From: a virus
Taxonomy: Duplodnaviria; Caudoviricetes
Reading direction: 5' to 3' (one strand)
Length of the DNA: 57,772 bases
IMG/VR virus record: IMGVR_UViG_3300032315_000416
Span: 1 to 57,772 of that record
Positions within the stretch are counted from its first letter, which is position 1; each line of letters opens with the position of its first letter. Made by a program: the position numbers and the translations under genes. Positions 1 through 57,772 of this stretch are shown here, one piece after another. A model generated the notes under the pieces. That model did no database searches and was not told where the DNA came from. It was given only the letters and a program-made list of their open reading frames with translations.

Positions 1-1
1 G

Positions 2-931
2 GACGAGATTAACGAGGCAATACCAGTTGTCTTTGGGGCTGGGGTGGGTTCGATGCTTCAACTCTCCTCTCTCGTCAGAAGTGCAATTGTGGCTCCTCCA
101 ACAAAAACCTTCGTTGACGTGGATTTTAGTTCAATTGAAAACCGAGTGGGGGTTTGGCTCGCAGGACAGAACGACAAAGTCGAACTGTTCCGGGAAGGAC
201 TAGATGAGTACAAAGTTTTCGCTTCGACGTCTTTGTATCGTGTGCCATACGAAGATGTTACGAAGGATCAGAGACAGATTGCGAAATCAGCAGTCCTCGG
301 CGCAATGTTTGGCCAAGGAGCCAAAGGGCTGGTTAAGTACGCTGAGGGAATGGGGGTCACGATAAATGAAACCAAAGCAAAGGCTGCGGTAAACAGTTAC
401 CGAAACTCTTACTCTAAAGTAAAGGATTTGTGGTATGCATGCGAAGACGCCGCAATCAAAGCAATAGACACGCCAGGTATTACATACAAAGTTGGGACTA
501 AGCTAGCACTCTGGACTAAGAAAAACGTACTGTGGTTAAAGTTGCCCAGTGGTCGCCATATCTGTTGGCAAGGGCCACAGTTCGAGCTGGTCACCACTCC
601 ATGGGGCGAGGAGAAAATGGGAGTTACTGTCCACTCCCAGAGCACCTACACCCGCCAATGGGGCCGTAACTCGCTTATCGGCAGCTCCATCTTCCAATCC
701 GCCGTACAAGGAACTGCTAGAGATTTTCTCGCAGATGCGACGCTCAATATTACGAAGTTCGGTTATGAAGTTATCAACTTGATCCATGACGAGGTGTTAC
801 TCCTAGTTGATGAAGCTGGTAGTGAGGCTGCTTTGGAAGACGTGATGAAGATCATGACAACACCACCTGCTTGGGCTTCTGACTTCCCCCTAGCTGCAGA
901 GGGATGGGTCAATAAGCGCTACAAGAAGTGA
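2..931 (+). CDS. Family A DNA polymerase, C-terminal part (5' truncated by the window edge)
   Basis: Motif A DFSSIENRV, motif B RQIAKSAVLGAMFG, motif C IHDEVLL. The frame is open back to position 2. Confidence 0.92.
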   Translation, partial: DEINEAIPVVFGAGVGSMLQLSSLVRSAIVAPPTKTFVDVDFSSIENRVGVWLAGQNDKVELFREGLDEYKVFASTSLYRVPYEDVTKDQRQIAKSAVLGAMFGQGAKGLVKYAEGMGVTINETKAKAAVNSYRNSYSKVKDLWYACEDAAIKAIDTPGITYKVGTKLALWTKKNVLWLKLPSGRHICWQGPQFELVTTPWGEEKMGVTVHSQSTYTRQWGRNSLIGSSIFQSAVQGTARDFLADATLNITKFGYEVINLIHDEVLLLVDEAGSEAALEDVMKIMTTPPAWASDFPLAAEGWVNKRYKK

Positions 932-2005
932 TTACCGAATGCCGGTCAATCCACCCGGCATCATCATTGGATTCATTGGTTGCCCTTGTTGTTGCTGAGG
1001 ACCACCAATACTTAATGACGCACCGCCAGCTAATGGCATGTTGTACGTAGCATCTAACCCACCAACCAGTCCACCTTGGGCCATCGGCACAGGCATTTGC
1101 TGCTCTTGTGGTTGCTGTGGTTGCTGTGCTTTTTGTTTTAAGTAATCTAAGTATGCATTCAGTAATTCAGCACCAGCACCAATAGCCGCTCCACCATAAC
1201 GGGTAACTGGATGTGGTACTAAACTCAATCCACTTCCGATGGCCCCTACAGTACTAATTGCACCACCAAGATTGTCGTCTTGTGCAAATCTATTGTACGC
1301 ATCAACACCTTGCATACCAGCAAAGCCACCAGCCACACCACGGCCCACCACAGGACCTACAGCACCCACAACGGGTAGCCTATAGTTTGCAATACCACTA
1401 CCAAACGCGGCAGCCTTTGCAGGTATTTGGGAAACCGCTTGGCGAACTTTCTGACCCATTGGCATGGCTTTAGCTTCAGCTGCTAAGGCTTCTGGACGAA
1501 CCAGTACACCAGTAGGTGTTGCGCCATAACCAACGGTATCCGCGGCAGCAGCAATCTTTTTAGGATTAAGAATGCCTTTTTCGGATAGCTCTTGCAATAC
1601 TTTTTTCTGTGCGTCTGCGCGTTCTTTTACACCATGTGTAAACTCATTATATGCGGTCTGTCTAGCGCGCCCCGTGGTGCCAGAGTCTTCATCGATACCG
1701 CCCTGAATAAGACGCTCAAAAGCGGATCTTTCAGCCGGTATTTTATCAAACGCACCTACCACTGGTACACCAGCGCCAACTTTAGAAGCTGCCTTCACAC
1801 CAGTTCTTGCAATTGGCACACCTAAAGCGCCCGCAGTAGCACCGACTGCTGCGCCACCTAAAGAACTTTTTAAATCGCGCGGGTCAAGCCCTTCTTCTGC
1901 AGGAAGACTTTCTAAATAGGCTGTTAACTTTTGAACATCTTCAGTACGACCTTCTTTATCGGCATTTTTAATTGCTTCATAAACTTCAGAAAGATCGCGA
2001 CTCAT
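932..2005 (-). CDS. Putative internal virion/ejection protein
   Basis: Gly/Ala-rich hydrophobic segments; last gene of the late arm, after other ejection-like genes; C-terminal MAQGGLV motif. Confidence 0.55.
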   Translation of the reverse strand: MSRDLSEVYEAIKNADKEGRTEDVQKLTAYLESLPAEEGLDPRDLKSSLGGAAVGATAGALGVPIARTGVKAASKVGAGVPVVGAFDKIPAERSAFERLIQGGIDEDSGTTGRARQTAYNEFTHGVKERADAQKKVLQELSEKGILNPKKIAAAADTVGYGATPTGVLVRPEALAAEAKAMPMGQKVRQAVSQIPAKAAAFGSGIANYRLPVVGAVGPVVGRGVAGGFAGMQGVDAYNRFAQDDNLGGAISTVGAIGSGLSLVPHPVTRYGGAAIGAGAELLNAYLDYLKQKAQQPQQPQEQQMPVPMAQGGLVGGLDATYNMPLAGGASLSIGGPQQQQGQPMNPMMMPGGLTGIR

Positions 2006-3918
2006 GGTTTTGCCCCTGGTTTATTTCTATCTATAGCGTCTTGAACTTCTTTTGGATACACTGGCTTTTTACCACCCGCCGCAGCACGCTGTTTTGTAAA
2101 GTCAACTTTTTCATTTAGGATTTCAGTTAACTCTGCGCGGTACTGTTTGTTCAACGCCGCTATTCTTGTGTCCTCTTTTAGGAATTTACGGAAGTTTTTA
2201 GTTTCGTCGTCGCTAGATGCTTTATAAATTTTACCAAGCTCATCATTCTTTCTTGCAATAGCCTCGAGCATCTTGGCTTTTTTGTAGATAGCTTCGGATG
2301 GATCTTTAATACTACTAGAAGCACGCGCTAAAATTTCACGTTCGCCTTCAGTAATCTGACCTTGACCTTTAATTAACTTAGCCGCTTGCAATTCAATACG
2401 AGCCAAGTAAGTAATTAACTCATTACGCTCACCTAAACTTTGACGTGTGGTGGTTGGCAGAGATCTATAAATAGCCTCCTCGATATCAGCAATACCAAAA
2501 TTGCCGATACCTTTTTCCAGTACTTTTGCTACTGCAGGGCCAATACCCGGGGCTTGAAGAACACCAGCGATCGTTGGATCATTTTTAACTAAGTCTTGAA
2601 CACGTTTAGCAGTAACTAAACTATCAGTTACTGTTGTCGAATCTGTATCAGCTTCAAACTCAACACGCTTGGCTTCACTAGATTTAGCACGCTCTCTAGC
2701 ACTGGTCACACCCTCTTCTTTAGCAATCTCTTCCGCTGCTTTAATTTCAGGAAGAGTTGGCTCGCGCCTTGGAGCCACATTAGCTGCCGCAGCTGCGGTA
2801 GTTGTTGGTGCTGGGTAGTTACCAGATTCAAATTTAGTTATTGCAGCTTTTGCTTTGCCAATAGCTTCAGGAGTGTTTGGAATTTTATCAGTTACGTCGA
2901 TTCCAATTGCATTTGCTATGGCTTTAGCATAATTTTTAGTAGACTCTACTGTATTGCCTGTAGCTGTAGCGGGGGCCCAAGTTTCAGCTAATAAAGCTGG
3001 GCTTATGAAATCACCAACTTGAGAACCAAAACGCTCTTTAATAATTGGGCTTTTACCAGATATTTTTAGTTCTAAATCTTTTTGTAACGCTTTATCACCT
3101 TCTTCAGGTGTGGCAAACACTTTAATTTTACCAGTTGCCGTATCCACGATATTACCTGGATTGTTATTACGAACGCTAAGCGGAACATTTGCTGCAGGAG
3201 CAGACGTAACGACTGGAGCAAAGTTTTCTGCTTGTGCTAAGATTTTTTGATTGCGTGGAAGGCTTGGATTTTTCTTTGCCAATTCGACTGCATCACGCAA
3301 AGTAATCAGTTCTTCACGGCCACCGATTGCATATGGAACCAATTTATCTAGCTCTACGCTAGCTTGCCGTTTAGCTTGTTCGCCCGCTGCTATTTTTAAA
3401 TACTCTTGTCTTACGGCAAGTGCGTTAGGCCCAGCTAATTTTTCACGTTGTAATTGCTCGGGCGGAATAAATACGCCTGTACTCGGATCTGTAAATCCTT
3501 GAGTAATTTGACCACTACCACCCGCACCGCCTGCGCCAGGGGAAACGGAAGCATACAGTCTTGCATCTTGCTCTGCCTTAGCCTGCGCAGCTCGGAATGC
3601 AGCCATCTTTTCTTGCATACCCATTGTGTCAGCTTCTTCGAGCTGCCGTTGACGTCGTACTGCAGTTAACGCTGCAGATGGACCTTGCTCACCGCCAGCA
3701 CCCCAAGCAGACGCTTCTTGCAGGCCGCCTAAGAAGGTGCTCATTGGACCGGTGCGCTTGTCAATCAGCGCTTGCATATTAGCCAATATACTTTCTGTTT
3801 GCTCAGGCCCCAAGCTAGTTGTTCCAGCGGGCGTTACACCAGTTTTGGATTTAGCAGTAGTCACTGGCACTGATGCCGCACTGCCACCTTCGTCAAAATA
3901 CGATAGTCCGTTTTTCAT
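2002..3918 (-). CDS. Putative ejection protein with a lysozyme-like (NNPGNI) domain
   Basis: RNNNPGNI...F.TPEEG...WAP...N...YAK...ITKFESG pattern typical of virion-associated muralytic domains; helical C-terminus. Confidence 0.6.
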   Translation of the reverse strand: MKNGLSYFDEGGSAASVPVTTAKSKTGVTPAGTTSLGPEQTESILANMQALIDKRTGPMSTFLGGLQEASAWGAGGEQGPSAALTAVRRQRQLEEADTMGMQEKMAAFRAAQAKAEQDARLYASVSPGAGGAGGSGQITQGFTDPSTGVFIPPEQLQREKLAGPNALAVRQEYLKIAAGEQAKRQASVELDKLVPYAIGGREELITLRDAVELAKKNPSLPRNQKILAQAENFAPVVTSAPAANVPLSVRNNNPGNIVDTATGKIKVFATPEEGDKALQKDLELKISGKSPIIKERFGSQVGDFISPALLAETWAPATATGNTVESTKNYAKAIANAIGIDVTDKIPNTPEAIGKAKAAITKFESGNYPAPTTTAAAAANVAPRREPTLPEIKAAEEIAKEEGVTSARERAKSSEAKRVEFEADTDSTTVTDSLVTAKRVQDLVKNDPTIAGVLQAPGIGPAVAKVLEKGIGNFGIADIEEAIYRSLPTTTRQSLGERNELITYLARIELQAAKLIKGQGQITEGEREILARASSSIKDPSEAIYKKAKMLEAIARKNDELGKIYKASSDDETKNFRKFLKEDTRIAALNKQYRAELTEILNEKVDFTKQRAAAGGKKPVYPKEVQDAIDRNKPGAKP

Positions 3919-3924
3919 ATTATT

Positions 3925-4839
3925 TTATATAACTCTATCAAAATAAAATTCATCATTAGTCCCAGTTTGGGTATTGCCGTCTGCATCGGTATATGTGTAA
4001 TCAGTTGTTGGCGGGTTCATTAATGTATCCGTACTTTCCGCACCCGTTGGAGTAAAATTGCTACCAGAAAATAATCTTCCTAAAACACCACCCAAACCAC
4101 CATAACCGCTTAGTGCTTGATTAATAGCATTGTATCCTGCGCTTCCAGCGGTAGCCAAACTACCTAATGTATTGAGTGGCGACAATTGTGTTCTGTTTGC
4201 GACTGTGGTAGGAGCCTGAATACCACCAACAATTTTACCATAATTTGCCGCTGCGGTAAAGGGATCCGACTGTTGCGCTTGACCTAATGTAGTCATTGAA
4301 GCGGTGCCTTGCTGACCCACATTGCCTAGTCCAGTAGCCGCGGATACACCAGTCTGCTGGTTCTGTAATGCAGCTTGCATTTGCTGAGCAAACAGTTGCG
4401 CTTGTGCGTCAGCCATGGCTTTGTTAACTGCGGTTTCACCGCGTAAACTACCGTAGTTACCGCCAGCAATATTAGCTCCCTGAACTGGAGCACGAACGTT
4501 TGGCATCAACTGGTTTAGCTGTTGGTTCTGGGCTTGAAACAAACCACCCATTGCAGTGCCAGTGTTTGGCGTTACTTGACCAGTTGCTGTATCTGTAATC
4601 CAAGGGTTGGCGGCGCCAGAAGATATCTGTCCTAGTGTGCCCTGAGCTTGAAAAAACGGATTGTTTGGTCCTTGCAGGTTGTTAATAGCTTGACCAGCCA
4701 CTGTGTTTTGCAGTGAAGGTGCTGCACCGGCAGCAGTACCAGCTTGGCTAACAATGTTCTGCTGCGCGGTATCATACCACGCCGGCATTGATGTAGTTTG
4801 ATTAGCTGTATTTGTAATTAGATCTGATAGTCCGGCCAT
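3925..4839 (-). CDS. Putative DNA transfer/pilot (ejection) protein
   Basis: Q/G/A-rich with a GGNYGSLRG motif; lies in the ejection-gene cluster. Confidence 0.55.
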   Translation of the reverse strand: MAGLSDLITNTANQTTSMPAWYDTAQQNIVSQAGTAAGAAPSLQNTVAGQAINNLQGPNNPFFQAQGTLGQISSGAANPWITDTATGQVTPNTGTAMGGLFQAQNQQLNQLMPNVRAPVQGANIAGGNYGSLRGETAVNKAMADAQAQLFAQQMQAALQNQQTGVSAATGLGNVGQQGTASMTTLGQAQQSDPFTAAANYGKIVGGIQAPTTVANRTQLSPLNTLGSLATAGSAGYNAINQALSGYGGLGGVLGRLFSGSNFTPTGAESTDTLMNPPTTDYTYTDADGNTQTGTNDEFYFDRVI

Positions 4840-4841
4840 GA

Positions 4842-7800
4842 TTATGCTCTCTTTTTAGCTTCAAGTAAATATGCAAGGGGCCCTTTTGAATCTGGGGGCA
4901 ACTCTTTTGAATCGTGATTCTGTCTGTGTTCGCGAATAGTCTGTAAAAATTGGTCTAGTACACCCGCACCAGCTTCGTTACTACCATTACCTAATGCGGC
5001 CACAACGTCAGCTGGAATAACAAACTCACCATTGGCGAGCATTGCCGGCACTTCATCGCTAGTACCATTTCCTTCTCCGTTAACGTAACGGTTCTCCAAG
5101 GATCCCAAACCACCTTCACTAAAGAACTGTGGATTGTGGCCTTCTATAGAGCCACCTTTTGCCACAAATTTTGGATTGTATCCAGGTAAATTATAATCTA
5201 CATTTCGTTTTGTCATGCCAACTTTTAGTTTAGGCATTTTTAAGCTAGAGCCAACAAATGGCGAGGCAGACGGATCAGAAATACCCGCGCTGTCTGATGT
5301 GCCGTAGTTTGAAGTTGATAAACCAAATGGGTCGTATTGTGTTGCCACTGCGCCTCCTGTAGCCATCTTAAATTGTCCGGCTAATTGATAATCTGTTCTA
5401 GCTTTAGTTAAGCCAGGTGTTAAGTCGTAAATGCCTGTTGTATCTTGCGAGGCTTGAGCCGCCCGCATTTGCGGTATTGTTACTGGTCTTGTTGTACCCG
5501 TTACGCCCGTTACGCCTGTGCCAGATCCTGTTACGCCTGTGCCAGATCCTGTTACGCCTGTGCCAGATCCTGTTACGCCAGTACCCGTTACGCCAGTACC
5601 CGTTACACCCATACCAGATCCGTCTGTACCCGTTACACCCATACCAGATCCGTCTGTACCCGTAACGCCTGTGCCCGTACCTGTACCTGTTACGCCTGTA
5701 CCTGTTACGCCTGTACCTGTTACGCCTGTACCTGTTACGCCTGTACCTGTTACGCCTGTTACGCGTGTGCCGGTTACGCCCGTGGTACCTGTTACGCCTG
5801 TTGTGCGGGAGCCTGTTATTATTTTTTTTAAGTCCGCTTGGTTTATTCCTGTTGCAGATGAAACTTTACTAAATGCAATATTAGCGGGGACTCCGGCGGA
5901 TAAGAGTACGCTTATTAAATTAAGCGATTCTGTAACACCCTGCATTTGCGAATCAAATTGTTTATCTAAAAGACTTAAACTCTTATTGTATTCTTCTTGT
6001 GTTATTTCTTTACTTTGTAACTCATTATCTAATTGAGTTTTTTCTTCAGCATACTGTTGTAAATTTAACGTGGGTGTAAATTTTGTTGCTGTAACTACTA
6101 CACCTTGGGACAAATCTTGCTGTTCCGCTTTTTCAACATCCGCTTTTAAGTCCGTTGCAACTTTTGGTAAATTGATAAACGTATTGGTGCCCGGTATTTT
6201 TCCGCTTTCACCAAAAATAATACTTCCGGACATGTCTGCCTGTAAAGACGAACCCTCACCAATCATTGAGCTTGTGTCGGCAAGTATAGCTTTTACTTGA
6301 TCAGCCGGAATACCAAAAAAAGTTTCAGAATCGGCCGAGCTCAATGTATCTAAAGTTAAACTACTCGGGCTAACCGTTGAGCTCTGATCACTGCTTGTGT
6401 ATGGTTGTCCTGTAGCCGGGTTAATATTTGAAGCTGTTGCACTTGTTGCACCTTTTGCACTAGCAACACTGAGTAATTTACTTGGATCAGTGAACTGACT
6501 GATCAGGTTATTCATAATCTGTTCTTGATTCTTGCCGCTCAATGCAGATGTTGCTACGGTGCTACCAGCGATCTGTGTTGCCCGTGCAATCTTAGCCATT
6601 ACGTCTGGTGTTATTCCGGAGTCTTTTAATGCAGTTGTAATGGTACTTACCGCACCTTGACTAATGCCGTTGGAAGCCAAAGAAGTAGCAAATGTTTTAA
6701 AAATTTGATCCCCGTTTGCCCCGTTAACAGCGCTACCCACGGTAGTTGCTAGGGTTGTAGCAACGATACTGCCAATTTGTTGTGGGGTATAAAAACCGCC
6801 AGATGCGTCTGAAATATCTTTAATTGTGCTGGCCATCGGGCCACTGCTCATTAGGGGCTGCATGGCGGATGTTATACCACCAACTGCTGCGCCAGTCAGC
6901 GCGCCCTTAGTAGCGTCTCCACCAGCTGCTGCAGCGTTTAGTGCACCCATGGTAGCGCCAACAATAATACCGCCACCAATAACCGCCGCTGTTCCAGTGC
7001 CCAAACCTACAGCACTACCGACAGTAGCCGCCAAACCACCACTTGCAGCGAACGAACCACCTGCTGTTGCTGCAGCTAATGCCATACTGCCTACAAACAT
7101 AGGGCCTTGTGCGTAATAACCGAAGCCGTAATCTTTTGAACGATAGACGTCCAAGTTTTGCATACCACCGTGGGCTGTTGGCGCACTAATTGGAATTAGC
7201 TTGTCACCAGACCGCTTATAAAACGCAGTGTCAAAACTTTGAGCGCCGCCTTCTCGAGCCCTACCCGGGGTTAATGAGTCTCCGGTGTACATATATATGT
7301 CTTTAGCGGCTTGGTTAATGGCGTCGTACACTTCATGATCACGACTAATGGTGTTCATTACGGGCTGCCCGTCTGAACTAAAAATTGGATCGCCCGCTCT
7401 TGCGATGAATTGGCCCGATTCGGGATCAATTCTGTCAGTCGGTTCTGTTGCTTGGACCTGTTTGTCTTTAAACTGTGACGGGTCAATGCCTACTAGCCGA
7501 GCGGCTTCGTTTAGCCCATCGTAGGTCTTATTACCCGCATGATCTACCAACACAGTAACGCCAATGGCGTCGGCACCCCTAGCAAGTTTACCACTAAACG
7601 AATTGCTTGACCAACCTAGATCACTAACTAAATTACCGTTACCATGAGAAAAGTCTGATACTGAGCCGCCGTTGGCAGAACCTAAAAGGCGATCTGCAGT
7701 TGCTGCGCTAAGAATTGGAACTTTAGCGCCGTTAATAGTAACAGTACCATACTGCCCATACACCGTACGGTCAGTACGAACAAAATCTGCATCCGAGCCT

Positions 7801-8849
7801 GTAAGGGGCGTTAACTGCTCCCACAACGCACGGTTTTCAGCTTTTAATTTGGCGCCAAGCACCGGGTCTAATGCAATCTGTTTGTACACCTCACGCAGGT
7901 TATCGTCTTGTGTGGCTACAGTATTTGTGCCCTCTACCATGCGATTTGGATTTAAAACTAATTTTGTGTACTCGGCTAATTGTTGCGGCGTTAGCTGACT
8001 AACAATATTTTTACCTAGTGTAGCTTCAAGCAATGCTGTAACACCAGGTTGGCTAAAGCTAACACTCTCGCCCGATTGCGCAATCTCTTGAGCAATTTGT
8101 GCTTTTGTTTTACCAGCGGCTAATTGCTCTTGCCAATACTTTAAACCAGCGGCGTCAGGCGCACGACCCAAGTACTCCATGTATTCTTGGGCGACGATAC
8201 CCTCTGGACTATTTTGAATAGACTTAACAATTTGATCTATGGGAACACCATTTGCAGCTTGTTGCTGCCAGTATTGCATCCCTAACGGATCTGGGGAACG
8301 GCCTAGACTTTGGTACGCTTGAGCAATTTGTGCATTAGGGCTAGTTGTCGACTCTTTTGAAAGAACCATTTCAGCACGAATTTTTTCTATTGGTATACCC
8401 TTATCAAGCTGACTCTGCCAATAAGTTAAGCCCCCTTGATCCGGCGCACGACCTAAAACATCTCGGTATAAACCGGTGACGCCGGTGACACCAGTGACGC
8501 CAAAAATATCAGTTACATTGGGAGCACCCGTAACACCAGCTACCGCGTTAAAATTAGTATTGTTAGCTACATTAGTATTGCCGACAACATTAGTATTGTC
8601 GGCGACATTAGTATTGACAGCGCCAAGAATATTGGCTTGCTGTTTTGCCAACGCCTCTGGAGAATTTTGAAACGCATTTTTAATTTCATCTAACGAGGTG
8701 CCGGTATTATACCTGTTTTGCCAATAATCCAACCCGCCCGCATCTGGGGCACGATCAAAAACAGTTCGATACAAGTCAACAATAGGATTAGCCTGCTGTT
8801 GGCCTCCTGCAGATTGCTGTTGTGTCGTATCTAGGGTTTCTAGCGCCAT
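4842..8849 (-). CDS. Large virion/ejection protein with 4 DUF4214-like repeats, a hydrophobic core and GVTG repeats
   Basis: Four Y..LGRAPD..GL.YW repeats, a long Gly/Ala hydrophobic stretch, and a C-terminal [22 protein letters not shown] motif. Confidence 0.65.
5495..5800. repeat. Intragenic tandem repeats (15, 21 and 30 bp units) encoding GVTG(T/S)
   Basis: gtacctgttacgcct about 5 times, gttacgcctgtgccagatcct 3 times, and a 30-bp unit twice. Confidence 0.9.
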
Positions 8850-8876
8850 GGTCTTTAAGTAATTTGTCCTACATTA

Positions 8877-8906
8877 ACTAATGCAAAAAAGGGCGTAAAA
8901 ACGCCC
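8877..8906 (-). promoter_or_regulatory. Late promoter-like element 1 (GGGCG-N16-TGCATTAGT)
   Basis: One of 8 exactly spaced copies; upstream of the 4842-8849 gene; contains the hairpin GGGCGT-TTTT-ACGCCC followed by T6. Confidence 0.8.
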
Positions 8907-8909
8907 CTG

Positions 8910-9161
8910 TTATTGGGTTGGACCATTAATAATTTCAGTAAACTCATATGCCCAATCTTGCCAGTTTTCATATAGGGCTGGGTCTGGAACGGGATAACTT
9001 AAAAATGTTGATAACTGAGCCACGTTACTGGCGACTATTTTCCAGTCAATTTCTGGCAACGCTGGAATAGGTTCTTCACCGTAAAACATAACCAGATTAC
9101 CGTTCCAATCTTCCCAGCTCATAAAGTCTGGCACACATGGAAAAAAGGATTGAATAGCCAT
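8910..9161 (-). CDS. Hypothetical tail-region protein (83 aa)
   Basis: Translationally coupled to the upstream tail gene; Trp-rich. Confidence 0.7.
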   Translation of the reverse strand: MAIQSFFPCVPDFMSWEDWNGNLVMFYGEEPIPALPEIDWKIVASNVAQLSTFLSYPVPDPALYENWQDWAYEFTEIINGPTQ

Positions 9162-11311
9162 TATGGCCTTTCGTCACCGTACTCCGCGGTGATCAAAATG
9201 CGACCCATTTCGTAATTACCATCAATGGTGTTTGACTCAAACTTTAATCTAGCCTCTCTGTGCTCAACACGCATGTCAATCTTTGGTGTGTTCTCGTCAA
9301 AGGTAAACGGACCAGATATCTCTTCAGATTCACCACTAGCAAACTTACGGCCAATAACATCCAATGTCATTATACCGACCTGTACAAAGTCTGGCTCAAT
9401 ACGGCGTAAATGCATACGGCGGTTAACACCTTGAGCAGTATCTTGAGATGGTGTGCCACCAACCCAGCTAATATCGCATGTAGTAAAGCTAGACTGAATG
9501 GCGCTTTCATCCAAGAACGTAACCTTGTTAAGGCCAAACTCATGCTGCCAGATAGCGTACCCGCCAGTGACCATATAGAACAGTTGGCCAATGACTGGAT
9601 AAGGGTCGATTGGTGTTTCGACAGTAATTAACGTGCACCCTGGTAATGGATTGCCGCCGGTGTTGTACAAGAAAACAGCAGTGGTCACTTGGTACGCTGG
9701 GGCGTTGGGGGTGTTACTAAATGTTAAATAGTCGCCTGGACTAAACACTTGACTTTGGTCACCAGCGACATAAATTTGGGATGCTGTGGGCGCCACAAGT
9801 CCGGCTGGCGTAGCGATTGTTTTAAAACCTTGACTGAACTCTACGTTATAGTTCCAATCACACCATACGGGTGTTGGGAAAATCTCAGTGGTGTAACCGC
9901 AGGATCTTTGCGCTCCAGTTGCTTGACCGGCGTCGTACCAGATCTTATCTTTTACGTTATAGATAATTGCGTCAGTGCATTCTGTTGCGGTGTCGCGGGG
10001 ATAAAAGAACCAAATCTCATTGTAGCGTGGCACCTTGGTAGCCCACACTTTTTGGCGTTGTGTGTAGTTAAGGTTGTCAAACAGCCAGTTTACGTTTTTA
10101 TCATTTGGCACAACCGTAACAGAACCGTTGTATGCATAGAAACGGTCAACGCCCATCCAATAATATGTCCCATCCATCTCGACAACTGCCGCAGAAGACA
10201 TAATGGAGATTTGGCTGGAAACGATATCATAGCGCCAGTAGTTTGGGGCGGCGCCGGTGAATGATGTTCGGATTAAACTATCCAGCGCCCAGAATAAGCC
10301 AGATGGTGCGTTAGTACCGCCGCGTGTTGGCAGACCCTTGACTATTTTAGAGGCCGACATGTTTACTTGGTTTGCTAGGAGTCCGTTCCAATCTGTAGGC
10401 GTCTGATTTTCATAGACTGCGTCTACGTTGTTATTGGATATAAATCCATTTGATCCATAAGCAAAGATAAACGGATACAGACAGCAAACGCCACCATCTA
10501 CGCTGATAGGTAGATATGTAGGGTTCTGGCCAGTGCTGTCGGCTAAAACATTAAACGTCCACTGCGAATTAGAATTAGGCAGCGTGTCGCCGTAATAAAT
10601 TGGGGAGTTAACACCATTGTCAATGTTTTGCAGGTTTAAACCTGGATGTGCCAGTAACTTTAACGCGCCGCCTGACGGGTCGTACTGAAAGTCAAACTGC
10701 CATAGCAGCCGAGGATCCGGCTGGAAGTATTGATCATAGATCCAGACATTACTAATTACTACAGCGCCACCGACAGCAGGAGAGAAAGTTACTGTTGTGT
10801 TTGGTGTTGCAAAAGTAGATGCAGTTACTGTGTATACAGTCGGCGTACCGCTTTGAGTAAAGATTACCTTGGTACCGGGGGGGTACACGGACGTGTAGTT
10901 AATAGGTGTGGTTGCATTACTGTCAATAACAAACGTCGTAGTTGTGTTGGTGATGGTATCGCCGGTTATCGGAAACTTAGAATACCCCGGTATAAATATG
11001 GCGTTAAACGGACCACTACCAGCGCCTAGCGTAGTGCCAGTGGTAAAAACATCTAGCCCTACATTCGTACCAGCAAACGAGTAGTTTACGCCGTTGTATG
11101 GGTTTGTAATAAAGCCACGCGGGATACCGCTAAAGCTGTTAAACAACTGACGGTAGCCGCCCATCTTCTTAGGTGTGCCACGTTGAAAACGACACCACAC
11201 ACCATCACTGTACTCACGCGCTTCAAATACAGTACCGTCGCGTTTAATACCTTGGGTAACACCTAAAGTATGTACTTGACTGAACTGCGGATCGACTTGA
11301 CCAACAGCCAT
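9161..11311 (-). CDS. Tail hub/nozzle (P22 gp10-like or tubular protein B-like)
   Basis: 716 aa beta-rich protein; YNEIWFFYP...D..IIYN...W pattern; located after the adaptor genes. Confidence 0.65.
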   Translation of the reverse strand: MAVGQVDPQFSQVHTLGVTQGIKRDGTVFEAREYSDGVWCRFQRGTPKKMGGYRQLFNSFSGIPRGFITNPYNGVNYSFAGTNVGLDVFTTGTTLGAGSGPFNAIFIPGYSKFPITGDTITNTTTTFVIDSNATTPINYTSVYPPGTKVIFTQSGTPTVYTVTASTFATPNTTVTFSPAVGGAVVISNVWIYDQYFQPDPRLLWQFDFQYDPSGGALKLLAHPGLNLQNIDNGVNSPIYYGDTLPNSNSQWTFNVLADSTGQNPTYLPISVDGGVCCLYPFIFAYGSNGFISNNNVDAVYENQTPTDWNGLLANQVNMSASKIVKGLPTRGGTNAPSGLFWALDSLIRTSFTGAAPNYWRYDIVSSQISIMSSAAVVEMDGTYYWMGVDRFYAYNGSVTVVPNDKNVNWLFDNLNYTQRQKVWATKVPRYNEIWFFYPRDTATECTDAIIYNVKDKIWYDAGQATGAQRSCGYTTEIFPTPVWCDWNYNVEFSQGFKTIATPAGLVAPTASQIYVAGDQSQVFSPGDYLTFSNTPNAPAYQVTTAVFLYNTGGNPLPGCTLITVETPIDPYPVIGQLFYMVTGGYAIWQHEFGLNKVTFLDESAIQSSFTTCDISWVGGTPSQDTAQGVNRRMHLRRIEPDFVQVGIMTLDVIGRKFASGESEEISGPFTFDENTPKIDMRVEHREARLKFESNTIDGNYEMGRILITAEYGDERP

Positions 11312-12579
11312 TAGAACGAACCACCGCTAATTAACCCCGCCGTAAATGTTGCTGGGGTAATCACTTGAGGATTGGCTAGGTTAGAATTGTCAAGTCGCAT
11401 TATCTGCGATCCGTTTGCGGTAAATCCAAGAACGTTTGCACCCGCTTGGTACATACCAGTGTTAGTGTCTGATAGGAAAGAGAACGGCGGCGAGCTTGCG
11501 GTTCCGTTAATTGCGTAGAATGAGTTTACAGCGGCGCTAGTTAAAGAGAAGATAGTGTTGCCGTCACTGATAACCGTAGCTACAGTATTACCAGCCAATG
11601 AGAACGATGGGCCACCGCTGCCAGAGATTTGGAATGTGATTGTGCTGTACGTACCCACCGGCACCTTGTTAACCAAAACATACATTTGTGTAATGGCTGG
11701 CAAGACAACGTTCAATGTGCTTGAGCGTGTGCCAGACAAAGCCACGTAGGTCTGAATAATTGGCGCGTACGATACTAGACTTAACGTGCTGCCCGCAATA
11801 CTGTCTACGTCATAGGTAGCAGCGGTAAACGTAACGTTAGACGGGATTGTGTAACCAATCGTGAAGAAGTTACCAGTGGATTGCTCGTACAAAACGTAGC
11901 CAGAGTCGCCAGGGTTTGCAATAATATTGCTAGTGCTGTTAATTAGCGATAAGCCCTGTGGCTGAAGAGTTAATGCGCCGGTGCCGTTGTTTCTAAATGC
12001 AATCCACCAGCCGGTTGATAAACCAACAGAGCTTGGTAAACTAAAAGTACTATTGCCGCCTTGCCAAACAAACGATGTTCCACGGCTGCTATCAGAGATA
12101 ACTGGCACCGTAGATACACGGGACACGTTGGAAGTTACCGCTAGCTTACCAGCAATAGTGGTAAGTCCTGCTCCCTGCAATGTTGCGGCATCTGCTGAAG
12201 ACGTACCAGCTCCAAACGTAACGTTCTGCCAGACACCGTTAACCGTGGTGTTATCAGACAGGTAGAAATATAATGCTTCACCTGGATCTACTGTAACCGA
12301 TGCGCCGCCGCTAAAGTTAGCAACGATAAACGAGTTAGCACCAAAGTTACGGATAAGAATGTCAGAGCCAACAGAACCTTGATTACCTTGTGGCAAAAAG
12401 ATTGTTAATCCGAACGTCGACGGTGTGCAGTCTATGATACGCGCGGCTGGCACCTGTGTTGGGTTAACTACTGCAGGCCAGTACAGTGGCGTATTGGTGC
12501 CAAAGTTTAAGTCGTAGTACGATACATCTGTTGGTACAACAACGGTGCCGGTAAACGGCGAGGTATATGTAATGGACAT
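11311..12579 (-). CDS. Tail/fibre-associated structural protein
   Basis: Beta-rich, with the C-terminal GTASSPPFSFLSDTNTGMY motif common in fibre proteins. Confidence 0.6.
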   Translation of the reverse strand: MSITYTSPFTGTVVVPTDVSYYDLNFGTNTPLYWPAVVNPTQVPAARIIDCTPSTFGLTIFLPQGNQGSVGSDILIRNFGANSFIVANFSGGASVTVDPGEALYFYLSDNTTVNGVWQNVTFGAGTSSADAATLQGAGLTTIAGKLAVTSNVSRVSTVPVISDSSRGTSFVWQGGNSTFSLPSSVGLSTGWWIAFRNNGTGALTLQPQGLSLINSTSNIIANPGDSGYVLYEQSTGNFFTIGYTIPSNVTFTAATYDVDSIAGSTLSLVSYAPIIQTYVALSGTRSSTLNVVLPAITQMYVLVNKVPVGTYSTITFQISGSGGPSFSLAGNTVATVISDGNTIFSLTSAAVNSFYAINGTASSPPFSFLSDTNTGMYQAGANVLGFTANGSQIMRLDNSNLANPQVITPATFTAGLISGGSF

Positions 12580-12582
12580 AGA

Positions 12583-13203
12583 TTAGGGCTCTTGAATAGT
12601 AGTATTGCGATCCACACGACGCGAATCGTCTTCTTTTTTCAGTGCGTTTAGTGAGTCAGTGTAGTAGCTCTTCCAGACAGGTAATTTGTCCAGTGCTTTT
12701 AAATATCCCTGAGCTTGCAACAATGTACCAAACAACATGGCCTGTGGACACTCGCGGGTAAATAGGTTTTGTTGGTTTGAAGTATCTAAGGGCTGGATCT
12801 CACTGTAATAAATGATTTCAAGCGGTGTCGCTACGGATGGCTTTGGCGCAAACGCAAAGTTGTTGTAGTCATACTCTGCATAATATTTTGGCGCGCCAGC
12901 ACTAGACTCAGATTCATATTGAGCCACGTAGTCTTGTGAACGTATTAACAGTGGACGACCATTTGCTTTCATGGATACCGTCTTGCGCCAACGGGCTGGC
13001 TTATTCAGCACCACTTGGTTAACTGCCAGTGTTGTCTCTACAACAGTTAGTTGCAGCAGCGTCTTTAGCTCTGCCGCAATAGCTGACTCTGCCAATCCGA
13101 TTAGGCTAGGGATCTGCGCAATAAAACCTGCGTCGTCTCTTTCCATGTAGTTAATGACATCCTGAACCAGGTTGTCATACGTCATTTGATATGCGCCGCT
13201 CAT
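12583..13203 (-). CDS. Head-tail adaptor protein
   Basis: MTYDNLVQDV..Y...IP.LI.LAE and G.PKYY...FAPKP patterns typical of podovirus adaptors. Confidence 0.65.
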   Translation of the reverse strand: MSGAYQMTYDNLVQDVINYMERDDAGFIAQIPSLIGLAESAIAAELKTLLQLTVVETTLAVNQVVLNKPARWRKTVSMKANGRPLLIRSQDYVAQYESESSAGAPKYYAEYDYNNFAFAPKPSVATPLEIIYYSEIQPLDTSNQQNLFTRECPQAMLFGTLLQAQGYLKALDKLPVWKSYYTDSLNALKKEDDSRRVDRNTTIQEP

Positions 13204-14279
13204 CGTGTGTAGTAACTATAGTTAGGTTGGAAATAGATCGGTGACTTGTCACGATCCTCTTCTTCGAACTCTGTACGAGCTTGCAATGCCAGTTTCTCTA
13301 AATACGTTACCCGAGCCAAATCAATGCCAGGTAACTGCATAGCCACCTTATGGGATAGTGCAGCTTGAACGTATGGGATCACACGATCTGGTAAATACAG
13401 TTCGTTAGTTAATGTGCCGACGTCTTGAGGTTGGATGTCTAAGATTAACTGGAATACTTGGTAGTTGTTATTAGGCACTGGCCATAGGTACATCTCGGGG
13501 TCGATCTGCCTGTTAAACCAATACTGCAGCGAACGTTGGCTTTGGAATTGCTTGTTTGGCAAGTTCCAATAGTCTGTACGGTTTAAACGGGATAGGGGAA
13601 TAACCTGTTGGCTTTGTGCAAACTGAATAGCACGAAGGGAGAACGTTGATGTTGTGACGCGATTCTTTAAACGGAAACCATAAAACTCTTGGGTTGCGTT
13701 AATAGTAAAGTAAGCCCACTCACGGTCTGCTAGTGTTTTAGTTGGGAACGAATACCAAGTAGTCCAATTAACGCCATCGTTGGTTACTTCCAAATCTAAG
13801 CTATAGTCTGCTGCACCAGCGGGGGCGTATGCATTAAAGCCGACATAAAAGATGCGTGTACCTTGACTATACGATGCGCCAAAGTAATTGTCCACTAGCG
13901 TGGAGGTTGCGAACAGATCTAAGTCTGCGTTGCTTGTTTGATCAAACAGAGCATAGGCGCTTGCACTAGAAACTGGCAACGCAGAGGTAATGGATGGGTT
14001 TACAATGTACACCCAGTTGGCTTCCAAAACGTCTACGCAGTTTTTTGGCATAGTCAACCATTGCTGATTAGTCTGTGCGCCAAGCACTACGTTTTGTTGG
14101 AGCCAAATATTAATACCGCGGTTAGCGGAGTTTTGCAAAATATAAAACAGAGCTTGCTTACCGGCATCAGCATACTCAGGTGTAATTTCTTCCGAGGTTC
14201 TACCTGCATCACGCATTGCATAAGCGACTAACTGGTCTACCGTTATCTTGGTCTGGTTATAGGTGCCGGAGTAGGCCAT
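13200..14279 (-). CDS. Adaptor/tail tubular protein A-like, with an inserted beta-sandwich domain
   Basis: N-terminal RGINIW motif and C-terminal RLNRTDY.NLPNK...QYWF.R...LWPVP; the central insertion resembles a discoidin-type domain. Confidence 0.6.
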   Translation of the reverse strand: MAYSGTYNQTKITVDQLVAYAMRDAGRTSEEITPEYADAGKQALFYILQNSANRGINIWLQQNVVLGAQTNQQWLTMPKNCVDVLEANWVYIVNPSITSALPVSSASAYALFDQTSNADLDLFATSTLVDNYFGASYSQGTRIFYVGFNAYAPAGAADYSLDLEVTNDGVNWTTWYSFPTKTLADREWAYFTINATQEFYGFRLKNRVTTSTFSLRAIQFAQSQQVIPLSRLNRTDYWNLPNKQFQSQRSLQYWFNRQIDPEMYLWPVPNNNYQVFQLILDIQPQDVGTLTNELYLPDRVIPYVQAALSHKVAMQLPGIDLARVTYLEKLALQARTEFEEEDRDKSPIYFQPNYSYYTR

Positions 14280-14281
14280 TC

Positions 14282-14449
14282 TTAACGTCCTCTGCCAGCT
14301 GCTCGCTTAGGCACTTTGTTTGGTAATTTGTTTGACGCAGGGCCCGCCTTGACAAACTCTTTGCCTACCTTTTTAGGTATTCCAAGAGTTGACTTACCAG
14401 CGGCTGCGGCATACATTGCGCCCTTTTGGGCTTTTGACTCGTATGGCAT
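14282..14449 (-). CDS. Small basic protein (55 aa, [35 protein letters not shown]...)
   Basis: Read by hand (below the ORF-track cutoff); fills the gap between neighbours with 1-2 nt spacing. Confidence 0.8.
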
Positions 14450-14450
14450 G

Positions 14451-14630
14451 TTAGTATCCTATTCGAATGTTTGGGCCTTTGCCAGGTGTGTGCACCGCAC
14501 CAGGGGCAGCAACACCCATGTCACCAGACGGACTGGCCGCGCCAACACCTAACTGCTCTTGCATTGGAACGGCACTTGTTAAACCACCAGCTTGCATTTT
14601 AGCGACGCCTTTCTTAGCGCCGCTTAGCAC
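14451..14630 (-). CDS. -1 frame extension (59 aa) of the 14624-15250 gene
   Basis: Open -1 frame from the A_AAA_AAG site to TAA at 14451-14453; encodes another KMQAGG motif. Confidence 0.7.
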
Positions 14631-14636
14631 TTTTTT
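14601..14636 (-). other. Programmed -1 ribosomal frameshift signal (A_AAA_AAG, 5 nt spacer, 9-bp hairpin)
   Basis: GCA AAA AAG TGC TAA; after a 5-nt spacer the stem AGCGGCGCT-AAGAAA-GGCGTCGCT follows. Confidence 0.75.
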
Positions 14637-15250
14637 GCTAAGCCACCTTTTTTGTAGCCACCGCCAGTCAATCCGGCTGCTGCAGGGGACTGCTTGATTA
14701 GTTCGCTTTGTTGTGCTGGGTCGAGCATTTTGGCGCGCTTCATCTTTTCCATCATACGGCGCTTCTCGAGTTCAGTCATCTGGCCTTGACCAACTGGTGC
14801 TGAGGGAGCTGCTGCCATAGGACCAGGTGCAGCTGGACCAGTCATACCGCCCATTTGCATTTTCTTAGGCTTCTGACGCTTTGTGTTAGCGATGTCTTTG
14901 AGGTCTTTGTCTGTCTTAGGTGTGCCGTATGCATTCTCTACGGTGCCGCCAGCTTTGTAGCGACCTACGCAACCGCCTTCTTTCTTAGCACGACCACCCA
15001 TTTTGAGTTTCAGTTCGGTCTTTGGCTCGCCTTTGTGCAGCTTAGCTTCATGCTGGCTAACACCTTTTTTAACCATGGTCTTGTCTTGCGCCTTGTCTAC
15101 AGCGCCACCATCTTTTTTGTAGCCCATTTTGTTACGTATCTCGGTTGGCAGCTTTGACAGGCCAGGATTTGTATCTGTGTCTACGTCTTTTAATACAGCG
15201 CCGCCTTCTTTAAAGCACTGCATTTTTGGTAATTTTTTAAAGCCGTCCAT
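14624..15250 (-). CDS. Lys-rich protein with 7 xxGG repeats (candidate internal head protein)
   Basis: FKEGG, KKDGG, LKMGG, KKEGG, YKAGG, MQMGG, YKKGG; preceded by a promoter element and a GAGG RBS. Confidence 0.75.
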   Translation of the reverse strand: MDGFKKLPKMQCFKEGGAVLKDVDTDTNPGLSKLPTEIRNKMGYKKDGGAVDKAQDKTMVKKGVSQHEAKLHKGEPKTELKLKMGGRAKKEGGCVGRYKAGGTVENAYGTPKTDKDLKDIANTKRQKPKKMQMGGMTGPAAPGPMAAAPSAPVGQGQMTELEKRRMMEKMKRAKMLDPAQQSELIKQSPAAAGLTGGGYKKGGLAKKC

Positions 15251-15300
15251 GGTATTTCCTCGAGTAGTTTAACAAAAAGGGGTGATCTGCCCCTATATAC

Positions 15301-15330
15301 ACTAATGCAAAAAAGGCAATTGTTTCGCCC
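15301..15330 (-). promoter_or_regulatory. Late promoter-like element 2
   Basis: GGGCG-N16-TGCATTAGT. Confidence 0.8.
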
Positions 15331-15863
15331 TAGATTTCAGCTAAAAACAATGCCCTTTCAGCCTTCCTGCGTTTCTTTAATTGACTTGGATTACTCCAGT
15401 TTAAGAAAGCGTCCGCCGCCTTGTAAACATCCCCATTGTTAAGGTGCTTAACGACATCCGACTTGATCATTCTGTCTGGCCCAATGTTGTGGCATAGGCT
15501 GTGCATGGCGTCGGCTTGGGTCCTAGTGACAGGCACCTTTACAGCCGATTCTAGGGCATCTGAGCACTTTTTAAGGTCACTGTGTAGGATACCCATTACC
15601 TCTGCCTCGGAAAGCTCTCTATGGAGCAAATGGGCGTCCTTTTGACGAATCTGGTGCCCAACGCCCGTAGTCCACTTCCCAACACCGTCAACGTACGCTT
15701 TGTACCGTTTTCCCTCAAAGCCAACAATTAGTTCTATGGTCGATTCTGCAACCCATTCAAACTTCTTTTCATACTGTATTAGCCAATTGCCAAAGGGATT
15801 GTAGGTTACTGAACCGAGCACGATCATAGCCGAGCACAGACACGCTGCGATTGTCTTAATCAT
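15330..15863 (-). CDS. GH24 lysozyme/endolysin with N-terminal hydrophobic (SAR/signal-like) segment
   Basis: Catalytic E-X8-D-X5-T triad in FEGKRYKAYVDGVGKWTTGVGH; C-terminal L..RR.AERALFL. Confidence 0.9.
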   Translation of the reverse strand: MIKTIAACLCSAMIVLGSVTYNPFGNWLIQYEKKFEWVAESTIELIVGFEGKRYKAYVDGVGKWTTGVGHQIRQKDAHLLHRELSEAEVMGILHSDLKKCSDALESAVKVPVTRTQADAMHSLCHNIGPDRMIKSDVVKHLNNGDVYKAADAFLNWSNPSQLKKRRKAERALFLAEI

Positions 15864-15895
15864 ATTTCCTCCAGGTTTGTGACTATATCACAAAC

Positions 15896-16324
15896 TTAGG
15901 TGAATGGGCGAGTTCCTGCTCTGTCGATGATTAGAGCTTGTCTGCGAGGACTAGCGCCAGAAGTGTTAGGCACACTAATATGTGTCCAACGGTCAAATTC
16001 TCGAATAATTTGGTCATATCCAATCCCCGATGCAATAACGGCACGAACCACCTCGTCTGGGGTCACGCCGGGTACACGAATGTCTGCAGCACAACCGATG
16101 CGGTGTTGGCTGCTATCTTTGGAACCTACCGCATCATTGACCTGTTTAGATCTAAATGCGCTGTTAACTATAATAGGTTTACCACCTAAAAGAATTTTAA
16201 CATCTTCCAAGAGCGCTGCCAAGCGGACAAGGTTGGCTGTTTCTGTAGCGTTCGGTGCGTTGTCAAACTGACGATGGTCGGTGTGCGTCAGTTCTTCTAG
16301 GGTAAAGTGTTCACTTAGCTGCAT
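15896..16324 (-). CDS. Peptidase M15A endolysin
   Basis: LSEHFTLEEL, SAFRS..VN.AVG....SQH..G.AAD and W.HIS zinc-binding motifs. Confidence 0.9.
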   Translation of the reverse strand: MQLSEHFTLEELTHTDHRQFDNAPNATETANLVRLAALLEDVKILLGGKPIIVNSAFRSKQVNDAVGSKDSSQHRIGCAADIRVPGVTPDEVVRAVIASGIGYDQIIREFDRWTHISVPNTSGASPRRQALIIDRAGTRPFT

Positions 16325-16724
16325 CTTTTTCTTTCGCTCTCATATCCATGATCTTCTCGAGCGTACGCCCGCCGAAATAAAATGACATAATTAACATACC
16401 CCACTGACCCAGTAATTCTACATAGGCTTTGTTGGTGTCTAAATCAAAAGCTGACATCATAGCAAATATAAAATATCCGCCCAAAATAAACAGCAAAGTC
16501 ATTGGACGGATGTTTTTAGACAGCCAGCTATCACTGCTCATGTCGGCTTGAAGCCGTGCAGTCAGCTCATGTTGCTCCGCAGCGTCGGCATTAATTTTAG
16601 CCAGCTCGCCGTTCTGTTGCATTTCTAGCAGTTTGAGCTTAGCCTGTTCAGCCTGTGCTGGATCAGGGAATATCTTGTCTAATATCTTGCCGCCAATGTC
16701 GAGTAGTGCGCCCAGTGGAAACAT
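16311..16724 (-). CDS. Holin (3TM/GTA holin-like)
   Basis: D..SDSWLSKNIRP and FYFGGRT.EK motifs with hydrophobic helices. Confidence 0.8.
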   Translation of the reverse strand: MFPLGALLDIGGKILDKIFPDPAQAEQAKLKLLEMQQNGELAKINADAAEQHELTARLQADMSSDSWLSKNIRPMTLLFILGGYFIFAMMSAFDLDTNKAYVELLGQWGMLIMSFYFGGRTLEKIMDMRAKEKDAAK

Positions 16725-16730
16725 TATTTT

Positions 16731-17186
16731 TTACCCCTTATAGCCCCAAGTAAGGTAGTAAGCAATAAGCGTAGCCGCTGCAAAACAGTAGAACTGAACT
16801 CGGCGAATTGCTTTAAGATCGTGTTGAAACTCTTCATTATTTTTCCTCTCTAGATTCTCAATGTCTAGTTTAATTTTGAGTAGGGCGTCCCACTCCTTTG
16901 CGCCGTACTTCTTTACGAAGTTTATTTTTAGGTTTGCCTCCTCGTCGGAGATTTGTTTTTTGCGTTTCCACTCGTCCAGTGCTCGGATGAGGGCGTTTTG
17001 CTTTTTGATTTCGGCCTCACGGGCGGCTCTACGGCGCTCTTGGGCTCTTTGTTGGGCAACGTCGACACCGTCTTGCTGGATGCCTTCGATGCTTTTGGTT
17101 ATTTGTTTAGCACTTTCTCTGGTCGAGTCAATCGTGCCGCTAAGAGTTTTTGCTCCTTCTAAAAATCCAAACTGGTCTGGTGGCAT
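16731..17186 (-). CDS. Coiled-coil protein with C-terminal transmembrane helix (lysis-region accessory)
   Basis: Charged helical body and hydrophobic C-terminus. Confidence 0.6.
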   Translation of the reverse strand: MPPDQFGFLEGAKTLSGTIDSTRESAKQITKSIEGIQQDGVDVAQQRAQERRRAAREAEIKKQNALIRALDEWKRKKQISDEEANLKINFVKKYGAKEWDALLKIKLDIENLERKNNEEFQHDLKAIRRVQFYCFAAATLIAYYLTWGYKG

Positions 17187-17207
17187 ATGTAGTCATTTTT
17201 ATAATTA

Positions 17208-17441
17208 TTATCTGTCGACTTTTTTATCTAGTTTATCTTCAATACGATGAAGGGCTTTTAGTACTTCATTCCAACGATCATTAAAGTCGTCTTTGTGTAC
17301 ATAGTGGGTTGGCAACTCCTCGCGAAGTTTGGCTAAATCGTCTTTTAGATCTTGGACGGCTGTCCATAGTTCTCTGCAGAACCAACCAAGCACGCCGCAG
17401 ATGATGGGTATTGCAATGTTAAATAGTTCTTGCATGTCCAT
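17208..17441 (-). CDS. Small membrane protein (N-terminal TM helix plus coiled coil)
   Basis: Hydrophobic N-terminus and LPTHYVHKDDF motif; precedes the lysis genes. Confidence 0.65.
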   Translation of the reverse strand: MDMQELFNIAIPIICGVLGWFCRELWTAVQDLKDDLAKLREELPTHYVHKDDFNDRWNEVLKALHRIEDKLDKKVDR

Positions 17442-18799
17442 TATTGAGCCGCTTTCAATGCATCAATTTCGGCTTTGAGTTCTTGAATTGCTTTAACCAA
17501 ATACGCTGTTAAATTAAGATCAAGCGCTTTTATTGTCTCTTGGCCCTGCGGCACAAATTGTTTATATTTTTCTGGAACAATCGTTTCTATAGTATGCCCA
17601 GGAAAAATTGTTTCAAACTCCTGTGCAATAAAACCAGTTTTAGTTTCACCAATTTTATCTTTGTATTCAAAATGAATTGGTTTAAGGGAGTTTATTTTAT
17701 CTAGTGCGCTTGTTATTGAGCGAACATTTGTTTTTATGTTGTTGTCTGATATGGTAGACCAGTTGGGCGAATTGCTAGCTTGGAAATTACCGCCAGTTGA
17801 AAAGTACACAGAACCAAAACTTCCACCTACGTTAAAGTAAAAAATATTACCGCTGCCGGTAGATGAAATTGTGTTAATAGAAGAACCAATACCAACGTTA
17901 TTGGATTGCAGCGCTGAATATCCACCGGCGTTTGTGCAAGTGACAAGTCCAATAGCAGTCACGCCAGTAACAGAAATGCTAGGTGATCCCGTCAGTCCTG
18001 CGGCTGTTGTTGCGCTATTTGCAGTATTTGCGCTATTTGCAGTATTTGCGCTGCTTGCGCTGCCGGCTGATGTTGCAAATGATGCGCTGGCCGCAGTGCC
18101 GCTAATGTTAATACCCCACGTGCCAGATGCGCCAGTGCCGTTTGGTTGTGGCGGTGTGTAACCAAGTGCTGTAGTAACTTGACCAGAGGTTAAACCAGTG
18201 GCGTTGACAATATTAACAGATGTTGGTGTGCCAAGAATTGGAGTCACTAGCGTTGGGGAAACATTGCATACCATTACGCCAGTTCCTGTAGAACCAGTTA
18301 CCGCACCAGCGCCGTTTGCTAAGCCAATGGTTGGTGTGGTTGTGCCAGTTACAGTGACAGGGAATGCTGCGTTGACTGCGGTTACACCGCCACCGCCGCC
18401 ACCTGCGGGGGTAGCCCACACTCCATCGCCACGCCAAAAGGTTGTGGCTGACGCGCTGGTGCCGCTGTTAAGATTACCGACTGGCAGATTGCCCGTGACC
18501 TGCGAGGCTAGGTTAACGTTTGACAGTGTGCCGCCCAGTGTCAGGCTGCCCGTGGATGTTACGGTGCCTGTCAGCGTCAGACCGTTTACTGTGCCAGCCC
18601 CAGATACGCTGGTGACCGTTCCGCCACCCGATCCGGCAGAGGTAAGCAGTTGGACCGCGCCGGCATTGTTTTTGTAGTACAGCTTTCCGTCAACTACGTT
18701 AAGCGCTAGTTCGCCTACCGTTAAGTCCGCAGCAAGCGGAACCGACAGTGCGGTCGTGCTGTGGTAAAGCTGAATGGGTGTGAAGCCGGTCTGAGCCAT
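17441..18799 (-). CDS. Tail fibre with C-terminal intramolecular chaperone (peptidase S74)
   Basis: [14 protein letters not shown]-terminal anchor; C-terminal SD..IK.N...GFIAQE...LVKAIQELK. Confidence 0.85.
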
Positions 18800-19845
18800 T
18801 ATAGTTCCTCGTAAAACTTTAGGTTAGTTTTTAATCGTCCGTCGGTCGGGTTCATCTCTAGCGCCATCCGACCGTACTTAATTGCTTCTTCTTTAAATTT
18901 TAAGTGATAGGCAGCAATGGCTATTACGTCTGGTAGCATGAACCCCCACGCCTGCGGGGCGCCAGTGTGCTGTGCTATGTTTTGTGTTATCTCTATTGCG
19001 TTCTTGCCTGCGCCGTAGCACTCTGCCCAGCGATGCTTTTCGTAGCAAAGCATCGCCAAATCGTACCAGTTTTCTCGTATGCCAGGCTCTTCTGCTACCG
19101 CCTTACGAAACCATGCAATACCTGGTTGCTGCATTTTTTCCAATGACGCGCCAATCATGCGCATCGTGTGGCTTCTCTCTAGCGTCCACGTCGCTGTAGG
19201 AAGCGTTAGGTATCGTTTTAATTCGTCGACAGCCTCTTGCCATCTAAACTTAAACGTCAGCTCCCTGCCGTAATAGTAGCAGCTACGGTGGCAGTTTTGG
19301 TCTTCCTTTACCGCCATTTCCAAGAGCTCTAGGTATAACCCCCTTGGTTTTGTGTCGTCTGGTTTGTGTGTCATCATCACAAAGGACGTATGGCCGCAAG
19401 TGTCTGTTACCCTAGAATCCGGCATGATGTACTCATGACAGGGAAACTTCCAATAGTAACCGTGACGATTGTGCGCTCTGGACGGGTAGAAGACTCGGTT
19501 CTCACCAAAGTCAAACCCAATGTTAAGACGGGTTATGTCTTCGCTCCAGCACTGCTCAATCTCTTTACGCCATCCAGGGAGTAGCATCTCGTCCAAGTCC
19601 ATAGAGACGCAGATATCCACGTCAGCAGGGACGAGCGCTAGGGCCGCGTTACGGGCCACATCAAACCTAAACGGCGTAACATTAATCTGGTGTACCTGCG
19701 CACCACAATCCTTAGCCATTTCAACGGTCTTGTCAGTGGAGCCAGTATCGGCTATTACTATAAGATCTGCATCTTTTGCTGACTCACAGAACCGTTTAAC
19801 ATGTAATTCTTCGTTTTTTGCAATTGCATATACAGCAATTTTCAT
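18799..19845 (-). CDS. GT2 glycosyltransferase with TPR repeats
   Basis: IAKNEE, ADTGSTD.T, FDVARN.AL and MDLDE (DxD) motifs; helical TPR-like C-terminus. Confidence 0.9.
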
Positions 19846-19873
19846 GGATTTCTCCGTAGCTTATCCTGTATAT

Positions 19874-19903
19874 ACTAATGCAAAAAACTAGGGATTTGCG
19901 CCC
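19874..19903 (-). promoter_or_regulatory. Late promoter-like element 3
   Basis: GGGCG-N16-TGCATTAGT directly upstream of the GT2-TPR gene. Confidence 0.8.
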
Positions 19904-20295
19904 TAACTACTCCAAACTGCCTGCGGTTGAGCAGGAAACGTTGCTGGCGTTGTGGGCGGGTTTACTGCAATATTACGCACCGTACTGCGATATGCCAAGA
20001 ACGCATCTTGATTGGTTAAGTATGGATTTGAGTACTGTGGATTGTTAATATCTACAGTGCAGGTCCAATCGGTTTGTTGTAAGAGCGATGTAGCGGTTGA
20101 TTTGTTTTGCGCCTGAATTTCTTCGGGCGTTGGCGCTGGAGGTGCAATCCATTCACCATTAAGCAAAAACCAGTCAAAAGTTACCTCATCCGGTGCTTCA
20201 ATAAACTGAGAAGCATAACCTTCGCTAAAAACTTCGTATGGATCAATTTGCGTCTGATCGGTTACTACATTGTATGTTAAATATACATAGTGCAT
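19903..20295 (-). CDS. Tail fibre assembly chaperone-like protein
   Basis: LLQQTDWT...YR..VR.I...P.QP C-terminal pattern. Confidence 0.65.
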   Translation of the reverse strand: MHYVYLTYNVVTDQTQIDPYEVFSEGYASQFIEAPDEVTFDWFLLNGEWIAPPAPTPEEIQAQNKSTATSLLQQTDWTCTVDINNPQYSNPYLTNQDAFLAYRSTVRNIAVNPPTTPATFPAQPQAVWSS

Positions 20296-20342
20296 TTTGT
20301 GTTAACCTTTTAAATATTATGTTTTATCAAATTTAGAATTTT

Positions 20343-21104
20343 TTATAAACCTATTTGCGTATTTAAATTTTTGCAAACTGATTGTAGATTATCGGGTAAG
20401 TCAATGTCAATTTTTCTTTCTGTAATGTTATTTCTAATGTCGTGCTGCCCATTTAAGCCATAAACAGAATCGTCTTCTTGATGTTGCTGAACAATATTTA
20501 ATAAATTGTGTTCAAAAAAATCTAACTCAAAAAAACTGTAAATCTTTTTTAACGAGTTTTGTGTATCAGAAACTAAATCTTTGTACGATAAAAATAAAAA
20601 CATTTCATTGTTATTTTGATTAACTGTATTAACAACCCCAGAGTAAGACCGCATAATTGGCTCGCTACCATCTTGTAAAAGCGAGTACGCCATAGTTGGA
20701 TTAAACTTTTTATTTTCTGTATACAGATTTATAAACGATTTAACAATTTCCTCTATTGGCCTAACCAAAACAATAATTTTTGGTTTATCTGTAATGTACT
20801 CTTTTATCAACTTAATATTTGGTTCTAATGTCCATGATCTACACTTGTCTAAAACATTGGGTTTTGTAGTGTTTTTGTAATATAAATCTGGAATTGTTTT
20901 TACTATTTCATTGGCAATATCTTGTTTTTTGTTAGCTTGTATTTGCTCTGCCGCATATTCATTAATTGAAACATGGTTGTCCCAAAGCATTTGACATACA
21001 GCAGAATTGCCTTCTGCATGAATTTGTGGGTTTTGGTCTAAAATAGCCGAGAGTAGGGTTGACCCGGCCCTCGGCAATCCGCTTAAAAAAAAGTAATTTT
21101 TCAT
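20343..21104 (-). CDS. Sulfotransferase
   Basis: 5'-PSB motif SGLPRAGSTLL, DK.RSW, and IIVLVRP.EEIVKSF (3'-PB-like). Confidence 0.85.
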   Translation of the reverse strand: MKNYFFLSGLPRAGSTLLSAILDQNPQIHAEGNSAVCQMLWDNHVSINEYAAEQIQANKKQDIANEIVKTIPDLYYKNTTKPNVLDKCRSWTLEPNIKLIKEYITDKPKIIVLVRPIEEIVKSFINLYTENKKFNPTMAYSLLQDGSEPIMRSYSGVVNTVNQNNNEMFLFLSYKDLVSDTQNSLKKIYSFFELDFFEHNLLNIVQQHQEDDSVYGLNGQHDIRNNITERKIDIDLPDNLQSVCKNLNTQIGL

Positions 21105-22274
21105 TTAAGCATAAATATACACTATTGCTCCGCCTCCAGTTGCCGCACCAACGGCGGCAGCACTTCTTTTGCTTCCTCCTCCTGCACCGCCGCCACCTAA
21201 GCCGCCATTTCCTCCGATAGTGCTACCATATCCACCACCACCACCACCGCCACCCCATAAACCGCCATTTCCACCTGTTGCGCTATCTCCTCCTCCGCCG
21301 CCTCCAGCGCCACCAGTTCTGCCGCTTGATGTTGTACCAGAACCACCAGCCCCTCCGCCGCCATCGGCAGCAACTGTTGTTGCCCCTGGTGCGTTTCCAG
21401 CGCCAGTAAGAAATACAAGTAATGGGTCTGTAAATAATGTAAAATATGATCTTGCTATCCCTGGAGTTGAGCCGCTTCCTGCGCCGCCAGCTCCGCCTCC
21501 AGCGCTGCCAGCACTAGCTCCACCAGCCCCTCCGCCGCCGCCTCCAGCGCTAGCATAACCACCACCACCCCCAATTCCTGCTCCCCCACCTGCGTTTCTA
21601 TATCCCCCACCACCTCCTGTAAAACCATTTCCTAATGGACTTGCAGCAGAACCACCACCACCACCAGCAGTAGTACCTCTAGCTCCACCACTTCCACCAG
21701 TAAAATTGCCACCATTGGTAACTGATGCGTCTTTTGTGGCTGTTCCGCCAGTTGGCACAGAGCCAGTTTGAACCCCGTTTGATCCTGGGTTTGCAACTAA
21801 TAAATTTATTCCGCCGTAGGTAACTGTTGCAGTTCCAGAAGATATAGTAATCGTTACATTTTGACCAGGGGTAACAGCAAAATTACCAAATGCGCATCCG
21901 CCGCCACTTGCTCCACTACAACTTACATCGGTTCCAACTACAACTATTGCGTCCCCGCCTTTTCCAAAAGCATAAGCACGGACAGTAGTAACACCCGTTG
22001 GAACGGTGTAAGTTCCAGATGATGTAAATTGTGTCCATATTTTTTGGGTTGTAGTTGCTGCTGGCGGTGCGGCGCTTGTCCAAGTTGTGCCGTTGGATGT
22101 AAGCAAATTACCTGTTGTGCCAGGGGCTACAGCTTGAACAGCAGATGTTCCGTTACCAAGAAGTACGTTATTTGCAGTAAGTGTAGCGGATCCAGTGCCG
22201 CCTTTAGTGACGCCCAATATACCGGTGTTAGAAACGCCGGGGGCTAGTTTGGATAGGTCGCGTGGAATTGTCAT
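21105..22274 (-). CDS. Glycine-rich fibre/adhesin
   Basis: FTSSGTYTVPTGVT followed by polyglycine GGGGG repeats; N-terminal GGTG...LLGNGTS fibre motif. Confidence 0.75.
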   Translation of the reverse strand: MTIPRDLSKLAPGVSNTGILGVTKGGTGSATLTANNVLLGNGTSAVQAVAPGTTGNLLTSNGTTWTSAAPPAATTTQKIWTQFTSSGTYTVPTGVTTVRAYAFGKGGDAIVVVGTDVSCSGASGGGCAFGNFAVTPGQNVTITISSGTATVTYGGINLLVANPGSNGVQTGSVPTGGTATKDASVTNGGNFTGGSGGARGTTAGGGGGSAASPLGNGFTGGGGGYRNAGGGAGIGGGGGYASAGGGGGGAGGASAGSAGGGAGGAGSGSTPGIARSYFTLFTDPLLVFLTGAGNAPGATTVAADGGGGAGGSGTTSSGRTGGAGGGGGGDSATGGNGGLWGGGGGGGGYGSTIGGNGGLGGGGAGGGSKRSAAAVGAATGGGAIVYIYA

Positions 22275-22286
22275 GCTGTTTCCTTA

Positions 22287-23126
22287 TTATTTTTCTAATC
22301 CCAGTTCTTTGCGTATTTTGGTAGCAGAGATAGCGTGGGTTGTGTCGTCAAATGTTTCTTGCTCTATTTTGTAGCCAACATCGCGCCCGTAGGTGATATT
22401 GACAATATTCGGTACTACCTGTATTTCATACTGCCCTTGAAACAGTGGATCTAGGTCACGCTTGATGTAACTCTTCACTTGCTCAATGGCAAATGGGTTT
22501 GATCCCTGCCAACCTTGGCAGTCGCGGATCTGAATCACCACTTGCCCCGTTTTGGCTATAGCACGTTCAAAGAGCGCTCTATGCCCAGCGTGCCAAGGTT
22601 GCCATCTACCTAGCATCTGAACCGTTTCTGTCTGCCAGTTAAACACCGGACGCCTGCGGTTCTCAATAATGTGATTGCCAATAAACTCGGCCCACTTCTC
22701 GCAGTTCTGCTCCGTCACCCGGAAGTCATACACCTCTGGCTGCACGAACGCCTTGTTCGTATCTTCAAAGCGACCAGCATCAATCGTATCCATCCAGATT
22801 GTCCAGTCCGCTTTGAAGTTATTACGCATCTCGACCAAAGGAGCAACAAAGTCGCAAATTACATAATCGCCGCCAGCAGACAGGGCAAACTCAGCCATCC
22901 TTAACGATTGACGGATACGACCTTCTTTAGAGAAGTCCCAATCGTTGTACTTCTTACGCACTTCATCGGCATTGAACCAAGTTACTTGGCAATTCAAATC
23001 GCCCATGTACTGGTTCAAAGCACGACCGTATGACATCTCGCCATGCTCTTCTAGATAGGCTTTTAGGGCCTGTGCTAGGTACGTCTTGCCTGAGCCGGGT
23101 AGGCCCATGATTAGTATCTTTTTCAT
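22287..23126 (-). CDS. APS kinase (CysC-like) fused to an HxGH nucleotidyltransferase domain
   Basis: P-loop GLPGSGKT and NADEVR...FSKEGRIRQ; C-terminal GRWQPWHAGH and ISATKIR. Confidence 0.8.
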   Translation of the reverse strand: MKKILIMGLPGSGKTYLAQALKAYLEEHGEMSYGRALNQYMGDLNCQVTWFNADEVRKKYNDWDFSKEGRIRQSLRMAEFALSAGGDYVICDFVAPLVEMRNNFKADWTIWMDTIDAGRFEDTNKAFVQPEVYDFRVTEQNCEKWAEFIGNHIIENRRRPVFNWQTETVQMLGRWQPWHAGHRALFERAIAKTGQVVIQIRDCQGWQGSNPFAIEQVKSYIKRDLDPLFQGQYEIQVVPNIVNITYGRDVGYKIEQETFDDTTHAISATKIRKELGLEK

Positions 23127-23674
23127 GATTTAATTGCCCTTGCGTAGATGTGGAGTTGATAACATGCGTTATTATACCTGCTCATTTCCCGATCCACAAC
23201 ATCCCTAGGTTGTCCTTGCATACCCCGTTGGAACCAAGGTGATAAATCATAATGCACACCCTCCACCTCAATGTCAATCCCAAGCTGTAAACCTAATGTC
23301 GTTTCCTGACCGTTTTCCTCAATCGTTTGCCGATTTTTCTTCTGGCTAAACATGTTAATACCTACCGGCGTCACCTTGCGCACATGGGTGGGATCATGGT
23401 GAAAGTTCTCATGATTCCAATGTGGCACGGTGATTTTTAGCTCGCCGTTGGGTTTAAGAATTCGGTACAGTTCTTTCCATATTGAAAAGTACGTGTTTAC
23501 ATCCTGACCAAGGTGCTCCAATACATGGAACATAATGATCTCGTCAACAGAACTGTCCTCAAACGGTAGCGGCTTTTCTAAATCCGCAACGATATCAGGG
23601 TTACAGTTTGGGTCATGGTCCACATTGACGTACCCGGGAAATTTATTGTAGCCGCAGCCTAAGTTTAGTTTCAT
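23123..23674 (-). CDS. Class I SAM-dependent methyltransferase
   Basis: LNLGCG, LPFEDSSVDEI..FHVLEH and RILKPNG motifs. Confidence 0.9.
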   Translation of the reverse strand: MKLNLGCGYNKFPGYVNVDHDPNCNPDIVADLEKPLPFEDSSVDEIIMFHVLEHLGQDVNTYFSIWKELYRILKPNGELKITVPHWNHENFHHDPTHVRKVTPVGINMFSQKKNRQTIEENGQETTLGLQLGIDIEVEGVHYDLSPWFQRGMQGQPRDVVDREMSRYNNACYQLHIYARAIKS

Positions 23675-23693
23675 GCAGCCAGTATACTATAAA

Positions 23694-24140
23694 TTAAACG
23701 CCGTTGGCAATCTGGTTGTTATCCAGTTCTTGCTGAATGATGTTTAACTGTTCTTGGGTAGTTGCCACATCAATCTGTGCCTTGATGGTTTCGTAGCGAG
23801 TTTGCGCTGCAGCAACAATCGCTGGATCGTAGTGGTCGGCTGGGTTGCTGTTGGTTTCTAAGGCAACTTGACCTGCTACAACCGCATCAAACTGCTGGGC
23901 TGCTTGGCTGTACTTACCGCCTTTTTGCTCGTCAATTGTGAAGTCAAACAGTGTCCAAGTAATTTCTACTGGGTCTAGATCGCAATGATAGACTGGGCCA
24001 TTAAGTCCTTGCTGATACGGGATCGGCGTTGGCTTGATCTCAACTGCGTTTTTCCAGCCGTTTGTACCGACTGGTGAGGGTGGCGTAGTGTCGATGCACT
24101 GAGCCATTTGGTTGTTTACTACTTGTACGTATAATGCCAT
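23694..24140 (-). CDS. Hypothetical protein (possible fibre chaperone)
   Basis: 148 aa ORF with an AGGAG RBS, in the fibre region. Confidence 0.6.
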   Translation of the reverse strand: MALYVQVVNNQMAQCIDTTPPSPVGTNGWKNAVEIKPTPIPYQQGLNGPVYHCDLDPVEITWTLFDFTIDEQKGGKYSQAAQQFDAVVAGQVALETNSNPADHYDPAIVAAAQTRYETIKAQIDVATTQEQLNIIQQELDNNQIANGV

Positions 24141-24156
24141 TTTAATGCTCCTTTTA

Positions 24157-25308
24157 TTAAGTTGATGCTATTGCTAAAACAGAATTACCTGAAAATCCCT
24201 TTCCAACAGTTATCCATGAGGTCAAAGACCCAACTTGTTTAGGTGACGAATACCTAGTTCTGTTTCCTAAACCTAAATTGCCAAATCCGTTAGTACCCCA
24301 AGACCACAAAGTTCCGTCTGTTTTATTTCCAAAACAGGATCGATAACAAGCAGTTACTTGAATCCAATTGGTCAAAGATCCAACCTGTTTAGGGGAGGAG
24401 TAGTATGTTCTATTTCCAAGACCTAATTGTCCAAAAAGATTTGCTCCCCAAGACCATAAAGTATTATTATTTTTTACAGCACAAGCAAAATCTTCCCCAG
24501 CCATTATTTGCGTCCAATCAGTTAAAGAGCCGACCTGTACGGGAGAAGAATAATTTGTTCTATTTCCTAAACCTAACTCACCAAGAGAATTTTGACCCCA
24601 AGACCATATAGTTCCGTCTGTTTTAATTGCAAATGTAGAAAATTTATTAGAAACTATTTGTGACCAAGTAGTTAAAGCACCCACCTGCTTAGGGGAAGAA
24701 TAATAGGTTCTGTTATTAAGACCTAATTGTCCAACATTATTTTGCCCCCAAGCCCATAAAGTTCCATCGGTTTTTATTGCTTTTGTGTTTCCTCTACCGC
24801 AAGAAACTTGTGACCAACCGGTTAAAGAACCAACTTGTTTGGGGGATGAATAATTTGTAGTGTTTCCAAGACCTAAAGCGCCTTGAGTATTTGTTCCCCA
24901 TCCCCAAAGTGTACCGTCTGTTTTTATAGCCATAGTATGATAAACAGACGAAATATTTAACCAGTTAGTAAGAGATCCTACCTGCTTAGGGGATGAGTAA
25001 TAGGTTAGGTTATTTAAACCTAATTGACCGGAATCATTTTTCCCACATGCCCACAATGTCCCATCGGTTTTTGTAGCAAGAAAAACATCAGTTCCACTGG
25101 TAATATTTTGCCAATTTGCAAATGATCCAACCTGTTTAGGAGATGAATAATAAGTGGTGTTGCCAAGTCCTAATTGACCTTGATTATTTCTGCCCCAGCT
25201 ATATAGGTATCTTAAAGGCACAGGCCAAGTTCCAGCTCCCTTAGCTGCGCTTGCTGCGCTTAGCTTCCAGATGCCGCCGTATTGGGTATATGGGTAGACT
25301 ATTGGCAT
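24157..25308 (-). CDS. RCC1/BLIP-II repeat beta-propeller protein (type B, copy 1)
   Basis: About 7 repeats of KTDGTLWSWG.N..GQLGLGN.T.YSSPKQVGSLTNW; probable start MPIVYP. Confidence 0.9.
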   Translation of the reverse strand: MPIVYPYTQYGGIWKLSAASAAKGAGTWPVPLRYLYSWGRNNQGQLGLGNTTYYSSPKQVGSFANWQNITSGTDVFLATKTDGTLWACGKNDSGQLGLNNLTYYSSPKQVGSLTNWLNISSVYHTMAIKTDGTLWGWGTNTQGALGLGNTTNYSSPKQVGSLTGWSQVSCGRGNTKAIKTDGTLWAWGQNNVGQLGLNNRTYYSSPKQVGALTTWSQIVSNKFSTFAIKTDGTIWSWGQNSLGELGLGNRTNYSSPVQVGSLTDWTQIMAGEDFACAVKNNNTLWSWGANLFGQLGLGNRTYYSSPKQVGSLTNWIQVTACYRSCFGNKTDGTLWSWGTNGFGNLGLGNRTRYSSPKQVGSLTSWITVGKGFSGNSVLAIAST

Positions 25309-25309
25309 A

Positions 25310-26434
25310 TTATAAATTTGTTCCAAAAGAAAAAGTCATACCAGTTCCCACTACAGACCATGGAGCCAGACCACCTACTTGGTTTGGTGAGGAACTGTTG
25401 ATTGTAGAACCAAGACCTAGTTGCCCTTGAGCATTACTTCCCCATGTCCATAAAGTGCTATCGGTTTTAATTGCCACGCAATGATTTGATCCGACAGCAA
25501 TATTTGACCAGTTAGTTAAAGCGCCAATTTGTACTGGAGATGATCTGTTTGTTGTGTCTCCTAAACCTAATTGACCTTGATTGTTTTGCCCCCAAGCCCA
25601 TAAAGTTCCGTCTGTTTTTATTGCCGCAGTAAAATAAAAACCACCTGCTGCCCTTAGCCAATTTGTTAAAACTCCGACTTGTTTTGGGGAAGAATACCTA
25701 GTTGTATTTCCCAATCCTAATTTACCTGCAGTATTGTCACCCCACACCCACAAAGACCCATCTGTTTTAACAGCTAAACAATTTTGATACCCAGCGCTAA
25801 TAGCCAACCAATTTGTCAACGAACCAACTTGTTTAGGGGAGGAATAGCTAGTTGTATTTCCTAGACCTAAATTACCATAAAAATTATAACCACAAGCATA
25901 TAATTGACCTGTGGTTGTAATTGCCGCCATGAATGTTGAATTAACAGCAACAGTTGACCAATTATTTAGTAAACCAACCTGTACTGGTGAAGATCTGTCT
26001 GTAGTATCTCCAAGACCCAATTGACCGTTAAAATTTCCACCCCAAGTCCATAAGGTTCCGTCTGTTCTAATAGCTGCACAAAAACCACCTCTTGAAGCAA
26101 CAGATGACCAAGTTGTCAAAGACCCAACCTGCTTAGGTGATGAATAGGATGTGTTATTACCAAGCCCTAGTACTCCAGAGCTACCAGACCCCCAACACCA
26201 AAGAGTACCATCTGTTTTAATTGCAGCAGTATTGTAATACCCTCCAGCAATTTTTAACCAATTAGTTAAAGAACCAACTTGCGCTGGGGATGATTTTCCT
26301 ACACGGTCATTTAAACCTAGTTGACCTTGAGTATTAGCCCCCCAACCGTATAAATAGTAAGTATTAGTGCCAGTGGGTGCAACCAAGGTGTTTAGCCCTG
26401 GTTTAATCATGGCGTTGGCATACCGATAGCTCAT
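25310..26434 (-). CDS. RCC1/BLIP-II repeat beta-propeller protein (type A, copy 1)
   Basis: Same repeats; N-terminus MSYRY. Confidence 0.9.
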   Translation of the reverse strand: MSYRYANAMIKPGLNTLVAPTGTNTYYLYGWGANTQGQLGLNDRVGKSSPAQVGSLTNWLKIAGGYYNTAAIKTDGTLWCWGSGSSGVLGLGNNTSYSSPKQVGSLTTWSSVASRGGFCAAIRTDGTLWTWGGNFNGQLGLGDTTDRSSPVQVGLLNNWSTVAVNSTFMAAITTTGQLYACGYNFYGNLGLGNTTSYSSPKQVGSLTNWLAISAGYQNCLAVKTDGSLWVWGDNTAGKLGLGNTTRYSSPKQVGVLTNWLRAAGGFYFTAAIKTDGTLWAWGQNNQGQLGLGDTTNRSSPVQIGALTNWSNIAVGSNHCVAIKTDSTLWTWGSNAQGQLGLGSTINSSSPNQVGGLAPWSVVGTGMTFSFGTNL

Positions 26435-28206
26435 TAACTTACCATTCTTATTTGTGGCTGTTCAGCGTGGAGTTTCATTTTAATTCTCTCAAATGGGGCT
26501 ATCCAGTCGCCAAATGTTTCTTGGCGGAACAGCGTCATGCAATCATAATACGGGCATTTTTCACCATCCAGAGCATACAAGTAGTAACCCATAACAGGGA
26601 TAACTACCCAAGTCTCAACGCCCATTGCCGCCGCTAAATGACTGACGGAGGTACACGAACTGATAACTAAATCACAGCTTGCTGCCGCATTTTGCGTATC
26701 TTGCCAGCTATCTAATGGTACTCGTTTTACCCAAGGCGGGCAAGCATCTGCACCCTCATCACGCTGCAATGAGATGAACTCATAGTCCGCACCTTGCACT
26801 GCATCAAACAGCATCTGATACGGAAACTTCTTATTATGGTCATCTTCAAACTTACTGTTACCTTGCCAACGTAAACCAATGCGTTTTTTACGTCCTTTGA
26901 TGACATTTGGCTTAGGGATGTATGGAGTGCCAGATAGGTCTGACATCTCGTATCCAAGGTAGTTTGGGGCCACCATCGCAAACGCCCAGAAGTCGTGGTA
27001 AATGCCGTACTCAGCGCCGTGCTGGATAACCGCAGAGACACCTTCAACTTGCGAGAAGAGCTGTGCCAATGGGCCAGAACAGCAAACAATCACCTTGTTA
27101 CCACGCGCAACTAAGTCTTTAGCGTAACGCACCTGGTGGATCTGATCGCCTAATCCGTGGTCACAATATAGCAAGATAGTGCCTTTAGAACGTCCGTCCC
27201 ACTCTGGCATCGGGGTATCAGGGTGGCGCTCACCAATAATCCCGCAGAATCGACCACGATCCATTTCTTTGTAACCTTCACGAACTTTACCCTGTTTGAG
27301 TAAGTACCATGAGCGGTTGTACGCAGCACGGTGATCGGTTGGGCGCTCTTTGTTTAACTTCTCGGCTAATCTCCAGCCTTCTACAAAGTCGCCCATCTTA
27401 CCTGCGGCTAACTGTAAATCCAAGTCATCCAAGTTAGGGATGGTGCGCTTGTTGTCGTTCCAGAACTCAGGCTGGCAGAACTGGTTATAGTGGTGCTTTA
27501 ATAAGTCATGCGAGTCATCGTTGTGCTGTTTCTTTAATTCTGGTTTGATGTCGTGCATACCAGCATAGCCATGTAAATTCTCGTCGTCTTCTTTGACTGA
27601 GCTGCCGTCAATGTTAGACAGATCGTACTCAAACGGGGCCAGACCTAAGAACTCGTGAATGCGGTCAAGTTCGGTTTTTGGGTTGGCTAATAGGTTATCG
27701 TACTCCACAAACAAGAAGCACTCTGGCATGGCTTCATAGCCTTGCTGCAATGAAATATAGGCTGCCTTTAAATGGTCGGCAAGCTGACCAGAATACATAA
27801 ACTCATCTAAATTCTCAGGCTTGGCAACCCGTACAAAGGAAGCCATACAGTCTGGCACTGGGCGCACGGTAGCAATAATCTTAGGAGCATGTCCGAGTAC
27901 CTGAGTCATAGCACCCATAATGATCGGAATGGGCCAACCACGCCCTTTATCAATCACCACTGGCTTATCGGTATCTTCATAGAACGCATCAATCATGCCG
28001 CGCATGGTCTGCGCTAGTTTCTTACGGTCTGGATCGTTCTCATTCAAAAGACCAGCAGAGTGCCAGGTGTTAGCCAAGCCATCTAAAGCGTGAACTAAAC
28101 CAGATGTTGTAGAGACATGCGTCTCTGGGTTCTGATTAAGGATTGCCGCTAAGACTGTAGAGCCAGAGCGAGGAATACCTGATAAGAAATGCAATGTTTT
28201 TTTCAA
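26434..28206 (-). CDS. Sulfotransferase + TPR + GT-B (GT9-like) glycosyltransferase fusion
   Basis: SGIPRSGSTVL at the N-terminus; DHGLGDQI and CDLVIS.CTSVSHLAAAMG at the C-terminus. Confidence 0.85.
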   Translation of the reverse strand: MKKTLHFLSGIPRSGSTVLAAILNQNPETHVSTTSGLVHALDGLANTWHSAGLLNENDPDRKKLAQTMRGMIDAFYEDTDKPVVIDKGRGWPIPIIMGAMTQVLGHAPKIIATVRPVPDCMASFVRVAKPENLDEFMYSGQLADHLKAAYISLQQGYEAMPECFLFVEYDNLLANPKTELDRIHEFLGLAPFEYDLSNIDGSSVKEDDENLHGYAGMHDIKPELKKQHNDDSHDLLKHHYNQFCQPEFWNDNKRTIPNLDDLDLQLAAGKMGDFVEGWRLAEKLNKERPTDHRAAYNRSWYLLKQGKVREGYKEMDRGRFCGIIGERHPDTPMPEWDGRSKGTILLYCDHGLGDQIHQVRYAKDLVARGNKVIVCCSGPLAQLFSQVEGVSAVIQHGAEYGIYHDFWAFAMVAPNYLGYEMSDLSGTPYIPKPNVIKGRKKRIGLRWQGNSKFEDDHNKKFPYQMLFDAVQGADYEFISLQRDEGADACPPWVKRVPLDSWQDTQNAAASCDLVISSCTSVSHLAAAMGVETWVVIPVMGYYLYALDGEKCPYYDCMTLFRQETFGDWIAPFERIKMKLHAEQPQIRMVS

Positions 28207-28219
28207 AACGTTATGTCCT

Positions 28220-29395
28220 TTATGGTGTTATTTTTGCTATGCCTATAGCAGAATCTCTATTTCCTGCAATATTATCCCAAGTTGTTAGCGAACCAACTTG
28301 CACAGGGGAACTGTAGTTTGTTGTATTTCCTAAACCAATCTGTCCATTCGCTCCAGATCCCCAGCCCCATAAAGTGCCGTCAGTTTTGATGGCAAATAAA
28401 CCACTTAAACGAACAGCAATTTTAGACCAATTGGTTAAACTGCCGACTTGTTTGGGGGATGAATAAGACGTTGTGTTTCCAAGACCTAATTGTCCAGAGG
28501 TATTAGCTCCCCATGTCCAGATTGTTCCATCGGATTTAAGTGCAAATGAAAAACTTCCGTGTGCTGCAACATTAGCCCAATTAGTTAGTGACCCCACTTG
28601 TTTGGGGGATGAATAGTTGGTTATATTTCCAAGGCCTAATTGACCGGCTTGATTTCTTCCCCAAGACCATAGTGTGCCGTCTGTTTTTACAGAAATTGTA
28701 TGAAAGCCGCCATTAGCAACTTTGCTCCAGTTTGTAAGAGAACCGATTTGCACAGGTGAATTTACATCAGTAGATCCACCATTACCAATACCCCCAAAAA
28801 GATTTCTGCCCCAAGCCCACAAAGATCCGTCTGTTTTTATTGTGGAGCAGGAATCTAAAACGCAAGAAATATACGCCCAATTTGTTAACGAACCAACTTG
28901 TTTAGGAGAGGAATAAGATGTTGTATTACCAAGACCTAATTGACTATCACTTCCACCACCCCATGTCCAAATAGTGCCGTCTGTTTTAAGTGATAGGCAA
29001 CTAATGCCTCCGCACTGTATTTTTGACCAATTTGTAAGAGAGCCAACTTGTTTTGGTGATGAGTAGTTAGTTAAGTTTCCAAGACCAAGTTGTCCATAAC
29101 TTACATTATTTTGACCCCAGGTCCATAATGTGCCGTCTGTTTTAATAGCGCCAGAAAAATATGAATACCCAGCGGAAACTTCAAGCCAAGTTGTTAAATT
29201 ACCAATTTGTGTTGGTGACGACTTTGATACAGTTGTGCTATCACCAATGCGGCCGTCAGTACCGATTCCCCAAGTGTATAAATAAGGCACAGGAGGGGGT
29301 GGTGGCACAGGCCACTTATTCTGCGCCCGAGCATCAGCAGCTTGGTCTGTTGTCCAGATGCCGCCGTATCTAATGTAGGGAAAAGTTATTGGCAT
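28220..29395 (-). CDS. RCC1/BLIP-II repeat beta-propeller protein (type B, copy 2)
   Basis: RCC1 repeats; probable start MPITFP. Confidence 0.9.
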   Translation of the reverse strand: MPITFPYIRYGGIWTTDQAADARAQNKWPVPPPPPVPYLYTWGIGTDGRIGDSTTVSKSSPTQIGNLTTWLEVSAGYSYFSGAIKTDGTLWTWGQNNVSYGQLGLGNLTNYSSPKQVGSLTNWSKIQCGGISCLSLKTDGTIWTWGGGSDSQLGLGNTTSYSSPKQVGSLTNWAYISCVLDSCSTIKTDGSLWAWGRNLFGGIGNGGSTDVNSPVQIGSLTNWSKVANGGFHTISVKTDGTLWSWGRNQAGQLGLGNITNYSSPKQVGSLTNWANVAAHGSFSFALKSDGTIWTWGANTSGQLGLGNTTSYSSPKQVGSLTNWSKIAVRLSGLFAIKTDGTLWGWGSGANGQIGLGNTTNYSSPVQVGSLTTWDNIAGNRDSAIGIAKITP

Positions 29396-29396
29396 A

Positions 29397-30545
29397 TTAT
29401 AAGGATAGTGCCATTGACACATATCCGCCGTTTATTTTATCTGGTAGCGCACCCCAGGTGGTTAATGCACCAACTTGTTTTGGAGAGGAGATTCCGGTGT
29501 ATGAGCCAACATTGTCCAAATAGCCTAGTTCACCGAACCTATTTCTACCCCAAGACCAGAGAGTACCATCGGTTTTTGTTGCATAACCATAATAGCCTCC
29601 GCCGGCAACATCTAACCAATTTGTAAGCGCACCAATCTGATTTGGAGAAGATCTGTTAGTAGTGTTTCCGAGACCTAGTTGCCCATAATTATTATATCCC
29701 CAAGACCATAGTGTGCCATCTGTTTTAATAGCAAATACAACTCTTACAGCATTACCTTTTGCTTTTGACCAGTTGGTTAAAGATCCTACTTGTTTTGGTG
29801 ATGAATAATATGTTGTGTTACCTAAGCCTAATTCGCCAAAGCCATTTTGCCCCCAACCCCACAGTGTGCCGTCAGTTTTAACTGCAATAGCAGAGTTTTG
29901 ACTGCCATTTATGTTTGCCCAATTAGTTAGAACTCCAACTTGTTTTGGTGATGAGTATTCTGTTCTGTTGCCTAAGCCTAATTGACCATCACCATTTCGC
30001 CCCCAAGACCATAGAGTACCGTTAGTTTTAACTGCAAAACTACTGTAACCCCCGCAACCAACTTGTAACCAATCTGTTAGTGAACCAACTTGTTTTGGTG
30101 AAGAATAATATGTTAAATTGTTAAGTCCTAGTTGACCGCTATTGTTATTTCCCCATGTCCAAAGTGTGCCGTCAGTTTTTGTTGCAACAGTATGATACCT
30201 AATTGCTATGTTCAACCAATTAGTTAAGGATCCGACTTGTTTTGGGGATGAGTAGTTTGTTCTGTTGCCTAAACCTAATTGCCCACGATTATTAGAACCC
30301 CAAGTCCATAAAGTTCCGTCACTTTTAATAGCTGCACACTGTGTGTCCCCAGTTGAAATTTTTGCCCAATTTGTCAACGATCCAACCTGTTTGGGGGAAG
30401 AATAATTAGTCCTATTTCCTAAACCCAATTGACCACTTGAATTTAATCCCCAAGAATACAAATAATATTGAAAAATGGGTGAGGGGGCGTTAAGCGGATC
30501 AAATGCTCCGTTTTGTAGCCAAGCTCCTGTGTAACGCAGGGACAT
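29397..30545 (-). CDS. RCC1/BLIP-II repeat beta-propeller protein (type A, copy 2)
   Basis: RCC1 repeats; probable start MSLRY. Confidence 0.9.
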   Translation of the reverse strand: MSLRYTGAWLQNGAFDPLNAPSPIFQYYLYSWGLNSSGQLGLGNRTNYSSPKQVGSLTNWAKISTGDTQCAAIKSDGTLWTWGSNNRGQLGLGNRTNYSSPKQVGSLTNWLNIAIRYHTVATKTDGTLWTWGNNNSGQLGLNNLTYYSSPKQVGSLTDWLQVGCGGYSSFAVKTNGTLWSWGRNGDGQLGLGNRTEYSSPKQVGVLTNWANINGSQNSAIAVKTDGTLWGWGQNGFGELGLGNTTYYSSPKQVGSLTNWSKAKGNAVRVVFAIKTDGTLWSWGYNNYGQLGLGNTTNRSSPNQIGALTNWLDVAGGGYYGYATKTDGTLWSWGRNRFGELGYLDNVGSYTGISSPKQVGALTTWGALPDKINGGYVSMALSL

Positions 30546-30546
30546 C

Positions 30547-30951
30547 TTAGGTGATCGCTTCAAATATTGCTGTATAGGTCAAGGCGTTTGCTGTGCCTGA
30601 CTGTACCGCAAGTGATTGGTTCTCCGTGATGTAGAGGTCTGTAGTCTTATCAACTACGATCAAAGATGCATTGGCTGGTACTGAAATCTGATACGCCAGG
30701 TACGAGATTATGGTAGCCGAGCCAAAGGTTGCATTGTTACCAACCGCTACGGTTGCTGCGGCGGCAGAAGCTGTCGTATTAGACACGATCAAGCCAGTAA
30801 TCTTATGTACCGTGTTAGCGGCTGGGTTAAGACCAGCATCTGCGGTAGTACCGTCAAATGTCCAGCTAGTCGTTACGCCTGTAGTAGACGGAACAACATA
30901 CGCTGTCTGTCCTCTAATTGTGGTTAGTGCTGCAATATTTGGGTTTGCCAT
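30547..30951 (-). CDS. Small beta-rich structural protein (fibre-associated)
   Basis: MANPNI...ISVPANASL....YI.E pattern; directly follows the collagen fibre gene. Confidence 0.7.
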   Translation of the reverse strand: MANPNIAALTTIRGQTAYVVPSTTGVTTSWTFDGTTADAGLNPAANTVHKITGLIVSNTTASAAAATVAVGNNATFGSATIISYLAYQISVPANASLIVVDKTTDLYITENQSLAVQSGTANALTYTAIFEAIT

Positions 30952-30952
30952 T

Positions 30953-32641
<1,689 letters not shown>

Positions 32642-32654
32642 GGTGCTCTCTTTA

Positions 32655-33053
32655 TTATTGTTTTAAATCGCCAGATTTGCCGGCGGTTGTCGAGTCTGTT
32701 TTATTCTGAGTAAGGAATATTGAATCTCTAGCAGTATTGTTTGGCATCCGTACAAGCTCTCCTACCGGGCTATCAATTGGGCCCTCTGGGGCTTGCGCTG
32801 TAACAACTTGCTGACCACTTATTGGGCCTGTTGCAATATCCGTGTCTGGGCGCGGGAAGCGCAACGAAATATTCTCGGTCTGACGTGCAGGAAGACGCCA
32901 TGGATCATAATTATCTAAATCAACCTTGCATACGCGCATACCCGGAAAGTTTGGGTCGGGCTGTAGATCTGTATAGGCGAACTTACGTCTGCAGCGATCA
33001 CAGATCGCCACAGACAGAACACTATTACCTCGCGTATCAAGGTAGACTGGCAT
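32655..33053 (-). CDS. Hypothetical head-associated protein with a Cys motif
   Basis: AICDRC...GMRVC...D motif followed by RFPRPD. Confidence 0.7.
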
Positions 33054-33055
33054 AA

Positions 33056-33841
33056 TTACGGAGTCTGACTATCGTTCTTGATTAAGTAACCACCAACGTA
33101 ACAGTTTTGTCTTGCCCCAGCGCCGCCAGAGCCTTGGAACTGAAATTCAAAGTCGGTCTTTTCAGTAAGCGCAAATGGCACACCGTAATTTACAGTAAGG
33201 TTGTTTAAGTAAGTAGCTTGACCAGAAACTAACACCACACCAGATGGGTTTTGTGTTGTTCTTAGGCGTGTGTTCATAAACGCGCCAGATGTTGTCGTCG
33301 TGTTACCATCGCCTTGAAAATAAGTGATGTACAATGTATATCCCGCTGGCACGGTATAGACAGACATTTGAGTCTGGCCTATGCCTGCGTTTACTTGAGC
33401 AATAACTGTAGCGCCACGGGTAAACGTAACATTACCTACCGCATTACCTGCGGTTGTTGTTACATTGTTAATACGCAAAAACGATTGTGTGGTTACAACT
33501 GCAGTTGTGCCGTTTAACGCAACAGACTCAGTAATTGGCGTAAAACTTGCATTTAAACCACTAATTAACATAGTTACTGCGGTGTCGCTTGCAGATGCGC
33601 TAACTACAGAAATGGTGCCTGCAGATCCTGGAAATGGATAGTTACCGCCAGAGCCTGTCAGACCTTCCCAAAGTGGGCCCATTGCTGTAGAGCCAACAAC
33701 AGTGCTGTAGCCGAACAGGTCAATATGGTCGTGGCCCATGATCTGATTACGAGCTACTTGCAAGTCAAAGGGTTCGTAAGCGCCTTGAACGGTTACGGAA
33801 TGAGGGGGTGCTACAAATGTGTTTGAAGGCGTTCCGGCCAT
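33056..33841 (-). CDS. Putative structural protein
   Basis: Beta-rich, with QTQMSVYTVPAGYT and EKTD motifs; downstream of the capsid gene. Confidence 0.65.
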   Translation of the reverse strand: MAGTPSNTFVAPPHSVTVQGAYEPFDLQVARNQIMGHDHIDLFGYSTVVGSTAMGPLWEGLTGSGGNYPFPGSAGTISVVSASASDTAVTMLISGLNASFTPITESVALNGTTAVVTTQSFLRINNVTTTAGNAVGNVTFTRGATVIAQVNAGIGQTQMSVYTVPAGYTLYITYFQGDGNTTTTSGAFMNTRLRTTQNPSGVVLVSGQATYLNNLTVNYGVPFALTEKTDFEFQFQGSGGAGARQNCYVGGYLIKNDSQTP

Positions 33842-33857
33842 GATTTCTCCTAGATGG

Positions 33858-33880
33858 TGAAAGAGGCGGGTTTCCCCGCC
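33858..33880 (-). terminator. Hairpin, possible weak intrinsic terminator
   Basis: GGCGGG-GAAA-CCCGCC followed by TCTTTC. Confidence 0.45.
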
Positions 33881-33887
33881 ATCTTAA

Positions 33888-34460
33888 TTAGTTATTTGTA
33901 TAACCAGAACCGTAGGCAATGATCGAACCGTCAGCGTTACGTGCTGTGTAGTTAACATCTAATGTGCCACCCAAAGAACCGCTTGTCAATACGGACACTG
34001 CTGCTGCAGAAAATGTCAATGTGGCGTCAAGTGGGCCAATGTTAGCAATAATAGCGGCAACGGCTGCACTAGCGGTAAACACACCAGCGATACGGCCACC
34101 GGCTGCTGTTGGGGTGATTGTACCAAGGGCGGTAGTAGTTACAACGCCAGTTGTTGGGTTGGTAATGCTGATAGACATAGTGATCACGCCACCAGTTAAA
34201 CCAACAGGAACTGTAGTTTGATAAAGAGAAAATGTCTCGATAATAGAGCCAGCTGGCAGTACAAAGGGAACTGCTGTGGTTGTGCCGACAGGGGCGGTTG
34301 TTAACGTAGTAGCTCCAGCGGTTACGGCCGTAATTGGGTTTAAAATTACGTCCTGCTGACTAATACGAACCGCGCCAGTGTTATCTGGGGCGATTGTGCC
34401 GTCGTTAGTTGGGTTGTTGCGCTTGAATACGCGAATGGGGGTTGTAAATGTGCTAGACAT
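33888..34460 (-). CDS. Putative capsid decoration/structural protein
   Basis: STFT.PIR N-terminus and LPAGS.I motif; T/A/V-rich. Confidence 0.65.
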   Translation of the reverse strand: MSSTFTTPIRVFKRNNPTNDGTIAPDNTGAVRISQQDVILNPITAVTAGATTLTTAPVGTTTAVPFVLPAGSIIETFSLYQTTVPVGLTGGVITMSISITNPTTGVVTTTALGTITPTAAGGRIAGVFTASAAVAAIIANIGPLDATLTFSAAAVSVLTSGSLGGTLDVNYTARNADGSIIAYGSGYTNN

Positions 34461-34555
34461 GTTGATTCCTTATCTCAGTGGGTATCCCAAACTGTCTCTG
34501 AGGCGTCTTGCCGGGAAGTGTCGGCAGTCAGAATGGGATTAATCTTCCTATACCT

Positions 34556-34585
34556 ACTAATGCAAAAAAGCGGATTAATCCGCCC
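34556..34585 (-). promoter_or_regulatory. Late promoter-like element 4
   Basis: GGGCG-N16-TGCATTAGT; internal hairpin GCGGA-TTAA-TCCGC followed by T6. Confidence 0.8.
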
Positions 34586-34590
34586 CTATA

Positions 34591-34623
34591 AAACAAAAAA
34601 CCCCAGGTTTTTAGCCTGAGGTT
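34591..34623 (-). terminator. Intrinsic terminator after the major capsid gene
   Basis: AACCTCAGG-CTAAAAA-CCTGGGGTT followed by TTTTGTTT. Confidence 0.75.
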
Positions 34624-34649
34624 CCAAATACCCTTGTGGGGTTGTTTGT

Positions 34650-35567
34650 TTAGACGCCTGGTGTACCATAAATGTTACGGGCATCGTGCCAGCCTGTTGC
34701 ATAGCGCTCAGTTGCCTTATAGCGCATGCTGTCTGTCTCGAAATCGCCTTCCATGGATTTCTCCATTGGACGACGCATAACGAGCATCAAGCCGTTTTCT
34801 GCATCAGTCTGTACCCACCAAGCCTTAGATGAGCTCAAACGAGTAACAACGTGTGTGCCTTTTGGCAACATACCTGTTGACTTGATTGGGTTCAAATCGT
34901 TGTCGGCTGTACCAGAACGGAGAACAGACTTGAGGATAACCTCTGCCTGGAACTCGAGTGCTGGGGGAACAACCAACTGCTCGGCCTTGAGACGAATACG
35001 CTTACCATTGTTGTCAATGGCGCTGCGGATCTGAATCAAGATTTGCTCAACGGAAGTTTGGCTTAACGAAGCTGCTGTTGATAAACGGTTTGAGTATGTC
35101 AAGCCGTTAGCTACAGGGTGTGCTGTGTTAACCAAAGTTACGCCGTCGCCGCCTACATAACCAGCTGTGAACGCGAAGTTCAGCAAGTTGGCGCAGAGGG
35201 TTTCCTTGGTTTCAATCATAGATTGAGCCAAGTGCTTAGCGAAGGTGCTGCCGATACGAATGTGATCGCCATCTTCCATCAAAACTTTGGTCAAGGCATA
35301 AGCCAAGCCATAGATCTGATAAATGAAGCGGGTGATGTACAATGTACCACCCTGATCGTAGCTAACTGGAGTGCCGTCAGGCATCGCAGGAGCTGCATTC
35401 ATACCATAAAGCATTACTTCTTCGTGGTAGTTACGTGGAATACCTTGGCATTGTTCTACAAAGCCTTTCCACTCATCGGCGCGTTGTTCATAAACGCCAT
35501 CAAAGACTTCGTTGATAATCGGTTCGACTACCGCACGAAAGTCGGTACTACGCATTGGGGTTGCCAT
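34650..35567 (-). CDS. Major capsid protein
   Basis: 305 aa; GGDGV.L....HP, LVVPP.LEF and DFET.SMRYKATERY..GW motifs; biased codon usage; follows scaffold and decoration genes. Confidence 0.9.
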   Translation of the reverse strand: MATPMRSTDFRAVVEPIINEVFDGVYEQRADEWKGFVEQCQGIPRNYHEEVMLYGMNAAPAMPDGTPVSYDQGGTLYITRFIYQIYGLAYALTKVLMEDGDHIRIGSTFAKHLAQSMIETKETLCANLLNFAFTAGYVGGDGVTLVNTAHPVANGLTYSNRLSTAASLSQTSVEQILIQIRSAIDNNGKRIRLKAEQLVVPPALEFQAEVILKSVLRSGTADNDLNPIKSTGMLPKGTHVVTRLSSSKAWWVQTDAENGLMLVMRRPMEKSMEGDFETDSMRYKATERYATGWHDARNIYGTPGV

Positions 35568-35590
35568 GTTTTAGTCCTTTCTTTCGTTAA

Positions 35591-36253
35591 TTAGGCCGAG
35601 ACCGATGGGGCTACGAGCTGGCTGTTTGCGATCTGAACTTGAATGATGGTGTTTGTGTCACCCCATGCATTAAGTTCGCCTGTTGGGTAAGCAACTTCAC
35701 GACCCAAACCAACGCATTTAACTTGACCCTGACCTGTACCAGCGGTAACAGGAGTGTTAGCTAAAGCTGTGGTTGAGAAACCAGCGCCGCCATTACCGAT
35801 AGCAAAGCCATCAGCAGTGGTGTAGCCAGTTGCAGCCGAGAAGTCAAAGCCTTTACCGATTGCTGTGTTAGCAACAGTACCGACTGCTTGCATTTCATAA
35901 ACCAGTTGTGGATCTGTGAAGAGCCAGAAAATGATTTCTGTAGATGCGTCAAGAGTTGCTTTGGAAGCCCATTTGGATACTGAACGACGACCTTGTGAGT
36001 CAGTAAATTCAACACCGTCAAAAGAGCCGATGAGGCGAGTTGTGGCTGCGCCAGCTAAGGTCAAAGCGCCCGCACTAGTCACTGCTACAGGTGTAAACTG
36101 GTAAAATGCTTGACCAGCTGACAATGTGTAGTTAGCGGAATAGTTTGGAGTTCCAGTGACGAAGGAGTTCGTACCTGCGAAAGGTGTCGAACGATCCAAA
36201 CCACTTGGGTGGAACGCTGGCTTCAGACCAAAGGGTTTTAATGTCGTAGACAT
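35591..36253 (-). CDS. Capsid decoration/cement protein
   Basis: PFGLKP...GSFDGVEFTD..G...DP.LVYEMQA; immediately upstream of the capsid gene. Confidence 0.7.
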   Translation of the reverse strand: MSTTLKPFGLKPAFHPSGLDRSTPFAGTNSFVTGTPNYSANYTLSAGQAFYQFTPVAVTSAGALTLAGAATTRLIGSFDGVEFTDSQGRRSVSKWASKATLDASTEIIFWLFTDPQLVYEMQAVGTVANTAIGKGFDFSAATGYTTADGFAIGNGGAGFSTTALANTPVTAGTGQGQVKCVGLGREVAYPTGELNAWGDTNTIIQVQIANSQLVAPSVSA

Positions 36254-36285
36254 ATGTTTATTTCCTTTGTTATATTTGAAGTATA

Positions 36286-36840
36286 TTAATCAAAACGAAT
36301 GTTGGCATTCGCCTTTGCTTGTTCTTTTTCCATTTCCAGAATACCTTGTTCCATGATTGATCTACCACCTTTGCCTTCTTGAGCTGAGCTCCGAACTTGC
36401 GCGGTAATATTCTGTTGATGAGCTAGCGGATCCTCTAGGTGCATCATACGCATCACTTCTTGGTAAATTTCTTCTGGTAACTTAAATAGAACCATTTCAT
36501 TACAGCTAATACAGCCTTCAAACTTGCCTGAGCTCATTTTGCCTAGTCCTTCAAAGCCTTTTCCTAAATCTGAGGCTTTAACTGGCTCATATCCCAATGC
36601 CACGCGTTTGTCGATACTGTCGTAATTATTTGTAGTGGATAACCAGCACAAATGCATACCCGGAATGATACCTTCCGGAAGGTCAGGCAACGCGCTATTT
36701 TGCCATTTGTCTCTGAACGCCTCTGCACGTTCGCGCTTGCTTTTTGCATCCGGATCTGCTGCTAGCATCCGTTCTTTCGTTTCTTCGACTCGATCTGCTA
36801 AACGATCTTCGATGTCACGTTTTACTCTTGGATTTGCCAT
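36286..36840 (-). CDS. Conserved hypothetical head-assembly protein
   Basis: PG.HLCWL...GYEPV...LFKLP pattern; lies between scaffold and capsid genes. Confidence 0.65.
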   Translation of the reverse strand: MANPRVKRDIEDRLADRVEETKERMLAADPDAKSKRERAEAFRDKWQNSALPDLPEGIIPGMHLCWLSTTNNYDSIDKRVALGYEPVKASDLGKGFEGLGKMSSGKFEGCISCNEMVLFKLPEEIYQEVMRMMHLEDPLAHQQNITAQVRSSAQEGKGGRSIMEQGILEMEKEQAKANANIRFD

Positions 36841-36845
36841 GATAA

Positions 36846-37832
36846 TTAACCTTTATTGTCGCGATCGTATTGTGCATATGCACGGATCATTTTGTTTCGT
36901 TTAGTTACATCGTCCCATGCGCCAGCGTCTTTAATTGCATTTACGCGTTCTCTTGAAAGCGTAATGGTTCCTGGCTTGGAACTTGTTGTGTTTGCTACTC
37001 GGCTAGAGGCTGTTGGGCCTGCTGAGCGTCGTTGGTTATTGCCGCCTTTAGCGGTATAACGGTGTGGCAAACGAGCAGATAAACGATTATCTAATTCATC
37101 CCAATACTCAGGATCAGCTGGATCCCAACCATCAGCGACGAGCTCTTGGTCAACTACTTTGGCAATTCTACTATCGGTATCTCGAGCTTGTGGGTCAAAC
37201 CAAGAATTTTTCCGTAACCAGCCTGTTGCATTTTGCTGTACTTCCGTACTGACTGGGTTTGGAACATTTTGCTTTGGTGACTTCGCAGCTTCGAGCTGTT
37301 GTTTCTTGTAATGCTGTGCTTCATTAAGACGCTGTTTGGCGTCGGTTAATTGATCTAAGTATTCCATTTGAGCAGCAACGTCTCCAGCCTGCGCTGCTTG
37401 TACCATTTTCATTTTGGCGTACTCAACACGGGTGGCTTCATCTTCCACGGCCTTGTCAATCTGCGCAAACTGATAAGATGCTGCCGTATTCTCTACAGCG
37501 GCCAAGCGTTTGGCTAGTTCTTCGTTGCGGCGCTCAAGTGCAGTAATCTTGTGCTTGGCAGAAACTTCACGTTGCTTTTGAAGTTCTTTCTTTAGCTTTC
37601 GCTCTTCTCTGCGCGCCTCGCGAATCTTCTCGCGGTCTTCTTCTGATTCGTCGTCATTGTCTTGGTCATCAGAAGATTGATCTTCGTCTTGCTGATCGTC
37701 TTCACCATCGTCTGATGCTTCTACTTTGACTTCTACTTCGTCATCTTCGATTTGTTCAGGGAGTTCGACGCGGGCAAGTATTGACCCGTCTTCCCGTTCC
37801 TTAATAGGAACATCTTTTTCATTATCTGCCAT
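36846..37832 (-). CDS. Capsid scaffolding protein
   Basis: Acidic N-terminus, coiled coil, W...N.WF and EYWDELD.RL motifs. Confidence 0.75.
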   Translation of the reverse strand: MADNEKDVPIKEREDGSILARVELPEQIEDDEVEVKVEASDDGEDDQQDEDQSSDDQDNDDESEEDREKIREARREERKLKKELQKQREVSAKHKITALERRNEELAKRLAAVENTAASYQFAQIDKAVEDEATRVEYAKMKMVQAAQAGDVAAQMEYLDQLTDAKQRLNEAQHYKKQQLEAAKSPKQNVPNPVSTEVQQNATGWLRKNSWFDPQARDTDSRIAKVVDQELVADGWDPADPEYWDELDNRLSARLPHRYTAKGGNNQRRSAGPTASSRVANTTSSKPGTITLSRERVNAIKDAGAWDDVTKRNKMIRAYAQYDRDNKG

Positions 37833-37850
37833 TCTCTACTTTCTACAAAG

Positions 37851-38291
37851 TTAATCTACGAACGCCTTCATGCGCTGTGCTGCCTCGAATGACTTGATCT
37901 TAGAGATCACCTCACGCGCCTGTAGTGTAATAAATACCACTGGAGCGCCATCATCTTCTGGCTGCACTACAAACCGATCGCCGCCGTACTTAATTGTACG
38001 AACTAAGTCACCAACTTTACACCAAGGACCTTCTATCCAAGGAGTTAGGTCTTCTGGGCTTTTGTATGCCAAGGGACCGATGCTGATTACTTTAGCTACC
38101 GTTTCATTAAAGCGTAGTGTTTGTCTGGTTTCCTCTACAAGAAGGATACCGCCTTTACTTGTGATCTTTTCACGGCGCAATTGCACCAATACTCGGTCCC
38201 CAAGAATTTCAACCCCTGGATCTATTTCTGGAAAGCATTCCTGCTCGCTACGTAGATCTGGTTCGTCCTGCTGTTTAAAATCAATCGCCAT
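37851..38291 (-). CDS. groES: GroES-like co-chaperonin
   Basis: LGDRVLVQ, SKGGILL, VISIGPLAY, WCKVGD.V...KYGG. Confidence 0.9.
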   Translation of the reverse strand: MAIDFKQQDEPDLRSEQECFPEIDPGVEILGDRVLVQLRREKITSKGGILLVEETRQTLRFNETVAKVISIGPLAYKSPEDLTPWIEGPWCKVGDLVRTIKYGGDRFVVQPEDDGAPVVFITLQAREVISKIKSFEAAQRMKAFVD

Positions 38292-38304
38292 CCGGCAATC
38301 CTCT

Positions 38305-38496
38305 CTATGTTTCTTCGTCGTCTTCTGTCAAAATTTCATTAATCATGTCTAAAACAATTGTGAATCCCTCATATCGCCCAACGAGGCGCTGGTAGTCTTC
38401 AAATGTATTTACATTCATGCCCGCGGTGACATTGTCCGCTAGGTTGCTACGCTCAGTCTTTACACGACCGATAATTTCGCTTATAAAGTCCTTCAT
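38305..38496 (-). CDS. Small hypothetical head-region protein (63 aa)
   Basis: FEDYQRLVG...G motif; its ATG lies 6 nt after promoter element 5. Confidence 0.75.
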   Translation of the reverse strand: MKDFISEIIGRVKTERSNLADNVTAGMNVNTFEDYQRLVGRYEGFTIVLDMINEILTEDDEET

Positions 38497-38502
38497 AATC
38501 TT

Positions 38503-38532
38503 ACTAATGCAAAAAGGCGGACGATTCCGCCC
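38503..38532 (-). promoter_or_regulatory. Late promoter-like element 5
   Basis: GGGCG-N16-TGCATTAGT; hairpin GGCGGA-ATCG-TCCGCC followed by T5. Confidence 0.8.
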
Positions 38533-38538
38533 CAAACA

Positions 38539-38748
38539 TTAATAAAAATTACCGCCGCCAATGTCTTTGAGGTTTTTATCTGGACCTACTTTGCTTGAGC
38601 GAACGTTCTTTTTGTTTGCTGGTGCATTGTTTGCGCGCTTGGAACCGGATGGTCCTGCGTCTACTGTTTTGTCACCAGGGCCGCCGCCGCTGGATAACTT
38701 ACCAGTTTCTTGATATGTTTGACGAAAGCCTTGTAAATTTTCAGCCAT
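38539..38748 (-). CDS. Small basic hypothetical protein (69 aa)
   Basis: Coupled to the portal stop codon. Confidence 0.65.
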   Translation of the reverse strand: MAENLQGFRQTYQETGKLSSGGGPGDKTVDAGPSGSKRANNAPANKKNVRSSKVGPDKNLKDIGGGNFY

Positions 38749-41579
38749 TATATTGCTCCTGTTGGGGGTGTTGTTGGTGGTACGGGTGCTGCTGGTTCTG
38801 GTACTGCTTGTTGTTGCGCCATTTGCTGCTCGTATTGCTGGTTTGCTAATAGCGCTTGCTTTTCCAGCTCAAGTTGATGGTTTTGTTGCGCTGCCTGCGC
38901 TTGAAACGCCTGCTGTTCCATCGTAATTCCATGCTGGCGAATGTCTTGTTCCGCCGCCTTAGTAGCCTCAATTGCCGACAAGTTCTGCTCATGAACGAGC
39001 TGGGCTTGTTGCGCGTCTAACTGCGCACCAGCTTGGATCATGGCAACACGCTCTTTGGCTGCATTGTTAATGTTAGCCAGTGCAATGTCTTTAGCGTTCT
39101 GTTGCTGGTCAATGTCAGACTGCGTTTGATACTTAGCAACCAGTTCTTGCACATCGCGCTGCAAGTCAGCAATACGCAACTCGTAGTCTTGCTGCGAACG
39201 TTGCAGTTCAGCTGCCATCTTGGCTTGTGACTCTTTAGCCTTACGTTCTGTTTCAGCCATCTGAGTTTTAAGAATAACCTGCGCCGTAGGATCTGCCAAT
39301 GCTGCGGCCTCTTGACGTTGCTGGGTAGCCTGTTGTACTTTTTGTGCCAGTTGCTGGATTTCTTGAACAAACGGTTGCAACTCTTGCTGCGAGTCTTGCG
39401 CAACGAGGCTGGATGCTAACGCCAACGCTTGCTGGGCTTCTTGATCCAGTGGTTTCTCTTGATGCAGTTCCAATGTATCGCGTCCACCAGCTGCCTGCGC
39501 CACATACGAGCGCATGGACTGCAGATAGTGCAATGTCAAGTGCTGCTTAATGTGCTCTAACGCATGGGGTGCAAACATAGGACCGATTACTGGATTGCCG
39601 CCGTATGCTGGGTTCTTAGCGTACTCGAGGTGAATCTTTAAGTGCGCGATGTGGTCTTGGTCTGGGTACGCAGCAGCAGGACGACCCATGGTCATTGATA
39701 CGTTCTCAAGCGCTGGGTTCGATTCTTTAGCACCCATTGGGTTTGGCAGAATCTCATCTACGTTTGGCACTTTAAGCTGTGTCAATACTCTACGGTACAC
39801 GCCGCGGATGTCAAACATTCCAGGGGGTGCCGATGTGGCCATCTGTAACAGAGCTTGGTTTTGTGCAACCCGCTGTGTCTCAGAGAAAATATTAGGATCG
39901 GATACTGGGCAGACATCATTGTTGTACGCAAAGTCGCGTACCTTGATTTCTTGGCCGGACTGGTTGTCCATCTCTTCCAAGTACCAATGGTTGAGGCGCG
40001 AAACAATCTTAAGCGACTTAGCTTGGCTACGATGCAGGCGTGCATGAATGGCGGAGAACACCTTAGCACCTTGCTCAATCAGAGCTTGCGCTGTGCCCAC
40101 TGGCATGTTGTTGTTTGCTTCGCCAATCTTTTCTTCGGCTGTGCTAACCACACCCTTAGCCGCAGTAGTAAGCCAGCCCATCAGCTCCAACAACACGCCA
40201 GACGGCGGATTGAACGGCATGGGCATCGCAATCTTACGTACGTCGTCTACGCCGGGCGCGCCTTCGATCTCAATTACTTGGGTCGGTTCGATCCTGTCAC
40301 TCTGACCACCAATGCGTCCGCCTTTGAGCTTAAGCATTGTCTGAGAGTTGTTAATATGCGCGGCGTCAAGTAGCGCACGAAGAGAACCAGTAAGAGCAGC
40401 TGATAAACCGCCGATAAGATGGGGGAGACCAATAGCGTATGCACCGCGCCAAGGAATGAATTTAAATTCAACATACCACTCCAGTTTTTCCATTTTGTCA
40501 TCATTAGCTTCCCAGTTACGGTACAGCGCTAGCACTTTGCCTGATGACTCATCGATGGTTAAAATATACGGCGCTCTTGCACCTTCAGAAATATCATCCT
40601 CATCCATGCGCATGTAGCATGTAATCTCATACACACGGCGCAGACCGTCGATGTTTTTACCAGATGACTGACGGCCTTCAATCTTGTTGTTGGCCTTTTC
40701 TGACTGAGTCATGTCATCGATCGGAGCATCGGACGTAATGTTGTCTTCGATGTCGCGGTAGATGCCCTGCTCAATACGTTGCTGGTAGATGTCTTCCGTT
40801 ATGTCTTGCACTTCTGTGATGCGTGCAGAAGTGTAGAAGTTGGTTGTTGCGTAAGGGAGTAGGATACTGTCAATCGGGATCCACTCACAGATCGGACGCT
40901 TTTGTTCTTGATCAAAACGCCATTTGAGGTACTGCGATCCACCGAGGGGTAGCTGAGTGAGCAGTTGCTCCATCTCGTCACGGTACTCTTGGACCTGCTC
41001 GGTGAGCTGCCAGTTAAGAAAACTAACCTTACGGTCTGCGGTTTCTTGTTTGACGCGGTCTACTTCGCCACGGATGTTGGACTTAACCAAACCATCGGGT
41101 GGCAGTAGTTCTTTGGCAGACGACGACGCAAAGTCAACGCACGCCTCAGCCATAATAGGGTGGACGACTTTAGAAGCCCCATCGAATGTCGCGCCTCCAG
41201 GTGCGTCCTTACCTAAGCCAGTTCTACGAAGACCTTCTTCGTATTGCTTGTCTCGCTCTTTACGGGCTTCTTTATCTTCATCAATCAGATCAAGATAGTC
41301 GCTTGCCAACGTATCTAAAAACCCTTCGTCCAGTGTCTCGGCTAGGTTTTCATAAAACTCGGGATCCTTGAGCGGACCCTTTTTGTCTTGGAAGTTAATA
41401 ATAACGGAACCATCATCGAGCTCTACCACTTCTTGCTCGACTTCAGAGGGGTCTAAACCCAAAACTTCCTCGTAATGGTCCATCTCGGCTTCTTGCTCAG
41501 CCGCTAACTTAACGTCCTCTTCCCGATCTAAGCTAGGTAGATTACTGCCGGTCTGCATTGGTAGTTGGGGTTGTGCCAT
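38748..41579 (-). CDS. Portal protein with long Gln-rich C-terminal coiled coil
   Basis: GAS.VVHP..AEA, LPL.GS and FIPW.G.YAIGL.HLIGGL motifs; directly after terminase. Confidence 0.9.
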   Translation of the reverse strand: MAQPQLPMQTGSNLPSLDREEDVKLAAEQEAEMDHYEEVLGLDPSEVEQEVVELDDGSVIINFQDKKGPLKDPEFYENLAETLDEGFLDTLASDYLDLIDEDKEARKERDKQYEEGLRRTGLGKDAPGGATFDGASKVVHPIMAEACVDFASSSAKELLPPDGLVKSNIRGEVDRVKQETADRKVSFLNWQLTEQVQEYRDEMEQLLTQLPLGGSQYLKWRFDQEQKRPICEWIPIDSILLPYATTNFYTSARITEVQDITEDIYQQRIEQGIYRDIEDNITSDAPIDDMTQSEKANNKIEGRQSSGKNIDGLRRVYEITCYMRMDEDDISEGARAPYILTIDESSGKVLALYRNWEANDDKMEKLEWYVEFKFIPWRGAYAIGLPHLIGGLSAALTGSLRALLDAAHINNSQTMLKLKGGRIGGQSDRIEPTQVIEIEGAPGVDDVRKIAMPMPFNPPSGVLLELMGWLTTAAKGVVSTAEEKIGEANNNMPVGTAQALIEQGAKVFSAIHARLHRSQAKSLKIVSRLNHWYLEEMDNQSGQEIKVRDFAYNNDVCPVSDPNIFSETQRVAQNQALLQMATSAPPGMFDIRGVYRRVLTQLKVPNVDEILPNPMGAKESNPALENVSMTMGRPAAAYPDQDHIAHLKIHLEYAKNPAYGGNPVIGPMFAPHALEHIKQHLTLHYLQSMRSYVAQAAGGRDTLELHQEKPLDQEAQQALALASSLVAQDSQQELQPFVQEIQQLAQKVQQATQQRQEAAALADPTAQVILKTQMAETERKAKESQAKMAAELQRSQQDYELRIADLQRDVQELVAKYQTQSDIDQQQNAKDIALANINNAAKERVAMIQAGAQLDAQQAQLVHEQNLSAIEATKAAEQDIRQHGITMEQQAFQAQAAQQNHQLELEKQALLANQQYEQQMAQQQAVPEPAAPVPPTTPPTGAI

Positions 41580-41617
41580 ATGTCTCTGAATTTGGTGGAT
41601 GTATTTGTCCTATACCT

Positions 41618-41647
41618 ACTAATGCAAAAAGGAATGCCTTTCCGCCC
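41618..41647 (-). promoter_or_regulatory. Late promoter-like element 6
   Basis: GGGCG-N16-TGCATTAGT upstream of the portal gene. Confidence 0.8.
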
Positions 41648-43092
41648 TATTGGGCATAGGGATTTGAATATCTTTTTGCTGCGTCTTCGTCTGCGTAGTC
41701 GTAATCGCGGGCTGGTAGGGGGTCAAGTCGTACCCAACCCGAATCCCGCAATACGCGCAATGCTTGGGACAGGGAGTCAACATAGTCATCGTGCCCGCCT
41801 GCTTCTGGAAACGAACATACCTGCCGGACGAACCGTTTGGCCCAGTCTGCAAAGTCACCTTTGAGCTTCATGTCTTCCGGTATGTACACTTTGCCCTTAG
41901 CTACAAGGGGTGCCACAATGTTAACCCGCTGCACCTTATCTGCGCGCCCAGGGTTGTATCCACGGACAGGTACGCCCGCGCCTTGGAGTTCTTGGATCAG
42001 CGAGATACCAGCGGATTTGTCTTCCATCAGGATCAGGTCGGCTTTACGACCCTTGCCAAACTCGTTATCTGCGCCGTAGACCACTTCCTTAAAGTCATCA
42101 ATTACCTTACGACGCAGCTCGGGGTAGGACATGTGCGCGTCCCATGCATCTAGCAGTATGATCGAAGTGCCTGCGTCTAACTGTTCAAACACGCCCCATA
42201 CCGTACACGCCGTTGGGTCGTTGGTTGTCTTTTCTGAGGTAGCCGGATCGTAGCTGGCGATCACATACTCAAGGTCTGGGGTTGCTCGGTTGGCCGGCCA
42301 CATCCTAAACTGCTTGCGTTTGATAATACCAGCGGCTTCTGGATCCAAGATCTCGCCATAGATCTCTTGTCTGCCTAGGTCTGTGCCATCGTAGGTCTCA
42401 AGCTGTTTGAAAAACGTTTCGGACAGGTTGGCGCGGTTGTCGTACGATGAGGCGTTTGCTACATAAACGTCCCCGCCTACCTTTCCCTCGTTGAGATCAA
42501 CGATGAGCTCTTTGGGCTTGGGAGTGGTGGTAATAATCTGCTGCACTCGAGGGATTCGCGGGTCCTTAAGACGGAGGGTAAACTGTACGCCGTCGTAGGC
42601 ATCATCGATGTAATCGAACGCACACAGCTCGTCGAACCAAGCGCCATGGTACTGCTTACCACGGTACCGTTCTGGCTCGGATGCTGGAATACCTTGGATG
42701 ATGGATCCGTTCGTAAGGGTAATCTCAAAGAGTGACTTGTTGTAATCTCGTATAAGTGACGAGGGGATGATATTAATAAGTCCGGAGTCTCCTTCAAAAC
42801 AAGTTGCGCGTATATCATTTGAGGTAGGGGCTGTGACCAGCCAACGAGTGTTATCGTACATCCAAGCACGAATGCCAATCCAATGACTAGCCGTATGCGT
42901 CTTGCCTGATCCTCGACCAGCCAACATAAGAAACGTATCATACTCTCCATCCTCTGGTTCTCTTTGGTGCGGAAGTGCTTGCAAGTGCCACTTAACCTGC
43001 CATAGGGCAGCATCAAGCTGTTGCTTGGGCCAGTGCTTGTGCGACTCCGCGAATTTTTTAAGTATTGCTTCTTGTTTCGGTGTTAACGACAT
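41647..43092 (-). CDS. terL: Terminase large subunit
   Basis: Walker A AGRGSGKT, Walker B WFDE, ITTTPKP coupling motif, nuclease HDDYVDS. Confidence 0.95.
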   Translation of the reverse strand: MSLTPKQEAILKKFAESHKHWPKQQLDAALWQVKWHLQALPHQREPEDGEYDTFLMLAGRGSGKTHTASHWIGIRAWMYDNTRWLVTAPTSNDIRATCFEGDSGLINIIPSSLIRDYNKSLFEITLTNGSIIQGIPASEPERYRGKQYHGAWFDELCAFDYIDDAYDGVQFTLRLKDPRIPRVQQIITTTPKPKELIVDLNEGKVGGDVYVANASSYDNRANLSETFFKQLETYDGTDLGRQEIYGEILDPEAAGIIKRKQFRMWPANRATPDLEYVIASYDPATSEKTTNDPTACTVWGVFEQLDAGTSIILLDAWDAHMSYPELRRKVIDDFKEVVYGADNEFGKGRKADLILMEDKSAGISLIQELQGAGVPVRGYNPGRADKVQRVNIVAPLVAKGKVYIPEDMKLKGDFADWAKRFVRQVCSFPEAGGHDDYVDSLSQALRVLRDSGWVRLDPLPARDYDYADEDAAKRYSNPYAQ

Positions 43093-44075
43093 GGTATGAA
43101 CCCTTCTCCTACGAGAATGTGATTGAACTTACCCTCAGTTTCGATGTACACACAAGACTGGGGGTTAAGTGGCTCAATTAATTTGGGGTACCGCCTGCCA
43201 AGCTGGATTTTAGTTTTCGATAAATCTTGGTTGGGTACCAAATCGAGCTTTGATTTAAAAAAAAGTATGTAGTTCGAACAACGTTGGTTGTGTTCCAAGG
43301 TAGTTTTACTACCCAGTGATTCGATTATAGACTGAACCTGCACCAAGAGTCGCAAATTTTTACTGGAAACCCGAAATATATTCTTTTGTCTGGAGTATTG
43401 CCGGCTTTTTGCTGCTAAGATGCCTTGCAACAGCTCAATACGCTGCTCTTCGGACGCCAAGAGGTAATTGTTTGGTATTTTGGTAGGCACATTGGGTGCC
43501 AATTGCAACTCAATCGATGGCGAAACCGTAAAGTACCGCTCGTTGTTGGGTGTTTTAGCGCCCACAATGACTTTGTACCCACAATCCTTGAAGCGCTGTA
43601 TGATCTCTTCCTGCCGATTCTTACTAAAGATCATTTTATTGTGTAATTTTCTATTAAAAAACCAATAGCCAAACACAAATGGAGGGATAGGCAGCGTTTG
43701 ATGGGGGAGTTTTAACGGATGGGCAGTAGGAACCGATATCAATCGTATTCCAGGGACCTTCTTTAGCGGCCTGTCTTTCAGTTTGTCTACCGTTATGTCG
43801 CCTAACGGACGCCTAAACTTAAACCTGCCCTTATACAGCGACACCCTACAGCGGTACTTGTGGTTCTCAAACGGGAAGTTGAGCTTCTCGTCGCCCGAAA
43901 CAGTAAGGTGGTCGTTGAAGGTAACCTGATAGCAGTTCTCCGCACGGTACTTCTGTACCAGGGTTACTTTAACTAGGTCGCCAGTTTGATTAAATACATA
44001 ATCGCCAACCTGAATCTTCTCTGCTGGCTTCCAGTAGTCAAGCGTTAGTACTTTTTCCGTTGCTAATATTGCCAT
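43083..44075 (-). CDS. Free-standing Hint (intein-like) protein with degenerate LAGLIDADG region
   Basis: Intein-like N-terminus AILATEKVLT...WK....IQVGDYV and C-terminus CVYIETEG..NHILVGEGFIP; LAGLIDADG-like remnants PFVFGYWFFN and RIELLQGILAAKS. Confidence 0.75.
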   Translation of the reverse strand: MAILATEKVLTLDYWKPAEKIQVGDYVFNQTGDLVKVTLVQKYRAENCYQVTFNDHLTVSGDEKLNFPFENHKYRCRVSLYKGRFKFRRPLGDITVDKLKDRPLKKVPGIRLISVPTAHPLKLPHQTLPIPPFVFGYWFFNRKLHNKMIFSKNRQEEIIQRFKDCGYKVIVGAKTPNNERYFTVSPSIELQLAPNVPTKIPNNYLLASEEQRIELLQGILAAKSRQYSRQKNIFRVSSKNLRLLVQVQSIIESLGSKTTLEHNQRCSNYILFFKSKLDLVPNQDLSKTKIQLGRRYPKLIEPLNPQSCVYIETEGKFNHILVGEGFIPCR

Positions 44076-44346
44076 AAAAATTCTCGAGGACCCATTCATC
44101 CAGCCATCGCCCTAACGGCGCTCGTATTTTGTTTTGAACCGATACGGGTAGCTTTTGGATGTTCATGGTTTCCGTGGTGATATTTAAACGGAACTCAATG
44201 TACCGAGCCGTCTCTTTGTCTAGGATTTCCATGGGTACGTCTACCGAATCGAGATTGTATAAGTCGCATACCAATACCCGCAATCCTTGGAACTGGCCTG
44301 TAGCGCTTTCTAGCGCTCCTTGAATTTGATATGCGTACTTACTCAT
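44038..44346 (-). CDS. Hypothetical protein (102 aa), first gene of the late arm
   Basis: Its ATG lies 6 nt after promoter element 7. Confidence 0.65.
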   Translation of the reverse strand: MSKYAYQIQGALESATGQFQGLRVLVCDLYNLDSVDVPMEILDKETARYIEFRLNITTETMNIQKLPVSVQNKIRAPLGRWLDEWVLENFYGNISNGKSTNA

Positions 44347-44352
44347 ACTTTA

Positions 44353-44382
44353 ACTAATGCAAACAATGCCAGTAAAGCGTCC
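44353..44382 (-). promoter_or_regulatory. Late promoter-like element 7
   Basis: GGACG-N16-TGCATTAGT at the start of the late arm. Confidence 0.75.
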
Positions 44383-44417
44383 CACATTGTAAAAATATAA
44401 GTTGACTCTGTCCCCTT

Positions 44418-44624
44418 TTGTCAGGATTGTCAGGGTAGTACGGGTCTATTCCAGTTGTGACCGCCACTACGTTTTTTATTTTTTAAAATTAAAATAAAAA
44501 GAAGAATAGACCCGTACTACTAGTACTACCCTGACAATCGTATTCTAAGTTGTTGTTTTGTTTAGCTGCAAATGAGAATGATTCTCATTAACTGTGTCAG
44601 GGTAGTATGGATGCAGTGCAGCAT
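44418..44624. repeat. Origin-like direct repeat, copy 1 (iterons, AT-rich core, Fur-box-like palindrome)
   Basis: Aligns by eye with 51222-51429. Confidence 0.85.
44571..44589. promoter_or_regulatory. Fur-box-like perfect palindrome AATGAGAAT-G-ATTCTCATT
   Basis: 9-1-9 dyad resembling the Fur consensus. Confidence 0.65.
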
Positions 44625-44774
44625 TTCATAATGCGGAATGAATATTGTAAAAAATTATAAAAAAAAATTTAGAACGCCGGGTTTTATAGCAGCTTGGGAT
44701 CTGAGTGGGCCCCCCGGCCCGACACCCCCGGTCTGTTTTTTTGGTGTATCGGTTTATAAAAAGGGGACCCTCAT

Positions 44775-45075
44775 TGTTAGTAAGCGCTCACTAACATAAT
44801 ACCCATGCCGCTATTGTGGCCATCATGTATGTGAGTGCTCACTCACTTAGGCCAGGCCGTTAGTGTGCGCTCACTAACATACAGGCCATGCACCACAATG
44901 GTGCACGCTCATACTGGTGCTATGTTAGTGTGCACTCACTTAGGCAATGCACCGATATGGTGCACGCTCATAGTGCGCGGTATGTTAGTAAGCGCTCACT
45001 AACATACTGGGCAATGCGATAGTAAGCGCTCACTAACATGCAGGCCGGCGTGATGTAAGGGCGCACTAACATAAT
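44775..45075. repeat. Array of about 7 palindromic GTTAGT(A/G)AGCGCTCACTAAC-type repeats
   Basis: Copies near 44775, 44828, 44859, 44923, 44983, 45020 and 45055; also two ATGCACC...ATGGTGCACGCTCATA repeats. Confidence 0.85.
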
Positions 45076-45266
45076 GGGCACGCGTGCGCGACGGCCGGTG
45101 TGGTGGTGCGGCGTAATGACCTTAATATTAAAAGGGTTTATTATCCACAATTCAAAGAAACATGGCCGCAATATGACAATCCATTTAGAAGCCATTAGAA
45201 GGCCGCTAAGCGGTTTTAGCGCATTGTGAAGGGTTAGTATTCAAGGGTATGCGATCGCAATTTTCG

Positions 45267-45338
45267 AGGGTAAACCCTTAGTATATAGAATGACCGGCGT
45301 ATTACTTTTTATTATATTAAACCTAGGGTTTCCCCTAG
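45267..45338. promoter_or_regulatory. Two AGGG(N4)CCCT palindromic operator-like sites
   Basis: AGGGTAAACCCT at 45267 and CTAGGGTTTCCCCTAG at 45323; related site at 47066-47083. Confidence 0.55.
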
Positions 45339-45427
45339 TACGCATGCCGGTTTTTAGGCCATTCTTTCACTACAATAAACCCATGGTAAGCAATAACGCA
45401 AACCAGTAAATGAGAGGATTAAACATC

Positions 45428-45709
45428 ATGACCAAAACTGAAAAACTGATTAACACATTACCAGAGCTCGATGGCCTGCAATATATCAAGGGTCAAGGGT
45501 ACGTAGATATTAAGGTTAAACCGCACGCATTTGAGCGCGACGGCCATTTATTTATTAGTGCTGAAAACGGTGACAATGCCGCGGATTATTATGGTGAATA
45601 TCGCGGCGGTTACCCTTGGATTAATGAAGCACTAGAAGCATGGGCAAAAAAGCGCGGCGGGTTTTTTGAATGGGAAAACCCCGCCACTATTGTATTTTGC
45701 AAAGACTAA
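45428..45709 (+). CDS. Early hypothetical protein
   Basis: Strong GAGAGG RBS before ATG 45428. Confidence 0.75.
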   Translation: MTKTEKLINTLPELDGLQYIKGQGYVDIKVKPHAFERDGHLFISAENGDNAADYYGEYRGGYPWINEALEAWAKKRGGFFEWENPATIVFCKD

Positions 45710-45763
45710 ACTAAACCAAACCGGCGGCCATTGTGCCGCCATTAATTGAGAGGATTAAACATC

Positions 45764-46519
45764 ATGCTATTACCTAAACCAAAAACCCCAGTCAAAAAAC
45801 CATCCGGCTATATCATTTATCGCGGCGCGTCACAATTGGACGGCGCGCCTATTGTTGTTGTTGCACTAACCAATAGCACCAATACAAAAACCGGCAATAT
45901 GGTGCAAACTTATATTCTAGTAGATAACGGCCGCTCACCAATTGATAACGCGCGCTCATTGGCCGACGTAAGTATATGCGGGGATTGTAAACACCGCACC
46001 GGCATGGGCGGTGCATGTTATGTTAATTTAGGCCAAGGCGCGCGCGCCGTCGCGGCCGCCATTGTAAAGGGCAATTATCCGGCCGATATATTGGCCGCAC
46101 AATCCGCCGCCGCCGGCCGCATGGTGCGCTTAGGTACTTATGGTGATCCGGCCGCCGTACCGGCCAATATTTGGCGCACGCTATTGGCCAATGCGCAAGG
46201 CCATACCGGATACTCTCACCAATGGCAAACCGGTAAGGCCGGCGCGGATATCATGGCGTTATGCATGGCGTCCGCTGATAATGAAGCGGAGCGCGCCGCC
46301 GCTAAATTAATGGGTTATCGCACGTTTAGGGTACGCGCCGCGAATGAGGCCATGGCCGCCGGTGAATTTATTTGCCCAGCAAGTGAAGAGGGAAACCGTC
46401 GCAAATTGTGCGGCGAATGCGGCGCTTGTGACGGCGGCATTGATTCGCGCCGCGCTGATCCCGTAATCATTGCCCATGGCGCGCTAAAAGGCCGCTTCAT
46501 TCCAATAGCGGCGGCATAA
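45764..46519 (+). CDS. Cys-rich early protein (putative Fe-S, radical-SAM-like/Gp88-like)
   Basis: NTKTG, ICGDCKHR...ACYV, RLGTYGDP and ICPAS...CGECGAC motifs. Confidence 0.6.
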   Translation: MLLPKPKTPVKKPSGYIIYRGASQLDGAPIVVVALTNSTNTKTGNMVQTYILVDNGRSPIDNARSLADVSICGDCKHRTGMGGACYVNLGQGARAVAAAIVKGNYPADILAAQSAAAGRMVRLGTYGDPAAVPANIWRTLLANAQGHTGYSHQWQTGKAGADIMALCMASADNEAERAAAKLMGYRTFRVRAANEAMAAGEFICPASEEGNRRKLCGECGACDGGIDSRRADPVIIAHGALKGRFIPIAAA

Positions 46520-46520
46520 C

Positions 46521-46673
46521 ATGGGACAACATTATATTTTTATCGTTTTTTATCGTCACCATGGGGATGACTATAGCGCGGTATTCCAAGGTATGCGAAA
46601 GGCCAAGGCATTCGCACGCCTTACCGGCGGCCGCGTAGAGACTCAATTGTCTAATATATTTATAAAGGATTGA
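46521..46673 (+). CDS. Small early hypothetical protein (50 aa)
   Basis: Read by hand; fills the gap between neighbours. Confidence 0.5.
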   Translation: MGQHYIFIVFYRHHGDDYSAVFQGMRKAKAFARLTGGRVETQLSNIFIKD

Positions 46674-46678
46674 ACACC

Positions 46679-46975
46679 ATGAGCACGTTACATAAAATTG
46701 ACAATATTATATTAAACCCTAAGCGGCCGCCGTCCCATGCGCTCATTATGCGCATGGCGGGCGCGTCACTAGCCGCCGGATATAAGGCCATAGATATCCG
46801 TTGGAACAATGAGGCCATAGAGTTGACCTTTAGCGATAACGCCGGCCTATGGTACGGCCAAGGCGCAATAAACCATGATAGCGCGCAAACCATAGCGCGC
46901 CAATTAAACGATATCCGGCGGTTTGTGCTCGATCATTTTCAAATTATCACCATTGGGGACGCTAAACATGTTTAA
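46679..46975 (+). CDS. Early hypothetical protein
   Basis: AAGGA RBS before ATG 46679. Confidence 0.7.
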   Translation: MSTLHKIDNIILNPKRPPSHALIMRMAGASLAAGYKAIDIRWNNEAIELTFSDNAGLWYGQGAINHDSAQTIARQLNDIRRFVLDHFQIITIGDAKHV

Positions 46976-47069
46976 ACTATTTATGTCTTATCTCACTCAC
47001 GTAATCGGCAGTATGATTTTGGCCGGCATATGGTGCGCGGTAGTACTGGCATTGCTAGATGCGCTATAG
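46968..47069 (+). CDS. Small hydrophobic membrane peptide (33 aa)
   Basis: Read by hand: MFKLFMSYLTHVIGSMILAGIWCAVVLALLDAL; GGGGA RBS. Confidence 0.5.
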   Translation: MFKLFMSYLTHVIGSMILAGIWCAVVLALLDAL

Positions 47070-47132
47070 GGGTAAACACCTATTTACCACGCGCGAGGCT
47101 AGATCGATAATCAATTTAAAGGAGGTTTTACC

Positions 47133-47282
47133 ATGATGAATTATTACTGCAACGGTTTTTGGTTTGCGACATATGATGACGCTAGACTATACGCCGATAT
47201 ATTACTAATCCAATTGCGCGTGTATAAGGCCATCTATACCCGCTCTGAGATGGCGGCACATGCGGCGGAGGTGACAGCATGA
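47133..47282 (+). CDS. Small early protein (49 aa)
   Basis: Strong AAGGAGG RBS; read by hand. Confidence 0.7.
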   Translation: MMNYYCNGFWFATYDDARLYADILLIQLRVYKAIYTRSEMAAHAAEVTA

Positions 47283-47434
47283 CACAAGGCCGCCTATTTA
47301 TGATCCAAGACATTGTGGCCATGGGTAACTGGAATCCTGCCCGCCTTGATGTACTGGAGGCCATGAGCGATGAAGCACTGTATGCCATATGGCTAGACCT
47401 TATTAACTTATCAACCAAGGAATTAACACAATGA
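47279..47434 (+). CDS. Small early protein (51 aa)
   Basis: GGAGG RBS and ATGA overlaps at both ends; read by hand. Confidence 0.65.
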   Translation: MTQGRLFMIQDIVAMGNWNPARLDVLEAMSDEALYAIWLDLINLSTKELTQ

Positions 47435-47742
47435 GAACAATACAACAATTAGCGGCACAAGCGCGCCGCCAAAATGACGTAAACGGCCTGCCATGCGGCG
47501 AGTATGTTTATAGTGATCCCATGCATATAAGCAATAGATATCAGAGCGAGGGTGACGTTATCCGCGCTAAATTCGGCACTGTCGATAATTGGTATGCGTG
47601 GGAAATGGTACAAGTAATCGAGCGCGCCACAGGCCGCCGCGTATTCGACAATGAAGTGGCCAGTATTACCGGCAGAGAATTAACAGCAACACCGGCCGAA
47701 GTATTGGCCGTCCTAGATCAATCCATATATGAGGTGAAATAA
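47431..47742 (+). CDS. Early hypothetical protein
   Basis: Coupled ORF with AAGGA RBS. Confidence 0.7.
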   Translation: MRTIQQLAAQARRQNDVNGLPCGEYVYSDPMHISNRYQSEGDVIRAKFGTVDNWYAWEMVQVIERATGRRVFDNEVASITGRELTATPAEVLAVLDQSIYEVK

Positions 47743-47930
47743 TGACCAATAAATTAACCAAAAACCAATTAGCATTATTGTCTGAAATTTTGACCCAGCA
47801 TTGCGAAGATTGCGACACGTCCAGCACTACGGCGCACCTAGTCGATAATATTTGGCTAAAAATAGCGACTATGCATGGATTAATTGACGATGAATACACC
47901 ACACCTAAATTTGAACCAGCGGAGGAATAA
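47742..47930 (+). CDS. Early hypothetical protein
   Basis: GAGGTG RBS; TAATG coupling. Confidence 0.65.
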   Translation: MTNKLTKNQLALLSEILTQHCEDCDTSSTTAHLVDNIWLKIATMHGLIDDEYTTPKFEPAEE

Positions 47931-47933
47931 ATC

Positions 47934-48239
47934 ATGCTTACATTAAACGACATAAACCTAATCGAAGGTGAAACAACGTGCACCATGCAAGAGTACTACG
48001 AGGCCTTACAGCGCGCCATCAATAGCGGCATGTGGGGTATGCAGGGATCATATGGCCGCACCATGATGGAGGCCATCACCGCCGGCAAGTGCTTACTTGG
48101 CCACAATGAGGCACGTGATTATTATGGTAATCCAGTACCTAGTCGCGACCAAGTAAAGGCCGGCACTAAGGGATCATTCGATTACGTAGAGGCCGAGAGC
48201 GGCAACGAATGGGCACAACACATGAGCGAGGTGAAATAA
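47934..48239 (+). CDS. Early hypothetical protein
   Basis: GGAGG RBS; W.MQGSYGR and RDYYGN.VPSR motifs. Confidence 0.75.
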   Translation: MLTLNDINLIEGETTCTMQEYYEALQRAINSGMWGMQGSYGRTMMEAITAGKCLLGHNEARDYYGNPVPSRDQVKAGTKGSFDYVEAESGNEWAQHMSEVK

Positions 48240-48406
48240 TGACTAAATACGAAGTAACACTAGCACGCGTTGAGTATCTGTCTCAAAAGTTTATTGTCGA
48301 GGCAGATAGCGAAGAGGCCGCACAAGAGGCCGCATGGGATCAATCCGGTAACTGGAGGCGAGTAGATGCCGAAGAGTTTACCAATGGAATAGAAGAGGTG
48401 AAATAA
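48239..48406 (+). CDS. Small acidic early protein (VEADSEEAA motif)
   Basis: GAGGTG RBS; TAATG coupling. Confidence 0.7.
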   Translation: MTKYEVTLARVEYLSQKFIVEADSEEAAQEAAWDQSGNWRRVDAEEFTNGIEEVK

Positions 48407-48723
48407 TGAATACCAACAACATAGCAACCAAAGTATTTGAATTGTCGCGCTATTGTGCCAAGGAGGACGAAGCACTATTGATGCAAGCCGAAGCCGTTAT
48501 ACGCAAAATGAATATGCCAGTATCAAATTACTTAGATCTTGAAATAGCAACGGAAGTCGCATGGCAGGTAGGCGATATTCTTGAAGACCGGCCAAGAGCA
48601 GAAAGCCGGTGGAATATTTGCAATATCGCCAAGCGCATCATGGAGGCCGGCATTATTGACGAAAGTAGCGAAGACATTGACGAGATTATCTCGGCATGGT
48701 TACATGAAAAGGAAGGGTATTGA
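48406..48723 (+). CDS. Early hypothetical protein
   Basis: GAGGTG RBS; TAATG coupling. Confidence 0.7.
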   Translation: MNTNNIATKVFELSRYCAKEDEALLMQAEAVIRKMNMPVSNYLDLEIATEVAWQVGDILEDRPRAESRWNICNIAKRIMEAGIIDESSEDIDEIISAWLHEKEGY

Positions 48724-48724
48724 T

Positions 48725-48985
48725 ATGGACAACAGAATGAGAAACCAATTTGCGAGGGCATTGTTGGCACGTCCTGCACCATGCGACAACTGCCCCAATA
48801 ATGCCAAGTGCGCGCTCGATTTGAAGGCCTGCCGCACGTTCCAACATTACGTAGTGACTGGATCAATTAATGCCGGCCTATCCCGCATGCCTACCCGCGC
48901 CATGTTTAATGATGTATTTTACGCGGACGAAGAGTTTACAGAAAAAGTATTGCGTATTCAATTGCGCAAAGAGACCGAACTTTAA
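48725..48985 (+). CDS. Early protein with a Cys cluster (PCDNCPNNAKC...AC)
   Basis: Probable start MDNRMR inside the 48581 ORF. Confidence 0.6.
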   Translation: MDNRMRNQFARALLARPAPCDNCPNNAKCALDLKACRTFQHYVVTGSINAGLSRMPTRAMFNDVFYADEEFTEKVLRIQLRKETEL

Positions 48986-49142
48986 TGGACGATAAAATGA
49001 ACCTATTCTTATTATTTTTAGCCGGCCTAATTTTTCTTACCTGTTTTTATGGTCAAACTCAATTATATGCAGTCAATTGGTTTTTAATAGCCGGCATGTT
49101 ATTTGCCACAATTGTCATTACTTTAATTTTTACGGAGGTTTT

Positions 49143-49379
49143 ATGAACAAAGAACAATTACGCAACAAGGCAGAGCATTTTGTACTCAGCACATACTTAT
49201 CAGACTGGAACGGTGACCTGCCATTTTCTAAGATACTAGAGGGCATTGCCGACGAGGACTGGGATATCGCGACACCATGGGAGCCCTTCGAAACAATGGA
49301 AGGCAAAGAACTGGCAAACAATATTGCCGACTCAGTAACCTATTTTTTACAATTATTCAAAGACGAGGTAGCAGAATGA
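49143..49379 (+). CDS. Early hypothetical protein
   Basis: GGAGG RBS before MNKEQL. Confidence 0.7.
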   Translation: MNKEQLRNKAEHFVLSTYLSDWNGDLPFSKILEGIADEDWDIATPWEPFETMEGKELANNIADSVTYFLQLFKDEVAE

Positions 49380-49488
49380 ATCACACTATTAAATTCAAAA
49401 CGATTCACGATATGTTAGCGTGGATTGTAGAGAACAAATTATATGATGCGTTACCAGTAGACTTAATCATTCACCTAGGAGAAACAAA

Positions 49489-49812
49489 ATGATTAACCTT
49501 ACACTAGATCAAGTTGAGGAATTTTTCAAACCGGCAACGGACATAGTGGACGAGCTCGGCGCGATTGACCAACAAATCAAAGAGCTAGATGCAGTTAAGG
49601 CCAAGCTCAAGGCCAAACTGCTAGAGCGCGGCACAGGCTTTCACAAAGGCATGCAATACATTGCCGAGGTGCAAGAGTATGACCGTGAAAATATCAGCGC
49701 GCCATTGGTACGCCAGTTAAGTGATGAGGCTTTCATCAAGGCAGTAACAACCGTACAGCACATCAAGGCCGTAGTGGTCAAACCATTGGCCGCAGACAAT
49801 GAGCCAGTATAG
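49489..49812 (+). CDS. Hypothetical coiled-coil protein
   Basis: AGGAG RBS; VDELGAIDQQIKEL motif. Confidence 0.7.
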   Translation: MINLTLDQVEEFFKPATDIVDELGAIDQQIKELDAVKAKLKAKLLERGTGFHKGMQYIAEVQEYDRENISAPLVRQLSDEAFIKAVTTVQHIKAVVVKPLAADNEPV

Positions 49813-50116
49813 ATACGCCGTAATCGATGAGTTTGGCGGTATGATGCGTAAGTTTGCGTCGAGAATAGAGGCGCAACCTTATCTGACTACAGGCGCGAGG
49901 CTAGTTCCATTACCTAAACAACCAAAGAGAGACCCTTATACCATGGCTTGCACAATTTTACCGGATGCGCTATTATGACCATACTCGGCACAATTATATG
50001 TTTTCTCGCTGGGTATGGTTTAACCGTACAAATTACACTAGAGGGCATTCTATGGCTAGCATTCGGCGCGTTTCTCGTATCGCCAAAGACTTACTTACAG
50101 GCGATTGTAAAACTAA

Positions 50117-50695
50117 ATGAGCAAAGGGGAAAACGACATACTAAGTGACTACCTGCTTGCGCTTTATGGCACAGAACCATTGAGCGTAGAACAGGAGCAC
50201 GCACTCGCTAAACAAATTGCCAAGGGTGATAGAGCGGCACTAAACAAACTGGTAAAGCATAATCTACGGTTTGTAATCTACTTAGTGCGTAAACTGTCGG
50301 CATGGCAGTACAGTAAAGTGCCGGTGGAGGACATTCTTAGCATGGGCAACGAGGCCTTATTCATGGCCGCTAGATCATGGACGCCGGCCAATAATTCCAG
50401 TTTCGTTACCTATGCCAAGCCCTATATTCTGCGCGGCGTAAAGCGAGAGCTAAACAACACGGAGAATTTAATCCGCCTGCCAGTCAACATCATGCTAAAT
50501 ATCAAGACGCTAAAGTATAGAGAGCGGGTGCTATCCCAAAAATTATGCCGGCAACCGACCGATGCGGAATTGTCGGCCGCTACAGGTTTTTCTGAAGGCC
50601 GTATCAATGAATTGAAAAATCATATGGCTAGAGAGCCCATATTTCGCAATGAACTTAAAAACGAAGAGCATTTTGAGGAGAAGCATGATGACTGA
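50117..50695 (+). CDS. Phage sigma70-family factor (regions 1.2-3, no region 4)
   Basis: LS.EQE..LA, LVKHNLRFV, EDILSMGN.AL, FVTYA, IRLPVN and RQPTDAELS motifs; the protein ends before region 4. Confidence 0.88.
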   Translation: MSKGENDILSDYLLALYGTEPLSVEQEHALAKQIAKGDRAALNKLVKHNLRFVIYLVRKLSAWQYSKVPVEDILSMGNEALFMAARSWTPANNSSFVTYAKPYILRGVKRELNNTENLIRLPVNIMLNIKTLKYRERVLSQKLCRQPTDAELSAATGFSEGRINELKNHMAREPIFRNELKNEEHFEEKHDD

Positions 50696-50969
50696 TGTGC
50701 AAAAGAGAGCATATGACCGTTTTATTCGGATTCGCAATCAGATACGGGATTCGAATGAATGGATACCGGCCAAAGATGTGCTTAGGACGGTAGATGTAGT
50801 CGGAATGAACCATCCGCTCTTTGAGATGAATGATTTGTACTTGGAATACCAAGAAGCATTTCGGGATTGGCTAGCGGTAGAGCCAGAGTACCGTAAAGTA
50901 GAGCGTATGAGTGCTATACGGGGTGATTATGGAGTAGCAGATACTTGGGAGAAACCAATTGCAGAATAG
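50685..50969 (+). CDS. Hypothetical protein
   Basis: GAGGAG RBS before MMTDVQ. Confidence 0.65.
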   Translation: MMTDVQKRAYDRFIRIRNQIRDSNEWIPAKDVLRTVDVVGMNHPLFEMNDLYLEYQEAFRDWLAVEPEYRKVERMSAIRGDYGVADTWEKPIAE

Positions 50970-51165
50970 TAAGGTGGCAGTACCAGCAGACATATACAAC
51001 AAAGACGGCCAACTGGTCAAGATCGAGTTCACTACCCCATCCGGCGAGCATATTATAGACGCCATGTGGGATGCTAGCGAGGAACAGACCAGTGAAAACA
51101 GGGTAAAGTTCAGGGAATGGGCATACCGCATGATTAAACAAAAGGACTATGAAGTAAAGACATAA
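50959..51165 (+). CDS. Hypothetical protein
   Basis: GGAG RBS; overlaps the upstream stop. Confidence 0.6.
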   Translation: MQNSKVAVPADIYNKDGQLVKIEFTTPSGEHIIDAMWDASEEQTSENRVKFREWAYRMIKQKDYEVKT

Positions 51166-51221
51166 AGCTATTAAGAATCATTCGCATTTGGAGTACCAAG
51201 AATCAAGGACTTACAGCATCA

Positions 51222-51429
51222 TTGTCAGGATTGTCAGGGTAGTACGGGTTAATTCCAGTTGGGGCCTCCCTTACGTTTTTTATTTTTTTAAATAAAAAGA
51301 AAAAAGAGAGATAGACCCGTACTACTAGTACTACCCTGACACACATAATCTAAGTGCTTGATTTTTGGTCCGCCAAATGAGAATCATTCTCATTAACTGT
51401 GTCAGGATAGTATGGATGCACTGCAACAT
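51222..51429. repeat. Origin-like direct repeat, copy 2
   Basis: Aligns with 44418-44624; ends 25 nt before the primase-helicase start. Confidence 0.85.
51376..51394. promoter_or_regulatory. Fur-box-like perfect palindrome AATGAGAAT-C-ATTCTCATT
   Basis: 9-1-9 dyad; a 16/19 variant lies at 51170-51188. Confidence 0.65.
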
Positions 51430-51454
51430 ATAAAAACCAATATACAATACACCT

Positions 51455-53761
51455 ATGAAACCAACAACACTACCAGTCCTGTTTGAAAATATACCCATGG
51501 AGCTCAAGCGCGTGCCTAGATGGGTACTGTGGCAATTTGTGCAAGTCGGCAGTGAGGGCAATCAGCGATGGTCAAAGCTGCCCACACAAGTAACAGGCCA
51601 ATCTGCCTCCTCAACCAACCCAGCAACCTGGTCAGACTTCTTGACCGTCCAAGCCGCGTATCAGGCCGATCCAGAGCGCTTCAGTGGCGTGGGCTTTGTG
51701 TTTTCCGAAGACGACGATTTAGTAGGCATCGACTTAGACGATGTGTATGATCACCACACCAACCGTTTCATAAATGCTGCAATGCAGCAATTAGCCCATA
51801 ACGTCCAAGGGTACATGGAGGTCAGCCCGTCCGGCACAGGCGTTAAGATATTCACCCGCTCCCAGCCATTCGCCTCGCATGCCGACCATGCCATTGGATT
51901 CGAGGCCTACTCCAAGGGGCGTTTCTTTACGGTCACCGGCCAATACATCTCCGGTACTATCCCCGAAGAGCTCCAAGACTTGACCAGTATCATACCCGCT
52001 CGAACCATGCGGCAGACTGGTGATGCGTTTGAGGACTACAACCCACCAGTGGCCGGATATGACATCCATCGCATCGAGACCGAGATACTAGCCAAGCTAG
52101 ATCCCGAGTGTGGTTACCATGAGTGGCTACGCATCGGGGCGATTCTGCACCACCAGTCCGGCGGTGACGTAGAGATGCTAGAGGCATGGGATAGATGGTC
52201 AGCTCAGGGCTCATCGTACACCGACAGTGGCGATTACTCCTGTGAGGCTAAGTGGAAGACATTCAAAGGGTCAGGCGCGACTCTGCGCTCACTGATATTC
52301 ATCATCAACCAACAGGATCGCCAGGAGTCGCTAGATCGCGGTGAGATTATCCTGGATAACGGGGCAATGAACCATGCCCGTACATTCCTAGATAATTTCT
52401 TTTCTTCTGAGGAAGGGTACAGATTAGTTCACTATGCGCAGGAGTTCTATCTGCACTGCACGACGCATTACGAGATCATCGAAGAGGCCACCATCCGTGC
52501 CAAACTGTACGCGTTCTTAGACAAGTGCAAGAAGGCAGGCAAGCAGGGCGCGTTAACACCATTCAACCCTGCACCGGCTACAGTCAGCGCGGCACTGGAC
52601 GCGATCAAGTCGATCACGCACTTACCCAATCACGCCAACACCAAGCCGCCTATTTGGCTAGATCAGTACGCAGCAAATAAACCCGATGCTGCTAAGTTAA
52701 TCTCGCTTAAGAACGGCCTGTTTCACTTGGAGGATTCGTTACTCATACCGCACTCACTGGGATTCTTTACGCAGAACTCGCTGCCATTCGCTTACAACCA
52801 AGGCGCAGACTGCCCGACATGGATTCAGTTCTTGCAGTCGGTATGGCCTAATGATCCTGAGTCGATTGCCTGCCTGCAAGAGATGTTTGGTTACATCATC
52901 TCCGGCGACACAAGGCAGCAGAAATTCTTTAACTTAATTGGACCACGCAGGTCAGGCAAAGGCACAATCAACAAGGTGCTCGTTGACATCCTTGGCCAGC
53001 ACAATACCGTCGCACCACAACTGGAGGAGCTCTGTGACACATTCGGACTACAACCATGGCTGGGTAAACTACTTGCTTCTTTTACCGACGCTCGCGCTCC
53101 TGAGCGTAATCGTAGTGCTGTGGTGTCTCAGTTACTGCGGATTGTGGGCGGCGATACGGTTACAGTCAATCGTAAAAACAAAGACGCATGGAACGGCTAC
53201 CTCCCAACGCGAATCGTAATCTACTCCAATGAGGCATTGCAGCTAACAGAGAACTCTAATGCGCTCACCGGCCGTATGCTGGTGCTTAAGATGACTAGAT
53301 CGTTTTACGGCCAAGAAGATACCGACCTGTCACACAAGCTATCCGCGGAGCTGTCGGGTATCTTTAACTGGGCAATGGAAGGACTCAAACGTCGCTTAGC
53401 ACGCGGCGGCCACTTCATCCAGCCTAAGACCGGCGTTGAGCTGATCGAGCTCATGGCGCAGTTAGGTAACCCGATCGGATCGTTTATTGAAGATGCATTA
53501 GTGTTTGAACCAGAGGCAGAGGTATCGAAGTACGATGTGTTTTTGTGTTATAAACACTGGGCAGTCAAGAAGAACATCGTGCCAGGTACAGAGCTCGCAT
53601 TTAAACGTCGTTTCTTGGCAGCAGCACAGGAGCATTTTATTGAATCAGGACTAGATCGTACGTCGGGCAATCGTACCCACATTTACCGCGGCGTAAAATT
53701 AAATCAGAAGGCACAGAAATACATTGATGACAACATTACATTTGACGAAGGAGTATTTTAA
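51455..53761 (+). CDS. Primase-polymerase + PriCT-2 + D5/SF3 helicase (P4 alpha-like)
   Basis: GIDLDD, EVSPSGTG, RFFTVTG; Y.EW..IG..LH...WD.WS; GPRRSGKGT; G.D.V.VNRKNK. Confidence 0.92.
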   Translation: MKPTTLPVLFENIPMELKRVPRWVLWQFVQVGSEGNQRWSKLPTQVTGQSASSTNPATWSDFLTVQAAYQADPERFSGVGFVFSEDDDLVGIDLDDVYDHHTNRFINAAMQQLAHNVQGYMEVSPSGTGVKIFTRSQPFASHADHAIGFEAYSKGRFFTVTGQYISGTIPEELQDLTSIIPARTMRQTGDAFEDYNPPVAGYDIHRIETEILAKLDPECGYHEWLRIGAILHHQSGGDVEMLEAWDRWSAQGSSYTDSGDYSCEAKWKTFKGSGATLRSLIFIINQQDRQESLDRGEIILDNGAMNHARTFLDNFFSSEEGYRLVHYAQEFYLHCTTHYEIIEEATIRAKLYAFLDKCKKAGKQGALTPFNPAPATVSAALDAIKSITHLPNHANTKPPIWLDQYAANKPDAAKLISLKNGLFHLEDSLLIPHSLGFFTQNSLPFAYNQGADCPTWIQFLQSVWPNDPESIACLQEMFGYIISGDTRQQKFFNLIGPRRSGKGTINKVLVDILGQHNTVAPQLEELCDTFGLQPWLGKLLASFTDARAPERNRSAVVSQLLRIVGGDTVTVNRKNKDAWNGYLPTRIVIYSNEALQLTENSNALTGRMLVLKMTRSFYGQEDTDLSHKLSAELSGIFNWAMEGLKRRLARGGHFIQPKTGVELIELMAQLGNPIGSFIEDALVFEPEAEVSKYDVFLCYKHWAVKKNIVPGTELAFKRRFLAAAQEHFIESGLDRTSGNRTHIYRGVKLNQKAQKYIDDNITFDEGVF

Positions 53762-53762
53762 A

Positions 53763-53915
53763 ATGACGGATCAAGAACAAGAATTTGCATTTGCACTAGC
53801 CGCTGTAATGGGGTTGGTGGCTCGAGGCGCAACGCCAGCAGAGGTGCGCGACACAGCATGGCTCTATGCACAGTTTGCGATGCTGGGTAAGCCAGTATGT
53901 GAAGACACAAAATGA
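53763..53915 (+). CDS. Small hypothetical protein
   Basis: AAGGAG RBS before MTDQEQ. Confidence 0.6.
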   Translation: MTDQEQEFAFALAAVMGLVARGATPAEVRDTAWLYAQFAMLGKPVCEDTK

Positions 53916-54514
53916 AAGCCATCGTCATTGCCACAGTGGATGGTAAGTGCATACCGGTACTATCTAAAAGCATAGAGATGTATGTGCCAGATAGTGTAGA
54001 AGTTATCATCCACAAAAACAACGCCGGCAACTTTGGCGATGCGTACAACCACATCGTCAACAAGGCGTTTATGTCACACGACGAGATTATTGTGGCCAAT
54101 GACGACATCGTGCTAAATCCGGACAGCTACCGTAAGTTGCTGGAGGATGTTAACTACCTTACACAACAAAAAATTAAGCTAGGCTGGTTGGTGGCAAGAA
54201 CGGACTACGCAAGGCCCAACCAACAGTTTTTTCATTTAGATCCAAACTTAATCCATGCAGCACAACGTTGCTCACCGCTGTTTGGTTACGTACACATACA
54301 GGCATGGATAGACTACCCACCGATTAACTGGTACTCGGACGACATCCAGTGCATTGACATGGCCAGCAAAGGGTACCAACACTTTGTATCCAGGTCGTAC
54401 GTGCACCATGTAGGCAGCCAAACGATTGGCATGGACAACCAAAAGAACCACCTTGACTCTGAGCAATGGATCAGGGATAATAGGCCAGAACTACACCGTG
54501 AATGGTACAAGTGA
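53912..54514 (+). CDS. GT2-like glycosyltransferase
   Basis: NFGDAYN, VANDDIVL, WYSDD and YVHHVGSQT motifs. Confidence 0.8.
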   Translation: MKAIVIATVDGKCIPVLSKSIEMYVPDSVEVIIHKNNAGNFGDAYNHIVNKAFMSHDEIIVANDDIVLNPDSYRKLLEDVNYLTQQKIKLGWLVARTDYARPNQQFFHLDPNLIHAAQRCSPLFGYVHIQAWIDYPPINWYSDDIQCIDMASKGYQHFVSRSYVHHVGSQTIGMDNQKNHLDSEQWIRDNRPELHREWYK

Positions 54515-54515
54515 T

Positions 54516-54635
54516 ATGAGCTTCACCATCTACCAAGCAAACGGCCTTCGCTGCATTCAATGGTTCCCAAATATAGAGACCCTGATAGCACACATGATTA
54601 AAAACCCTAACGATAGGTACCATAGAAACGTATGA
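54516..54635 (+). CDS. Small hypothetical protein (39 aa)
   Basis: Fills the gap; ATGA overlap with the next gene. Confidence 0.5.
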   Translation: MSFTIYQANGLRCIQWFPNIETLIAHMIKNPNDRYHRNV

Positions 54636-55237
54636 AGAAAAAGGCACCGTACTACATTGCAGACACTGGGCACTTTGGTATCAAGATCAAGGTGTGCTTT
54701 GATGATGCGTCATTCCAGCAGGCCGTGCGCGATTCCAAGATAACAACCCGCCATCAGTCACTTGATATTGGCCTGGCGGAATCGCACTTCATCGAACAAG
54801 AAGGCACCATGCACGCCATGCTGGCCATCGTGTTTAATTTTGATGAGATGGAAAAGTGCGACGCGTTAGAGCGCATGGGCGTTATCTACCATGAGGTATC
54901 GCACACAGTCACCCATGTGTTTGAGTACATTGGCGAGGACGAGCAAAAGATTGGTGATGAGTCGCGTTCGTATTTAGGCGAGCACATTTTCAAGCAAGTA
55001 TTTTCGATCTATGCAACAGAGGAAGACAAACGTGAGCGTACTAGAGAAAGAAATAGAAAGTCACCTGACAAAGAAAATCAAGCAGTTATCGGGGCTCTCA
55101 TTCAAATGGCAGAGCAGCGTGACGGGGGTGCCGGATCGGATAGTATTCTTGAATCAGAAAGCGTATCTAGTCGAACTAAAAACAGCAACAGGGGTTCTAA
55201 GTCCAAGACAAGTCGTCGTGTTCGACGAACTGGGTGA
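54632..55237 (+). CDS. HExxH-motif protein (putative zincin-like metalloprotein)
   Basis: IYHEVSHTVTHVFE...E..SY motif. Confidence 0.6.
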   Translation: MKKKAPYYIADTGHFGIKIKVCFDDASFQQAVRDSKITTRHQSLDIGLAESHFIEQEGTMHAMLAIVFNFDEMEKCDALERMGVIYHEVSHTVTHVFEYIGEDEQKIGDESRSYLGEHIFKQVFSIYATEEDKRERTRERNRKSPDKENQAVIGALIQMAEQRDGGAGSDSILESESVSSRTKNSNRGSKSKTSRRVRRTG

Positions 55238-55310
55238 GCAAGGCTTCCCAGTACATATTCTTCGAAGCAAAGAAGACGTCGAGGATTTTATTGAGGGCGC
55301 TTTAGCATGA
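55032..55310 (+). CDS. VRR-NUC nuclease (Holliday junction resolvase-like)
   Basis: LEKEIE, GVPDRIV, LVELK..TG.LSP.Q; GTG start after GAGGAAG. Confidence 0.88.
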   Translation: MSVLEKEIESHLTKKIKQLSGLSFKWQSSVTGVPDRIVFLNQKAYLVELKTATGVLSPRQVVVFDELGEQGFPVHILRSKEDVEDFIEGALA

Positions 55311-55324
55311 TATTTTGCATTAGT
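55295..55324 (+). promoter_or_regulatory. Late promoter-like element 8 (the only plus-strand copy found)
   Basis: GGGCG-N16-TGCATTAGT upstream of the HNH-type endonuclease. Confidence 0.75.
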
Positions 55325-55418
55325 AGTAGTAGAGGAAGCGAAAAGGTTTGCAAGCCCTGTTTGTGCCGTTAACACAAACTAGCGCCTCTACTATCAACTA
55401 CTTTAACGGAGTATCAAA

Positions 55419-56078
55419 ATGAAACGACTCAATCCCACCACAGGTTTACCTTTTAAATCCGGAGACATACGAGAAGACGGCCGAGTATTTAACCAATACC
55501 GTTGCAGTAAATTAGATAAAAATGGATTTTTTAAAGAATGTTGGTTAACTCCCGAATCGCATAAGAGAGCTAGATTTGATTGTCAATCCGGCGATACAAG
55601 GACGATTTCAAATTTCTCAATTAATTTATTACATTCCGCAATAGGAAGATGCAAAGGAAGTCCGGCAAGAACCAAATCAGGAAGACCACCAACAAATGGA
55701 AAGGTTACTATAGATAAACAGTGGATATTGGATCGCTTAGAAAAAGGAATTTGTGAAGCGACAGGAGATAAATTAACAATTTTACCTAGAAAAAATAACA
55801 CGGCCTCATTGGATAGGGTAGATAGTAATAATCCAGATTACACACCAGAAAATTGCAGAATAGTTACTTGGCAGTATAATAATATGCGGGGCGCGTATAC
55901 TGATGAAGAATTTATCGCCGTAGCTGAGAAGGTTAAAAATGTTAAAAAGAAATCAATTACATCCCTATCAATTAGCAATAGTGGAAAAAGCCAAAACAAC
56001 TCCGAACATAGGGCTTCTGCTTTGCCCGGGTTTGGGCAAGACGACGACCACCCTCACCATCATTGCGGAACAATTTAA
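55419..56078 (+). CDS. HNH-type (His-Me finger) putative homing endonuclease
   Basis: CEATG...ASLDRVDSNNPDYTPENCRIV....NNMRG; AT-rich relative to neighbours. Confidence 0.75.
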   Translation: MKRLNPTTGLPFKSGDIREDGRVFNQYRCSKLDKNGFFKECWLTPESHKRARFDCQSGDTRTISNFSINLLHSAIGRCKGSPARTKSGRPPTNGKVTIDKQWILDRLEKGICEATGDKLTILPRKNNTASLDRVDSNNPDYTPENCRIVTWQYNNMRGAYTDEEFIAVAEKVKNVKKKSITSLSISNSGKSQNNSEHRASALPGFGQDDDHPHHHCGTI

Positions 56079-57273
56079 AGGCAAGACACTGATCATCGCG
56101 CCCAAACGGGTAGCAGAGACAGTATGGGACACCGAGGTAAAGAAGTGGGAGCACCTAGCACACCTAAAAGTCAGCAAGATAATGGGAACGCCTACGGCAA
56201 GATTGTCAGCTATGAAGAGCTCTGCAGACATATATTTGGTAAACCTTGAGAACGTGGCATGGCTTTGTAGCCTTTCAGATAAGTTAGTGTTCACTAACTT
56301 AGTAATAGATGAATCCAGCCGGTTTAAGGATTCAAGCACCAAGCGTTTTAAGGCACTTAAGAAGCATTTAAAGGGCTTCTCACGGCGTTTAATCTTAACG
56401 GGTACACCCACCCCTCAAAGCATGCAGGATTTATGGTCCCAGGTTGGTATATTGGACTTAGGAGAGCGTTTGGAGACGTCCCTGACCAAGTTCCGCGACA
56501 AGTACATGCAGCCAGACCAAATGAACCGGCATACCCGAGTAGTTTACTCGTGGAAGCTGCAGCCAGGCGCGGATCTAATATTGAATCAAAAGATATCGGA
56601 TATCTGCTATAGCCTCAAGGCCGAGGATTACCTGCAGCTGCCGGAGTGTACCAAGCTGTACCACAGTATTGAATTAGATAAAAACGTAAGGGGTCAGTAT
56701 GAACAACTTAAGAAAGACATGGTCGCTGATATCAAGGGGGAAAGGATTACAGCTCCAACAGCAGCAACACTTGCGGGGAAACTCATCCAGTTCACATCAG
56801 GCTCAGTGTATGATGAACAAGGTGAAGCACACGAAGTACATCGTTCTAAGCTGGAACGTCTTGAGTCGATCATGGAGGAATCTAGCTCCCCGACACTCGT
56901 ATTCTATCATTTCAAACACGCACTTCAGAAGTTACGCTTGGCTTTCCCCGAGGCGGTGGTGCTGGATGACGACAACATTGAGGCGTGGCGTGATGGCAAA
57001 ATTCGTATGCTCCTTGCCCACCCCCAGTCAGGAGGAATTGGCCTTAATCTACAGTGCAACGTTGGAGACACAGCACAAACAGTGTGGTTCGACCTCCCCT
57101 GGTCCTCTGAGAACTATATCCAGGCGAACGCCCGGATTTACCGCCAAGGGCAAGAAAAGCCGGTTATCATACACCATCTAACGGTGGCCAAGAGTATTGA
57201 TGAGCATGTAGTAAAAGTATTAGAAGGTAAAATTAACTTACAGGAAGCCTTGCTGGACTCGCTAGTAATATGA
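55939..57273 (+). CDS. SNF2-family (SF2) helicase
   Basis: PGLGKT, VIDESS, LTGTP, GIGLNLQ and QANARIYRQGQ motifs. Confidence 0.92.
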   Translation: MLKRNQLHPYQLAIVEKAKTTPNIGLLLCPGLGKTTTTLTIIAEQFKGKTLIIAPKRVAETVWDTEVKKWEHLAHLKVSKIMGTPTARLSAMKSSADIYLVNLENVAWLCSLSDKLVFTNLVIDESSRFKDSSTKRFKALKKHLKGFSRRLILTGTPTPQSMQDLWSQVGILDLGERLETSLTKFRDKYMQPDQMNRHTRVVYSWKLQPGADLILNQKISDICYSLKAEDYLQLPECTKLYHSIELDKNVRGQYEQLKKDMVADIKGERITAPTAATLAGKLIQFTSGSVYDEQGEAHEVHRSKLERLESIMEESSSPTLVFYHFKHALQKLRLAFPEAVVLDDDNIEAWRDGKIRMLLAHPQSGGIGLNLQCNVGDTAQTVWFDLPWSSENYIQANARIYRQGQEKPVIIHHLTVAKSIDEHVVKVLEGKINLQEALLDSLVI

Positions 57274-57575
57274 CAAATATACACAAAATTAAAGCGGTAA
57301 CCCCGCGTCTCTCGGATGAGGATCCAGATCCATTGGAGCAAGACGACGCGCCAGACGGATACCATTTATTACAAGAGGGCTGGCTTATTTGGGATGCCGA
57401 TGATATAATTGATATTCGTAAAATAATTGATACCAAGATGCCAACAAAGCAGCGGTTTGTTTTGGAGGCGTTTCTCAACGGTAATTCGTATTACGACATT
57501 GGAGTCAGTGAAAAGTATTGGCGGTATCACTTTGCCAAGGGCATTGAGTTTATTAAAAAGGAGCTAGAGCTATGA
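57270..57575 (+). CDS. Sigma70 region-4-like HTH protein
   Basis: MPTKQRFVLEAFLNGNSYYDIGVSEKYWRYHFAKGIEFIKKEL resembles the sigma-4 pattern LP.RQR.V..L....G.SY.EI....G.S...V....RA...L. Confidence 0.55.
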   Translation: MTNIHKIKAVTPRLSDEDPDPLEQDDAPDGYHLLQEGWLIWDADDIIDIRKIIDTKMPTKQRFVLEAFLNGNSYYDIGVSEKYWRYHFAKGIEFIKKELEL

Positions 57576-57766
57576 CGTATTTTGTTGTGGAACATGAGCG
57601 TAACGGCCCTCATTGTATAGACATTGTGACCGGCGTTGAGGATATCGATACAAATGATTACCAGCCATTCATTGGTTTGTGGGTATGCGATTCAGAACAA
57701 GAGGCGCGTATTATGGAAAACGAATTACGAAAGATGCGCAATGAACGATCCAGTCAACCATCCTAA
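57572..57766 (+). CDS. Hypothetical protein
   Basis: AGGAG RBS; ATGA overlap. Confidence 0.65.
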   Translation: MTYFVVEHERNGPHCIDIVTGVEDIDTNDYQPFIGLWVCDSEQEARIMENELRKMRNERSSQPS

Positions 57767-57772
57767 GCACTA
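57741..57772 (+). CDS. Start of a DUF3310 (SaV-like) protein, truncated by the window end
   Basis: ATG AAC GAT CCA GTC AAC CAT CCT AAG CAC TA encodes MNDPVNHPKH(Y), the signature N-terminus of this family. Confidence 0.65.
   Translation, partial: MNDPVNHPKH

Follow-up and report, generated by a model that had tools for sequence, protein, structure and literature searches.

The minus strand of the window, i.e., the whole 57,772-nt stretch of phage DNA analyzed here, was found to contain a gene for a 279-aa protein in which an APS-kinase-like domain is joined to a minimal HxGH nucleotidyltransferase (mini-NT). We give a probability of about 0.55 to the reading that this fusion protein is a PAPS synthase, compact and bifunctional. 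Its small half would then represent a type of ATP sulfurylase not previously described. The gene neighbors of the fusion in phages and in ocean bacteria suggest PAPS synthesis by an undescribed route. PAPS serves universally as the sulfate donor, and to our knowledge only two kinds of sulfate-activating enzymes are known, Sat and CysDN.

The Fusion Gene and Its Neighborhood

According to the ORF list and its translation, the fusion gene runs from ATG to stop at 22287..23126 (-), with the stop codon at 22287-22289, and the plus strand across the same positions is stop-rich. The protein matched PHROG 10255, annotated 'kinase' (3e-47), and its AlphaFold2 model showed a mean pLDDT of 92.1. Both motifs quoted in an earlier, sequence-only reading, GRWQPWHAGH (aa 173-182) and ISATKIR (aa 266-272), were present, as was a P-loop, GLPGSGKT (aa 8-15). 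The two-domain protein was found in 1988 cluster representatives at E ≤ 1e-3, 102 of these at ≤ 1e-30. Conservation was assessed in 44 full-length homologs with 35-55% identity to the fusion protein, among which the P-loop, the HxGH motif, the GR..G block and the terminal Arg were invariant. A megablast search of cultured phages gave no match to window positions 18000-30000, and our literature search found no printed description of a protein combining the kinase with the mini-NT.

The gene is a member of an operon-like run: its start is overlapped (ATGA) by the stop codon of the upstream gene for a 183-aa SAM methyltransferase (23123..23674 (-); Methyltransf_11, 37.6 bits), and the gap to the next gene is 12 nt. 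The sequence-only reading had placed sulfotransferases beside the fusion, and two presumed PAPS users were indeed identified in the run. A 253-aa sulfotransferase is encoded two genes downstream (20343..21104 (-); Sulfotransfer_3, 62.6 bits; Sulfotransfer_1, 49.8 bits), and a sulfotransferase domain forms the N-terminal part of a 590-aa protein (26434..28206 (-); 56.1 and 29.9 bits, respectively). The same minus-strand run also contains a gene for a 348-aa family-2 glycosyltransferase with a TPR tail (18799..19845 (-); Glycos_transf_2, 30.8 bits) as well as RCC1-propeller, collagen-like and fiber genes. Together with the methyltransferase, these genes indicate that the run is probably a surface or fiber decoration module.

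The Kinase Half

The N-terminal half had been read as APS-kinase-like, and Pfam, PDB profile searches and Foldseek agreed on this assignment. The domain, which lacks a lid, covers aa 1-155 (22662..23126 (-)). PF01583 (APS_kinase) scored 35.4 bits against a cut-off of 21.1 over aa 34-105, corresponding to only model positions 19-93 of 152, and 28.5 bits in the genome search; the NCBIfam APS-kinase cut-offs were not reached (TIGR00455, 28.1 vs 138.7 bits; PRK05541, 31.7 vs 127). A profile of the family matched APS kinases in the PDB (best E 4.6e-15), and the first 30 Foldseek matches of the whole model consisted exclusively of APS kinases and PAPS synthases (E 1.5e-6 to 3.6e-5), with gluconate and shikimate kinases ranked below them.

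Besides the Walker A P-loop (GLPGSGKT; 23082..23105 (-)), in which G8, G13 and K14 were invariant in the 44 homologs, a block at aa 51-70 (FNADEVR...DFSKEGR; 22917..22976 (-)) was aligned by BLASTP against the homolog P0217, and by HMMER against PDB APS kinases, to the canonical LDGDNLR...GFSPEDR block. Within it R57 was invariant, and D54, F65, R70 and Q73 were conserved in at least 90% of the homologs. These alignments showed that D54, R57, F65, R70 and FVAP are kept, that the first Asp is replaced by Asn52, and the Asn by Gln73. The positions aligned with the LDGDNLR, GFSPEDR and SFISP blocks are, we assume, those that contact Mg and APS in APS kinases. A further region (22737..22853 (-)) extends from DFVAP (aa 92-96), equivalent to SFISP in the P0217 alignment, to GRFEDTNKAFVQP (aa 118-130), in which D122, T123, F127 and P130 were conserved in at least 90% of the homologs. 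The correspondence of GRFEDTNKAFVQP to the second canonical block was judged by eye, and so was the missing lid: the segment of about 20 residues (KGLYKKARAG-type in P0217) was absent from P0001 and from the consensus of the 44 sequences.

The Nucleotidyltransferase Half

The mini-NT (aa 167-279, 113 aa; 22290..22628 (-)) is supported by VIA-align and by its identity to P0217, and on its own it was modeled by AlphaFold2 with a mean pLDDT of 93.5. Three motifs stand out. The HxGH ATP-binding motif GRWQPWHAGH (22581..22610 (-)) aligns with the corresponding motif of NadM (2qjt) and has G173, R174, Q176, H179 and H182 invariant. The family-specific block YGRDVGY (aa 246-252; 22371..22391 (-)), whose Asp is replaced by Gly in the SAR11 copies, falls in a stretch of the mini-NT without alignment to NMNAT; G247, R248 and G251 were invariant, and Y246, V250 and Y252 were conserved in at least 90%. 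In ISATKIR (22311..22331 (-)), the ISxTxxR motif, R272 was invariant and S267 was conserved in at least 90%. The invariance of HxGH, ISxTxxR and the extra Arg and Gly in 44 diverse homologs points to catalysis.

The mini-NT most resembles archaeal/NadM NMNAT and PPAT rather than Sat-type ATP sulfurylase. Its closest sequence matches in the PDB profile search were NMNATs (1f9a, 4e-12; 2qjt, 3e-11), and VIA-align gave Z scores of 10.1 for PPAT, 9.9 for NMNAT, 9.8 for NadM, 9.0 and 8.5 for NadR, and 7.5-8.0 for the cytidylyltransferases Fom1, TagD and CCT. Thermus ATP sulfurylase 1v47 followed PPAT, NMNAT, NadM and the better NadR match at Z 8.4 (rmsd 3.2, 113 residues aligned), and the other Sat entries reached Z 5.2-6.0. 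Foldseek with the isolated mini-NT gave nothing at E ≤ 0.001, the best match being PPAT at 3.5e-3, and CTP_transf_like scored 17.9 bits, under its cut-off of 21, over aa 173-201. The Sat model PF01747 had no match in the fusion protein at E ≤ 1, no Sat catalytic domain was matched in PDB profile searches with the family, and hhalign against four Sat sequences (proteins of 334-356 aa among those retrieved, compared with 113 aa for the mini-NT) aligned only 16 columns around ISxTxxR with a probability of 2.6%. The motifs occur in the order HAGH, GRDVGY, ISATKIR in the mini-NT and ..RN.PH..H, GRDHAG, ISGTKIR in Sat, of which only the last was aligned by a tool. An equivalence of the GRD loops in the mini-NT and Sat was considered and set aside, since hhalign covers the ISxTxxR region alone.

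Profile, structural and hhalign comparisons thus bear out the sequence-only reading of the C-terminal half as an HxGH nucleotidyltransferase more like NMNAT than Sat, and the structural comparison with Sat and NMNAT that it had proposed ranked PPAT, NMNAT, NadM and NadR above Sat. Its description of the domain as independently evolved needs rewording: the HxGH superfamily includes Sat as well, and the mini-NT appears to have been recruited from an NMNAT-like branch within it.

The NMNAT likeness, together with NadM and NadR near the top by fold, would also fit a reversed NadR-like NAD salvage enzyme, in which a nicotinamide riboside kinase and a true NMN adenylyltransferase rebuild NAD+ during infection, e.g., against an NAD-depleting defense. 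We consider this decidedly unlikely. The mini-NT profile aligned to NMNAT only over positions 8-68, the ATP-binding first half, and the part without alignment is the NMN-binding side. Compared with NMNAT, the mini-NT lacks about 24 residues in its middle segment and has no C-terminal helices, the chain stopping 7 residues past ISxTxxR. NMNAT NCBIfam models remained far below their cut-offs (TIGR01527, 22.3 vs 181.2 bits; PRK01153, 25.5 vs 127). For the kinase half, moreover, Pfam, profile and fold all point to the APS-kinase type; the sole family match of the nicotinamide-riboside-kinase type, AAA_28, was sub-threshold (E 0.0056), and no kinase of that type was present among the Foldseek matches listed.

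Fusions, Fission and Linkage to Sulfotransferases

Homologs showed that the mini-NT stays with an APS-type kinase in different arrangements. In P0217 it is joined (45% identity, E 4e-36) to a complete APS kinase of the canonical type (PF01583, 211.9 bits), and this cluster comprises seven members from five sources. Both P0217 and P0193 have the nucleotidyltransferase first and the kinase second, P0193 being the reverse of the window protein. Among 48 SAR11 loci the halves were found as adjacent or overlapping genes in 34 and fused in 11. P0196 had been considered as a kinase-sulfotransferase fusion on account of an RSGST-like string in its C-terminal half, but neither Pfam at E ≤ 5 nor BLASTP against the window sulfotransferase gave a match. 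Adjacency to cysQ was not supported either: the nearest Inositol_P-family gene was about 5 kb away in one of five genomes (G162) and far away in the other four.

Sulfotransfer_3 (PF13469) was detected in 39/50 and 19/50 viral records with a homolog, compared to 0/50 random viral records. PF03567 was present in eight of the 42 PF13469-negative records, where it was the commonest neighbor cluster. The sulfotransferases found by phmmer were on the same strand at all 77 loci and within 5 kb at 76 of them, and with our own sulfotransferase HMMs one was found within the flank at 52/80 and 43/77 loci. Among non-SAR11 cellular loci, a sulfotransferase was located within about 4 kb at 6/32, including the Bradyrhizobium chromosome, where two lie just upstream.

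A third of the viral records (34/100) had no over-cut-off match to PF13469, PF03567 or PF00685, among them three 100%-complete jumbo-phage genomes (G034, G077, and G086), for whose neighbor genes Pfam was uninformative. A PF17784 search of these 34 records gave 0 matches, but its control also matched nowhere, so that this zero carries no information. Divergent sulfotransferases were looked for among the hypothetical neighbors of the jumbo-phage copies; our own HMMs added four ORFs overall (two per HMM), none of them there. Among 50,697 records of cultured phages, 9 had a homolog of the window sulfotransferase, all of them cyanophages or marine viruses, and 15 had a homolog of the fusion, with no overlap between the two sets.

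That jumbo phages carry the gene without sulfotransferases, and that the homologous gene overlaps a NADAR-domain gene in Sano/Salvo-type phages, would both suit NAD salvage; the Sano-like phage, however, too has a sulfotransferase-family gene (PF17784) two genes upstream of the homolog.

SAR11 and Other Cellular Genomes

Four Pelagibacter genomes were found to carry the kinase/mini-NT pair and one to eight PF13469 matches each, with Sat in 0/4 and CysD over its cut-off in 0/4. CoaD, CoaE and NadD were present in all four, so the pair is dispensable for CoA or NAD. The NadD genes of SAR11 and Bradyrhizobium likewise argue against NAD salvage. A seemingly canonical APS kinase gene in two Pelagibacter genomes was considered as a P0217-type fusion, but it sits in a phosphoramidate-pathway-like cluster instead.

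The genomes also bear on a reading of the fusion as a compact CoA synthase analog, with the mini-NT as phosphopantetheine adenylyltransferase and the kinase as dephospho-CoA 3'-kinase. PPAT is the top fold match of the mini-NT in VIA-align and in Foldseek, the chemistry would run in parallel (adenylyl transfer, then 3'-phosphorylation), and the genes next to the main SAR11 pair encode an enoyl-CoA hydratase and a CoA-binding protein rather than sulfotransferases. Nevertheless, canonical CoaD (171-176 bits) and CoaE (66-138 bits), as well as NadD, coexist with the pair in 5/5 genomes tested, and the CoaD model TIGR01510 found canonical CoaD and, weakly, NadD in these five genomes with no match at the mini-NT loci. 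A CoA function would furthermore explain neither the linkage to sulfotransferases nor the joining of the mini-NT to a canonical APS kinase, and we regard it as most improbable.

Of 81 Pelagibacteraceae genomes, 4 had Sat (77/81 were without it), 37 had the mini-NT and 28 had a PF13469 match. The mini-NT and sulfotransferases were associated (20/17/8/36; odds ratio 5.3, Fisher p 0.001, with relatedness of the genomes ignored). Exceptions occurred in both directions: 17 mini-NT genomes had no PF13469 match, and eight of the 28 sulfotransferase-positive genomes lacked the mini-NT as well as Sat. Among the four Sat-positive genomes, three also carried the mini-NT. AprA was present in 4/4 Pelagibacter genomes and could be a source of APS, from sulfite, and Bradyrhizobium has three CysD/CysNC sets besides the pair.

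Sources of APS therefore exist without the mini-NT, as AprA in Pelagibacter and CysD/CysNC in Bradyrhizobium show. The kinase could accordingly be a true APS kinase supplied by host Sat, CysDN or AprBA, with a mini-NT that is no sulfurylase and serves nucleotide sensing, regulation or another adenylyl transfer of the pathway. The sulfotransferase-positive SAR11 genomes that do without mini-NT and Sat, and a sequence likeness between mini-NT and Sat limited to ISxTxxR, are in line with this; we nevertheless find it unlikely, as the invariant motifs of the mini-NT point to catalysis and as it keeps to an APS-type kinase through both fusion orders, fission and the canonical-APS-kinase fusion. We know of no other step in PAPS metabolism that uses the mini-NT fold.

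SAR11 capsule-like clusters were found to hold a gene set like Cj1415-1418, including an APS-kinase homolog. In the part of PMC11800397 consulted, Cj1415-1418 of the Campylobacter capsule phosphoramidate pathway lead to CDP-phosphoramidate 3'-phosphate. This precedent would allow another activated donor: the nucleotidyltransferase would join a nucleotide to a phospho-compound, the kinase would either 3'-phosphorylate the product (as Cj1416/Cj1415) or pre-phosphorylate a sugar or polyol (HldE/TagD-type), and the product would go to the glycan-tailoring enzymes of the operon. The glycosyltransferase and methyltransferase in the window operon, the fold similarity to Fom1, TagD and CCT, and P0270, an 11-member cluster in which the compact kinase is fused to a sugar-phosphate-type nucleotidyltransferase (PF00483), are consistent with such a donor. 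The recurrent partners, however, are PAPS-type sulfotransferases of three families, and no glutamine kinase or hydrolase of the phosphoramidate pathway was detected in the window. A canonical APS kinase (212 bits) is another fusion partner of the mini-NT, and the window kinase retains the residues aligned to the APS-contacting block of genuine APS kinases. Another donor is thus improbable in our view.

Proposed Pathway and Its Implications

As a PAPS synthase, the fusion protein would work in two steps. The NMNAT-derived mini-NT would adenylylate sulfate (ATP + sulfate -> APS + PPi), and the lid-less kinase domain, of APS-kinase type by homology and fold, would convert APS, by phosphorylation at its 3'-OH, into PAPS, which may then be used by the two phage sulfotransferases of the same minus-strand run. 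Fusion or coupled translation of the halves could pull the unfavorable sulfurylase step forward through removal of APS.

A miniature ATP sulfurylase feeding the neighboring sulfotransferases was the central proposal of the sequence-only reading, and it is supported in part. The linkage to three sulfotransferase families compared to 0/50 in random records, the mini-NT fused with a canonical APS kinase and the Pelagibacter genomes without Sat or CysD favor it; the fold leaves the acceptor unspecified, and the exceptions described above weigh against it. More tentatively, the mini-NT may represent a third class of ATP sulfurylase beside Sat and CysDN, which with the lid-less kinase would form the smallest PAPS synthase known. 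Phages sulfating surface structures of their own or of their hosts would spread it, and in SAR11 and SAR86 lacking Sat and CysD it would both supply sulfotransferases with PAPS and be the missing enzyme for interconversion of sulfate and the APS of the core AprBA.

If this is true, a 113-residue sulfurylase derived from an NMNAT-like enzyme would constitute a new class of enzyme and provide a very small tool for PAPS production in vitro. Phages would be able to sulfate their targets independently of the sulfate-assimilation state of the host; in a section of a 2023 paper (PMC10580990), the role played by the sulfotransferases of phages is said to be one that 'remains unclear'. An open point in SAR11 would also become testable, with Sat absent from 77/81 genomes and the mini-NT present in 37/81: in an excerpt of PMC12636525, aprAB of Pelagibacteraceae is described as being under strong purifying selection and the sulfate-reduction pathways as 'incomplete'.

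Comparison with Known Systems

Animal PAPSS1/2 (1x6v), the top Foldseek match of the whole model (E 1.5e-6), share with the phage protein the proposed two-step chemistry and homologous kinase halves. The domain order, kinase then adenylyltransferase, is identical and the size about half (279 aa vs about 620 aa), as the sequence-only reading had stated. Unlike PAPSS1/2, the phage protein has neither a kinase lid nor a PUA-like domain, and its second domain is not of the Sat type (no PF01747; Z 5.8 to the sulfurylase part of 1x6v). Bacterial and fungal Sat-APS kinase fusions (Aquifex 2gks, Penicillium 1m8p, and Thiobacillus 3cr8) also carry a sulfurylase and a kinase on one chain, and their nucleotidyltransferase-first order is shared by P0217 and P0193; however, their Sat-type sulfurylase comprises about 350-400 aa compared to 113 aa for the mini-NT (Z 5.3-6.0).

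Archaeal/NadM NMNATs (1f9a, 1ej2, and 2qjt) show a near-identical GRxQPxHxGH motif, a common NPF segment and ISxTxxR (Z 9.5-9.9). The mini-NT differs from them by the family-specific PNIxNIxYGR(D/G)VGY block in its shorter middle and by its genomic partners, an APS-type kinase and sulfotransferases. NadR and CoA synthase are likewise two-domain enzymes made of an HxGH transferase and a P-loop kinase, but the kinases they contain belong to families other than the APS-kinase type seen in the phage protein.

Cj1415 is presumably an APS-kinase homolog. It acts on another nucleotide, which shows that members of this family can have substrates other than APS. The nearest non-sulfate analogy for the kinase and mini-NT pair is Cj1416/Cj1415, in which, according to the part of PMC11800397 consulted, a nucleotidyltransferase and an APS-kinase homolog act in series to give a 3'-phosphorylated nucleoside diphospho-X donor. 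Cj1416, in contrast to the mini-NT, has a PF00483/PF12804 fold, uses CTP and phosphoglutamine as substrates, and requires a glutamine kinase and a hydrolase.

P0001, the 279-aa kinase-nucleotidyltransferase fusion of the window, is best explained as a compact PAPS synthase, a reading to which we assign a probability of roughly 0.55. In this reading, sulfate would be activated by a mini domain derived from NMNAT, and a lid-less APS kinase would trap the APS as PAPS for the sulfotransferases of the same operon. Among the listings and abstracts obtained by full-text literature search, there was no earlier description of such an enzyme. The domain identities, residue conservation, architectures and co-occurrence were observed, and both substrates and the sulfation target are what we infer.

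Domain composition of the fusion protein

The motif strings quoted in the sequence-only reading were found at aa 8–15, 173–182 and 266–272 of P0001, and its APS-kinase-like N-terminal domain was recovered by three approaches. The best Pfam family for this half was APS_kinase (PF01583; 35.4 bits, cut-off 21.1), the family profile matched APS kinases of known structure with a best E of 4.6e-15, and a Foldseek search with the AlphaFold2 model of P0001 (44-sequence alignment; mean pLDDT 92.1, pTM 0.78) gave only APS kinases or PAPS synthases at ranks 1–30. P0001 scored far below the cut-offs of the NCBIfam APS-kinase models. In P0217, a family protein whose kinase reaches 211.9 bits to PF01583, the segments LDGDNLR, GFSPEDR and SFISP align with FNADEVR, DFSKEGR and DFVAP of P0001. 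Among 44 homologues of 35–55% identity, R57 was invariant and D54, F65, R70 and Q73 were kept in at least 90%; the corresponding positions in genuine APS kinases would be those that bind Mg and APS. Compared by eye, P0001 was missing the lid segment of the canonical enzymes. Model confidence was low (pLDDT about 60) only in a lineage-specific insert of about 19 residues that follows the first kinase helix (about aa 28–46; window 22989–23045) and that most homologues do not have.

The 113-aa C-terminal domain (mini-NT, aa 167–279) was predicted, when modelled alone, to be a minimal HxGH nucleotidyltransferase (pLDDT 93.5; 56-sequence alignment). The earlier impression that it is closer to NMNAT than to Sat held up: sequence profiles led to archaeal and NadM NMNATs (1f9a, 4e-12; 2qjt, 3e-11), and hhalign against four Sat sequences from Pelagibacteraceae genomes aligned one motif alone, that of ISATKIR in P0001, with a probability of 2.6%. 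These sequences contain GRDHAG and, in two of them, ISGTKIR, an order that GRDVGY and ISATKIR repeat in P0001. A fold search independent of Foldseek ranked PPAT (Z 10.1), NMNAT (9.9), NadM (9.8 and 9.5) and NadR (9.0) above the best sulfurylase, that of Thermus (Z 8.4; 113 aligned, rmsd 3.2), with other sulfurylases at 5.2–6.0; the Foldseek matches to PPAT and NMNAT were all weak. These profile, fold and hhalign results place the mini-NT in the superfamily to which Sat belongs but outside the Sat family. The alignment of the NT-only profile to NMNATs was limited to positions 8–68, the ATP-binding part, and the remainder holds a family-specific PNIxNIxYGR(D/G)VGY block with G247, R248 and G251 invariant; the chain ends seven residues past ISATKIR. 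The fold leaves the acceptor unnamed. A real APS kinase joined to a partner other than a sulfurylase would agree with the kinase results and the distance from Sat, and we regard this as unlikely.

Genomic context of the fusion gene

According to the ORF list and translation, the fusion gene runs from ATG to stop on the minus strand (22287–23126), and the open-frame check showed the plus strand of this interval to be closed by stops. The 57.8-kb IMG/VR virus record, whose completeness is estimated at 89%, also codes for DNA polymerase A, a primase-helicase, a T4-type terminase, a capsid protein, an SU10-type adaptor, a lysozyme and a holin, and megablast of 18000–30000 gave no cultured relative. 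A 192-aa protein encoded in the early/replication arm (50117–50692, plus strand) matches sigma-70 region 2 weakly (25.0 bits against a cut-off of 24) and may be a phage sigma factor.

The fusion gene belongs to a long minus-strand gene run. Upstream are a SAM methyltransferase gene (23123–23674), whose stop overlaps the start of the fusion gene, four RCC1-propeller proteins, a collagen-like protein and a 590-aa protein that begins with a sulfotransferase domain (26434–28206). Downstream are a glycine-rich 389-aa protein 12 nt from the fusion gene, followed by a 253-aa sulfotransferase (20343–21104), as well as a GT2-TPR glycosyltransferase (18799–19845) and a fibre protein carrying the S74 chaperone domain. 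Sulfotransferases, as had been proposed, are thus neighbours within the same run. The match in the 590-aa protein was confined to the first ~190 residues, and its C-terminal part of ~360 residues gave no Pfam match at E≤0.001; open frames for the same two-part protein, about 570–620 aa long, occur again in numerous related viruses' records. The window lacks cysQ, cysH, Sat and CysD, which counts against the PAPS reading.

The run forms a fibre-type module (17441–32641, minus strand) in which structural genes are interleaved with two sulfotransferases, the glycosyltransferase, the methyltransferase and the fusion gene. Its composition points to a role in decorating either surface proteins of the phage itself or the envelope of the host.

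Domain architectures of the family

The family is large, with at least 8000 candidates at E≤0.001 (8000 of 8000 scored) and 1988 cluster representatives at E≤1e-3. Both halves also occur as stand-alone proteins, and the reverse order, NT-kinase, was found in P0193. In P0217, from a 7-member cluster (JGI, ENA, NCBI, Logan, Tara), the NT is fused to a canonical APS kinase, and its NT domain shares 45% identity with that of P0001 (E 4e-36). The compact kinase is also fused to a PF00483 sugar-phosphate-type nucleotidyltransferase (P0270, 389 aa; 11-member cluster) and, by a weak match (E 0.0017), to an SGNH/GDSL-like domain; P0183 and P0261 are further proteins with such alternative fusions. This exchange of partners could indicate that more than one donor pathway is served by the kinase.

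Among the best 80 of 308 confirmed cellular loci, the 48 from SAR11 comprised 34 with the halves split and adjacent, 11 fused, two split apart and one with one half only. The 32 others (SAR86, Bradyrhizobium, Inquilinus, Rhodospirillales and others) comprised 30 fused, one split and adjacent, none split apart and one with one half only.

Linkage to sulfotransferases

Two viral sets of 80 loci each were compared, set 1 being 78–96% identical to P0001 and set 2 retrieved with P0217 as query. Whole-record searches of 50 records per set, mostly the longer loci, gave PF13469 matches in 39 (set 1) and 19 (set 2), against 0 of 50 random viral records picked by an arbitrary 14-mer (Fisher p 8e-18 and 5e-7). 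A second sulfotransferase family, PF03567, was the commonest neighbour cluster in loci scored negative (15 loci) and matched 8 of the 42 PF13469-negative records, so that both families combined covered 40/50 and 26/50 records. Searching the fetched flanks by phmmer with the window's own sulfotransferases, we found them in 52/80 set 1 and 25/77 set 2 loci, on the same strand in 77/77 cases and within 5 kb in 76/77 (median distances 1.2 and 0.5 kb); HMMs built in this analysis raised the set 2 count to 43/77.

In Sano/Salvo-type cultured phages the fusion homologue overlaps a NADAR gene, and an unannotated gene two positions upstream matched Sulfotransfer_4 (PF17784; 26.2 bits, cut-off 22.8). 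This sulfotransferase, NADAR and kinase-NT run adjoins a MazG-like pyrophosphatase; in Stenotrophomonas phage Bhz60 (L001, 4972–5547) a "hypothetical protein" matches Sulfotransfer_4, and a second locus, L002, has the equivalent gene. Outside SAR11, a TPR-sulfotransferase was located within about 4 kb in 6/32 cellular loci, and a Bradyrhizobium chromosome carries two directly upstream of the fusion on the same strand.

It speaks against the PAPS reading that, of the 100 viral records, 34 contained no PF13469, PF03567 or PF00685 match over cut-off. Among these 34 are three complete records of jumbo phages with close fusion copies, G034 (344 kb; copy 82% identical to P0001), G077 (363 kb) and G086 (197 kb); no sulfotransferase was recognisable in them, so in these phages the product may be used by enzymes of the host or have some other role.

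Occurrence in SAR11

Four Pelagibacter genomes of 1.3–1.5 Mb, two of them titled complete, were searched for a missing enzyme. All four contained the compact kinase, PF13469 sulfotransferases (1–8 matches each), CoaD, CoaE, NadD and AprA; Sat (PF01747), or CysD above cut-off, was found in none. Thus, PAPS users are present and no known sulfurylase was found in these genomes. AprBA could still be an APS source from sulfite. In a recent study of Pelagibacteraceae, aprAB is reported to belong to the core genes and to be under strong purifying selection, and the sulfate-reduction pathways to be incomplete (PMC12636525). NadR-like NAD salvage would fit the NadM and NadR fold matches and a CoA synthase analogue the PPAT match, and since CoaD, CoaE and NadD occur in all four genomes the kinase/NT pair is dispensable for CoA or NAD; we hold the former to be improbable and the latter highly improbable.

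Of 81 sampled Pelagibacteraceae genomes, 4 carried Sat, 37 the mini-NT and 28 PF13469, and mini-NT and sulfotransferase were associated (table 20/17/8/36; odds ratio 5.3, Fisher p 0.001, uncorrected for relatedness). Three observations count against the PAPS reading: eight sulfotransferase-positive genomes contained neither mini-NT nor Sat, the mini-NT was also present in 3 of the 4 Sat-positive genomes, and the main SAR11 pair lies away from sulfotransferases, with a Rieske oxygenase on one side and an enoyl-CoA hydratase plus a CoA-binding protein on the other.

This place is conserved in some 30 SAR11 loci besides L331 and L310 (around 8600–13300), where the split pair follows a Rieske ring-hydroxylating oxygenase subunit and precedes enoyl-CoA hydratase and a CoA_binding_2 protein. 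The surrounding genes are of betaine and one-carbon type (GCV_T/DAO, homocysteine S-methyltransferase, OpuAC, ETF).

Comparison with phosphoramidate pathways

Two Pelagibacter genomes, L366 and L367, contain "canonical" APS-kinase homologues (111–118 bits) in a polysaccharide cluster, next to a PPDK_N/PEP-utilising enzyme, a Peptidase_C26/class-I GATase-like protein and an NTP_transferase. Since these homologues belong to a phosphoramidate-type gene set, APS-kinase family membership is no proof of an APS substrate. They, like the partner swapping, would suit a kinase/NT pair that yields a different activated donor, which we think is unlikely beside the sulfotransferase linkage that agrees with a compact PAPS synthase. 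In Campylobacter, that gene set produces CDP-phosphoramidate 3′-phosphate (PMC11800397). The two Pelagibacter clusters resemble the Campylobacter O-methyl-phosphoramidate pathway in gene set, and by analogy SAR11 may phosphoramidate its own surface glycans.
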